From Takakia lepidozioides (Eukaryota; Plantae; Bryophyta), in contig CM060734.1 in NCBI GenBank assembly GCA_030704615.1, positions 8,432,001 to 8,496,000 of the forward strand: a DNA stretch of 64,000 bases. The letters are read 5' to 3'. Of this stretch, positions 1 to 64,000 are shown one piece after another (within the stretch, counting starts at the first letter, position 1; each line of letters opens with the position of its first letter). A program made the translations under genes and the position numbers. Under the pieces are notes generated by a model. The model saw only the letters and a list, made by a program, of their open reading frames with translations. It made no database searches and was not told the origin of the DNA.

Positions 1-1651
1 AATGCTAGAGAGGCCAGGAGCTGTACCTAGTGCCGGTCACTTGTAAACCTCCTGAAAGTGCTCTTGCATCCATCCTTGCAGCATGTCCCAACAGTGCTTA
101 GTGCGGGAAACTAAGGAGGCTGGATATATGTGGAACTCCTCCTTCCATGATTGGTATGCTGCTACCCATCAAAGAAAACAATCAATCAGTCCTCACTGGG
201 AAGCTGCAATATTCGCTAAAATTCTGAGCTATTTCGTTTTAGACAACTCGAGCCTTCAAGCACCACAACAATGATTGCCACCACCAAGCACTCTCACACG
301 AACTCACAACTCTTATTAAAGGAAATACTGTAAGCCATGAAACCTACATGTGAAACTTCCCACTGCTCTTCTGCAGCATCTTTCAACTCAAAATTTGCAG
401 ACTGATCATTGTGCACGCAGGCTGCACACAGTGGTGGCGTCCAACACAAGCTGCAACAACGCTTCCTGCAGCTCCTCCATGGCGGCTATCACCCAAGCAA
501 GATAAAATGATCAGTGAATTCTGCAGATTATATATCCGGTTATCAATCAACATATCAAGAACCCCACCTGTTTGACGTTCTTCATGTAAAGGCTCTCACT
601 TGTCCTCTTCTAGTTTGTCTTCTCGGCCCCTGCAGACATGTGCACATCATGCAGCCAAGAGCGGGTCCACTGGCATCCCACATGCCTCCGTCTTTGTCGC
701 CTACTATCGACAACGTGTGTTTCAGTTGCTTTGCAGAGAGCACAAGCCATCTTTATTTTGCATCGGGTCGATGTGACTAGCTCCGCGTCATCTCGTCTTC
801 CGCCTCTGCCTGACACTTTGCCTATCTCCTTGCTTGATCTCCTCCAGGCTGTTGGCTAGGAGGGTCGCTCTGCTTGAGTAGTTTACTATAGCTTCTGTTT
901 TCGTCGCTGGTTGAGTAGCTTACTATAGCTTTTTGTTTTCTCTTGTTTCTTGTTCCCCCCTTTTTGGGAACTTCACATCATATGCACGTTCACCCATTGT
1001 ACATGTTGTAAATAAAGTCTTACAGGGTTTCATCACCCTGATTTCTATGTAAGGCCAATCCCTTAGCCGACATTTCCGGTGGACCCTTGCCTAGTCATCT
1101 GCTTAAGCAGTATCCCATCTTTGCTGTAAGCACTGCCTATTCCACAAGGTTATATTTGCTGGCGTCTTGAGTGCAAGAGGCCTCCGCAGTTGCTAAGCCC
1201 TCCTCCACGTGCAACCACACTGCCTTTGTAAAGGATGATGAATGGATCGAACTAATGAATAGATGAACACCTTCCTCTGACACGTGCCCCCAGTAAAAGT
1301 ATTTAGTAGAATCTAGTACATTGATGCTTACTGGTTACAGAGATGCTGCTGGCTGCTCGGTGTCTCTCTGTCTTCAAAGGAGAGAGAGGATACCCAGCGG
1401 ATCTGCGAGACCCAACTGCAGCTCATGTAGTATTCTTTCACTTTTTGTCTAGAAAGAAAGAAGGGATAGGCTGTTTCTGCGTTTAGATTTATAGCTCTCA
1501 TATGCTCGTGATCTGGGCGCTGTCCAATTGTTCCAATAGTAGGCTCAATTTAAAAACCCATGACTGGTCTGTGTCCATTCCAGCTTAAGTTTCGGTTTTC
1601 TTGCAATCAGATGTGGATTTTTTTGTTTCTGGCTTTCGTCTGAATCCAGAG

Positions 1652-2072
1652 ATGGAGGGCAAGGAGGAGAGATTACTTGGCCGTGCGATTACAAACCATC
1701 TTTTTCTCTCGCAATTTGAGCCATTCCGTGCATGTCTTCTCACTTTGAGTGGCAGAAATCCGGTTCTTGCTCGCGACATTTATCAAGCAGTTATAAAGAA
1801 GGTATGGAATTTGAAGGGGGTGCTATGGTCGGACACTGTGCCCTCGCCGTCACATCTAGCCTGGCAGTGTTTGCAAGAGCTGTCTGCTATGGAGGATAAA
1901 GTGTTGGAGAGGGAGCAACCATCGGATGGAGAAAGAGAACACCAGGGGATTTTGCATCGCCGCCTCATTCATGATAGCATTGAATTCCTCTTGCTTGTAG
2001 AGTTTCTGAGGGGGTTGGTGGGCGGAAATGGCGAGACGAGAGAGAAGAAGATGGGAGATGGTGCAGAATCGG
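1652..2072 (+). pseudogene. ZFYVE26: ZFYVE26/SPG15 (spastizin)-like host gene, exon 1
   Basis: ATG at 1652 gives MEGKEERLLGRAITNHLFLSQFEPFRACLLTLSGRNPVLARDI...VLWSDTVPSPSHLAW. This resembles the land-plant ZFYVE26 N-terminus as I recall it (NHLxLxQFEPxRAxLLxLRxxNPxLA...WSxxxPSPS). Phase-1 donor G|GTAAGA at 2072/2073. Confidence 0.75.
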
Positions 2073-2804
2073 GTAAGAACAACATGGATAATCCAAAGAT
2101 CGGATTTGCGGTTCTAGGGGTCCGAATTGTGGCAATGGATGAGTGAATCTGCCAGTACACACTGAAAAGCAGTATACCCTTTCTGTGTGCGTGTACATCT
2201 GAGAGTTATTGAGTAACGTTTGTAGCAGACAGCCACTGCGCATTGATTCTGCACAAAGATATCATGCCATGTAAGTCGGTGAATGAATTCGAGCACCCTA
2301 CGTGTGTGTGCAAGCAATGAAAGTGCGTGAGTAGCAAGTACACCCTGTGATTTGATATTCTAAATCACATCGGGGTTTTGGCTCCGTGCACAGAGTTTTT
2401 CTGGAACAATCCTTTTCTTGGTGGGCACCTGCTGGACCTTTCAAGGTTCAGGGTTGAGAGAAAGAGAACAACCAACCTTTCACTTCAGTCACACATATTT
2501 GCGATCCAAGCCAGTAGATCAAACCTAAAACCCTGGTAGATAGGAGAATTATGTGAACCTAGCCCACTTTATATCTAATTTGTCCTCTGAACAAAGAGAT
2601 CCTTCTTGTGTGCATTAGTGGGGTTTCTGTTGGTCCATCATGTACACTTATCAGAGTTGCATACCTGAATTGACAAGCATGATACTGTTAGTTTGTTTGA
2701 TTAATTTTGCTGTTAGGAAATGACGTTCTTAGACATTTGTGTTGAAAAACACAACGAATGTAGATTGAATAAATGTCACATTGCAATGTAAATGAGATTA
2801 ACAG

Positions 2805-3387
2805 GGGCTGGAGCACCTGAATAGGAGGAAGGAGCTGTGCTTTCCAAAGGTAGAGAGGTTGACAGTGTTGAACGAAGGGAATGCGATACATTGGAAGAAG
2901 TTGAGAGAGATGGCCCACAATTCATTGAGGGTATCTCGGCAGCAGGCCTGGATAGACTGCAAAAATCTCTCCATTTTGTAGCATGGCATAAATTGGGAGG
3001 GGGAGACGAAGAACAGGAGGAGGAAAAGAGAGAGAGTGAGGGCCAGAATAGGGTGGCACATATAAAAGGCAGAGTGAATGTTAGTGAAAGTGAAGCAAGC
3101 AGGCTTCCAGGCACAGCATCACAAGGGATAGAAGAAGAGAAAGAGAGAGGATTCAGACCTCTAGAAAGTTATGCCCTGTATGCACAATCTGTCATAGAAG
3201 CAGAGCGTGTAGATCAAATCTTGACAGAAATCGACAGAAAATGGGTGCGGAAGTTGACTCACTGTCACCCAGAGTTACTGGATGCGTTGTCCCCAAACAT
3301 TGCAAGGCATCAGCAGGGAGGTGGGCTAGCTGCCAAGTCTCGTTTGAGGACACCTGGGAGATCCTTATCTGTGGAGTCTGAAAGAGA
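2805..3387 (+). pseudogene. ZFYVE26: ZFYVE26-like exon 2, 5' part (in-frame TAG at 2822-2824; interrupted by LINE at 3388)
   Basis: Acceptor TTAACAG at 2804 is phase-compatible with the exon 1 donor. The ORF includes HPELLDALSPNIARHQ, similar to the plant homolog's xPDVFDALxxNIxRQ. It ends in TSD GAGTCTGAAAGAGA (3374-3387). Confidence 0.6.
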
Positions 3388-4291
3388 TTGTACTCATAAG
3401 ACGTTGTTTGCCGTAGCCTTGTGGCCATTGACCCCGCGCCCAGTTTGAGCGGGAACAAAAGGGACAGAACCTACCTCTGTCAGGGGCTGACGTTGGTAGT
3501 AAGACTTACCTCCATATAAAGAATTAATCCGGGTTTTCCAGATATCCTCTAGAAATCTCTTCACACAAGCATCAATCTGCTGTGTGTGATATGCCCAAAA
3601 ACTAGGCCTCAGGAGGGCCTGGGCTTTTGGCTCAGCCTCGAGACTTTCAAAGTTGGTAAACAGGGGTACAGGCACAATTCCCTTAATAGATTTGAAGAGA
3701 GCGTCTCTTTGGTGAGAGAACCCCGGACAGTGTATCAGAAAATGAATACTGTCTTCAGATTGCCCACACAAGGGGCAATTGCACTCTCCCTTTCCTCTCT
3801 GCTTCTGTTTGCTGTTCAAAGGTAGGCTTCCTGCCCTGAGTTTAAATTTCAGTCTAGTGCCGAGAGTGGGTAGACCCTTGAGGTCATCCAAGATGTCCTC
3901 CCCCATGTCACAGACTGGAAACAAGTTCAGGGAAGTTTTCTGCCTAACTTCACTCTCATCAGACAATCTCATGGCAACAGACATGGCTTCGGACACTACA
4001 GCCTCTAAGTCAGATTTATCCAGCAGGGTCAAGACTTGCGGATCCAGGTCCAGGTCCTTGAGGATCTCTTCTACTCTCTTCTGCCAGGACTTAGCCTGTT
4101 TGACAGGGCGGTCCTGTTTCCAAGATATAGAGTCGATTAACTTAGGATATCTGGTGTTGGGCACCATCTGACCTTGAATTCATCTCGTCGGGAGCTTAAG
4201 GACGGAATGCCAAACTCACCCCGAACAGCCACATTGGCTGTTTTGGAGCATCCTTAAGCACCCCCACTTGAATGGATTCTAGAGATTGTAC

Positions 4292-7200
4292 TCATAAGAC
4301 GTTGTTTGCCGTAGCCTTGTGGCCATTGACCCCGCGCCCAGTTTGAGCGGGAACAAAAGGGACAGAACCTACCTCTGTCAGGGGCTGACGTTGGTAGTAA
4401 GACTTACCTCCATATAAAGAATTAATCCGGGTTTTCCAGATATCCTCTAGAAATCCCTTCACACAAGCATCAATCTGCTGTGTGTGATTTGCCCAAAAAC
4501 TAGGCCTCAGGAGGGCCTGGGCTTTTGGCTCAGCCTCGAGACTTTCAAAGTTGGTAAACAGGGGTACAGGCACAATTCCCTTAATAGATTTGAAGAGAGC
4601 GTCTCTTTGGTGAGAGAACCCCGGACAGTGTATCAGAAAATGAATACTGTCTTCAGATTGCCCACACAAGGGGCAATTGCACTCTCCCTTTCCTCTCTGC
4701 TTCTGTTTGCTGTTCAAAGGTAGGCTTCCTGCCCTGAGTTTAAATTTCAGTCTAGTGCCGAGAGTGGGTAGACCCTTGAGGTCATCCAAGATGTCCTCCC
4801 CCATGTCACAGACTGGAAACAAGTTCAGGGAAGTTTTCTGCCTAACTTCATTTTCATCAGACAATCTCATGGCAACAGACATGGCTGGACACTACAGCCT
4901 CTAAGTCAGATTTATCCAGCAGGGTCAAGACTTGCGGATCCAGGTCCAGGTCCTTGAGGATCTCTTCTACTCTCTTCTGCCAGGACTTAGCCTGTTTGAC
5001 AGGGCGGTCCTGTTTCCAAGATATAGAGTCGATTAATTTAGGATATCTGGTGTTGGGCATATGTTGCAGCTGACCCCACCATCTGACCTTGAATTCATCT
5101 CGTCGGGAGCTTAAGGACGGAATGCCAAACTCACCCCGAACAGCCACATTGGCTGTTTTGGAGCATGCTGACATACACTCCTTAAGCACCCCCACTTGAA
5201 TGGATTCTAGAGACTTAGCCTGGTTGGAGTTATCAACCCATATAGCAGATCCGTACTCCAAGGCAGGTCTAATAACGCGACAAAGCATGGTTTTCTTAAC
5301 CTCAGAGTTGACCCCTCTGCAGTGGAAAAATTTAGTGAGCCCCAGAGCTTTGCCCTTGCCAGTTTGAACAACTTTCCGGATATGTGCATCCCAATTACAA
5401 TTGGAGGAGAACTCAACGCCCAGGTAAGTGTAGGAAGGGAGGACCGGGATCTCTTGGCTACCCCACTGCCACTTAAGATCACTTCCTCCCTCTCCTCTGT
5501 CGTTGAATGCTACCACTGCACATTTGCTGACATTAGCCTCTAGCCCCCAAAGATCAAAGTATCTCTTCGCGCAATCAATCAACTCCTGGAGATTGGTTGG
5601 AGTCTCCCCTATGCCTGCGAAGTCATCCGCAAACATAAGGGCTGGTATGGTGGTATCACCCACCCTTAACCCAAATCCCTCACTTTCCACATCCTCGAGG
5701 AGTTGATTGATGAAAACATTGAAGAGCAGAGGGGAGAGAGTACATCCTTGAGCTACACCTTGGTCTATGTCAAAGAAGTTGGACTTCTGTCCGTTAACAG
5801 TGACACAGCTTTTGGTGTGAGCATACAAGTTGTGGACAACTCTCCACATCTTTCCCTTGATCCCACAAGACCAGAGGCGGAACCATAGGCCATCTCTCCA
5901 CACTGTGTCATAAGCCTTTTTGACATCCAGGAAAAAGACATAAGTGGGTTTCCCTTCTTTTTTCCTTCCCTGGATAATCTGGCTTAGAGTGAAGATATGA
6001 TCCACACAGCCCCTGTTTCGCCGAAAGCCAGCTTGGCCTTCGTGGAAACAACCTCTAGACTCCAGATCAACCTCGAGACGAGTACTTATAACTCTGCAGA
6101 ATGTCTTGCCAACAGCATTGAGGAGCGTGATGCCACGGTAGTTCCCCGGTTCTTCTCTGTCACCCTTCTTGTATAGATTGACAATGACCCCCTGTCGCCA
6201 GCGAAAGGGGATCATTTCAGTCTTCCAGATAAGGTTAAAGAGGAGAACTAGGGCCTCTATCATGGGATCGCCACCGTGCTTGATAAGCTCGTTGACAATA
6301 CCATCAGGTCCACCAGCTTTATATCCATTTAAATGTTCAATTGCTTCCACAATCTCAGAAGAACTAATGGGAGCATTATAAGCCATTGAAATATACTCCA
6401 GTTCATCAGGGCTGTTTTGAATCATAGGAACAGTTTTTCCAACTGTGTCCCTCCATTCAGCAGAAGACCCTCACTGTTAGACCTAGAAGTTCTGCCAAGG
6501 ATACTGTAGTGAGTTTCAAAGGTTTTGACAATGTCAACCGATGAAGTCACCACTGCACCTTTAGTAGTCTTCAGCGCTTGTACTTGCTGACCGTTTTTCG
6601 GTTTGTACAAACGTTGAAGGGCCAACCAGAATTTCTTGTCATTACCACCATGGTGGTTTGAGTTTATTTCACTGTATAACTTGTCCCAGTATAATTTCTT
6701 CTGAGACCTAACAAGCTGATTGATATCTTTACGGAGCTGGTAGTACCTCGCCCACAATTCTCTGTTGGTTTCCAAATTGCAGCACTCTTTATAGAGGGCT
6801 CGTCTCTCAGCTATCTTGAGTTTAATCTCATTAGTCCACCAATTAACTGCTCTACCGCAGACAATTAGTTTCCTCCCAATGATCTTGTCAGCCACGGAGG
6901 AAACGAAACTCTCCCAAGAGTCCACTGCTCTTTCGACTTCATTTCTTGCGTTAACAGAGCGTGACTGAAGTTCTTGGAGCGATTGGACAAAATGAGGGAG
7001 AGCCTCTTGCAAGGCCTGGACGTACTCAGCCTTGACCTCCTCATTGTGGAATTTTTCTATGCGCCACTTCCGAATCGAACGTTTCACAGATCTCTTGGTG
7101 GTGGGAAAACACCTTTTGATCTCAGTCCAAACCAGGAAGTGGTCAGAGGTACCAATATCAGTTCTGTCGATCAACACATTGGCACACTGGGGGAACAAAA

Positions 7201-8833
7201 TTTTGTCCATTATGATATAGTCCACAATGGAACGTTCCCCAGTTTGGGGTTTCTCACGAGTCCACTGCACTTGGTCACCTCTTGTCCTGTTATTCAAGGT
7301 CAAAAGCTGAAGCTCTTCTAGACAGTTAATTAACCGTCTGCCATTAGAATTCAGCTCGTCCTCACCAAAAGGTCCAATGATATCGTCCTGATGGATCCCT
7401 TTGCCCACCCGGGCATTGAAGTCCCCCAATAGTACCACCTGACCTTTGGCAAGGAACGAAGCACAGTCCAGCTTTACATCTTCGAAGGCCTTGTCTGCGT
7501 CAGCACTAAGGGTCCCCTCTGTGGGCATGTAAACACAACCAACAAAGAGGTCCTTTGTACTCATGCCGCCCTTCAAATTCAGTTTTAGCCAGATACTATG
7601 CTCGTACCTCAAACCCTTGTTGATAATTTCACAATTGTCAAACAAGAAATCACGGACAAAGAATCCAACCCCTTTTTGACCGCGTTTGGCAGAGGCTGCC
7701 TTGAGAGTACACATCTTACCTGCCCATTTATAACCAATGACATCTCCAACCAGTTTATCCGACGTTTCCCATGTTTCTTGCCCAGCACAGATATGAATAT
7801 CATTAGTCCGAAGAACTTGTCCCACTTCAAGTTGTTTCCTTTGGTTGGTCAACCCTGAGAAGTTGAAAGTGGCCAGCCGCAAGCCAGCCCTTTGCGTGTG
7901 AATTGTTTGTCGTCTAGGTAGCTTGTGATTGCTCCTGGACGGCCAACCGTTCTGCAAAGGGGGGACAGTTACCCCATGTGTAGATTTTGCTCGTCTTGTG
8001 TAAACTTTGAGAATTGGTAAACCATTCAGGGTACCAAATCTTTCAGTTACACGACGCACAGGCTCCGCACACATAGGGGCAGATTGTCCGTCAGACTGCT
8101 TGGGGACAATTACCCCGTGTATAGATTTTGCTCGTCTTGTGTAGACTTTGAGGATTGGTAAACCATTTAGAGTACCAAATCCTTCAGTTACACGACGTTC
8201 AGGCTCTGCACACTTAGGGACAGATTGTCCATCTGACGGCTTGGGGACAATTACCCCGTGTATAGAATTTGTTCGTCTTGTGTAAACCTTGAGGATTGGT
8301 AAACCATTCAGAGTACCAAATCCTTCAGATTCAGGACGTTCAGGTTCCGTACACTTAGGGGCATCTTGTCCTTCTGGCTGTTTGGATTCAACCTCATCCA
8401 GAGCATCAAACCGATTAGAAACTCTCAAGTTGAAGTTGTTGCCCTTGGTTGTCTTCCTAGAGCGCCCCATTGAATCACCAATGTCTAAGACCGCTCTCCA
8501 GCCAGTCAAGGGACGAACTTCTTTGAGATTGAATTGATGCGGGACTCTATTAGAAGCACTTTTGGTCATTGCAACCTTCAACGTACCCCTGTTATCAAGT
8601 CTCGAGATGGTACCATTAGCCATGAAATCCAAGCCTAAGCTAGAGCATGTAGTTTTAAAGGACACATCGTCCATCCTGGGATTCACCCCAAAAACTACAC
8701 ATGAAGCCCTAGATTTGGCATAAGTAACCAATTCCCAGGGATCACCCTGAGGAGTGTTGATGTTGATAGGAGCTAAATTTTTGATTGTGTTCGCAGGCCA
8801 TAAGTTTAAGCACAGGAACCAACCCGAGCCCAA
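4292..8833 (-). pseudogene. LINE B polyprotein (N-terminal repeats, APE, RT, CCHC) broken by two small frameshifts
   Basis: Three ORF pieces: 8833-6422, 6425-4857, 4882-4292. There is a 1-bp deletion near 6467 (copy C reads NEGFS here) and a 2-bp deletion near 4885 relative to copy A. Confidence 0.85.
7960..8365 (-). repeat. Three tandem 141-bp (47-aa) coding repeats in the LINE N-terminus
   Basis: CxEPxRxxxExFGTLNGLPILKVYTRRxxSxHGV occurs three times; TTGGGGACAAT recurs at 8100 and 8241. Confidence 0.9.
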
Positions 8834-10930
8834 GTGCCGAGTATGCTAGACAGAGCATACGACTGCCCAATTTGGGCGGAGGGGCTGCCCCCAAGCGGTA
8901 GGAGTCCGCTTGTTACCATTCAGAGATCACACTCCAGGGAGTTGCAGGGAATGGCCCGTGTAGGCATATTCTAAAGAGGGAAAGGCCCCAAGCTTTCCAA
9001 CTATATCCAATGCACTACCTTACCTGAAGCAAAGCGCTTCAGGTCGAAACAAACAAGGACACGAGGTCACAAGGCCGGCATTTAGTCACAGAAACATTAA
9101 TGTACTCCCGTTTCAAGTCCACCCAATGTCAATAGGCTTCCTAGAGGACAGGGAGAGTAATGGATTCTAGAGACTTAGCCTGGTTGGAGTTATCAACCCA
9201 TATAGCAGATCCGTACTCCAAGGCAGATCTAATAACGCGACAAAGCATGGTTTTCTTAACCTCAGAGTTGACCCCTCTGCAGTGGTAAAATATAGTGAGC
9301 CCCAGAGCTTTGCCCTTGCCAGTTTGAACAACTTTCCGGATATGTGCATCCCAATTACAATTGGAGGAGAACTCAACGCCCAGGTAAGTGTAGGAAGGGA
9401 GGACCGGGATCTCTTGGCTACCCCACTGCCACTTAAGATCACTTCCTCCCTCCCCTCTGTCGTTGAATGCTACCACTGCACATTTGCTGACATTAGCCTC
9501 TAGCCCCCAAAGATCAAAGTATCTCTTCGCGCAATCAATCAACTCCTGGAGATTGGTTGGAGTCTCCCCTATGCCTGCGAAGTCATCCGCAAACATAAGG
9601 GCTGGTATGGTGGTATCACCCACCCTTAACCCAAATCCCTCACTTTCCACATCCTCGAGGAGTTGATTGATGAAAACATTGAAGAGCAGAGGGGAGAGAG
9701 TACATCCTTGAGCTACACCATGGTCTATGTCAAAGAAGTTGGACTTCTGTCCGTTAACAGTGACACAGCTTTTGGTGTGAGCATACAAGTTGTGGACAAC
9801 TCTCCACATCTTTCCCTTGATCCCACAAGACCAGAGGCGGAACCATAGGCCATCTCTCCACACTGTGTCATAAGCCTTTTTGACATCCAGGAAAAAGACA
9901 TAAATGGGTTTCCCTTCTTTTAGGAAGTGGTCAGAGGTACCAATATCAGTTCTGTCGATCAACACATTGGCACACTGGGGGAACAAAATTTTGTCCATTA
10001 TGATATAGTCCACAATGGAACGTTCCCCAGTTTGGGGTTTCTCACGAGTCCACTGCACTTGGTCACCTCTTGTCCCGTTATTCAAGGTCAAAAGCTGAAG
10101 CTCTTCTAGACAGTTAATTAACCGTCTGCCATTAGAATTCAGCTCGTCCTCACCAAAAGGTCCAATGATATCGTCCTGATGGATCCCTTTGCCCACCCGG
10201 GCATTGAAGTCCCCCAATAGTACCACCTGACCTTTGGCAAGGAACGAAGCACAGTCCAGCTTTACATCTTCGAAGGCCTTGTCTGCGTCAGCACTAAGGG
10301 TCCCCTCTGTGGGCATGTAAACACAACCAACAAAGAGGTCCTTTGTACTCATCCCGCCCTTCAAATTCAGTTTTAGCCAGATACTATGCTCGTACCTCAA
10401 ACCCTTGTTGATAATTTCACAATTGTCAAACAAGAAATCACGGACAAAGAATCCAACCCCTTTTGACCGCGTTTGGCAGAGGCTGCCTTGAGAGTACACA
10501 TCTTACCTGCCCATTTATAACCAATGACATCTCCAACCAGTTTATCCGACGTTTCCCATGTTTCTTGCCCAGCACAGATATGAATATCATTAGTCCGAAG
10601 AACTTGTCCCACTTCAAGTTGTTTCCTTTGGTTGGTCAACCCTGAGAAGTTGAAAGTGGCCAGCCGCAAGCCAGCCCTTTGCGTGTGAATTGTTTGTCGT
10701 CTAGGTAGCTTGTGATTGCTCCTGGACGGCCAACCGTTCTGCAAAGGGGGGACAGGTACCCCATGTGTAGATTTTGCTCGTCTTGTGTAAACTTTGAGAA
10801 TTGGTAAACCATTCAGGGTACCAAATCTTTCAGTTACACGATGCACAGGCTCCGCACACATAGGGGCAGATTGTCCGTCAGACTGCTTGGGGACAATTAC
10901 CCCGTGTATAGATTTTGCTCGTCTTGTGTA

Positions 10931-11044
10931 GAGTCTGAAAGAGACATAGGTGGGGAGGAAACTGAAACACCAGCAAGAGAGGAGAACGGTGGAGCTTCTG
11001 TTGATGGGGTGGCAGTCGCTTCTGTATTCTCTGAACCCTTGAAG
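10931..11044 (+). pseudogene. ZFYVE26: ZFYVE26-like exon 2, 3' part
   Basis: Second TSD copy at 10931-10944. The reading frame continues across the insertion as ...SVESER|DIGGEETETPAR...EPLK. Donor AAG|GTGGGC at 11044/11045. Confidence 0.6.
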
Positions 11045-11650
11045 GTGGGCCTCTGTTCCTCTGTTCCTCCGTTCCTCTGGATTTTAGATTAGGATTGACA
11101 AGGGACAGCAGATTGGGAAGGTTAATTCATTTTGAGTTCCTGACAGATGCCGTGACCTGACCATCGTCTAAATTGGCCACAACATTGAGGTGGTATTGGG
11201 AACATCAGTTCGGTTTGCATCTTGGTTTGTGTGTGTCTTTGCAGCGATGAACTCAGCTGTGGGTGAGGGAATCATCTTGCTACAATGGGTACATCAAGGG
11301 AAGAATAGGCACTGAAGATCTGCTCCCATAGTATCAGTTCACAATAATTGCAAACTGGTCTGAATCAGTAACCTGGGGAAGTTAGCATAGGGAACTGAAG
11401 GGGAGGTTTTTGGGGTTGGAGATGGACTTGTTTGTAACATGGACAACTTCTCTGGGTCCTACAATTTTCTGTCTTGTTGGTGCAATTGTAAGACTGCACA
11501 GACCAACTGCAGCTTCTCAAATTTGGCTTTTATTATATTCAAGCTGATCCAGTTAGGTGGGACCTACTAGGAGCTGAGGCACAGTCAGTTCAGTGAGTTG
11601 TTTGCTAATAACTGGTTCTGCCTTGCCAACTTACATTGGAGTTACTGCAG

Positions 11651-11793
11651 ATGGATGTAGCCCTTCAGAAGGAAGCACAGCGTGCACATCTTGAGCAGAT
11701 CATGGAAGATGTGAAGGCAGGCGAATTGGTGAAGGCACTGGATCATCTGCGGTTTCTTCATGAGAGTTTTGGAGTTACCGAAGCTGAGTGCTG
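11651..11793 (+). pseudogene. ZFYVE26: ZFYVE26-like exon 3
   Basis: Acceptor CTGCAG| then MDVALQKEAQRAHLEQIMEDVKAGELVKALDHLRFLHESFGVTEAEC, resembling the plant QxAHLDAMxExxxxGDxxGAVxxIRFLHxDYGV block. Phase 0 matches the exon 2 donor. Donor GT at 11794. Confidence 0.7.
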
Positions 11794-12041
11794 GTCAGGA
11801 TCTTTTTTTTTCATTCGTGATTGTCTTGCAGGAAACAAGTTGTATTGTTGTTGTATGTTCACATCGTGGTCCTTCTTGCGAAGATTTGTGTGCTCAATGG
11901 TAGTGGGGTGTGCTTTATCATTGATTGTGTTTCCTCAGCCTCATTTTACCCTTGTCTTTTGACCTTATTTTTTAATCTTTGGGTCTCTATCCATTTCCCT
12001 CTTTTTTCTTATTGTTCTTCACATTTTAATGCACAGTGTAG

Positions 12042-12180
12042 TTTGGATTATCAGGAATCAATTCAGCTGATTTTGAGGGAGGCCAAATCCATGGCGTGGG
12101 AGCAAGAAGCGTCTGTAGTGCCTGCCATATATGAGTGTGTTGTGGCCTCTGGGAGCTCCATCCTTCCTTGGCTGGTTGAG
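12042..12180 (+). pseudogene. ZFYVE26: ZFYVE26-like exon 4 (acceptor approximate)
   Basis: LDYQESIQLILREAK...IYECVVASGSSILPWLVE followed by a strong GAG|GTATGT donor, with a pyrimidine-rich intron upstream. Confidence 0.55.
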
Positions 12181-12425
12181 GTATGTGTTTTTGGACTTGG
12201 AGCTCCTGTGCACAGATTAAACACAAATCATTGCCAGTAACATAACGAGAGGGTGGTGATGGGAAGAAGAATATATTGAACTTCCAGGAGATTGAAGGGG
12301 GAGAAAGAAACGATCTTCATAATCAGGGTACCCTAAGAGAAAGAATGAAGAAACGAATTTTATAAAATCTACAGGAGCCCCCAAAGGCCCATGAACAAAG
12401 ATAGAAACAGAGGAGAGGGAGAGCG

Positions 12426-12486
12426 AATGTACTCACAGGACTTGTTTGCTATATAGCCTTGTGGCCATAGACCCTGCACTTGGTTT
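12426..12486 (-). mobile_element. Very short diverged LINE 3'-end fragment
   Basis: AATGTACTCA...TAGCCTTGTGGCCATAGACCC matches the family 3' end and abuts the GA-rich GAGAGGGAGAGCG. Confidence 0.55.
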
Positions 12487-12502
12487 GGGTGAAACTGAAA
12501 GA

Positions 12503-12609
12503 ATGTACTCATGCCATTCCCTGCAAACGTTGGCTTGCCATAGCCTTGCGGCCATTGACCCCGCGGGAACTAACCCTCCTGGAGCCTTCTGTGGGTTTTG
12601 CACCCACCA
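12503..12609 (-). mobile_element. SINE-like or variant short retroposon sharing the LINE 3' end
   Basis: Flanked by a 16-bp direct repeat GGGTG(A/G)AACTGAAAGA (12487-12502 / 12610-12625). Its 3' half matches the LINE tail (CGCGGGGTCAATGGCC.CAAGGCTA.GGCAA...ATGAGTACA); its 5' half is unrelated. Confidence 0.6.
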
Positions 12610-12635
12610 GGGTGGAACTGAAAGAGAGAGAGAGA

Positions 12636-15600
12636 ATGTACTCATAAGATGTTGTTTGCCGTAGCCTTGTGGCCATTGACCCCGCGCCCAGTTTGAGCGG
12701 AACACAAAGGGACAGAAATTACCTTTTTCAGGGGCTGATGCCGGTAGTATGACTTAACTTGAAAGTTGGTAAAGAGAGGTACAGGAACAATTCCCTTGAT
12801 GGATTTGAAGAGGACGTCTCTCTGGTGAGAGTATCTAGGAATGAATCAGAACGCGGATATTGTCTTCAGGTTGCCCACACAGCGGGCATTTGCAATCCCC
12901 CTTTCCTCTCTGTGTCTGTTTGCTGTTCAAAGAAGGCTTCCCACCCTGAGTTTAAATTTCAGTCTAGTGCCGCGAGTGGGTAAAACCTTGCGGTCATCCA
13001 TCCATCCACAGACTGGAAACAAGTTCAGGGAAGTTTTCTGCCTAACTTCATTTTCATCAGACAATTTCCTGGCAACAGACATGGCTGTGGACACTACAGC
13101 CTCTAAGTCCGATTTATCCAGCAGGGTCAAGACTTGTGGACTTAGATTCAGATCCTTGAAAATGAGAAAAGCTCCATTCTGATCATAGAGCATGCGGTTT
13201 ACATCAGAGACGGACCCATCTTTCCGCATCGTGGATTAGTCCTCTTCCGCCAGGACTTAGCCGGTTTGACAGGGCGTTCCTGCTTCCAAGATATAGAACC
13301 GATTAACTTTGGATATCTGATATTAGTCCTATGTTGCAGCTGACCCCACCATCTGACCTTGAATTCATCTTGTCGGGAGCTTAAGGGAGGAATGTCAAAA
13401 TCACCCCGAACAGCCACATTAGCTCTTTTGGAGCATGCTGACGTGCACTCCTTGAGCACCCCCACTTGAATGGATTCTAGAGACTTAGGGCCGGCATATG
13501 CAGGTAAGAGGAACACAGCTAGGCTAACGTAGCTGTGGCTAACCTAGCTAGCTTTAATTTAATTTAGCAATCTTTGTTCAAATGTTCACACTTGCATGCA
13601 GCTACGTTCACTTATCATTATTATAAGTTAGCTAGCAGCAGGGTATTCACACATACTGAGTGAAACTTCACCTAACATAGAACATGTGCCAATGTCTTGT
13701 AACTCCCTCTTTCTCCCCTGCCCAATGGTCTCTTTGTTTACACTCCAAAACTTAAATGCTAACTTAACAGGAGTTTCCCCTTCCCCTGCTGCTAAGTTAG
13801 CAGTGAGAAATACTAGCTCAGCTCTGCTAAACATGGAAAACTAGCTGCCATGTAGGATAGCTGCAGGCATGTGGGGACAGGTACACTTTAACCTAGCCAT
13901 GTCAGCTGCTAGGTTAAAGTTAGCTGCATGTGTAAACAGGCCCTTAGCCTGGTTGGAGTTATCAACCCACACTGCAGATGCATACTCCAAGGTAGGCCTA
14001 ATAACGCGGCAAAGCATGGTTTTTTTTACTTCAGAGTTGATCTCTCTGCAGTGGAAAGTGATCAAACGCTTTGCTTTTGCCAGATTGAACAACTTTTTAT
14101 ATATGCGCTTCCCAAGTACAGTTGGAGGAAACTCAACGTCAAGGTATGTGTAGGAAGGGAGGACAGGAATCTCTTGGCTTCCCCACTGCCACTTGAGGTC
14201 GCCTTCTCCCTCCCCACGGTCATTGAATGCCACCACTGCGCATTTACTGACGTTAGCCTCTAGTCCCCAAAGGTCAAAGTATCTCTTCGCGCAATCAATC
14301 AACTCCTGAAGATTGGATGGAGTCTCCCCTATGCCTGCGAAGTCATCCGCAAACATAAGGGCTGGTATGGTAGCATCACCGGCCCTTAACCCAAATCACT
14401 CACTTTACACCTCCTCGAGTAGTTGATTGATGAAAACATTGAGGAGCAGAGGGGAGAGGGTACATCCTCGAGCTACACTTTGGTCTATGTCAAAGAAGTT
14501 AGACTTCTGTCCATTAACAGTGACACAACGTTTGGTGTGAGCATACAAGTTATGGACCACTCTCCACATCTTTCCCTTGCATGACCAGAGTCGGAGCCAT
14601 AGACCATCTCTCGACACTGTGATATAAGCCTTTTGGACATCCAAGAAAAAGACAAAAGTGGATTTCCCTTCTTTATTTCCTCCCTTGATAATCTGGCTTA
14701 GAGTGAAGATATGATCCGCGCAGCCCCTGTTTCTCCGAAATCCAGCTTGGCCTTCACGGAAACAACCTCTAGACTCCAGATCAACCTCGAGATGAGTACT
14801 TATAACTCTGCAAAATATCTTGCCAACAGCATTGAGAAGCGTGATGCCTTGACAGTTCCCCGGCTCTTCTCTGTCACCTTTCTTGTGTAGATTGACAATG
14901 ACCCCCTGTCGCATTGAAAGGGGATCATTTCAGTCTTCCAGATAAGATTAAAGAGAAGTACAAGGCTACCATGGGGTCGCCACCATGCTTGATAAGCTCA
15001 TTGACCATGCCATCAGGTCCACCAGCTTTATAACCGTTTAAATGCTCGATTGCTTCCACAATCTCATGGGAGCTTGTAACCCATTGAAATATACTCCAGT
15101 TCATCAGGGCTGTCTTCAGTCATAGAAACAGTTTTTTCTACTGTGTCCTTCCTTCAGAAAACCCCTCATTGTTAACTTAGAATTTCTGCCAAGGATATTG
15201 TAGTGAGTTTCAAAGGTTTTGACAATGTCAACCGTTGAAGTCACCACTGCACCCTTAGTAGTCCTCAGCGGTTGTACTAGCTCACATTTTTCGGCTTGTG
15301 CAGACGTTGACGGGCCAACCAGAATCTCTTGTCGTTACGACCACGGTGATTTGAGTTTATTTCTCTGTATAACTTATCCCCATATGATTTCTTCTTAGAC
15401 CTTACGAGCTGATATATAATTTTGCGGATCTGGTAGTACCTAGCCCACAATTCTTTGTTGACTGTCATAATGCAGCACTCTTTATAGAGGACTCGTCTCT
15501 CAGCCATCTTGAGTTTGATCTCATGGTCCACCAATTATCAGCTCTACCGCAGACAATTAGTTTCCTCCCAATGATCTTGTCAGCCACAGAGGAGATGAAA

Positions 15601-16186
15601 CTCTCCCAAGAATCCACTGCTGTTTCGACTTCATTTCTTGCATCGCCAGAGCGAGACTGAAGATCCTGGAGCGAAGGGACAAAGTGAGGGAGAGCCTCTA
15701 GCAAGGCCTGGACATACTCCGCCTTGACCTCTTCATTTTGGAATTTTTCTATGCTCCACTTCTGAATCGAATGTTGCACGGATCTCTTGGTGTTGGGGAA
15801 ACACCTTTTGATCTCAGTCCAAACCAGAAAGTGGTCAGAGGTACCAATATCAGTTCTGCCAATCAACACATTGGCACTCTGGGGAGACAAACTCTTATCC
15901 ACTATGATATAATCCACAATGGACCGTTCCCCAGTTTGGGCTTTCTCACGAGTCCACTGCATAAGGTCTCTTTTTGACCTATTATTCAAGGTCAAAAGCT
16001 GAAGTTCTTCCAGGCAGTTTATTAATGGTCTTCCAGTAGAATTCAGCTCATCGGCTCCAATACAACCAAAAGGCCGGGCAATCTTAGGTCCTGGTGAATA
16101 CCTTTCCCCACCCGGGCATTGAAGTCACCCAATAAGACCACTTGGCCTTGGGCAAGGATCTTAGCACAGTCCAGCTTTACATCTTC
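12636..16186 (-). mobile_element. LINE copy C, older and degenerate, 5'-truncated
   Basis: Colinear, multiply frameshifted homolog of copy B from the APE (GDFNA) to the 3' end; the 3' end abuts a (GA)n run at about 12624-12635. Confidence 0.9.
13488..13943. mobile_element. PIF/Harbinger (Tourist-like) MITE inserted in LINE C
   Basis: Ends are GGGCC...GGCCC with a 3-bp TTA TSD (13485-13487 / 13944-13946). 456 bp, non-coding, TAGCT-rich. LINE sequence resumes exactly after it. Confidence 0.8.
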
Positions 16187-17960
16187 ACTTACAATGTCAG
16201 TAGCAACTACATATGTGTTGATCAACCCTCACTGGCATGTGGTATTTCATGTACACTGTGATGCCTCTGGAGAAGCTTTGGGAGCTGTGTTAGCCCAACA
16301 TGTCACAGGAAACATACATTCACATGTGTACTATGCTAGCAGATTGTTGAACAGTGCTGAGAGGAACTATAGCACTACAGAAAGAGAAGCTTTAGCAATG
16401 ATATATGCAGTCAAGAGATTCAAGCATTATCCACTTGGAAAGAAGTTGATGTTTTATGTGGATCATCAAGCTTTGATTTATCTAGTGAATAAGCCTTTGA
16501 TAAGTGGCAGGATAGCAAGATGGTTGATTATCTTGCACGAGTTTGAATTCGAAGTTGTTTACAAGTCTGGACATTTGCATCTTGTGCAGATCACTTGTCA
16601 CGCCTTTCAATAGGGAAACCCGCCACAGGAGTAGACGATCAACTGCCTGATGCGAGTTTATTTGCAGTGGAAGTGCAGGGAGCAGATGATTGGTTAGATT
16701 GGCAGTGGCCAATCAGATACTACCTTACTCATGGTCAGTGCCCACCCAGTTATGGGAAGGAGCAGAGGAAAAGAATAGCTATCAAGGTATTACCATACAC
16801 TATGATAGGTGGAAGATTGTATAAGCTAGGACCTGATGGAGTTCTTAAACGATGCTTGTACCACCATGAGATAAATAAAGTTTTGGAAGAAATTCATAAC
16901 GGAGTGCTGGAGGCCATTTTGAGAGGAACTACCAGTAAGAAAATACTACTTGCAGATTACTGGTGGCCTACTTTGTTCAAGGATGTACATAAGTATTGCA
17001 AGAGTAGTGATGAGTGTCAGAGGCTAGGACCGTTGCAAAGATCTGGGAAGATGGCTTTGTATCCTACGATGCCTACTGAACCATTTCAGAAATGGGGATT
17101 AGACTTTGTTGGACCAATTAATCCCCCAGCTAGAAATACACAGAACAAGTATATAATCGCAGCCACTGATTATACCACAAAATGGGTGGAAGCTAAGGCT
17201 CTGAGGGACCACACAGCTAAGTCAGCTAAGTCCACATTTAGGTTCCTATATGAGAACATTCTCACAGAGTTGGCTGTCCCCTGGAATTTATCATTGTGAC
17301 CAGAAGTCATTTTCATTAATGAGACCATTGAACTATTGACTAAGGAGTTCATGATTGTGCACAGGAAGAGTACAACCTATTACCCACAGTGCAATGGGCA
17401 GGCAGAGGCCACCAACAAAATATTATGTACTATCTTGGTTAAGATAGTCAATGCGAACAGGACAGACTGGGATACAAAGTTGTTGACAGCTTTGTGGTCA
17501 CACAAGACTTCATATAAGGTCACCACCAAGTATATACCATTCCAATTAATTTATAGCATGGAAGCTTTACTTCCAGTGAAATTCTTATTACCTACCATGA
17601 GAACTGAATAGGGAAGGAGAATGGAATTGGAGGATTCAATTAAAGTAAGGAACATGAACTATATCATGTGGAAGAAGTATGTGCTGATGCAGTAGATAAC
17701 ATGACCAGAATTCAGATGAAGAGGAAGGATCAGTTTGATGAAGGTAATTGAAGACTTTTCAAGACAGGTGATTTGGTACTGTGGTTGCAGAAGAAGAACA
17801 TTAAAGCCTCTAAGCTTAAATCACCATGGAAATGACCTTATGTCATACAGAAGATGTATGATCACAACATAGCTATGTTACAAACCATTAATAAAGAGAT
17901 GTTTGGTAGAGTCAATGCCAATAAGTTGAAGGGATACAGTATAAGTGTAAAGACAGTTTA
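16187..17960 (+). pseudogene. pol: Gypsy pol remnant (RNase H and integrase)
   Basis: ORF pieces 16119-16613, 16595-17299 and 17336-17611 carry the motifs above; several frameshifts and stops. Confidence 0.88.
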
Positions 17961-18655
17961 GAAGTCAAACTCGGAGAATGTGCCACGCGGACAGAAGGAG
18001 ACGTAGAGTGTTTTGAATTCAAACACGTGGCCTAAGGGGCAAAGCACTCCGCATTGCATGTACTGCAATAACAAACGTCATCACACAAGAAGACAAACAG
18101 GGCCTCAAGTACCTACCCTTACCTCACCGAAACTTATTATGAGCCCATTAATGCATCAAGATGACAGGTAACGGAACACTTTACGCATCCGGCAAAGGGG
18201 AACCTTTGCCACATATGCAGTCCTAGTGGTCATTCCAAGATGGAATGTGAACTGATTAAAGTAAAAATGAGAAGTTACCTAATGATGCAACGGCCAATCA
18301 GCAACGTGAAGTTTGTGCAAGAGATTCCATTCAGAAACAAGAACAATGAATACGAAGATTAATGAGCGGAGGAATAGGTGTTATTCCGGATAACCAGTGT
18401 CTCGACAAGAGGGGCAATCAAAGCTATAGCTTTGTAACTATGGCGGATATCACGGACTATACACTAGCTCTACTTCTTACGCAGTGGCGCAAGGAATGAC
18501 AGGTCGAAAGTATTTTTTTTCTCACTCACTATTTGCAAGGCCCGCAGGCTTACACCCACTTGTCTGTTCCATTCTGTGCTCATCCACACTTTCATGCTAT
18601 ACTCATTACAAGCTTTCCTGCAGTTATTCCAAACAATATCTTCTTGTTTGTCCGT

Positions 18656-21600
18656 GATGAAGCGAATTAGAGCACAAGGCAAGATTGCACGTCGGGGATC
18701 TTTTCTAAGAAACGATTTTTTTCAGGAATCAGGGATTCACTTGCACCAAAACCGAGTAACCAGGGTTGAGGGAAATTGGCCAGATACTAAACATTTTGTT
18801 TGCCATGAAACAGAACCAACAGTATCTTAGCAGAGCTTTTACGGAGGAGGTTCTGAAAGCTTTGAGAGGAGAGGATGTAACTTGGGCGGAGATGATGCAC
18901 AGTGGTCTGGTGGAGGAGATGAAACGATTACAGAATACTATTGTCAAGTCCCCAATTATTATGTCTGGCCCAATTATTGCACAGATCATTTTTTATTCTT
19001 GCTTGTTTGATGCGTAAGAACGCAAAGTAATGGGGGTGTTTGAGGCAGCCACAACTGCAGTTGAGGAGTAAGGCTCTTCACAAGGTGAAGGAGGATTAGA
19101 GAGGCAGCACCAGTCCAAGAGACAGAAAAAAGACGCAATTGTAATGGCGGATCCACTAACCACAAGGAACCCTCACGATGATGTTTCGATAGCTCCTGCA
19201 CAGGATGAGGTGCAGCAGCACAATGGCTATTATTACTGGAAGCACGGTCATTAGAGAGGGAGATAGAAGTCACTTCAGTACCACGCCCAGTACAGCAAGC
19301 TGACCAAGTTGCCCCGGTGGTAACTCAAACTGGACTTGCTGTTACACCGGAACCTCTTACTGTAGAGAGAGAGATTGGACATCCCCACTACAGAGCAAGT
19401 AGTGGCAGAAATTGAGAATGACAACCTTCTCTATGAAAACTTTGGCATGGTCGGAGACCCCATGGTACCAAAGATGCAGAGTCTGCCTAAGGAAATCCCT
19501 GCTGTGCAGGTTATGCCCAAACCTGTGGCGGAGGTTGAAGGGGTAAAGGGCAAGGGTACTGCAGCACCTATGGAAGATGAGGTTGCTCAGGAAGAAGATC
19601 TTGTGGGATCATGGCCCGATTGGTTTGTGAAACATCAAAGTGTAGATAATCAAGAAGAACAGCAGCAGATTTTCCATGAAGATCCACAGCAGGCCATGCT
19701 CATGAGTTCCATAAGCATGACTCTCAATCTAATGGGCACCTATGTCAAGACTCATGTTCCTTCCACTCAATTGGCAGCTTTGCGGGAGGAGTTTAAGCAA
19801 GAGCTTGAGGCAAGAATTTGCCACTGAGTGTGCAAACAGGGTGGATTTGGAGGCCAACCTCAAGTTGCAGAAAGAGTTGGAGGACACTAAAGCTGCCCTA
19901 CAGCTTGCGAAGGAAAATTTAATTGAAGCAGGTCTTGAGCAGGAGAAGTTGCATGAAGTGCATAAACAATAGCTATATCAGATACAGATTCAGCATGAGG
20001 ACAAGTTGTTTAATACAAAATTGGAAGCAGTCCATCAGAAAATGATTATACAATGTGTCACATTAACGACTAATCTGGAGATGGCTGCACTGGAAGTCAA
20101 GAACCAAGCTGAGAGATGTATAACAGCGGAGACAGAGTCAATGGAGCAGGGGAAACTCATTGCTGACATGAAGGCTACTATCTGTCGCAATGAGGATACC
20201 ATTCAACAGTTCCACCATGTTGATGCCCAGAAGGACAAGTACATCTTTGAATTGCAGCAAACAATCACAGTACGGGAGAATGAATTTTCTGTGAGTGAAA
20301 GGGCCTGGAAAAAAGCCAATAATTTATCAGCTGCCTTTGCAGCTCTGGTTGAGCCTCATGCGAAGCGCATGGAGAGTTTACAACAGCAGTTGGAAACATA
20401 CCGGCTCAATGAGGAGCAGGATCTCCGTGGTGTTACACAGAACTTGGTGAATAATCATCTTTTGCAAGAATGGTTAACACAAGGGCCAGTGGAAGGGAAA
20501 GCACCAAGAAAACTCATCCAAGACGAGATGAATTATCTCAGGCTACGGGTGCAGATTATTACCACAACCACTGTAGATAATGTCTATAGTCGGATAGCTG
20601 AGTTATAGGAGGATATAGAAGGGCTGCAGACTCAAGTGGATGACTTGAGCTCCAACATTGACAAAAGGACATTTGTTCCTGAGGAACAGCTCATGGCTAC
20701 TTATTTGCAGGCAAAGACTTTGATTTTTCAATCTTCAGCACAGAAAGTGCAGGACTTGCCAACATCAGGAGGGACTGTGGCAACAACATCACAGCAACCA
20801 CACCAGGTCGACAGTGTTGATATCATGGCACTGCAGCAATCACTGTCTGAGGTTTGGGATGATGCTTCTTTTAACCCACCTACTACTCCTGCTGCACTTG
20901 AATACAATCGAGCTATGATTCTACCCTTCAACCAAATCCCCATTGTTATGGATTTGGGTTGGAAAGAATTCAGTCCTCCAGAGTCTTTGACACACTATTA
21001 CCAAATTATGCGCATTTGGTTGCCAGTGGCAACTCGGACTAAAGTTCTTCCAACTAACAGACCCATTGAAGATCATCATTTTGAGCGGTACTGGTCTAAA
21101 GCAGGAACCATTTTGAAGGAATTAATTGTCTTCCAGATTGTTCATGGATTCATTTACACCAAGACCAAGGAGGTACCTAGTTTGGTCATGGGTTGTGGAC
21201 TGTATTATACTGCTTGTTTTATTTCACGCTATCATATTGAGCAGCAGAAGATGCAGATGAGATTTCAGACTTATTCCAGTGGAGAGCATTGGATGTTACC
21301 TTCAGTTCCACCACATACATATCTGTATGATGTAAGGATCATGCTTCAGAAGGATCCCCAACTCCGTTCTTGGTTTACTTTTGCTCTGGAGAACTTAGCC
21401 AAGGAGAACTTGGGTCTTGACCACATTTTTCCCAAGGGGCATGAAGCCAGGAAGTGGCTACACTTCTCCAAAGTCATTGGCACACCACTCAGCTATACAG
21501 AAGATGAGCTGCGGGCATAGGCATACATTGTACGCCAGTCAGGATTCCTACGAAGCCACGGAAGGACATGAAACAGTACGGCCAACGGGGGGAAGATGAT

Positions 21601-21871
21601 TCGGAACTCCACTAGTTCTGTGGAGGGGAATTTTGACATGGCTGAGGATTATGCGATACAAATGCGGAGAAAAAACGACGGGGATCTCCTATGCCTGAAA
21701 AATTACCTCCATATCAGCCTAAGACAGGACAGTCAGATCCATCTAGTCGACCGTCATCCCCACCAGCCAGCGATATGGCTCGGGCTTACACACAGAGCCC
21801 TCCGAGAAACTCTCACCGGCAAAAGGGTGCTCGTTCACAAAGGTTTGCTGATCCTAAGCAGTAAACCGTGA
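18656..21871 (+). pseudogene. Additional gypsy ORF (about 1000 codons, degraded): putative Athila/Tat-type accessory domain plus long coiled coil
   Basis: Successive same-strand ORF pieces between integrase and PPT: ALRGEDVTWAEMM...GPIIAQII block, E/Q/K-rich heptad region 19750-20650, and a globular C-terminal part. Confidence 0.6.
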
Positions 21872-21902
21872 GGACACAGCTTTTTGAGATGGGGAGGGAT
21901 AA

Positions 21903-22690
21903 TGTTAGAGGGCTGTCTAAGACTTAGACAGTTTTACGGGTTCTGTGGGGTACCCTTAATTTTGCACAGACCTACGGTGGTAGACTCAGACCAATACAGA
22001 CCTTAGGGGTGACAGACACAGGCCTTAGGGGTGATAAACAGGCTTACACAGTCAGTCACAGCCTTACACAGTTAGACACAGCTTGACACAGCCTAACACA
22101 GTCAGTCACAGCCCGACACAGCCGACACAACACGACACAGCTTCACACAGCCAGTCACAGTCTGACACAGCTTGGCATAGCCCGTCACAACGTTCATAGG
22201 GAACGGTTATCATTGGCAGGGAATGACTATGTGGGAACGACATCTGCAGAGGGATTGTGTGTTCTGTCTTGGATGACAGTTAGTTAGTTAGGCGGTTAGA
22301 ACAGCTTGCAGGTAGAATAGGCAGAGTAGCGACATGGAGAGTTGTACTTCTTAGAGCTCTTCTTGGAGGTCACTTCGGAGTTCACTTCTTGGACATCACT
22401 TGAGGAGATCAGGCGGAGAGCACGATCTTGGAGCACATGGATGGAGATTACACAGAGGAGGAGATATGACGAGATGATGTTTGATTCATGCAAGCTGTAG
22501 AGATGCACTGTAGAGCAGATTAGAGACATCATGGCTACATGATAGATATTAATATGATTCATATTTCATACTCACACCGTGTAAAGAGATATGAGTGAAG
22601 TTGTGGAATGAATGCTTGAGTAGATGGAACATGGTAGATTGCAGAAGCAATCTGATACTTAATCATAGATAGTAAGGTAAATTGCTAACA
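21903..22690 (+). repeat. 3' LTR (788 bp) of the non-chromovirus gypsy
   Basis: TGTTAG...CTAACA inverted termini directly after the PPT; internal ACACAGC micro-repeats at 22040-22190. Confidence 0.8.
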
Positions 22691-22825
22691 TGAATGCGAG
22701 AAGGGATACAAATAGGAAGCACCCCCATGATACACTAGTTGTAGGTCATGACTGATTGTTCTGAGCGGGCCGAGTACTTAGAGATTTCCAACTCTTCTAT
22801 CTTGGAGTTTCCACCTCGGATAGCT

Positions 22826-23118
22826 AGTAACCCCAAGAACGGTGCAAGCCTGTTGGTGACCAAAAACTAGTGAGTAAGCGAGCGAGCCGGAAAGCGACCA
22901 AAGAGTGGGGAGCTGTTCCGGACTGCCAACTACCAAAGGGAATTCCGCTGGTTCCAAATCGTTGGAGGGTTCTTTGGGAGATCAAAAGGGGACCGTTATG
23001 CCCCGGTGAGCAGTCGGAGCTCCAAGTTGGCCCGGCGGCCAGGTTGGAAGTTAGGCGCGCGCATCAAGCGAGTAACTATGACTTGAGGGGAGAGCTTACC
23101 GAAGTGAGGTGCGCGACA
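22826..23118 (+). repeat. Partial LTR (3' 290 bp) of the chromovirus family
   Basis: Matches the 3' part of LTR 53459-54181 and ends GCGCGACA. Confidence 0.85.
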
Positions 23119-23504
23119 CTTCACTTTCTTTCTAAGCGCTTGAGAAGTGGCAGCACAGGCAGGAGGATGGCAAGGGAGCCATGGTAAAGCTGTATTGAAG
23201 TGTCTGGAATTTGCATGAAAGAGCCAGCAACAAATAAATAGTTTTTACGGCACTTGGAGGACAACCAACATCTGGGCTGCCACTGCCAGCCGAGGCCAGC
23301 TTGTGAAGGGAATTATAAACGGGGAGTAGAAAGCTGCTGGTAAAGCCAGAGTTTGACAGGCCAGCAAATTATGTTTCTCTTACCATATGGCTGGGTAGGG
23401 TAGGGTTGTTTGTTAAGTGTCACGGTTACACATTCCCACAGACCGACTTTATTTGCTGGTTCTCAATATGTGCCGCAACAATCTTTCTTTTCTTACAAAA
23501 ATTT

Positions 23505-24453
23505 GAGAGCTCTCACTGTTGAGAGGCTTCACCCTTGGCCGGGACTTGGAGGAAGTCGGCCGAACTAGCTAGTGGAGAGTAGAGTCAAGTGGGGGGTTTG
23601 GTTCTTTGCCATGGGACGCCATGGTGCGGAAACAAACTCCTTGATGTGGGACGCCACAACTTGGATGTTCCTTTCTACAAAATGGACAAGTCGATGAGGA
23701 CATCGACTCCCTGTTGTAGGGGGTGTGTGTCGCGGCCCCTTTCCCTTGAGGGCAGGGGGTCGGGACGCAGAGGGGCTACCCCTATGGTGGGGGCGGTGGC
23801 AGCAATAGGTACGGGGGGCTGAAGCACCCTTGAGTGCCCAAGGCACTCAAGGAGGCGGAGGCGCTCACTAGGTGGAGCCCCGCACACCAGGTTGCGGTGG
23901 GGGTGGCTCCACAAGGGGTGGTGGTAGCTTAGCGAGACTTAGTGGGGGTGGCATAGGACTCACCATGAGGCGGAGACCTTGTGGTGGGAGTCGTGGGGAG
24001 TCTTGGGACTCATCACGGTCCAATGGGTCCGTGGTGGGTGGGCCAAGACTCACCACGACTCATCACCGGGAATCGAGGGTCTTCGTGGTGGTTCGCCATA
24101 AAATGGCATGGTTGTTTGTGAAACCCCCGCGGACAGTCACAGAAGTATATATAGGGAGTGATAACCTCGAGAACGGTGCAAGCCCGTTGGTGACCAAAAA
24201 CTAGTGAATAAGCGAGCGAGCCGGAAAGCGACCAAGGAGTGGGGAGCTATTCCGGACTGCCATCTACCAAAGGGAATTTCCACTAGGCCCAAATTGGTGG
24301 AGGGTCTGTTGGGGGAGTAAAGGGGGACCGTTATGTGCCGGTGAGCAGCCGAAGCTCCGAGTTGGCCTGGCGGCCAGGTTGGGAGTTAGGCGCGCGCATC
24401 AAAGCGAGTAACTATGACTTGAAGGGGAGCTTACCGAAGTGAGGTGCGCGACA
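23505..24453 (+). mobile_element. Chromovirus 3' end: about 220 bp of internal 3' region, PPT and LTR (23728-24453)
   Basis: TGTCGCG...CGCGACA termini; homologous to 59490-60426. Confidence 0.9.
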
Positions 24454-25389
24454 AGTTTCCTGATACAACTTACAAGAGTAGTTGCCTACCTTGCAAGTCT
24501 TGGCGACCACCGCTTCTACCAAGCGGCTGATGGAATCTTCCGACAGCTCTGTGGTCGCACGAGTCATGTTCAATTGTCGGGGATTTGTGCACTTCTTAGC
24601 CATGTGCCCGGGCTCCCCGCAATTAAAGCACACTCCATCAAAGGTCGCCTTTTGTCCGCCATAAGCGGTCGCACCTGATTTTTCTTTTGGAGCACCGAGT
24701 GTCGTCCTGGCGTGTGAAGGCCCTCCCTTTGATTTCCACGTGCTATTGTCGCCGCGTGGCCTATCCCACTTCTTTTCCGGTCAAAAATAGTCACCCTCCC
24801 ACCGGGTCTTCTTGTGGTTCAGCTCCGTACGGCCTTGTCTTTCGCCCCTAGGGACATCCGAGAAACATTCAGCCCTCTCAATTGCCTCGTTCAAAGTCTT
24901 AGGTGGCTTCTCCTCCAACTTCCGCCTGGCCCATGGGGCCAGTCCCGCCACAAAGTTGAAGACCATTTCTGGTTCTGCCATGTCCGCGACTTCGAGCAAT
25001 AACACATTGAAAGCCTGAACATATCCCTGAATGTCATCCGTTTGCTTCAAATTCCTCATCTTGTCCTGGGCGAGCCAGGACGCATTGAGGGGCACAAACT
25101 GTCTCTTCATCAGTTCCTTGAACCCACTCCAGTTCAAGGTTTCCGGTTTTGGACCTCGGTCGTGAAGACGTTTCTGCCACCATTGTTGAGCATAGCCCCT
25201 CAAATAAGTGGGAGCCACTTCCACCCGATCCTCGTCACTCAACTTGGCCGCCCGGAAGTACTGCTCTAGCTCCAAGAGCCAGGTGTTGATTGCCTTCCGA
25301 TTTTGGACGCCCTCGAAGGTGTCGGGTTCTTTAGGCTTCACCTTAAACTTTGCCTTAGTGGAAGTGGCATTAGCCGCCTTCAACACGTT
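24454..25389 (-). pseudogene. gag: Chromovirus gag fragment (same family, inverted)
   Basis: Near-identical to 54500-55430 (KPKEPDTFEG...[14 protein letters not shown]) with a CGA>TGA stop at 24781; cut by LTRs on both sides. Confidence 0.9.
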
Positions 25390-26630
25390 TGTCGTGCGCA
25401 TACATATTGCTACACAACTACATCGTTGTACAAAACCACACAATGTGCACGCCACACACTAGTATATCACTAGTCCACCACTAGTCCAACCACTAGGCTA
25501 CAACTAGTCAGTCACTAGGCTGCCACTATGCTGCCCACTATGGCAGTCACTAGTCCATACAATGGATAAAGAAGAAGAAGAAGAATACAAGCACAAGCTC
25601 ATGCGAGCTCACAAAGCTGAAGCATCAACTCATGCATATATAAACTCATTACTCAAATACAAGTCAAGCCAAGTGCACCCCACGCCATGGGGAATCCAAA
25701 CTACGGCGCCATAGCTAGGCGCGGTGAGGCTCAACTCGAGAAAGATGAGCCTCCCGCGCTTGCCGTGAAGATAACCACTCCAGGGCCTAAATCTGCCTTG
25801 AACCCTGGATTGACACTTGGGCCAATCCCAAATGTCAATATGTAAAAGCTAGTTATTTCCTAGCTAGTTTCACACTAGTGGTAAAATAACTTGACAACTG
25901 TCGTGCGCATACATATCGCTACACAACTACATCGTTATATAAAACCACACAACACATGTGCACGCCACACACTAGTATATCACTAGTCCACCACTAGTCC
26001 ACCACTAGTCCAACCACTAGTCCAACCACTAGGCTACAACTAGTCAGTCACTAGGCTGCCACTATGCTGCCCACTATGGCAGTCACTAGTCCACATAATC
26101 GCCCCCCTAGCTGGTGCTTAGGTCCCTCTAAGTCTAGGTAGCCACAGATGTGATAGTGACCATAGCCTCACTAAGTCCTCCACCACTGTCCCTACTACAC
26201 TCAAACTCGATAGATCAAGAGGCCGGGTGCAAGAGTTGCCCCATCGTTAGTCGCTGTCTTGCAACCTGTGAACTTGAGCTTGGGATCTCATGTATTGACT
26301 TCTATGAGCTTGGCCTCCCATGTCTTGTTAGCTGCCTCCAGTCATGTCCACTGCCACTATCCCAAGCAGTGTGGACACAATCAATCTCCGTCAGGAACCT
26401 TCTCAAGAGGTGGTGTCAAGCATCTCATATGCCAACCCCTTGAGCATCGATCACACACCAGCATGGTGGCTGCCCCTTTGGCAGACCCACAGAGCATGCA
26501 CCTCAAACCTGCAGGTACCACTGCCAAGTTTGGGTCAACTCTGCCATCGACATTGGGAAGGTGACATGGCGCACAATTACGCACATGGTCCTTCCAAGTC
26601 ATGCCATCCCGACCCTCCAACATCAGGACC
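25390..26630 (-). mobile_element. 3' end of a gypsy element with integrase-terminal PHD finger, PPT and LTR
   Basis: PHD coding at 26357-26623; PPT-like AGGGGGG at about 26102-26108; LTR TGTGG (26095)...CGACA (25390) contains a 170-200 bp internal direct repeat. Confidence 0.7.
26357..26623 (-). pseudogene. PHD finger (C4HC3), probably the pol C-terminus
   Basis: CMLC...MLVCDRCSRGWHMRCLTPPLEKVPDGD*LCPHC, a canonical PHD with TGA in place of the conserved Trp. Confidence 0.85.
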
Positions 26631-27784
26631 CCTGTTTTTGCGGCATAAAGGAGCAGATGGCAGTGATGACTGATTACTGCTTATCATTTTTTGGAGTTCC
26701 CTATGAATCCCTCCTCCTGGATCTTTGATGAGCGACGGCGCTCCTATCTGTACACAGGAAGTTCCCCTTCCCCTTATTAACCCATGTCTTGCATGACATT
26801 GCTCTCCTTCTTGCTCAATTTTGTTGTGCAAGTACCTGCTGCTTTAGGCGTATAAGCTGTGGTGTTGTCTGAAGTTTTTCAAAGTCAGCCGAGTTGAGGA
26901 GCTATGGCTACCATCCCCCAAACAGTCAAAAAGGTCTTTGGTGTTTGGTTTTCTTCCTTTTGCTTTGTGGCATCTTCTCTACTTAGTATCTACATGCATG
27001 ACCTCGACAGCAAGTGTGACTGCCTGCCATTCACCCAACGCATCCTCACTGACACACAAAACTTTTTTTGTGGTGGTTTTTGGGACGGGCGCAGGTGAGG
27101 GCAGCCACTTTGCATGATGACTTCTAAGTTTTGCAGGATACCAGGAAGTTTTCAAGGGAATGAATTTATCAGCCGACTGTGGTTTCATCAAGGACTGTGG
27201 AAAACCACCTACTCTATGGGTTTTTCAAGATCCAATTCTCTTCTGGATTTCTCTACTTTTGTGAACAATATAGGGCCTTAAGACTTAGTTAATCACTGCC
27301 AAAACAGTGAATGCTTAAGACCAAAGTTTTGCTTTGACAATTAAGGTTATATTGTTTGTGTGGGACACACACATCAGTGTCTACATCTTTGTGTGTTCTA
27401 CCCCCAGGTTTACATATGATACCATATACTGATATGATACTGATATAATACATATCAATACTGATATGATTCATATCAGTGCTGCATAAGTATTTGTGCT
27501 GCAGCTCTTTGGGTACCATTTTTTTTAAAAAAAAATCCCCTTTCATGGCTTAGCATCTAATGCAGATTTTGATGCCAAACCACCTGGATATATTTGCATA
27601 ACCAAGATCCCTGTGTGGGTTTTTCAATGCTGGTAAAGTATGCCAGGGGCTGGTTTGAAACTGAGTATATGAACAACATGGGCATCAGTACCTAATACCT
27701 CAACCATTTATAGTCCCTCTGGTGTCAGTGCAGAATGACACTAGCATGAGTGGTTATGGTACTCTTTGATGTACCTAGGTAGTA

Positions 27785-29240
27785 TGAAGGTGATTTTTCT
27801 CTTGATGAGGAGTAAATGTCTAGTATGTTGTATCATGTGTATTTATTTGCATCTGCAGCAGTTTTAAGGGTCTCTGTGACAAACTGAAATTAATTAACAA
27901 TATTGTTTGGCCCTGTTTGAGAGCTTTCTACATAGCTTCTTTCCAAACCATTACCTGCTGCTACAACCTAAAATACATATCAGACATGGAAAACAAAGCA
28001 TCAATACTTGATGCTTACCTCTTTTCTAAATTGCATTATACACCGGTCTAAGCTCTTGCCGGCATTCAGGTTCTCCAAATCTGAGGTACCCTAACTCCTC
28101 TCCTTCTATTCTTTTATAGAAGTGCAGCTTCTGTGTTTATGGTGACCTCATTAACACAGTCATATGGTTAAAAAGAATTATGGTTGACATCAGTGTGTAC
28201 ACAACTGATGATACAAATATGTTGTTGTTAATTGGTTATGGTCCACTGTATTTTTCAGCCAGTCTGATCTTCAATCATCAATCCATGATGCTTGAATTGT
28301 TCAAAGATATCAAAACCAGTCTGATACCCATTTGGTTTGACTAAGAATACCTGGATCCCAAGAGGTAATCCCTCATGTTGAAACCAGCTGAGGAGGTATA
28401 CCTGCAACACAAGGTTGTAGAAAACTACATTAAACTGAATGCTACTTGTAAATACCCATTCAAATGTATAAGGGCAGGGGGGGTTGAGAACCCACCAGCC
28501 CATCTATGAAGGTGATCTTTTTCATAATGTGGAGTACATATTTGTTTTGCTGTGACATATGTTTTTATTTGCATCTGCAACATTTTTAAGGGTCTCAGGG
28601 ACAAACTGGAACTACGTTATAGTATTGGTTTGCCCTGTTTGAGAACTTTCTGCATAACTTCTTTCCAAACCATTACCTGCTGTGCTATAGCTTAAGGTAC
28701 ATAGCAGAACTAGAAAATTAAGCAGCAATACTTGATGCTACCTTTTTCCAAACTGCATTGTACATCAGTCTAAAATATTGCTGGCATTCAGGTTCTGCAA
28801 ATTTGAGGTACCCTAGCTCCCTTCCTTCTATTCTTTTGTAGAAGTAGAGCTCATGTGTTTATGATGAATTCATTAACACAGTCATATGGCTAAAAAAGAA
28901 TTATGTTTCACATCAGTGTGTACACAGCTCATGTTACAATTTATGATGTTGCAATTTTGCTATGGTCCACTGTATTTATTAGACAGTATGAATACATCAA
29001 TCATCAATCCATGATGCTTGAATTGTTCAGAGGTATAAAAACCAGTATGACACCCAACTGGTTTGACTAAGGATTTACAGGGATCCCAAGAGGTATTCCC
29101 TTATGCTGAAACCAGCTGAGGAGATATACCTGCAACACTTGGTTGTAGAAAGTTGCCTTAATAAATTGTATGCTGCTTGTAAATACACGTTCAAACGTAT
29201 GAGGGCAGGGAGTGGATGAGAACCCACCATCCCACCCATA
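27785..29240. repeat. Diverged tandem duplication, two units of about 720 bp
   Basis: Shared blocks TGAAGGTGAT (27785/28507), CTTCTTTCCAAACCATTACCTGCTG, TCAATCATCAATCCATGATGCTTGAATTGTTCA and GAGAACCCACCA. Confidence 0.85.
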
Positions 29241-30083
29241 CCTTTGATAAAATATATGCAAGGGCTTACACGAAGTCTTGATATTCCACTGGATTCTTAA
29301 GGTCTCGTGTTGACCCACACCCTTACAAATGTTGAATCATGTTGTTACTTTACTCTATGGTTTATGAGAAATGCTAACATACACCTGCTGGTGTCTAAAT
29401 ATAATTCTGGTTTCTTTCATTAGGTTTTGATGGATGGTGCCACTGCAAAGTGGCTGATATGTCACTTTCTTTCTTGACAAAGACCCTAGTGGTCTTGTCC
29501 TTGTCTTGACATGACAAAAGTATCTTCCTTCTCTTCTGCCCCCTCTCTCCCTCTCTGCTTTGTTTTTTTTTGTGGGGAGTGACAAGACAGCTGCTCAGTC
29601 ACTCCCCCCCCCACCTTCTTTTTTTGTTTTCTTGCACCCTCTATGGTGGGGGGAGGTTTGCTATTTCATGAGCATGAGCGGCATGAGCGGCATGAGCGGA
29701 GTAGTAAGACAATCGGTTTTCATGAGCAGAAGTACAAATTTCGAAAATAAAAAACAATAAAAAACAATAATTTAATGCAATGTGTCAGGCAAAACAAATA
29801 TATTATTCGGCCCCTTGAAGGGAAAATTGCAATTTTGACAGTTGTGCTCATGATATTTCGTCTTCCGCTCATGCCAATTCCCAGCGACATGTGCAGATAT
29901 GGCGCCGAATTTCGCGGTAATAGGGTCCGTAACCTGAAAAACGGCGACGTATTTCGCGGTAATAGGTCTCTCTGGCGAAAAATGGTGCCGAATTCCGCGG
30001 CTATAGGTCCCCTCATGACAGGTAATTCGGCGCCATTTTTCCAGTGCATGTTCGGACTTAACATGTTCGGACGTGCAACTCAC

Positions 30084-32151
30084 CTCCCGCATATAGTCGC
30101 CGAACTGGAGGAAACGATAATGCCACCATGCTAGCCAACTGACCATTGCTCCCTCGTCTGATTTCCTTACAGCACCTGACGATGTCCACCAAGCCCGTAT
30201 ACATGCAAACTGTGTCTCTGCATCATCCAAGGTAGGAGCGCACTTCCACGCAAGGCACATGGAACGGTGCTCCTCTCTGAAATCTGGCGCCACGAGCCTG
30301 GTTGTGTACTGCGAAAGGCTCTGCAGAAAATGGAACCCACAAGATCTCTCCTTGCCTTCCATGGGAACATTGGGGTCTTGCCCGTACACCCTTCGGATGG
30401 CAGCCCAATTTGCTTGTGCGTTGTCCGCCATGAAACCACGGAAATTCGGAGGGGGCAATCCCGCCTTGGCCATCTGTTCGTTTATTCCCTGCCAAAGAAG
30501 CATCTCCGATTGTGTGTCCTCTCCTTTCATCTCACAAATAGCAATTGTCATTAGCATCCTGCAGTGGGTGTCGTAGACATGTGCACCCATTGTCACCCAC
30601 TGGTGATTTGTAATTCGCTTGATATGGTCGAACATGACCCAACTGTTTGACAAGTTCCTACTCGTCATCCTGTCGACCAGTTCGACGCCGCTGCCAGGTC
30701 CACACGTGGACATTTTGAATACGAAACAACGATCTGCCTCAGTTCCTTGTCCTGGAAACCTACTTCCATGAATGTAGTCATATCCACATCGTCGCTTCAC
30801 CTCCAGAATGGAGTGCATATCCGAGCCACGCCCAATTTTCTGTTTGCATGAGACAATGTGGTTTCGGACATTCGGTGAACATACGTGGGACACCGACTCC
30901 AGCAATGCCTCCATTTCCTTCTCGTCGAGAGGAACTCTATCGGAGCCGTCTTCCGACATAATTCTGGCCAATGCCATCTTATGGGCGGCTTGGAGCTGTA
31001 TCTGTTTGGGTTTGGCACCCGGTCTCAACTTAACCTCCTCCTGAACGAGCTGCTCTGCTTCGTGGGCAGCCTCCCGCGAGTTCCCCCTCGCCAATTTGTG
31101 ACAATGGGAACCAACGTGTATGCAAGCTCGGGTGAGGTCAGGGAAACGGTGCAACACATAGAACTGCTTGGCATTACAAATAGACATGCAGTGTGGTGGT
31201 TCTTTGCAATGCGCACACTTAAATGTGGAGTTCGGAACCTTCTCCTGAGCTCGAAATGGTTGATGAGCTGTGCCTGTCCAATTGGTCTCGTTCCTGTGAC
31301 CTCTGGATTTAAAGTGGAAGCAAGTTGGGGAGACACACTGCAACGCGCCCGCACAAACAACGTAGTGCACCCGCACACCATCGAGCATCTTCATGCTGGT
31401 GGTTTTGGTAACGCACCAAGGATGACCGTCATGTTTTCTATCCATATCTGTCAACATTCCGGACGCCCTCGAGTAGTCCGCCCGAGGAGGGAACTCAAAG
31501 AAGATATTACCGTCGACGTCGGCGGGAAGGCATGTAACCGATTTAATTGCAAACTTGCTGTAGTCCAGCCCGGCCAGCTCCGACCGGTGTCCCTCCAGGT
31601 GAAGCCCTCGCAGAATTTCAAGAATAGATCGAACTGCGGTGCTCGTGCTGGGAATATGACTCCCTCCTCCACTGACGTCCATTGAGGACTTGCCTGATCT
31701 CCAGGACGACCTCGGAACTTCCATGACCTCGTCTGAGTCGGACAGGTTGTGAACAACCCGGTTCTCGCTCGTCTTCATGGATGGGTTCGGCTCTGGATTT
31801 ACTTCGTTGCGGACTTCTCTCTTTGAGGTAGCCACTCTCTGATTCGCGGATTGTTTCGTGGAAGGCGCCAGGATAGAAGGTGCATTTGGCGGGTAAATGA
31901 AGTCCCCAACAGCCCTGTATATGACGCTGTCTAATGGTGGAACTCGCCATTCCCTGCCATCGTGGAGCACAACAATACTCTCGACAACAAGGCCGTTAGA
32001 GTCCTTCCTTTCCTCCTCCAAAAAAACCGACCCCGGTTTCAGGTGGTATCGAACGCACAGATATTTCTCCATCACCCGGCAGGTGTCCCCTCTGCACGGA
32101 AATGAAGCTCTATGCTCGTGAGGACACTGTAGCGCTCGGGTTTTCCGCCAT
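30084..32151 (-). pseudogene. MULE transposase with GCM/WRKY-like Zn finger, C-terminally truncated
   Basis: Zn ligands CAGALQCVSPTC...CAHC...C...C...HVGSHCH. Catalytic core WVMFDH...FMADNAQA...CGFHF (D, D, CxxH). Ends at donor GAG|GTGAGT (30084) with no downstream exon. An 8-bp deletion near 32123 relative to copy 2 frameshifts the MAENP start. Confidence 0.8.
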
Positions 32152-32439
32152 GGGAGATGTGCACACAAGACTCCTAGGATGGAGTGCGGGGAAGCTCCCT
32201 GGTAGAAGGGGGATGCAGCGATGGGAATGAATGCGATGCCGATTTGTCCGAGCGACGAAGCCTGATCCAAATCCAGGGAGCCAACTATCTCAAAAATCCA
32301 CAGTCAGAGTGTTAATGAACCTTGTCTCCGGAATGCGGCCCCTGGTCTTTGCGCAATAACTGCCAACGGTATGCAGTCAGAAAGTGGGGGGCCGTCCTCG
32401 GCTGAAGGGGAGAAGCCGGCACCGTGCCGTCACATTACT

Positions 32440-33200
32440 ACCCCCGAATGGAAATTCGGCACCCAATATCCAACAGGGGAAGCCCGGATGCAGTCGCCTC
32501 GGGCGCAGAGGCCGGCGCGTGTGCGACAGAGAACATCCCCTGGATGGAGATTCGGCGCCGAATTTCCATCCGGGCCCCCCAAACGAAGTCGTGTCGGGGG
32601 GTCAGGCCGAAAACTGGCCGGCATAAAAACATCCCCAGATGGAAAAACGACGTCGAATTTCCATCCGGGGCGGTTCGGATGCAGTTGGGGAGGGGGGAGA
32701 GGCCGGCACTTGGCCGTCACATTTCAACCCCCGGACGGAAATTCGGCACCGAATATCGAACAGGGGACGCCCGGATGAAGTCGCCTCGGGCGTAGAGGTC
32801 GGCACGTGTTCGACAGAGAGCATCCCCTAGATGGAGATTCGGCGCCGAATTTCCATCCGGCCCCCCCAAGGAAGTCTTGTCGGGGTGTCAGACCGAAAAC
32901 TGGCCGACATAAAAACCTCCCCAGATGGGAAAACGGCGCCGAATTTCAATCCGGGGCCGTTCCAATGCGGTCGGGGAGGGGGGAGAGGTCGGCACCTAGC
33001 CGTCATATTTCAACCGCCGGACGGAAATTCGGCACCGAATATCCAACAGAGCGGCAGAGAGGCCGGCACCTCTCCGACAGAGACCAGCCCCCGGATGGAA
33101 ATTCGGCGCTGAATTTCCACCCAGCAGGCAAGTGCAATCCCGGATGGATGGAAATCCGGCGCCGAATTTCCATCCAGAAGGTAAGTCGGATCACTGGCGT
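32440..33200. repeat. MULE internal array 1: about 290-bp higher-order units built on the palindrome GGATGGAAATTCGGCGCCGAATTTCCATCC
   Basis: Palindrome variants every 90-100 bp with three alternating spacer types; mirrored at 60700-62200. Confidence 0.9.
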
Positions 33201-33209
33201 ATGGATATT

Positions 33210-33434
33210 CGGCGCCGAATTTCCATCCTGCAGGTAATTCATCGCTGAGAATTACCTTCCTGCAGGTAATTCTGATCGATGAATTACCTTCCTGCAGGTA
33301 ATTCTTATCGACGAAGGTAGGAAGGTAATTCCTCGCTCAGAATTACCTGCAGGAAGGTAATTCCGAGATGAGAATTACCTGCAGGAAGGTAATTCTCAGC
33401 GATGAATTACCTGCAGGATGGAAATTCGGCGCCG
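33210..33434. repeat. Perfect 64-bp inverted repeat (hairpin) near the MULE centre
   Basis: 33210-33273 is the exact reverse complement of 33371-33434; the loop is made of GAATTACC/CCTGCAGG units. Confidence 0.9.
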
Positions 33435-33719
33435 GATTTCGATCCATCCGGGATCCCAGTTACCTGCTGGATGGAAATGCGGCGCCGAATTTCAATCCAT
33501 CTGGGATTCGAATTACCTGCAGGATAGAAATTCGGCGCCGGATTTCCATCCATCCGGGATTCGACTTACCTGCAGGATGGAAATCCGGTGCCGGATCTCC
33601 ATCCATCCGCTCTCCGACCAACCTTGCGGATGGAAATCCGGTACTGGATTTCCATCCATCCGCTATTCGAATTACTTGCATGACGGAAATTTTGCGCCCG
33701 ACCTAGCTGGCTGATGGAA

Positions 33720-34568
33720 ATCCGGCGCCGGATTTCCATCCATCCGCTCTTCGAATAACCTGCATGACTGGAAAAATGGCGCCGAATTTCCGATTTTGGT
33801 GCAAGTCAGATCTGGGACTTAGCCATTTTCGGCCCCGAAATGGTAAAATGGGGCCGAAAAAAAAAAAAAAAAAAAAAAAAACTCCATTTTTCCAGTTCGG
33901 GGCCGAAAACGGCTAAGTCCCAGATCTGACTCGCACCCAAAATCGGAAATTCGGCGCCATTTTTCCAGTCATGCAGGTAATTCGAAGAGCGGATGGATGG
34001 AAATCCGGCGCCGGATTTTCATCCATCCGCTCTTCGAATTACCTGCATGACGGAAATTTTGCGCGCCGAATTACCTGGCGGATGGAAATCCGGCGCCGGA
34101 TTTCCATCCATCCGCTCTTTGAATTACCTGCATGACTGGAAAAATGGCGCCGAATTTCCGATTTTGGTGCCAGTCAGATCTGGGACTTAGCCATTTTCGG
34201 CAACGAAATGGAAAAAAAGAGCCGAAAAAAAAAAAAAAAAAAAACGCCATTTTTCTAGTTCGGGGCCGAAACCGGCTAAGTCCCAGATCTGACTGGCACC
34301 CAGAATCGGAAATTCGGCGGCATTTTTCCAGTCATGCAGGTAATTCGAAGAGCGGATGGAGGGAAATCCGGCGCCGGATTTCCCTCCATCCGCTCTTTGA
34401 ATTATCTGCATGATTGGAAAAATGGCGCCGAATTTCCGATTTTGGTGCTAGTCAGATCTGCCATTTTCGGCCCCGAAATGGAAAAATGGCCCCGAAAATT
34501 TAAATAAAATTATTTAAATAAAATTAAAATTAAAATTTATATATAAATATTAAAATTTATTTTAAATT

Positions 34569-34604
<36 letters not shown>

Positions 34605-36900
34605 GCCTTTTTTCTAGTTCGGGGCCGAAAACGGCTAAGTCCCAGATCTGACTGGCACCCAAAATCGGAAATTCGGCGCCATTTTTCCAGTCATGCAGGT
34701 AATTCGAAGAGCGGATGGATGGAAATCCGGCGCCATCCGCTCTTCGAATTACCTGCATGACAGAAATTTTGCGCGCCAACTTACCTGGCGGATGGAAATC
34801 CGGCGCCGGATTTCCATCCATCCGCTCTTTGAATTACCTGCATGACTGGAAAAATGGCGCCGAATTTCCGATTTTGGTGCCAGTCAGATCTCGGACTTAG
34901 CCATTTTCGGCCCCGAAATGGAAAAATGGCGCCGTAACAAAACAAAAAAAAAAAAAAAAAAAAAAAACGCCATTTTTCCAGTTCGGGGCTGAAAACGGCT
35001 AAGTCCCAGATCTGACTCGCACCCAAAATCGGAAATTCGGCGCCATTTTTCCAGTCATGCAGGTAATTCGAAGAGCGGATGGATGGAAATCCGGCGCCAT
35101 CCGCTCTTCGAATTACCTGCATGACAGAAATTTTGCGCGCCAACTTACCTGGCGGATGGAAATCCGGCGCCGGATTTCCATCCATCCGCTCTTTGAATTA
35201 CCTGCATGACTGGAAAAATGGCGCCGAATTTCCGATTTTGGTGCCAGTCAGATCTGGGACTTAGCCATTTTCGGCAACGAAATGGAAAAAAAGAGCCGAA
35301 AAAAAAAAAAAAAAAAACGCCATTTTTCTAGTTCGGGGCCGAAACCGGCTAAGTCCCAGATCTGACTGGCACCCAGAATCGGAAATTCGGCGCCATTTTT
35401 CCAGTCATGCAGGTAATTCGAAGAGCGGATGGAGGGAAATCCGGCGCCGGATTTCCCTCCATCCGCTCTTTGAAAAAATGGCGCCGAATTTCCGATTTTG
35501 GTGCTAGTCAGATCTGCCATTTTCGGCCCCGAAATGGAAAAATGGCCCCGAAAATTTAAATATAATTATTTAAATAAAATTAAAATTAAAATTTACATAT
35601 AAATATTAAAATTAAAAAATAAAAAAAAAAAAAAAAAAAAACGCCTTTTTTCTAGTTCGGGGCCGAAAACGGCTAAGTCCCAGATCTGACTGGCACCCAA
35701 AATCGGAAATTCGGCGCCATTTTTCCAGTCATGCAGGTAATTCGAAGAGCGGATGGATGGAAATCCGGCGCCGGATTTTCATCCATCCGCTCTTCGAATT
35801 ACCTGCATGACAGAAATTTTGCGCGCCAACTTACCTGGCGGATGGAAATCCGGCGCCGGATTTCCATCCATCCGCTCTTTGAATTACCTGCATGACTGGA
35901 AAAATGGCGCCGAATTTCCGATTTTGGTGCCTGTCAGATCTGGGACTTAGCCATTTTCGGCCCCGAAATGGAAAAATGGCGCCGTAACCAAAAAAAAAAA
36001 AAAAAAAAAAAACGCCATTTTTCCAGTTCGGGGCCGAAAACGGCTAAGTCCCAGATCTGACTGGCACCCAAAATCGGAAATCCGGCGCCATTTTTCCAGT
36101 CATGCAGGTAATTCGAAGAGCGGATGGATGAAAATCCGGCGCCGGATTTTCATCCATCCGCTCTTCGAATTACCTGCATGACAGAAATTTTGCGCGCCGA
36201 CTTATTTGGCGGATGGAAATCCGGCGCCGGATTTCCATCCATCCGCTCTTTGAATTACCTGCATGACTGGAAAAATGGCGCCGAATTTCCGATTTTGGTG
36301 CCAGTCAGATCTGGGACTTAGCCATTTTCGGCAACGAAATGGAAAAAAAGAGCCGAAAAAAAAAAAAAAAAAAAAACGCCGTTTTTCTAGTTCGGGGCCG
36401 AAAACGGCTAAGTCCCAGATCTGACTCGCACCCAAAATGGGAAATCCGGCGTCATTTTTCCAGTCATGCAGGTAATTCGAAGAGCGGATGGATGGAAATC
36501 CCGCGCCGGATTTTCATCCATCCGCTCTTCGAATTACCTGCATGACGGAAATTTTGCGCGCCGACTTTCCTGGCGGATGGAAATCCGGCGCCGGATATCC
36601 ATCCATCCGCTCTTTGAATTACCTGCATGACTGGAAAAATGGCGCCGAATTTCCGATTTTGGTGCCAGTCAGATCTGGGACTTAGCCATTTTCGGCCCCG
36701 AAATGGAAAAAAAGAGCCGAAAAGAAAAAAAAAAAAGAAAGAAAAAAAAAGAAAAAAAAAAAAAAAAAAAACGCCATTTTCCCAGTTTGGGGCCGAAAAC
36801 GGCTAAGTCCGAGATCTGACTGGCACCCAAAATCGGAAATTCGGCGCCATTTTTCCATTTCTGGGCCCAGTCAGATCTGGGACTTAGCCATTTTCGGCAA
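33720..36900. repeat. MULE internal array 2: nine units of about 360 bp, each an inverted repeat around a poly(A) or AT-rich loop
   Basis: Arms ...CAGTCAGATCTGGGACTTAGCCATTTTCGG.. / ..CCGAAAACGGCTAAGTCCCAGATCTGACT.. flank A-tracts near 33860, 34230, 34580, 34950, 35300, 35625, 35995, 36360 and 36730. Confidence 0.9.
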
Positions 36901-37204
36901 GTAAATGCAATAAAATGTTGCATTTCAAGTCCACTGGTACCACATTCCAACTTCACATGACCCTATTTCCGTGCCTCCTAACCCTATTTCCGTGGACTTA
37001 CAATGGTCTGCTCATGCTTTTTTTTTTTCCGCTCATTCTCATGCCGCTCATGAAATAGCAGCCCCCTGGTGGGGGGGAGCTGAGAGCAGCAGCACTTGCT
37101 ACTCTCAGCCCCCCACATGCTTTGTTTTTTTTTTGGGATCTGGAATGTAGAGTGTGTTTCCAGGTAAGGCTAACTTTTGGGTTTGCATGACAGGTGCCAC
37201 GCTT

Positions 37205-39448
37205 ATGGGGAAAGAGAAGAAGTCCCCAGCCCCAAAGAAAGGGGCGGAGAACCCGTTTGCCCTACGGGCACGTGTGACGCGGGCTGGCGTCTCATGGTTT
37301 ACCAGCCCCGTCGGCAGCCGCAGCCAGAGGGCTCATCTGCCCCCTCAGGCCAGTGCCCCCCCTCTTGTCTCCGTCTTGGATTTGCCAGGGGCCGGCTCTG
37401 CCACCTCTCCTATTTGGGAGGTTGTTGCAGGGCCGGACGCTCAGTTGAGCACACCCCCGGCCACCAAGACAGGTGAAATGTACCTTGGCAAGCGCATCAC
37501 CCGTTCGGGGGCCCAGTTTGGGCAACTTTTGGATGTCACCCCTATAGAGACCCCTTCCTCCGCAGCAAAGGCCGCACTTGCCAAGGCCCAAGGTCAGGTT
37601 GAAGGGCCACGAGGATGAGGGAGGAGGAGACGAGGAGGGCCAATGAGGCGGCGGACATAAAGAAGTGCCGCGAATTAGTCAAGCCGGGTGAGGGCTTCTA
37701 CCCTGCGGAGCATTTGGGGGGGGAGGAGGTATGGGCCGGTGGAGAGGCCAGCCAATCAGTAATGCCGCCCCCTCAGCCTGAGCGGTTAGCAAAGAAGGGC
37801 CTGGACTACGGGCCGCCCCTGGGGGCCATGGCCGTTTGGAATCTACTTCCAGCGGCGCTCCGGGAGGGGAAAGCGCGGGGACTCCTGCCACATTGGGTGA
37901 CACCGGGGCTGAGTCGGCCAAGGTTGCAAAGGTACAATTGTCGCATCTTGTTCCATGTTTTGTCCTTTCCTTTGCATGCATGATTTTCTTTGTTGTTTGT
38001 TTCTTTTTTTGAATTTGGGGGGGTTATTTGTTTTCAAGAGGCAACAACATTCTTGACCACATTGGTGCAGTCCGGTGGGGTTGCCAATGACGGAGGGCAC
38101 GTGGTGTTCATGAGGACCCAAACACCAAAGGTAAGAAGAAGAGGCCTCGACCTCCCGAGGTCCCTTTTACCATCATTGAAGGGGCTGTCGAGGAGAGAGA
38201 GAGAAGGGAGAGAGAGGAGAGAGTGGAAGTAGCGGGGAAGGGGAAAGACATAGTCACGGAGAAGGGGAAGGAAAAGAAGAAGAAGAAGAAGAAGAGGTCC
38301 CATGAAGACGAAGGGGTGATTGTGCATGTGGGGGAGGCCAATGGGATAAGAAGGACCTTCTGCCATTAGCTGAGTTTGCCTACAACAACACTATACATTC
38401 TTCGACCAAGCAAACTCCATTTTTCTCAATTATGGTCATCATCCTCGAGCAAACCCTTTTCCACATGAAGACTGTTGGAAGCCTTGCTGTGGAAAACCTT
38501 GCTACTCATCTTGCTACTATTCACAAGGAGCTTGGGCGGCTATGAAGAAGCCAGCCTTCGAACTCGCATCGTTGTGGTTCCCTCTACACATCGAGTGGGC
38601 TGATCAGCACTATGGCCAAAAGCGGGCGTATGCCCATGAGTTAGACCGCCGATTTCCGGGCAATTGGAGTGAGACAAGGGTGATGGAGATGGTGGGGCGG
38701 AACTTGAAGGACAAGAGATACCGTGCCAGAGAGAGAATTCGGAAGGCAATGGCAAATGGGGTCCAACCGAAACCACCTTTTGGAGTTTCACAGGTTGGCA
38801 AATCCTTGAATCATTTCACCTTCCATTTGTTGCATGTGCATTAATGAGGTGGATTCGATGCAACGTATGTGTGTAATTCACTAATTGTGTGTGGGGGGGG
38901 TGCATAGGTATCGTGGGATGTGCTTATTGCGGGAGAGAAGGATGGGGTACCCAAAGCCAAATTTGAGAAGGCACGCGAAGCAACAACAATCCGCCTTCAG
39001 AAGCACGAATCCACACACAAGTGGGGCCCCACCGGATCCAAGGGTTTTATCTTGCGATTTGTAAGTCATACTTCCCTATGTATTTTGTTATGTCTTCTTT
39101 CTCGCTCCATCATCGTGAGGAACTGACTTTAATTTGTGGCATGTGTAGGAAACCGCGTTTGAGAGGAAGCCATCTTCGATAGAGTACGACTACGCCAAGC
39201 AGCATGGTTGGCAAGCCCTCATGAAGAACATGGCCAACACGGAGGGGATGAGTGCGCTACAGGGCACTAGTATGGGTGAGGGGGGGGGGTCAAGGCCAAG
39301 GATTGGATGAGAGCTCTGTGGGAGTTAGGGGAACGCCGCTTGAGTACATGCTCAGGCAAAAGGTGCGGAGTCATCAGGCTCATCGGATAGCTCTGAGTCC
39401 TCCTCTGAGGATGAGGATGAGGATGAGGATGAGGATGACTGGTCGTAG
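37205..39448 (+). pseudogene. Spliced TnpA-like (Ptta/Transposase_24-like) gene remnant
   Basis: Exon-like blocks with GT/AG edges: WADQHYGQK..LDRRFPGNWS..GRNLKDKRYRAR..PPFGVSQ|GT, ..STHKWGPTGSKGFILRF|GTAAGT and ETAFERKPS; acidic tail. Confidence 0.5.
38352..38533 (+). pseudogene. Isolated gypsy integrase fragment
   Basis: Translates, with one frameshift, to DLLPLAEFAYNNTIHSSTKQTPF/LNYGHHPRANPF, the typical integrase C-terminal core. Confidence 0.8.
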
Positions 39449-41161
39449 TCCGTGTAGGTCCCAGGGTCAGCCTACTGAACCCTTGTGAGCAAAACATTTC
39501 AGCTCATTGCTTGTAAATATATTTCCATCTTTCCATCTTCCCTCTTATTCATGTTTCGCACCGGCCTCATCCTTGATTCATGCTTGATCAAACCTATGCA
39601 ATAACCTATGCTATGTACCCGTTAAATCAGAGCAATGGAAGCTATAAGGTCTTCCATCACCCCAAAAACAAACTAGGGAAAAACCAAAAATCACCCCCAA
39701 TTCACCCCCCAAAATCAACCCCAACCCCCCCCCCCCACCAAGCGGAATGCCACGGAGGGTGTTGCTTGCACCAACGCCCTTGCGACGGGTATTTCTGGCT
39801 TGCCACGGGAGGGGGTCGGAAGCTGCGATGGCCCGGAGTCGCTACCACCCATTGCGTAGCAACGCCCGACCCCCCCCCTGCGACTGGTTATTTTTCCTTG
39901 GCGACCTCCGGGGGTCGCTAGTAGCGACGCCGCGGCGTCGCTGTTCCCACTCCCGCCCTACGCAACTTGTTTTTTTTATAAAAAAAAAATAGAAATATGC
40001 GACTCCCGGGAGTCACTGAAACCCACGGCCGGGCGTCGCATAGCCCGACTCCCCTCCGATGACGTTTTTTACGTATGCGACGTCCGGGGGTCACTTTTTT
40101 TTTAGTATGCGATTCTCGGGCATAGGAAAAAAAAACAACGTTGCGACGTCGGGGCATCCAACGCCGTCGGCTGGAGGGCAGCGACGGTCGGCCATCGCTA
40201 GCAGGAGGCCCCTGCCAGCGCCCTGGATCGCCAAGTAGTGACGTCCGAACATCGCTGGAGGAAGACAGAGGCTTGTGACCCCCATCCGTCGCATTTTTTA
40301 CGACGATATTCCAGCGACGCCCTGACAACTGGCATGCGACTCCAGGGCGTCGCAAAAATGGCCCCCCGCCTCAGCTTCAAAATGGCCGTTTAGCGACGCC
40401 GCGGCGTCGAAAACCCCCCCGATTCGGATTTGATCTTGTTGTGATATGCAGTTTCGTAGATCTTTGGGTCAAATAGACTAGAATATTTCCATTTCCACCG
40501 TAGGTCAATTCTCCGTGACCCTTGAGTTTCCGCCGGAATTCCCCGACGTCCCTGCGAGTGGCCGAGACTCCGGTGGAATATAAGCGCTAGTCCCCTTCGG
40601 TAAAGTGCTTGTTCTTGCTGTTACCTACCGGAGGACCTCTGTCCCCAAAAAAGACAGAGCAAGCCTCTTTGAGGCTCGTTCCCTTTTCCTGTAGTGATGG
40701 AGCTTTGACGGATAGTGAGCAATGCACCCTTTTGTTTTGTGAAGAGGAAGTGGACCTGCATGAATGCCCTCCCGCTCTTGACAGACGACGAGCAGCAGCC
40801 ACAGGTAGCCCAAAACACCACCTCCTTCTCACGTTTTTCATGTTCTATTCCCTTTGAATGTTGGAAGTCGCCACAGACTTCCCAAATGCCTGAATGGTGT
40901 TCTGATCACTTCCTATTATGTGGGAAGTCTGCATAGACTTCTCACATACACAACCCTGTTTTCATGGAAGAGAGTAGTGCATCCTAGCTGTTCCCACATC
41001 CACTACTGGTTTGTTAATAGAACAGTGAGTTATGGTGAGCAGTTTGAATTTGGTCGGAGTGCAGGTCTTGATTGGGAAGTCGGTACAGACTCCCCAGAAC
41101 AGTGTAGGAAGTCTGCACAGACTTACAAGTGTGCGCTGAGGTAATTGGGTTTTGTGTGCAG

Positions 41162-41610
41162 ACTAGGGTGTTCTATGCTTTTTGGCTATTGAAGAGCCCG
41201 ACATACGCCTGCGAACTTGGCCGGGATGCCAAGAAACTCGATTCGGACTTCAATCCGGTGGACATCGACATTGTGCGGAATTTCGTCAGCAAAGACAGGC
41301 TGTACACAAGACGTGATGGGACTTGGTTCAGAGGCGCCAAAGAAAAAAGTCCAATGTTCCTACAGACTTTTATGGAGGTGCTGACTAACGTTGGTGGCAA
41401 GATTGTCGACCTCACTGCAAACTGTGGCGCATCGATGGTGGCTGCACAAGTTTGTGGTCGCCACTTACGAGGAGAGCTTGTAAGAGAGAAACTCGTGGGC
41501 CTACAATGTGATATGCCTGCTACCCCAGATCCCGTGGCCACAATGGACTTGACACCTGATGAGTGGTTCAGGGAATCTGGTGACCAAGCTGTGCATGTCC
41601 ATGTACTGGA
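41162..41610 (+). pseudogene. Exon encoding an N6/N4 amino-DNA-methyltransferase-like C-terminal SAM-binding region
   Basis: KEKSPMFLQTFMEVLTNVGGKIVDLTANCGASMVAAQVCGRH matches the beta-class pattern xKPxxLxxxxIxxxTxxGDxVLDxFxGSGTTxxAAxxxGR. Acceptor TGTGTGCAG| at 41161 and donor GTGAGT at 41611. Confidence 0.6.
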
Positions 41611-43309
41611 GTGAGTAAGTTTGTTGTTCCTCTCGTTCATTTTTTTCTAACTAGATAGTCGGCGCAGAATTGACAATTCTTCTTTGCTCTCCTTGCGTGG
41701 CATGGCTGACCATGGTTTCATTTCCTACTAGAGTGATGATATTCCCTCAATTTGCACAAGGAGGCCAACTCCAATGACGCCAGCAACTGGCCGTGCTGCC
41801 TCATTAATGGCTGCACGTCAGGAAGAGGAAAGAGGAGGGCATAGATTGCCGAGAAGAGGGTAGAGTTTCATCGAAAGGCAGCTGCTGTTCTCTTTACCCC
41901 ACCCAAACCTCTGTGTCTTCCTGAGTATGCACCAAAGATGGCAGAAAGGCTAGCTCAGCAGGAGTCCCCCGAATTGTCGAAGAGGCCAATGTGGCTAGGT
42001 GACACTACAAGAGATGAGCGTTTTTAGGACTACGGGTTTGGCGGAGTCATAAAAACTGCACTAGGTACATGACTACAGAGCGCTGAAATGCATTACAGTT
42101 TTAGTTTTATGACTTTGTAGTAATGGATATCACTACATGACTCCGGAAAGTTAGGAAGCATTGGTCAAACATTGTTGACCATGATGACAGGGATGGTTTA
42201 TATGACTAGTGTGATATGTTTGACTACACGTGGACGACGTTTCATGGAATCTTATGACTCCATGACTGAAGATGGTTTCAGAGCTCTATTTATACGACTA
42301 CATCACTACACGTGTCATTTTGAAGGCACATATAATGCAAATAATGTTGCCCATTAGGTTTAAAAAAGTTTAAAAAATTGCTAATAAGGTTGCCCATTAG
42401 TGTAATCGTGAACAGAAAGGAGGGCTGGGACTTGGCGTCTTTTTGTCTCCTGCGCCACACCACATAGCTGAGGGATGGAACGCGATGATAGCAGGATATG
42501 CAGGGGCGTGAGATGGAGGCGTTGAGCAAATGATGCACGAAGGAGGAGAGGAGGAGGAGACGAGACGAGGACAAGCGAGCTCGCCGTTCTTGGGACAGTC
42601 AGCTTGGTCTTAACAAGCATGTTTCAATCTCTGACTACTCATCTACGCTGTAGTGGTTCGATCTGACAGACCAATCCGACATTACCTGACTACAGACACA
42701 AGCAGCACACACAAGAGGTCATCGGTCAAATCCTCCATGGGTCAGGACAGGTCAAGGACAATGTGGTAGGGCACCTTCTTCTTCAACCTATTTCAGCCTG
42801 TGTTGCCCTCTCATCAGACTCGGCCGCAAGATGCATATTGAATTCTGTAAGTTAGGTCGTTGGGTACATCTGTGGTGGTTTGGAGTGACTTTGGCAAGTT
42901 ACTGCCAGTGTGGCAGCAGGGAAGTATCCAAAAACATATAATAGAGGTGAGGAGAAGCGGTGGGGTGAACACTTTCCGACCCCAATGGTGGGACAATGGA
43001 GACAAAAAGGCGAATGCCTGTTGGACTACAGAGAGAAGCAGATGCATTTCAGATTGTGATAAGTAGGGTTGGGGTGTTTTGGGGAAGAACTCCACACCAG
43101 TATGGTTGGGGTGTTTGCTGGTAGAATCGTAGGCTGTCAGAGGCATGGATAGCTGAAGGAGCAGGGATAGAGTGTGGGTCCACATTCATCCAAGAGGGCT
43201 GGATTTCAAGCTCCACATTACCTATGATTCCCTGTGGAAGGATAGGTACAAGAAACCTACATGGGTAGATGGTCAACTGGAAGCGACATGCTGTACTATA
43301 TGTCATTAC

Positions 43310-44290
43310 TGTACTATATGTCATTCCAGAGACTGTCATTGTTGGTCCATGTGTTTTACAACAATGCTATCAATATAAGACTCCTGGTTCGCATTGGAAG
43401 CTCAATCCCTGCAAGTTCATTGTGTGTGAAGCTCAAACTTGCGATTTGAAGATCTTGTAGCCAAGTTCATTCAACCGGAAAGGAGAAATTCTGAAAGCTC
43501 CCAAATTTGATGTGGGCAAGCTTATGGAGGTAAGACTTAGCTTCCCTCCTCTAATGTAAGTGTTGGATAAGTTTATTTAGTGTCGACCTTCACTGCATAT
43601 ATTGGCTCTTTTCTTGGCTGGTTTCATATTTTCTTGGCTGGTATGCTGTTGGTTGGCTTCTTTCATTTCACGTGTGTATAGTGGAAAGGGAGAAGTACTT
43701 TCCTAAGTTCTGCTGCAACAATGTCTTTTTCCAGCCTAGATGTTTTCGATGGATACAAATTGAAGTGCTTTGAATGTTGCTGCAATACTATAATAAAGTG
43801 GAGGGTGCTGAATGCAGTTGGCCTTGCTTCGTGCAGGCATAATCCAGGGAAATGTGGACATAGCTGAAACCCCATGATAGCATTTCCAGAGGACGGTGTG
43901 GATGGCCTCACAATCCAGCATGCAAAATCCATGACAATGTGGAGTTGGCTGAATGGGCAAACAGGTTAAGTGGCGAACAAGCCACGTCACTGGTACATAG
44001 TTGCATGCTTACATAGTACATGAAAGCGTACTATATGTCATTCCCAAAATTGACCATGTTGGTCCATGTATTTTACAACAATGCTATCAATAAAAGACCA
44101 ATGGTTCGCATTGGAAACTCTATCCCCGTAAGTGGCTTGTGCGTGATGCTCAAACTTGTGATTTGAAGGATCTTATACCCCAGTTCATTGCAGAGGTCAT
44201 TGGAAAAGACATTGAGAAGGCAACAACCGTTATCTATAATCTACAGATCCCCTTCAATTTGATGTGGGAAAGCCGGCTGGCTGGAGGTCT
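43310..44290. repeat. Diverged direct repeat (about 250 bp, about 717-bp spacing) in the CACTA non-coding region
   Basis: TACTATATGTCATTCC...TTTTACAACAATGCTATCAATA...GGTTCGCATTGGAA...GCTCAAACTTG at about 43312 and 44029. Confidence 0.75.
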
Positions 44291-44640
44291 AGTCTCACTT
44301 TCACTCATCTAATGTCAGTGTTGTATCCATTGCAATGTGGAGATGTTTGAAACAACATTGGAGCATTTCCAGAGGATGGTCTGGATGGCCTTTTGTGGCG
44401 TGTGCCGAATCCATGGCAAGAAAACATTGCAGGCAGAACCCATGGCAATGGTACCAGCACGGGTTGGTCCAAAGCCAATTGCAACAACAAATGAATAAAG
44501 GGTGCTGAAAGGAAAGCACTCCATAATTGATCATAAAATCCAGTGTCCAAGCATGATATCTTAATGGGAATGCGAAGGGAGTGTTACCACCTTAAACTAT
44601 CATGCATGGTCTATAACTGGAGTGCACAAATCGCGCATAT

Positions 44641-47600
44641 CTAATCTTCATCATCCTCATCTATGTCTGGGTCACTACATGTATCACTGTCTTCATCACA
44701 GACTTCATCTTCTCCAAGGGTTGGCTGAACATCATCACCACGTATACGGGGTGCTCGGAGGTACAAGGAGGCCACCTGCTCTGGAGTAACCGGTACCGCT
44801 CGGCTGCATGTTGGGCCATCAGTAACCACAGTCTCCTCTAGTCTTTGTGGGGCTAACAATCCTTCCACTTCCGCCACATCATCATTATCAATTGATATGT
44901 CGCAGACCACTCTACGTGCTCGGGGGCTCTTCTCCAGGACGACTTTCCACCCCGGCTCCTTCACACAATCAGAAAAAAACACTTGATCAACTGGCCAGGA
45001 AACACAAAAGGTTGCTCAGAAGGTGGAAGCATACGGTTAAAATTGACAAGTGTGAAGCCAGCATCATCCTGCTTCATTGACATAGGTTGACGACCCACGC
45101 GACTCGCCCGTACCCACGAACACAAAAACACTATAGGCTGTGTTTGGCCATAGTCAATTTGCAAAATCTCCCTTATAAGACCCACATATCTTGTAGGTTC
45201 CTCCATGTCATTGCCTGAATTGTTGGTAATGGGCTGGTGCTGGAAAACAGATGAGACTCCACAATCAAAAGACACCATACTTGTTGTGTTCATGCCGGGG
45301 GATGTAACCCTGTAATGGTTACCATACGCTGTCATACTCTTGAATGACAGGGCAGTAAATGATGGAGGCCTTGAAAGATCCAGTAATTCCTCATGTGTTG
45401 TAGGATCAAGCCCATCTGATTGAATTGAGAGATGATCCCGTACACCTTGAGGGAGCCAAACAGCAAATGGAGGACAAGGATGCAAATCAGGAGGGTACTG
45501 AATTGCCGTGGGATTGCTCATGCCTTCCAGCCCTTGCTCCTCACGAAACAAGCGTCGTCTGGCTTCTATCCGTGTGGACTCTGCTTCATATATCCTGTCA
45601 CAATCCGAGGGTCAGCCAGGAGATTGACAGAGGTGGCGTGGGAGACTTGAAAAGACGCCATATGCCAACTAATGATAAATGACTAAAACTTGGAAATCTG
45701 AATGTCAATGAAGTAGATTTCTTACCCCAACATGACTGATAGACGAGGATGGTTCTGAATGATGTACTCATGTACAATATCACACAGGTCATTCAATTTT
45801 GGGCTTTAGAACTTCCTTCCACAACTTCACGTTCCACAGATTCTGCCTCATCTGCATCCCACACCCTTCGTACACTTCCATCAAATCCTGCCATATACTC
45901 TGTGCAAAAACCCAATGCTTCTTCAAATTGGTATCCTTCTGCCATGCTCCCCTGGGCCTTGCCATGTTTCTTACGTAGCCCTTCATATCTTTCATTGCCC
46001 GCTCCATGGGGTACATCCAACGAGATGCTACGGGCCCGCATAAGTACAACTCATCCACTAGGTGAACAACCAGATGTGTCATCACATCAAAAAATGATGG
46101 TGGGAACTCCTTCTCTATAAGACACAGAGTGAGAACTGCTTCAGTTCTCAATTCCTCATACTCTACAGGATTCACCACTTTTGCACACAACTTCTTAAAT
46201 ACACGACATACTCGCAAAATGGCCCTTCGAGGACCACTTGGCATGAGCCCACGGATAGCAAGCGGTATAATTTGCTGCATGAGCACATGATAGTCATGTG
46301 ATTTCATGCCTGACAACTTCTTCTTCACCACATGCTTTTTGAAAGCTGATGCGTAGCCTGTTGGCACTTTCAAGTTCTGCACAATCTCCAGAAAGACTTG
46401 TAACTCAGCCTCAGTGAGGACATAAGGGGCAGGAGGCATAATTAACGTATCTGCTCTGTCAGGATCACGTTGTAGCCACAATTCCGGGCGCATCCCAAGT
46501 AGCTCCAAATCACGGCGAACTTTCAATGTGTCTTTCTCACCAAAGATAGTTTTAATAATATTTTCAGCCAAGTTCTTCTCGCAATGCATTGCGTCAAACG
46601 TGTGGCGGATGAGGAGACCCTACAAAATGAACACATAAGCAATTGAGCATTTACTCATCACAATTTAAACAGAAAACGCAAAAATGTACACAGCCAATTT
46701 AAAGGCCATGAAGGAATTACCTCCCAATAAGGTAAGACATATAAAATTGACAATCGCTTAACTCCATGAGTTTTTGCTGGGTCTGTCCTGCTATCTGGCG
46801 TCCCTCCGTTTTCCACCCATGCAGTGCGAGCTGTTGCAAGGTCCTTGATTTGTGTTCCAGTCTGCGTTTTTGGAGGAGTTCCATGCTCAGTAGCGCCATT
46901 GAACATTCTTGACCTTCTATATGGATGATTGCGGGCCAAAAATCTTCGGTGGCCTAGGAAAACAATTTTTCCACATGTGTGTAACTGCTGTGAAGTCACC
47001 CCGGGTCCACAAGCTGGACAACCAGCATAACCTTTCGTCACTTGACCTGAGAGCAAGCCATATGCAGGGTAGTCATGGATTGACCACATCAACACTGCCC
47101 TCAGTGTGAATTCGCGTTGACCACGAGGACGGGAAACATCATGAGCTGCAATCCCTCTCCATAGTTCCAATAGCTCTTCCACTAGGGGCATCAGGTAAAC
47201 ATCTACGTTGTCCGAGGTAACAGACTCCTTACCAGGAATCAGTAGCGCTAACATGACAAAGAACTTTTTGGTCATTAACCACGGAGGCAGATTGTAATTG
47301 ACCAAGAGAACGGGCCATGTGCTCCAACTTGTGGATTGAGCTCCGTAGGGATTTACACCGTCTAAGGCCAATCCAAATCGCAGAGATCGTGGCTCTGCAG
47401 CAAAATCCGCAAATGTGGTGTCAATGTGTCTCCATGCTTTGCTATCAGCTGGATGTCGAACCAACCCATCCTGGCTCTTATGTCTGTCGTGCCATGTCAT
47501 GAGGTTAGCGATCGATTTACATCGGTACATACGTTTCAACCTTGGAATGACAGGGAAGTGTCGCAATACTTTCTTGGGCACACTTCCACGACCTGGAATG

Positions 47601-48791
47601 TAACGGGAACTGCGGCACACTGGGCAAATGTCTACATTCTCATACTCCCCACGGAAGAGTACACAACCACGCTCACAGGCATGAATCATCGTGTACTGCA
47701 ATCCCATCTTGGCAATCATGGTTTTTGCTTCATAGTGAGTTTTCGGCAATGAATTCTCTCTAGGCAAAAAACTCTTACGCAACAATCCCAGAAGCTCATC
47801 CACAAATGCATTGGTGCACTTGTGGGTAGTGCATGCGTTCAGCAACGTCAAAGTTGCTTGCAGCCGGCTGATGGAGCACCCTTCAAAAAGTGGACATTGC
47901 GACGCTCGGAAGAGTTTATCATACTCGGGATCAACGTGCAGGTGAGCATTCTCATCAAATTCATTGTCTCCGGAATCGTCGAGATCATCGTCATGATCGG
48001 CAAATGTGTGATCGGTTCCACCATGAATGGGGTCCTCTCTGTTTGCATCTGCAAAGAGAAACGCTTCCTGCAATGCACGCTGCATTTCTACCTCCAATCC
48101 ACCACTCTCATCTGCGTTCTCTGTGACATTGGGCTCCCGCTGTGCCGCAGGGCCTTCGTCTTCATCATCTGAATATTCACATCCCTGCATCCCAATAGTC
48201 ATCTTGTGAGTGGACCAACAACGATGTGACACTTGTTCATATTATGACATAGGAGGCACGGTGACGTTGCAGTGATGCAGTCATATTTACGTATGTATCT
48301 TATGAATATACACCCAATCAAAACACGACATTTGTAACCATTGAAGTCATAGTTGCAGTCACTTACTTAGTCATATATGACTACATGACTACACATGACC
48401 AATGAAAACACGACATGTGCATTAATTAAAGTGATAACGGAAGTGGCGTAGTCATACTCACGTCTGTATCTTATGACTTCTTGACTACAATCACCCAACG
48501 AAATGTCGACATGTGGAGAAGAGGATCGTTGCATTCAAAATTCAAACTAAAGTGCTGAAGGGAAAGTGACGATCTTACCGGAAGAGAACAGCGTTGGAGA
48601 AGAGGATCCCTCCCGTGTATCATGTAATGATTCCTCACTGTTTCCAACAAGAGTACTTTTCCTCCATGACACTCATCGCAGTTGCATAGCATTTTTGTAT
48701 GCCCATTCCTTGTGGCATAAGCTTCTTCCATTCGCCATAGACGGTCATCTATTCTACGCCTACGCATCCGTTCGCCACCTGCACTGTACAT
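44641..48791 (-). pseudogene. tnpD: CACTA TnpD transposase (exons 48791-48579, 48184-46721, 46619 onward; distal exon structure uncertain)
   Basis: Transposase-associated CNCDEC..H domain; IHACERGCVLF..CPVC; Transposase_21 core HPADSKAW..GLALDGVNPY..STWPVLLVNYNLPPW..DYPAYG; DAMHCEKN, KSHDYH, WMYPMER; GT-AG introns in phase; frameshifts near 45955 and 44975. Confidence 0.92.
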
Positions 48792-48916
48792 GCTTTGAAC
48801 GTCACCCCTTCCCTCTTTGCATGCTACGCACAGTGCATTGTCTCTAGTTTTGCACCAGCTGCCAATGTGCTATTTCTATATCTATAGTATACTATAAGTA
48901 TCGTTTCTGAGTGTCC

Positions 48917-51900
48917 ATGGTGAAGCGGAAGGTCTTCGAAGTGACAGTCCCTCTCACTGAGTACGAGAAGTTCCGAGAGCGCCGGATTGCTGCCATAAAG
49001 GAGGTGGAAGCAACGTTCAAGCAGTCGATAGATGGGTGAGTTTAGTTCCTGACTTTGGATACCCACCCACTAAACTTGCGATTTGCCTTATCCTCTAACC
49101 TTCCTACAGCGATCATAAGCTTCATAGCACAAATGGGGGCGAGTAGCTGCGACTTGTACAAACAGAGAGGCAAACAACATGCAGTGAGTGACGATTAGGT
49201 TTGAGGAGGGTGTGTCATTAGGCGGGAGATGTCCGCCGTCATTCGTGGGCAGGCATTACGTCCTGGTAGGGTGCGGCTGTGGTTCAGCGTAGGCTTAAGA
49301 GTATTAGGGTATGTATGCTTACATTTGTTTGTGATTGTTTGAGAGGGAGGTCATGGAGGTGTTTGTGCAGGCTTGCGGGAGCGAATCGCCCTCGCAAGCC
49401 ACGCGCTCCGAAGGAAAAAGGTAGGGATCAAGGTCCTGCAAGGCAAAGTGCCAGACTGAAGACGATGAAGACTACGATTCTGCATGAGGGCTCTTCTGAG
49501 GACGATGAGGACGATCCACTCCTCCCACGCCAGTGCGAGGCGAGTGCGTCGTCGGCGGATGCCACGGCAAGCCGAGGAGAACATGCCCATGCTCATGTCG
49601 CAGGACAAAAACGCCCATCATCTACACTACGAACACCTTCTCCGTCTGTGAGTTTTAGTTCTTCACAATGACCATGATTCTAATTATGTATGTTTTTGGT
49701 AAAATCACGAAGAGATAGGGTATGTCTGTCAAAACAGGGAAGTTGGACAATGCAGGGGTCAGCCAAGGCACAATCACAAATGATTTCCACTAGACAAGTT
49801 GAAGTGCCAAAGGCATGATGTCAGGCCAATGTAGACTTCAGTGTGTTCAAATTCTTTGCCCCATGAAACCAACGTCCTGGTACTAAGCTACAATGGCTAC
49901 TTATAGAGATACTTGGGTTACTTATGCACCCAGAATATCAGTAAAACTTGGAGGGATACTTCTCATGGACCCATCAGGTTTGTCCATTTGAATTCTTGCT
50001 ATGGATTTCAGGAACACCCCATACCTAAGAGGGCTCAAAAATGTACTGGGAGGACATCATTGGGGCCAATCAAATTTGGGAGATTTACTGCCCAAGATCA
50101 TACTGAGTTTTGGGTAATCTTGTCTTTACAAATGATATGTGCTTCCAGTTTGTTTTGCCTGAATTCAAGGATTTGCTGCTTGCTGCCTATATGTATGTGT
50201 AATCACCCACATTGTACTGGGGGAATTTCTTTTCAGGGCAAGCACAAGCGCACTGGATCCACGATCCCTGCTGCTAGCAATGGAGATGGCGCCCACAAGA
50301 ACGCAGGAGGTGGCCCTAACTCTCCCAACGTTGTGGGTTCTGTGCCACCAGTACCCCCACCTTATTATGGTATGCCTCAGTACCCACAGTCTGGCACTCA
50401 GTATGGTCAGGGTCAATATGGTGCTCCTCCATATGGGCAGTATGGCCAGTATCCTCCTCCACCATATTTGCCACCCCCTAATAGCTATGGGGGTGGCAGG
50501 CCACCGGAATATCCTCCTGCTTATGGACAGTATGGCCAGTATGGCCAGTATGGTCCTCGGCCTTCTGGCCAACAACCATGGCCACCAGTCCCTACTTGGC
50601 AGGATCCTGCTTTGAATTCTCCTGAGCGCACGGAGGTCTCTGAAGGAGGGGAGGGTGCCGTTTCAAAGAATGATAGAACCAATGCTTTAAGGAGGGCTAA
50701 TAGCTCAGCCAAAATTGAAGCTGCCAAGGTCAAGGAAGAGAGAATAGCTGCAGGTCTTCCTCCCACGGTGATTTTGACGAACCTCAAAGGAGCCCCGTAT
50801 GGTCAGACCCGGAATGTATGGCACGCTGCCCTTAAAGGACAGGCTTATCGCAAGCTAGATTGTTCCCTTGCCATCAACAACCAACCTGATGAAGTTGTAT
50901 ACAAAATCAGAGATCACCTGGCTAAGCTATTTTCATATACGCCGCACGAGTTAAAAGACTTCCACCTAAAACAAACAATTGGCAGAATAATGAAGAGCCA
51001 GCGTTATGAAGCACACACTGCGTGGTTGGGTGGTAAGGGGAAACCCATTACTGTATCTGACGAGGTATGGAACAAGCTTGTAAGTTACTGGCAGACAGAG
51101 GTGTTCCACAAAGTGTCGGGCAACATGAAGAAGGCAAATGGTGCAATTCTGAATCCTACCAAGACTGGCCGTGGTGGGAAGGCAATGGTGGAAGCACGCT
51201 TGGTAAGTGGCATCATCACGACTCTGTATTTTGTTCCTCATTGAATTGCTATGTGTATATAGTCAGCCCTCACATTGCTTACTGACTTGTGGCATGGGTT
51301 TGTTTGTGGCATGGATTAATTTGTAGGAAACACTATCAGGGTGCCCTCCTACATTATATGAAATTCAAGAGGGTTCAGTGTCACGGTTGTCAGCTAGGAG
51401 TGACAGGCGGGTAAGTGTGTTTTCCACGTTTGCTAGAGTGGTTGCTGCATCATAGGTTGCTAGGGTTTTTTTCACGGCTTTTGGCCTGGGTTTTCTTTCC
51501 AATGGTTGTTCATGCTAGGTTTTTGGGTTTGATTCATACTTGGGCAAGTTTTCATGGATTGGCAGGAGGGAAGTCTCGCATATTCTACAGTAGTTGGCAG
51601 GATGGATGGCTTGGACAAACTGGTGGAATCACAAGGACGTGACATGGCAGAATTAAAATTACAGATGCAGAGTATGATTGAGTACCAGAAAGCCATTGTG
51701 ACCAGATTGGGGATTAATCTACCAGGCGCAGGACCAGTGACATCTACGATGGATACGTCTGCTGTGACAGTATCAAAATGTTTGGAATCCCAATTTCAGA
51801 CGGTAACTGGTGCTCACTCTAAGCCCTTATGTCTTCCTGTCACTGATGATCTTTTGAATTTGACCGAGCAGCAGCAGGATACAGGGAAGGCCAGCTGTGA

Positions 51901-53458
51901 GGTACACGTGGAAATTCAGCCCTTGCCACGTACAAAGGCAGTAGCAGTCCAGGGGGCAATGGTGACAGAGCGGCCGGGCACACCGGATTCTGGTATGCAG
52001 GTATGTGGGAGTTTAGATGGGGAGGAAGATGCAGACGGGGACAAAACAAACAAGCAGGTTGCTTTAATTCTCCTGCTCACATGTTGAAGCCAAATGTCAG
52101 TTTACTTCCTGGACCAACGAGGAAGCATTTACTAATTCTGGACTTAAATGGTCTGTTATGTGAATCTTTTCATTCTGCTAATGGGCCTGCATCCCTTCCC
52201 AAAGGTTTTGTGGGGAAGATGTGTGGCAAGAAGATGGTAGTTTTGAGACCACGCTGTTATGACTTTTTGCAAAAGTGTTTTGAACACTTTGAGGTGGCGG
52301 TGTGGTCTTGTTGCCAAGCTCGCAACTTCTTCCCAATGGTGGACTATATTTTTGCAGCCCACACTAACCTGGTTTTCCAGTGGGATGCCCTTCACTGTGA
52401 CGAGGATCCAGTCCTCCCATGCCGTAAGGGGTCTGATTCAAAGCCATTATATTTCAAGAACTTGTCTACAGTGTGGGCAGACTGGCCAGAATGGACTTAT
52501 GAGGACACTGTTCTTGTTGACGACACACCAAGAAAGGCGGCAAACAATCCTCCCTTCAGTGGGATTTTTCCAGAGCCATGGAAGGTGCAACCAGATTCAC
52601 CAACTGATGAGTATCTAACAGAGGTGTTGTGGCCTTTCTTGTGGAAGGCATCGAAAGCTGCCAGTATTCCCAAGTTTTTGGAGTCTCAGCCTGTTTTCGG
52701 ACAACAACCATACAACACTGCTACTGTGAAGGTACAAACATTCTGACAGTGCTCCAGAGGCTACATTTTTGTGGGTTCATTCATTGCATTGCTTTCCTGG
52801 ATGCTTCTCCTCGGTTGCTTGATTAATGCTAGGTTTTCTTTGCAGCTTTTCATGTTGGTTTTTTTTGTTTGATTCATACTTGGATTTTGTTTCTATTCAC
52901 TATTCCTGTTTGCTCATTGCTTTCCGGGTTGATCTCTGGTCTGTGACACAGGAACTTGTGACAAACAAAGGTGATATTGTCGACAAGCCGGTACAGACGA
53001 GGGGCAAGAGTGTCGACCCGGCGAGTAGCCCCCCAAAAGAGGTCTCACCACCACTGGAGACTGCAAATGGAGTAAGTCCAAGCCGTTGTCTTGTCTGTTA
53101 TATTTTTTCCAACCTTGGGGCTCTCTTTAACTCGCAAATGTTGAGTGTCCTAGTCGTGTGTATGTCATGGGTTTTCACATCGTGTTCTTTTTTGTGTGGA
53201 GTTGGGATCACAGTTCAGGGTGGGTGACGAGGTTCGGCTATTGGATGTGAACTCCAAACGCAAGAAATGTGGAGTAGGGCTGATTGTTGCTCTTCAAGGT
53301 GCTGTGGTGGGTTACGGGTACCCTGTTGTGCCCCTTGATTATGCCTGTGTGTACATCAAAGAGGCATGTGTCAGTAACACCCATCTACCATATGTGAATG
53401 GTGTTAGGAAACAGACCGAGTTGGGGCAGGTGGTTGGCCAGACAACACTTTGGAGTCT
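48917..53458 (+). pseudogene. CACTA TnpA-like multi-exon gene (continues 60427-60468 after the LTR insertion)
   Basis: Exon 48917-49035 (LTEYEKFRERRIAA); exon from 49371; exon 50237-51202 (P/Y/G/Q-rich, then VWNKLVSYW..KVSGNMKKAN..TGRGG, Ptta-like); FCP1 region; last exon VRLLD..GVGLI..VYIKEA..LPY..LGQVVGQTTLWS|LKLLKLMELRKG* (Tnp1/En-Spm-like). Confidence 0.7.
52081..52731 (+). CDS. FCP1/NIF-family HAD phosphatase-like domain within the CACTA TnpA-like gene
   Basis: KHLLILDLNGLL, VLRPRCYDFLQKCFEHFEVAVWS, KPLYFKNLSTVW and TVLVDDTPRKAANNPP correspond to HAD motifs I-IV of the DLNGLL subgroup; uninterrupted frame; donor AAG|GTACAA. Confidence 0.88.
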
Positions 53459-54181
53459 TGTCGCGGCCCTTTGCCTTGAGGGCAGGGGGTCGGGACACAT
53501 GAGGGGCTGCCCCTGTGGTGGGGGCAGCGGCAGCGATAGGTATGGGGGGCTGAAGCACCCTTGAGTGCCCAAGGCACTCAAGGAGGCGGAGGCGCTCACT
53601 AGGTGGAGCCCCGCACACCGGGTTGCGGTGGAGGTGGCTCCACAAGGGGTGGTGGTAGCTTAGTGGGACTTAGTGGGGGTGGCATAGGACTCACCATGGG
53701 GAGGAGACCTCGAGGTGGGAGTCGTGGGGAGTCTTGGGACTCATCACGGTCCATTGGGGCCGCGGTGAGTGGGCCAAGACTCACCGCGACTCACCACCGG
53801 GAGTCGAGGGTTTTCGTGGTGGTTCGCCATAAAATGGCATGGCTGGTTATGAAACCCCCGCGGACAGCTACAGAAGTATATATAGGGAGTAGTAACCCCG
53901 AGAACGGTGCAAGCCCGTTGGTGACCAAAAACTAGTGAGTAAGCGAGCGAGCCGGAAAGCGACCAAAGAGTGGGGAGCTGTTCCGGACTGCCATCTACCA
54001 AAGGGAATTCTCCTAGTCCCAAATAGGTGGAGGGTTTAGAGGGAAGCGGAAGGGGACCGTTATGTCCCGGTGAGCAGCCGAAACTCCAAGTTGGCCTGGG
54101 GGCCAGGTTGGGAGTCAGGCGCGCGCATCAAAGCGAGTAACTATGACTTGAAGGGAGTTTACCGAACTGAGGTGTGCGACA
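53459..54181 (+). repeat. 5' LTR
   Basis: TGTCGC...GCGACA termini; TATATATAG at about 53877. Confidence 0.95.
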
Positions 54182-54183
54182 CT

Positions 54184-54195
54184 TGGTATCAGAGC
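54184..54195 (+). promoter_or_regulatory. Primer-binding site (tRNA-iMet)
   Basis: TGGTATCAGAGC, 2 nt after the LTR. Confidence 0.95.
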
Positions 54196-54236
54196 TTAGA
54201 GTTCAGTACGCGATCGTCCTTGGGATTGGCCTCATC

Positions 54237-55080
54237 ATGGGGTCGGGCAAGCCGAAGCGAAAGCGGAACGGCCCAAAAGATGATGATCCGGTGAGCCCGA
54301 TGGGGGCGACGTGTCACCGAGGCGGCCGTTTGAGGAAGCGATTAATGTTTCCGAAAACGAGGCCGCTCAGGAGCGGGAGGAATCCGAGGAGTCGGAGCCC
54401 GAGGAATCTTTGAGAGCTCCGACAAACCAAGAGATGCCTCCCATGCCGGCAGCCTTTTGGGAAGGGTTGTTGGCGCAGTTTGGCGGGACGTTGAAAGACG
54501 TGTTGAAGGCGGCTAATGCCACTTCCACCAAGGCAAAGTTTAAGGTGAAGCCTAAGGAACCCGGCACCTTCGAGGGCGTTCGAAACCGGAAGGCACTCAA
54601 CACCTGGCTCCTGGAGCTAGAGCAGTACTTCCGGGCGGCCAAGTTGAGTGACGAGGATCGGGTGGAAGTGGCTCCCACCTATTTGAGGGGCTATGCTCAA
54701 CAATGGTGGCAGAAACGCCTTCACGACCGAGGCCCAAGCCCGGAAACCTTGAACTGGAGTGAGTTCAAGGAATTGATGAAGAGACAGTTTGTGCCCCTCA
54801 ACGCATCCTGGCTTGCCCGGGACAAGATGAGGAATTTGAAGCAAACAGATGACATTCGGGGGTATGTCCAGGCTTTCAATGTGCTGTTGCTCGAAGTCGC
54901 GGACATGGCAGAACCAGAAATGGTCTTCAACTTTGTGGCGGGACTGGCCCCATGGGCTAGGCGGAAGTTGGAGGAGAAGCCACCCAAGACTTTGAACGAG
55001 GCAATTGAGAGAGCTGAATGTTTCTCGGATGTCCCTAGGGGTGAGAGACAAGGCCGTACGGAGCTGAACCACAAGAAACC
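54237..55080 (+). pseudogene. gag: gag (capsid), with frameshifts near 54310 and 55077
   Basis: MGSGKPKRK start; retrotransposon gag core WLLELEQYF..LRGYAQQWW..LKQTDDIRGYVQAF. Confidence 0.85.
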
Positions 55081-58000
55081 CGGCGGGAAGGTGACTCCTC
55101 CCGACCGGAAAAGAAGTGGGATAGGCCACGCGGCGAAAATGGCACGTGGAAATCGAAGGGAGGTCCTTCACACGTCAAGGCGGCACCCGGTGCTTCGAAA
55201 GGAAAAGCGGGTGGAGCGACTTATGGCGGACAGAAGGCGACCTTTGATGGAGTGTGTTTCAATTGCGGGGAGCCCGGGCACATGGCCAAGAAGTGCACGA
55301 AGCCCCGACAATTGAACATGACTCGGGCGACCACGGAGCTGTCGGAAGATACCATCAGTCGCTTGGTGGAAGCGGTGGTCGCCAGGACTTGCAAGGTAGG
55401 CAAATTTTCTTGTGAGTTGTATCAGGAAACTGGCGCCTTACGAAAAGGGAGTCAGTTATTGTTCGTGGATGGGATAATATCCGGAACTAATGTGTCGTTG
55501 TTGGTGGACACAGGAGCGTCGCACTCCTTCATGACGCCGGCGGCGGCGCGAAAGTTGGGACTCCCGACAAGTGACGTGGGGGCCTCTATTGAGGTGCGCT
55601 CTGCCAAAGGAGAACCTCAGTTGGCGACAAGGTTGGCGTTTGATGTTCCTCTTCAACTGGGGAGTTGGGAGGGACGTGAGAACTTCACTATCTGCGAGAT
55701 CGATGGAGTGGATCTCATTTTGGGAATGACCTTTTTGAGCAAATCCGGAGCGGTCATAGATGGCCGCAAGAGAGTAGTCACGCTGCCATGTGGGAATGGT
55801 GGCGAGGTTTTACGAGTGTCGGAAACGCCCAAATCCGTGGGAGGGCGAATAAACCTTCTATCAGCAAAGGAGTGGGCCGTGGAGGAGACACACGAGTCCC
55901 AGTTTTTGCTTTACATTAGAGAAGTGAAAGGAGAAGGCGATGGGGAGCCGAGCCCAGATTGGATCAAGGGGATTTTGGAGAAATACCAGGATGTGATGCC
56001 GGAGGATTTACCAAGCGGCTTGCCACCGCGAAGAGGAGTTGACCACAAAATTGAGGTGATACCGGGATCGGAACCGCCTGCCAAGGCGCCCTACCGGTTG
56101 AGCCACAAAGAGTTGGTCGAGCTGAAGACTCAGCTCAAAGATCTAATGTCAAAGGGGTACATCCGGCCGAGTAAGTCACCTTACGGAGCCCCGGTGCTAT
56201 TTGCAGACAAGAAGGATGGGACGCTGCGGATGTGTGTCGATTACAGGGCTCTGAATAAGGTGACTATCAAAAACCGGTACCCTTTGCCAAGGATCGACGA
56301 CCTCTTCGATCGGTTGGCAGGAGCGAAGTATTTCAGCCGGATCGACTTGCGCTCCGGCTATCACCAAATTCGGGTGGCGGAAGGAGATGAGGAGAAGACC
56401 GCGTGCAGGACAAGGTATGGTTCATATGAGTTCTTGGTGATGCCTTTTGGGCTCACCAATGCACCAGCGACATTTAGCACGCTGATGAACAGCCTTTTCC
56501 AGGAGTGGTTGGATGACTTTGTGATCGTGTACATCGACGACATCTTGGTGTACTCGAAAACAAAGGAGGAGCACCTGGAGCACCTCAAAAGGGTGTTCCA
56601 AAAATTGCGAGAAGGGAAGCTGTATGCCAAAGCTTCAAAGTGCGAATTCGGGGTCACAAAAGTGGAGTTCTTGGGGCACGTGATTACACAGGATGGGATC
56701 AAAATGGATGACAGAAAGGTGAGGGCGATCTTGGACTGGGAGCCTCCGACTTCGGTCCCGGGAGTGCGATCCTTCCTAGGACTCGCCTCCTATTACCGGA
56801 AGTATGTGAGAAATTTCGCCAAGATCGCGGGGCCGCTGTCGGACCTTCTGTGTAAATCCAAAGTCTGGGTATGGAACACATTTTGTGGCCAAGCTTTTGC
56901 TGAATTGAAGCAGCGGATGACGGAAGCTCCAGTCTTAAAAATCCCGGAGTTCGATCGTCCGTTTGAGATTCATACAGATGCATCGGACTTCGCAATTGGG
57001 GGTGTACTTATGCAAGATGGACGTCCAGTGGCTTACGAAAGTAAGAAACTGAATGAAGTGGAGCGACGGTGGCCGACGCACGAAAAAGAGATGAAGGCGG
57101 TGGTACATTGCCTTGAACTCTGGCGCCACTATGTTGGTTCCAACCCAGTGAAGGTGTTCACGGACAATGTCACGGTGAAGTATTTTGCCACGCAGCCCAA
57201 GTTATCCCCAAAACAACTTAGGTGGCAAGATACTTTGGCAGTGTTCGACGTGGATATCCAGTACAAACCGGGACGGGACAATGTGGTGGCCGATGCTTTA
57301 AGTAGAAAGCAGCAGCTCTTGTTGGTGTACAAGGGCGAGACGGCGCTCCAAAGGAAGATCCGGAAGGCTTGCCGGAAGGATGAGCTGGCAAAGTGCGTGA
57401 TGCAGAACTTGAGAATGGGGGTTAAATCGCAGTTCCACTTGCAAAACGGACTGCTCCGGTATAAGCAAAAACGTCTCTATGTGCCAAAGGGAGGGATCAG
57501 GGATAGTCTCTTGAGAGAATGCCATGATAGCCCGCTTGCGGGCCACGGTGGAGCCAAGCGCACTGCGGCACTCTTGAAGAAAGAGTATTTCTGGCCCAAA
57601 CTGAGGGAGGAGGCAGAGGAGTATGTAAAGACATGCACCACATGCCAACAAAACCGGAGCGAGTATAAAAAGCAAGCGGGGCTGTTACAACCCTTGCCGA
57701 TTCCAGAGGGGACTTGGGAAAGCGTCTCGATGGATTTCATGACTGCTATGCCGCTGTCAAAAGGATTCGATGCAATCATGGTGGTGGTAGATAGGTTCAG
57801 TAAAATGGCCCATTTCATCCCCACCAAGGAGACGGCAACTGCGCAGGAGACAGGGCGACTTTACTTCACCCACGTCTTAAAGCATCATGGAGTCCCGAAG
57901 GATATTGTCTCGGACCGCGACCCAAAGTTTACGAGTAAATTCTGGAGAGCACTTTGGAAGAAGATGGGGACGAGGCTGAAGATGAGCACCGCCTTCCGAC

Positions 58001-58797
58001 CTACGACGGACGGCCAAACGGAAAGAGTGAATTCCGTAGTGAAGCAATTCTTGCGGAATTACGTGTCGGCAGACCAATCAGACTGGATGGAACACTTAGA
58101 CGCGGCAGAGTTCTGTTATAATAACACAGAACACTCCGCGACGGGAGTTTCCCCTTTTGTGTTGGTCTATGGAAAAGCACCTCTGGTGCCGACAAGTTGG
58201 GCCGCCCAGGACGTTGAGGAACCAGCAGTAGCGGCGGTACTGGAAGAACGCGAGCGTTTGTTGAAGCTCGCAAAGTACAACATTGCCAAAGCTAGGAAAC
58301 GGTATGAAAGGCAGGCGAATCGGAAGCGGAGGGAAGTGAAGTTTGAGGCAGGCACAGAGGTCTGGTTGAACATCAAGAATTTTCGACTACCTCCGGAAAT
58401 GAGTCCGAAGTTCGTACCTCCGTATGCGGGTCCCTTTCGCATTCGGAGGGTTATGAATGAGGATGTGTATGAATTGGAGCTGCCAGCAAACAGCAAGGTG
58501 CACCCAATATTCCATGTCTCCCTTTTGAAGCCTTACTTCAAAGATGAAGCACGTCCGAATCGTCAGCAAGTGTTGCGTCCGCCACCTATGCTGTTGGATC
58601 ATGAAAATGAACCCGAGTACGAGGTGGAGGCAATACTTAAGTCGAGGAGGTTCAAGAACCGAGAAACGGAGTATCTCGTCAAATGGAAGGGCTATCATCT
58701 TGTGGAGGCATCTTGGGTGCGTGCCTCAGAAATGGGAAACGCATCCGAGGCAGTTGCAGCGTTCGAAGGGCGACCTCAAAAGCGGAAGAAGCGTTGA
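55081..58797 (+). CDS. pol: Zn knuckle, protease, RT, RNase H, integrase, chromodomain polyprotein
   Basis: [14 protein letters not shown]; LVDTGAS; YIDD; TDASD; HHCC and D,D-E integrase; GPF motif; chromodomain [18 protein letters not shown]; open to TGA at 58797. Confidence 0.96.
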
Positions 58798-59703
58798 TGG
58801 GGACATCAACCTTGGAGCGTGGGGGAGGAAATGCATGCTTAGCCCGGTTTAGCTAGCTCAGGAATCCGATTGCAAAAACTTGTATTGTACAAAAATTTGT
58901 GATAAAGGAAATGGGTTCCAAATATTGTGCGTCCTATTGTGTTTGGAATGGTGATGCATGGTGTGGTTGGCTGGTGTGTAGAATGCATGCTAGCTTACAA
59001 AAGTGGGAGAGGTAAATTGGGTTAATCGTGTGTTTGCGCAGTGCCGAAATCGGGTGACTCCCATCCAAGGGGCAAGGAAACTTGCGCCTTATTTGGGAGT
59101 TCAAGTGCTAGTGCGCACCTGGCGCGTGCGCGTACTATAACTGCGCTACCGAGGGGGTTGCCTTGTAGTGCGGGCTAACGCGGAAGCTACGTGCTTCCGT
59201 TCACGTACTATAATCGTGTAGCCTCGGGACGAAGTCGTAGTGCGGCTTCGGCGTGTTCCCGTACCTCAGGCCAGCATTCCAAGGCGGACCCAATTGTAGT
59301 GATTGGGGCGCACGGTTGGTTCAAGGTTATCTTCCTAGTCAAAGAGGGTTCCAGGTGAACCCTTGCTCAAGGTGATGCCAAAAGCGGCATCATGAGCGAT
59401 CGCAAGCAATGTTGTTGCAGTAAGGCGATTCGATCCTCGGGGAGGATCGTTCCTTGGCCTTGAAGTAGGCCAAGAAGAGTGCACTGGGGGAGCTGGAGAG
59501 GCTCCACCCTTGGCCGGGACTTGGAGGAAGTCGGCCGAACTAGCTAGTGGAGAGTGGAGTCAAGTGTGGGGTTTGGTTCTTTGCCATGGGACGCCATGGT
59601 ACGGAAACAAACTCCTTGATGTGGGACGCCACAACTTGGACGTTCGTTTCTACAAAATGGACAAAGTCGATGAGGACATCGACTCCCTGTTGGTAGGGGT
59701 GTG

Positions 59704-60426
59704 TGTCGCGGCCCTTTGCCTTGAGGGCAGGGGGTCGGGACACATGAGGGGCTGCCCCTGTGGTGGGGGCAGCGGCAGCGATAGGTATGGGGGGCTGAAG
59801 CACCCTTGAGTGCCCAAGGCACTCAAGGAGGCGGAGGCGCTCACTAGGTGGAGCCCCGCACACCGGGTTGCGGTGGAGGTGGCTCCACAAGGGGTGGTGG
59901 TAGCTTAGTGGGACTTAGTGGGGGTGGCATAGGACTCACCATGGGGAGGAGACCTCGAGGTGGGAGTCGTGGGGAGTCTTGGGACTCATCACGGTCCATT
60001 GGGGCCGCGGTGAGTGGGCCAAGACTCACCGCGACTCACCACCGGGAGTCGAGGGTTTTCGTGGTGGTTCGCCATAAAATGGCATGGCTGGTTATGAAAC
60101 CCCCGCGGACAGCTACAGAAGTATATATAGGGAGTAGTAACCCCGAGAACGGTGCAAGCCCGTTGGTGACCAAAAACTAGTGAGTAAGCGAGCGAGCCGG
60201 AAAGCGACCAAAGAGTGGGGAGCTGTTCCGGACTGCCATCTACCAAAGGGAATTCTCCTAGTCCCAAATAGGTGGAGGGTTTAGAGGGATGCGGAAGGGG
60301 ACCGTTATGTCCCGGTGAGCAGCCGAAACTCCAAGTTGGCCTGGGGGCCAGGTTGGGAGTCAGGCGCGCGCATCAAAGCGAGTAATTATGACTTGAAGGG
60401 AGTTTACCGAACTGAGGTGTGCGTCA
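59704..60426 (+). repeat. 3' LTR
   Basis: Copy of the 5' LTR following GGTAGGGGTGTG; ends GCGTCA. Confidence 0.95.
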
Positions 60427-60685
60427 AGTCTAAAGTTACTGAAACTTATGGAGCTGCGGAAGGGATAGTCAATATTGCACTGTTTAACAGAGTTCTTGAT
60501 TCTAATAGCACTAGAACATACTAGCTACAACAATTCAGCCCATGTGTGGGCTTGCTTGTTTATAGGGCTTGTATTGCCCTGTAGTTGACTATTTACATTC
60601 TCCTTGTGGTTGATAGTATGCAGGAGGGATCCATTCTGTTTTCATGTTGGAATTTCACCATGTAATGAAGATTTTAAATCATTCT

Positions 60686-63600
60686 GGGAGGTTTCTGCAA
60701 CTTCCTTTGAGGGGCCCCGATGGAAATTCGGCGCCGAATTTCCATCCGGGGGATGGTCTCTGTCGGAGAGGTGCCGGCCTCTCCGCCGCTCTGTTGGATA
60801 TTCGGTGCCGAATTTCCGTCCAGGGGTTGAAATATGACGGCCAGGTGCTGGCCTCTCCCCCCTCCCCGACTGCATTGGAACGGCCCCGGATGGAAATTCG
60901 GCGCCGTTTTTCCATCTGGGGAGGTTTTTACGACTTCCTTTGAGGGGGCCTCGATGGAAATTCGGCGCCGAATTTCCATCCGGGGGATGGTCTCTATCGG
61001 AGAGGTGCCGGCCTCTCCGCCGCTCTGTTGGATATTCGGTGCCGAATTTCCGTCCGGGGGTTGAAATATGACGGCCAGGTGCCGGCCTCTCCCCCCTCCC
61101 CGACTGCATTGGAACGGCCCCGGATTGAAATTCGGCGCCGTTTTTCCATATGGGGAGGTTTTTATGTCGACCAGTTTTCGGTCTGACCCCCCGACACGAC
61201 TTCTTTTGGGAGGGCCCGGATGGAAATTCGGCGCCGAATCTCAATCCAGGGGATGCTCTATGTCGAACACGTGTCGGCCTCTACGCCCGAGGCGACTTCA
61301 TCCGGGCGTCCCCTGTTGGATATTCGGTGCCGAATTTCCGTCCGGGGGTTGAAATGTGACGGCCAGGTGCCGGCCTCTCCCCCCTCCCCGACTGCATCCG
61401 AACCGCCCCGGATGGAAATTCGGCGCCGTTTTTCCATCTGGGGATGTTTTTATGCCGGCCAGTTTTCGGCCTGACCCCCCGACACGACTTCCTTTGGGGG
61501 GGCCCGGATGGAAATTCAGCGCCGAATCTCCATCCAGGGGATGTTCTCTGTCGCACACGCGCCGGCCTCTGCGCTCGAGGCGACTTCATCCGAGCTCCCC
61601 CTGTTGTATATTCGGTGCCGAATTTCCGTCCGGGGGTTGCAATGTGAGGGCCAGATGGCGGCCTTTCCCCCGAGCCGACGGCATCCGAAAGGCCTCGGAT
61701 GGAAATTCGGCGCCGTTTTTCCATCTGGCGATGTTTTTATGCCGGCCAGTTTTCGGCCTGACCCCTCGACACGACTTCCTTTGGGGGGGCCCGGATGGAA
61801 ATTCGGCGCCGAATCTCCATCCAAGGGATATTCACTGTCGCACACGCGCCGGCCTCTGCGCCCGAGGCGACTTCATCCGGGCTTCCCCTGTTGTATATTC
61901 GGTGCCGAATTTCCGTCCGGGGGTTGTAATGTGAGGGCTAGATGGCGGCCTTTCCCCCGAGCCGACGGCATCCGAAAGGCCTCGGATGGAAATTCGGCGC
62001 CGTTTTTCCATCCGCGGAGGTTTTTATGTCGGCCAGTTTTTGGCCTGACCCCCCGACAGGACTTCCTTTGGGTGGATCCGAATGGAAATTCGGCGCTGAA
62101 TTTCCATCCGGGGGATGTTTTCTGTCGGACAGGTGCCGGCATCTCTGCCCCAGACGACTTCATCCGTGCGGCCCCTGTTGGATATTGGGTGCCGAATTTC
62201 CATTCGGGGGTAGTAATGTGACGGCACGGTGCCGGCTTCTCCCCTTCAGCCGACATCATCCGGACGGCCCTCCACTTTCTGACTGCATACCGTTGGCAGT
62301 TATTGCGCAAAGATCAGGGGCCGCATTCCGGAGACAAGATTCATTAACACTCTGACTGTGGATTTTTGAGATAGTTGGCTCCCTGGATTTGGATCAGGCT
62401 TCGTCGCTCGGACAAATCGGCACCGCATTCCTTCCCATCGCTGCATCCCCCTTCTACCAGGGAGCTTCCCCGCACGCCATCCTGGCAGTCTTGTGTGCAC
62501 ATCTCCCATGGCGGAAAACCCGAGCGCTACAGTGTACTGCCCTCCTCACGAGCATAGAGCTTCATTTCCGTGCAGAGGGGACATTTGCCGGGTGATGGAG
62601 AAATATCTGTGCGTTCGATACCACCTGAAACCGGGGTCGGTTTTTTGGAGGAGGAAAGGAAGGACTCAAACGGCCTTGTTGTCGAGAGTATTGTTGTGCT
62701 CCACGATGATTTCGGCGATGGCAGGGAATGGCGAGTTCCACCATCGGACAGCGTCATATACAGGGCTGTTGGGGACTTCATTTGCCCGCCAAATGCACCT
62801 TCTATCCTGGCGCCTTCCACGAAACAATCCGCGAATCAGAGAGTGGCTACCTCAAAGAGAGAAGTCCGCAACGAAGTAAATCCAGAGCCAAACCCATCCA
62901 CGAAGACGAGCGAGAACCGGGTTGTTCACAACCTGTCCGACTCAGACGAGGTCATGGAAGTTCCGAGATCGTCCTGGAGATCAGGCAAGTCCTCAATGGA
63001 CGTTAGTGGAGGAGGGAGTCATATTCCCAGCACGAGCACCGCAGTTCGATCTATTCTTGAAATTCTGCGAGGGCTTCACCTGGAGGGACACCGGTCGGAG
63101 CTGGCCGGGCTGGACTACAGCAAGTTCGCAATTAAATCGGTTACATGCCTTCCCGCCGACGTCGACGGTAATATCTTCTTTGAGTTCCCTCCTCGGGCGG
63201 ACTACTCGAGGGCGTCCGGAATGTTGACAGATATGGATAGAAAACATGACGGTCATCCTTGGTGCGTTACCAAAACCACCAGCATGAAGATGCTCGATGG
63301 TTTCCGGTGCGCTACGTTGTTTGTGCGGGCGCGTTGCGGTGTTTCTCCCCAACTTGCTTCCACTTTAAATCCAGAGGTCACAGGAACGAGACCGATTGGA
63401 TAGGCACAGCTCATCAACCATTTCGAGCTCAGGAGAAGGTTCCGAACTCCACATTTAAGTGTGCGCATTGCAAAGAACCACCACACTGCATGTCTGTTTG
63501 TAATGCCAAGCAGTTCTATGTGTTGCACCGTTTCCCTGACCTCACCCGAGCTTACATACACGTTGGTTCCCATTGTCACAAATTGGCGAGGGGGAACAAA

Positions 63601-63979
63601 AATGGCGCCGAATTACCTGTCATGAGGGGACCTATAGCCGCGGAATTCGGCACCATTTTTCGCCAGAGAGACCTATTACCGCGAAATACGTCGCCGTATT
63701 TTCAGGTTACGGACCCTATTACCGCGAAATTCGGCGCCATATTTGCACATGTCGCTGGGAATTGGCATGAGCGGAAGACAAAATATCATGAGCACAACTG
63801 TCAAAACTACAATTTTCCCTTCAAGGGGCCGAATAATATATTTGTTTTTCCTGACACATTGCATTAAATTAATGTTTTTTTTATTGTTTTTTATTTTCAA
63901 AATTTGTACTTCTGCTCATGAAAACCGATTGTCTTACTACTCCGCTCATGCCGCTCATGCTCATGAAATAGCTAACCTC
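60686..63979 (+). mobile_element. MULE copy 2 (inverted relative to copy 1), one TIR only, internally deleted
   Basis: Reverse-complement homolog of 29653 to about 33120; TIR ...CATGAAATAGCTAACCTC ends at 63979; palindrome array at 60700-62200; no matching TSD. Confidence 0.9.
62508..63598 (+). pseudogene. MULE transposase N-terminal half (Zn finger only)
   Basis: MAENPSATVYCPPHEH start; frameshifts near 62645 and 63305; stops at CHKLARGN where a deletion of about 1 kb removes the DDE core. Confidence 0.85.
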
Positions 63980-64000
63980 CCACGCGGGTTACACAGTCCA

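What the first reader, a model, noticed from the sequence alone, without database searches (positions are those of the whole stretch)
40840..41610. Intron-containing bacterial-type amino-methyltransferase (4mC/6mA)-like remnant inside a TE nest
Seen: exon 41162-41610 encodes RGAKEKSPMFLQTFMEVLTNVGGKIVDLTANCGASMVAAQVCGRH. A phase-compatible upstream exon (..LNGVLITSYY..NRT|GTGAGT at 41025) precedes it. The locus sits between a CACAA end (40443) and a CACTA start (42003). Known: this spacing fits motifs X-I of beta-class N6_N4 methyltransferases, and horizontally acquired 4mC methyltransferases are described in Marchantia and bdelloid rotifers. Inference: this is a eukaryote-adapted (spliced), probably TE-borne methyltransferase family that could mark or shield TE DNA. 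Limits: FxGxG is degenerate (TANCG), the residues after GRH look deleted, and no DPPY/SPPY motif IV is visible, so this copy is probably dead.
Basis: partly seen in the sequence, partly recalled or inferred. Interest (0 to 1): 0.78.

Follow-up and report, generated by a model that had tools for sequence, protein, structure and literature searches.

The report
Dead transposon methylase-like gene with palindromes
This is a broken copy of a many-copy, intron-bearing plant gene whose protein is predicted to fold like bacterial DNA methyltransferases and whose intron holds a repeated palindrome; it likely rides in a DNA transposon, and because its relatives lack the catalytic aromatic residue the protein likely binds the element's own DNA rather than methylating it.

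Summary
The methyltransferase-like exon (41162-41614) is real. It belongs to a spliced plant family related to beta-class amino-methyltransferases: HHalign 98.3%, a relative passes PF01555, and its predicted fold matches CcrM and M1.HpyAVI. The true exon remnant is 40697-40804, cut by an unnoticed CACTA end at 40696. The copy is dead: two CACTA insertions, two stops, a frameshift and a 15-nt deletion. The family is multi-copy here and in Ceratodon, where identical copies lie on different contigs. All 19 relatives showing motif IV have no aromatic residue at its fourth position (mostly D-x-P-E/D), against D-x-P-Y in 11 of 11 phage enzymes. The intron holds four copies of a ~25-bp palindrome found nowhere else in the window. 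Best reading: cargo gene of a DNA transposon, like the algal ParB/methylase accessory genes already in print, whose product likely binds its own palindromes as a pseudo-enzyme. The host transposase, a ParB domain and any activity are not shown. It is not MpDN4MT1-like. The scan has noted similar genes on other DNA.

The parts
40439..40443 (-). CACAA-type terminus (right end) of a CACTA-like element lying to the left; not a boundary of the gene
   Evidence: subterminal repeats 39836-40393
40684..40696 (-). Second CACTA terminus (right end), inserted into the coding exon; the 5' half of the gene, including motif IV, is not in the window
   Evidence: a loose end in run X1 before 40696 reads on in frame as the missing strand (table 7); family profile finds one hit in the whole window
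40697..40804 (+). True upstream exon remnant (36 codons, in-frame TGA at 40706), phase-0 donor at 40805
   Evidence: 0 of 2000 shuffles; higher contig depth than the intron; the stop reads as an arginine codon in the X6/X7 record (table 7)
40805..41161 (+).
   Evidence: a main X1 contig lacks about 60 nt of it (tables 5 and 5c)
40858..40886 (.). Palindrome copy 1 (core GGAAGTC-N4-7-AGACT)
   Evidence: hairpin z -3.1
40917..40948 (.). Palindrome copy 2 (best preserved)
   Evidence: hairpin z -7.2, 0 of 200 shuffles
41072..41096 (.). Palindrome copy 3
41103..41127 (.). Palindrome copy 4
41162..41614 (+). Main exon: last core strand, target-recognition region, motifs X and I (41330-41465); 15-nt in-frame deletion at about 41466-41470 removes the motif II segment; acidic tail
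   Evidence: (family profile E 8e-25)
41760..42002 (+). Last exon remnant (start approximate) with a conserved C-terminal module at 41896-41976; 1-nt loss near 41823 and TAG at 41842
   Evidence: against Ceratodon 0 of 5000 shuffles, against L001 1 of 5000; tables 3 and 4
42003..53400 (.). CACTA (En/Spm) element inserted into the last exon (right limit approximate, interrupted by an LTR element): Transposase_21, DUF4218, DUF4216, Transposase_24-like ORF, NIF phosphatase
   Evidence: very high contig depth from 42003 and other flanks in run X5

Best explanation
This locus is the broken 3' half of a many-copy, spliced gene that is likely the accessory gene of a plant DNA transposon, and its intact product likely binds the palindromes of its own element as a catalytically dead or atypical relative of bacterial beta-class DNA methyltransferases. 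Shown: family membership, exon structure, lesions, many copies, four intronic palindromes, and loss of the motif IV aromatic residue in all relatives that show the motif. Predicted: the beta-class fold (model of relative L001). Inferred: (1) a bacterial or phage beta-class methyltransferase was captured and gained introns; (2) it spreads as transposon cargo; (3) an N-terminal domain, likely ParB-type as in the algal genes, recognises the palindromes; (4) the methyltransferase-like domain would dimerise on that DNA and perhaps still bind SAM (motif X Lys/Pro, motif I Asp and last Gly, motif II Glu are kept in relatives), and would regulate or shield the element without efficient base methylation; (5) this copy was killed by two later CACTA insertions and point decay.
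For: Fold and order of motifs: HHalign 98.3%, E 1.6e-14, 199 columns; L001 passes PF01555 (29.6 bits, cut-off 26.7); VIA Z 13.5 (rmsd 3.9, 173 aligned) to M1.HpyAVI and 13.4 to CcrM, against 8.4 for METTL3/14. Mobility: 95 (X1) and 152 (X4) distinct contigs lie on 1363 nt, 62 of 95 and 97 of 152 under 95% alike; exon depth 540-1322 and 836-2845 against 40-47 and 50-69 for the copy-specific contigs listed in table 8. Ceratodon copies on different contigs are 758/758 and 786/788 identical. Palindromes: 4 matches against 0.01 expected; 4 majority letters of other copies move them toward the shared unit. Catalysis: position 4 of motif IV is E 15, D 2, S 1, K 1 in 19 of 19 relatives showing it, Y in 11 of 11 phage enzymes; that residue stacks the target base (PMC4738411 Box 1; PMC10406627). 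Precedent: ParB plus N4/N6 methyltransferase accessory gene in Ectocarpus Sola1-1_Ec32 (PMC12477816); PF01555-bearing PAG2 and inverted-repeat arrays in red-algal Plavaka elements (bioRxiv 10.1101/2025.02.11.637652).
Against: No transposase or element ends were linked to the gene: no genome is held and the only fetched locus is 1941 nt. No ParB hit in the full-length Ceratodon proteins by Pfam, PHROGs or NCBIfam, and the Atlas model of that part is unusable (pLDDT 0.39). Motif IV of this copy's own lineage was never seen; the 19 relatives are at most about 40% identical and form only three lineages. L001 has no such palindrome array in the 1.9 kb held. The palindrome pattern was drawn from these same four copies, so its chance figure is post hoc; copies 3 and 4 folded together give only z -1.4, pairing improves in only 2 of 4 units, and 87 of 127 variant rows were not shown.
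Confidence: 0.55

Rival explanations
1. Active TE-borne amino-methyltransferase: intact copies write 6mA or 4mC on their own element, either because this lineage kept a canonical motif IV or because a conserved Trp about 15 residues after motif IV replaces the lost aromatic.
For: SAM-site residues and motif IV Asp and Pro are conserved across lineages about 30% identical; the P-x-W is seen in all three lineages; algal precedents are predicted active; this lineage's motif IV is unseen.
Against: 0 of 19 relatives have an aromatic at position 4; lineages on both sides of the window copy in the tree lack it (short alignment, long branches); replacing Ser and Tyr of SPPY abolishes rotifer N4CMT activity (PMC8885841); motif I departs from the phage pattern.
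Confidence: 0.2
2. TE cargo gene with a pseudo-methyltransferase domain that has no tie to the palindromes; it acts as a scaffold for transposition or chromatin, and the palindromes are a small foldback remnant or a local duplication.
For: No palindrome array in L001; a main contig lacks the 60-nt unit holding copy 1; no ParB hit.
Against: Four copies in two clusters of one intron and none elsewhere in 64 kb; other copies are closer to the shared unit.
Confidence: 0.17
3. Domesticated host gene family (MpDN4MT1-like developmental methyltransferase) amplified by segmental duplication or passive capture, not a standing TE gene.
For: No linked transposase shown; named relatives are annotated as ordinary Ceratodon genes.
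Against: MpDN4MT1a/b have TSPPY and are a tandem pair (bioRxiv 10.1101/2021.02.12.428880); here there are identical dispersed copies and many decayed ones; no Marchantia-named protein among 12 and 20 hits, most of which are unnamed.
Confidence: 0.08

Closest known systems
Ectocarpus Sola1-1_Ec32 accessory gene (PMC12477816; passages seen)
   Same: Prokaryote-type N4/N6 methyltransferase domain in a repeated eukaryotic element; proposed to bind and modify its own transposon.
   Different: That gene has a reported ParB-like domain and a known transposase partner; here neither is shown, the host is a land plant, and relatives lack the catalytic aromatic. Homology to it was not tested (no sequence at hand).
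Plavaka accessory genes PAG2 and PAG3 of red algae (bioRxiv 10.1101/2025.02.11.637652; section 8 and passages seen)
   Same: PF01555 domain as DNA-transposon cargo; arrays of inverted repeats next to the cargo; moves between transposon families.
   Different: PAG2 is fused to SET and ParB sits in PAG3; no SET or 2OG domain found here. Homology not tested.
Bacterial/phage beta-class amino-methyltransferases (PF01555): M1.HpyAVI, CcrM, M.MboIIA, M.BceJIV, M.RsrI, M.PvuII
   Same: Motif order IV...X-I-II and predicted fold.
   Different: 11-17% identity; introns; motif IV without aromatic; motif X R-G-x-x-E-K-x-P in place of H-x-x-Q-K-P; long N-terminal domain and a C-terminal module.
MpDN4MT1a/b (Marchantia) and N4CMT (Adineta vaga)
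   Same: Eukaryotic, bacterial-derived beta-class fold (N4CMT Z 12.7, rmsd 4.2, 181 aligned).
   Different: Those are low-copy host enzymes with SPPY and shown 4mC activity; this family is multi-copy and lacks SPPY. N4CMT sequence match only E 0.86.

Membership tests
Beta-class amino-methyltransferase superfamily (PF01555) | Profile match above the curated cut-off | tested here: met
   Relative L001 29.6 bits against 26.7; P0011 26.5; 1 of 22 relatives and hits scanned passes. The window exon alone has no hit and is tied in by homology.
Beta-class amino-methyltransferase superfamily (PF01555) | Permuted order, motif IV before motifs X and I, and the beta-class fold | tested here: met
   HHalign; model of L001, pLDDT 67.9; Foldseek and VIA.
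Active N4C/N6A DNA methyltransferases | Motif IV [DNSH]-P-P-[YFW] with the base-stacking aromatic | tested here: not met
   0 of 19 relatives showing the motif (of 53 sequences examined) against 11 of 11 phage enzymes. The motif is absent from the window copy itself.
Active N4C/N6A DNA methyltransferases | SAM site: motif I F-x-G-x-G and motif II acidic residue | tested here: inconclusive
   Asp and last Gly of motif I and motif II Glu are kept in relatives; Phe and first Gly mostly replaced. Motif II is deleted in this copy.
Active N4C/N6A DNA methyltransferases | Methyl transfer to DNA | not testable with these tools
   Needs an assay or modification calls.
MpDN4MT1 / N4CMT 4mC writers | SPPY motif IV | tested here: not met
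MpDN4MT1 / N4CMT 4mC writers | Common clade with MpDN4MT1 in a tree | not testable with these tools
   No MpDN4MT1 sequence could be fetched; the tree held only family and phage rows.
ParB/methyltransferase accessory genes of DNA transposons | Multi-copy, dispersed, recently duplicated | tested here: met
ParB/methyltransferase accessory genes of DNA transposons | Inside an element with terminal repeats and a transposase | not testable with these tools
   No genome; both CACTA ends next to the gene are insertions into it; L001 is too short.
ParB/methyltransferase accessory genes of DNA transposons | ParB-like N-terminal domain | tested here: inconclusive
ParB/methyltransferase accessory genes of DNA transposons | Repeated inverted-repeat sites in the element | tested here: met
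   4 palindromes in the intron; binding not tested; none in L001.

The most novel reading that the evidence does not exclude
Land-plant DNA transposons carry a parS-like self-recognition system built on a bacterial methyltransferase whose D-x-P-D/E active site is a new, working chemistry: the protein binds palindromes in its own introns and writes a non-5mC mark there that shields the element from host silencing.
Probability: 0.15. Interest if true: 0.8.

Novelty: new variant of a known kind. Interest (0 to 1): 0.45.

Why it matters
Transposon cargo genes that recognise and modify their own element are in print as a proposal for brown, red and green algae, and VANDAL is named as the only shown case. 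My 10 literature searches showed no paper on such a gene in land plants; most subscription journals are not searched. A moss-type family with a changed catalytic motif and a candidate binding site gives a direct test in a tractable plant of whether these proteins act by binding or by methylation. It also warns against counting PF01555 hits in bryophytes as 4mC/6mA writers. This copy itself is dead.

Tried and rejected
Motif IV remnant in 40444-40696: profile search found none, and the stretch ends in a CACTA terminus. Whole-genome search: no genome held. First homologue search ('longer') found nothing among 117 candidates. First fold, 12-row alignment, pLDDT 40.8: not used. Prokaryotic or viral donor: pattern scans of viral contigs and of prokaryote genomes confirmed no relative; phage tblastn listed only weak matches (listed rows E 0.03-9); these scans see close relatives only. 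Palindrome pattern in viral contigs: 0. Rfam on 39500-42700: 2 matches far below gathering score. Expression: no RNA holder listed; runs guessed to be RNA did not cover the main exon, which is no evidence either way. Link to the Mutator-like element at 29.8-36.9 kb: considered, not testable. One profile comparison failed in the tool. The journal version of the Marchantia paper is not held. Earlier-finding look-ups by sequence returned nothing. Supplements of the cited papers were not seen; they may hold alignments that bear on homology to PAG2, Sola1-1_Ec32 and MpDN4MT1.

Full report
1. Observation. The window is a plant-type TE nest with LINEs, Ty3 elements and an En/Spm element (Transposase_21 E 6.5e-75, DUF4218). 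No genome is held. That the host is a land plant is inferred from these elements and from the named relatives. Alone, the exon has no hit in Pfam, PDB sequences, PHROGs or NCBIfam; PADLOC gives MTase_II at E 0.042 and the Atlas a lead to PF01555 at 0.84.

2. The family. phmmer over 1.84 billion proteins gave 12 hits at E<=0.001; 11 belong together and P0008 (repetitive insect protein) was dropped. A region search gave 3 proteins, a profile search 20, and a metagenome scan 1 confirmed locus of 105 pattern matches, L001, with the whole domain in one exon. The only named members are Ceratodon purpureus hypothetical proteins of 758-810 aa and one 111-aa fragment; UniRef labels one a DNA methylase N-4/N-6 domain protein. 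L001 passes PF01555 (29.6 bits, cut-off 26.7, profile 27-216 of 221). The 36-row family alignment against 11 phage DNA methylases gives HHalign probability 98.3%, E 1.6e-14 over 199 columns, with motif IV in register. The family profile finds M1.HpyAVI in the PDB at E 9.3e-6. An AlphaFold2 model of L001 (pLDDT 67.9, pTM 0.68) matches CcrM, M.BceJIV and M1.HpyAVI by Foldseek (best E 2.7e-6) and by VIA (Z 13.5, rmsd 3.9, 173 aligned; N4CMT 12.7; METTL3/14 8.4). In a short tree (94 columns, long branches) the 23 family rows form one clade (SH-aLRT 98) apart from the 11 phage rows, with the window copy inside. Pattern scans confirmed no close prokaryotic or viral relative.

3. Gene anatomy, corrected. 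Relatives have a phase-0 intron just before the strand that opens the window's main exon. Position 40696 is the end of a further CACTA terminus, and a contig of run X1 continues upstream of that point in frame with the strand that the window lacks. The family profile finds no other piece in the 64 kb, so the 5' half with motif IV is gone from the window. Downstream, a last exon carries a module conserved in the window, Ceratodon and L001 (0, 1 and 9 of 5000 shuffles for the three pairs) and is cut by the CACTA start at 42003. Compared with other copies the window copy also has a TGA at 40706, a 15-nt deletion after GRH, a 1-nt loss near 41823 and a TAG at 41842. It is dead. Both CACTA ends point away from the gene and cut into its exons, so they are later insertions, not its carrier.

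4. Many copies. On 40640-42002, 95 contigs of run X1 and 152 of run X4 (one sample) were laid, 62 of 95 and 97 of 152 under 95% alike; summed depth over the main exon is 540-1322 and 836-2845, against 40-47 and 50-69 for the copy-specific contigs listed in table 8 (an identical piece has 14.6 and 35.7). The tool warns that depth is no copy number; I read it only as tens of copies. Exons are covered deeper than introns. In Ceratodon, P0002 and P0013 are 758/758 identical on contigs of 16.8 and 24.0 Mb, and P0017 and P0051 are 786/788 identical under tags 1G and 9G of two assemblies (reading the tags as chromosomes is recalled). This points to recent mobility. A linked transposase was not shown.

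5. Catalytic motifs. Of 53 sequences examined, 19 show motif IV; position 4 is E 15, D 2, S 1, K 1, never aromatic, against Y in 11 of 11 phage enzymes. The 19 fall into three lineages that lie on both sides of the window copy. That residue stacks the target base (PMC4738411 Box 1, passages and outline seen; PMC10406627, passages), and SPPY to APPA abolishes N4CMT activity (PMC8885841, passages). Against this reading: the window lineage's own motif IV is unseen, Asp and Pro are conserved, and a conserved Trp downstream could substitute; the model is unreliable there (pLDDT 44-52).

6. Palindromes. The intron holds four copies of a ~25-bp palindrome and the rest of the window none (4 against 0.01 expected; the pattern was drawn from these copies). 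The best folds at z -7.2, another at -3.1, the last two together at -1.4. Of 9 majority letters shown for the intron, 4 move the copies toward the shared unit; pairing improves in 2 of 4 units; 87 of 127 rows were not shown. L001, which lacks the intron, has no such array in 1.9 kb. I noticed the repeats; reading them as binding sites follows earlier scan notes.

7. Mechanism. Most likely (0.55): an accessory gene of a DNA transposon whose product binds the element's palindromes through an N-terminal, likely ParB-type domain and uses a SAM-binding but probably non-catalytic methyltransferase fold to regulate or shield the element. Rivals: an active 6mA/4mC writer (0.2), a scaffold unrelated to the palindromes (0.17), a domesticated host family (0.08). 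ParB was looked for and not found by HMMER in the Ceratodon proteins; the test is inconclusive.

8. What is known. [quoted passage not shown] MpDN4MT1a/b are a tandem pair with TSPPY (bioRxiv 10.1101/2021.02.12.428880, passages). Passages of PMC12344493 and PMC9477723 added nothing on this family. Ten searches showed no land-plant description; supplements and the journal version of the Marchantia paper were not seen. The scan has noted similar genes in other genomes; look-ups by sequence found no look-alike, so whether they are the same family is untested.

9. Verdict. Interest 0.45.

Noticed in passing
window 40417-40682: This stretch, spanning the CACAA end, lies in one very deep uniform contig (depth 8158 in X1, 2475 in X4; a 9292-nt record in X5; also in X6 and X7), about 96% alike. 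Organelle or rDNA-like DNA sharing a CACTA junction; unexplained.
   Followed up: partly
window 40699-40728 and 41872-41980: Runs X6 and X7 (two studies, RNA is a guess) each hold a ~1 kb record in which sequence like the upstream exon directly precedes 41872, not at splice sites: an internally deleted derivative.
   Followed up: no
window 29772-32303 (-) and 61506-63981 (+): 843-aa ORF without Pfam hit, Mutator-like by recalled motifs, in two inverted copies 91-95% alike, with long arrays of inverted repeats at 32.4-36.9 kb and 60.6-62.3 kb.
   Followed up: partly
window 51901-52746: NIF-type phosphatase ORF (PF03031, E 8.2e-17) inside the CACTA element, a possible second kind of cargo.
   Followed up: no
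window 53459-60429: Ty3 element with both LTRs and an open 1250-aa pol ending in a chromodomain; a partial related copy at 22825-25388.
   Followed up: no
window 1589-2146, 11612-12240: Exon-like ORFs of a host gene interrupted by LINEs; resemblance to SPG15/spastizin is recalled, no Pfam hit.
   Followed up: no
L001 1050-1250: The last exon ends in an acidic F/L-x-D-I-E-A motif shared with the Ceratodon proteins; this part is cut off in the window.
   Followed up: partly
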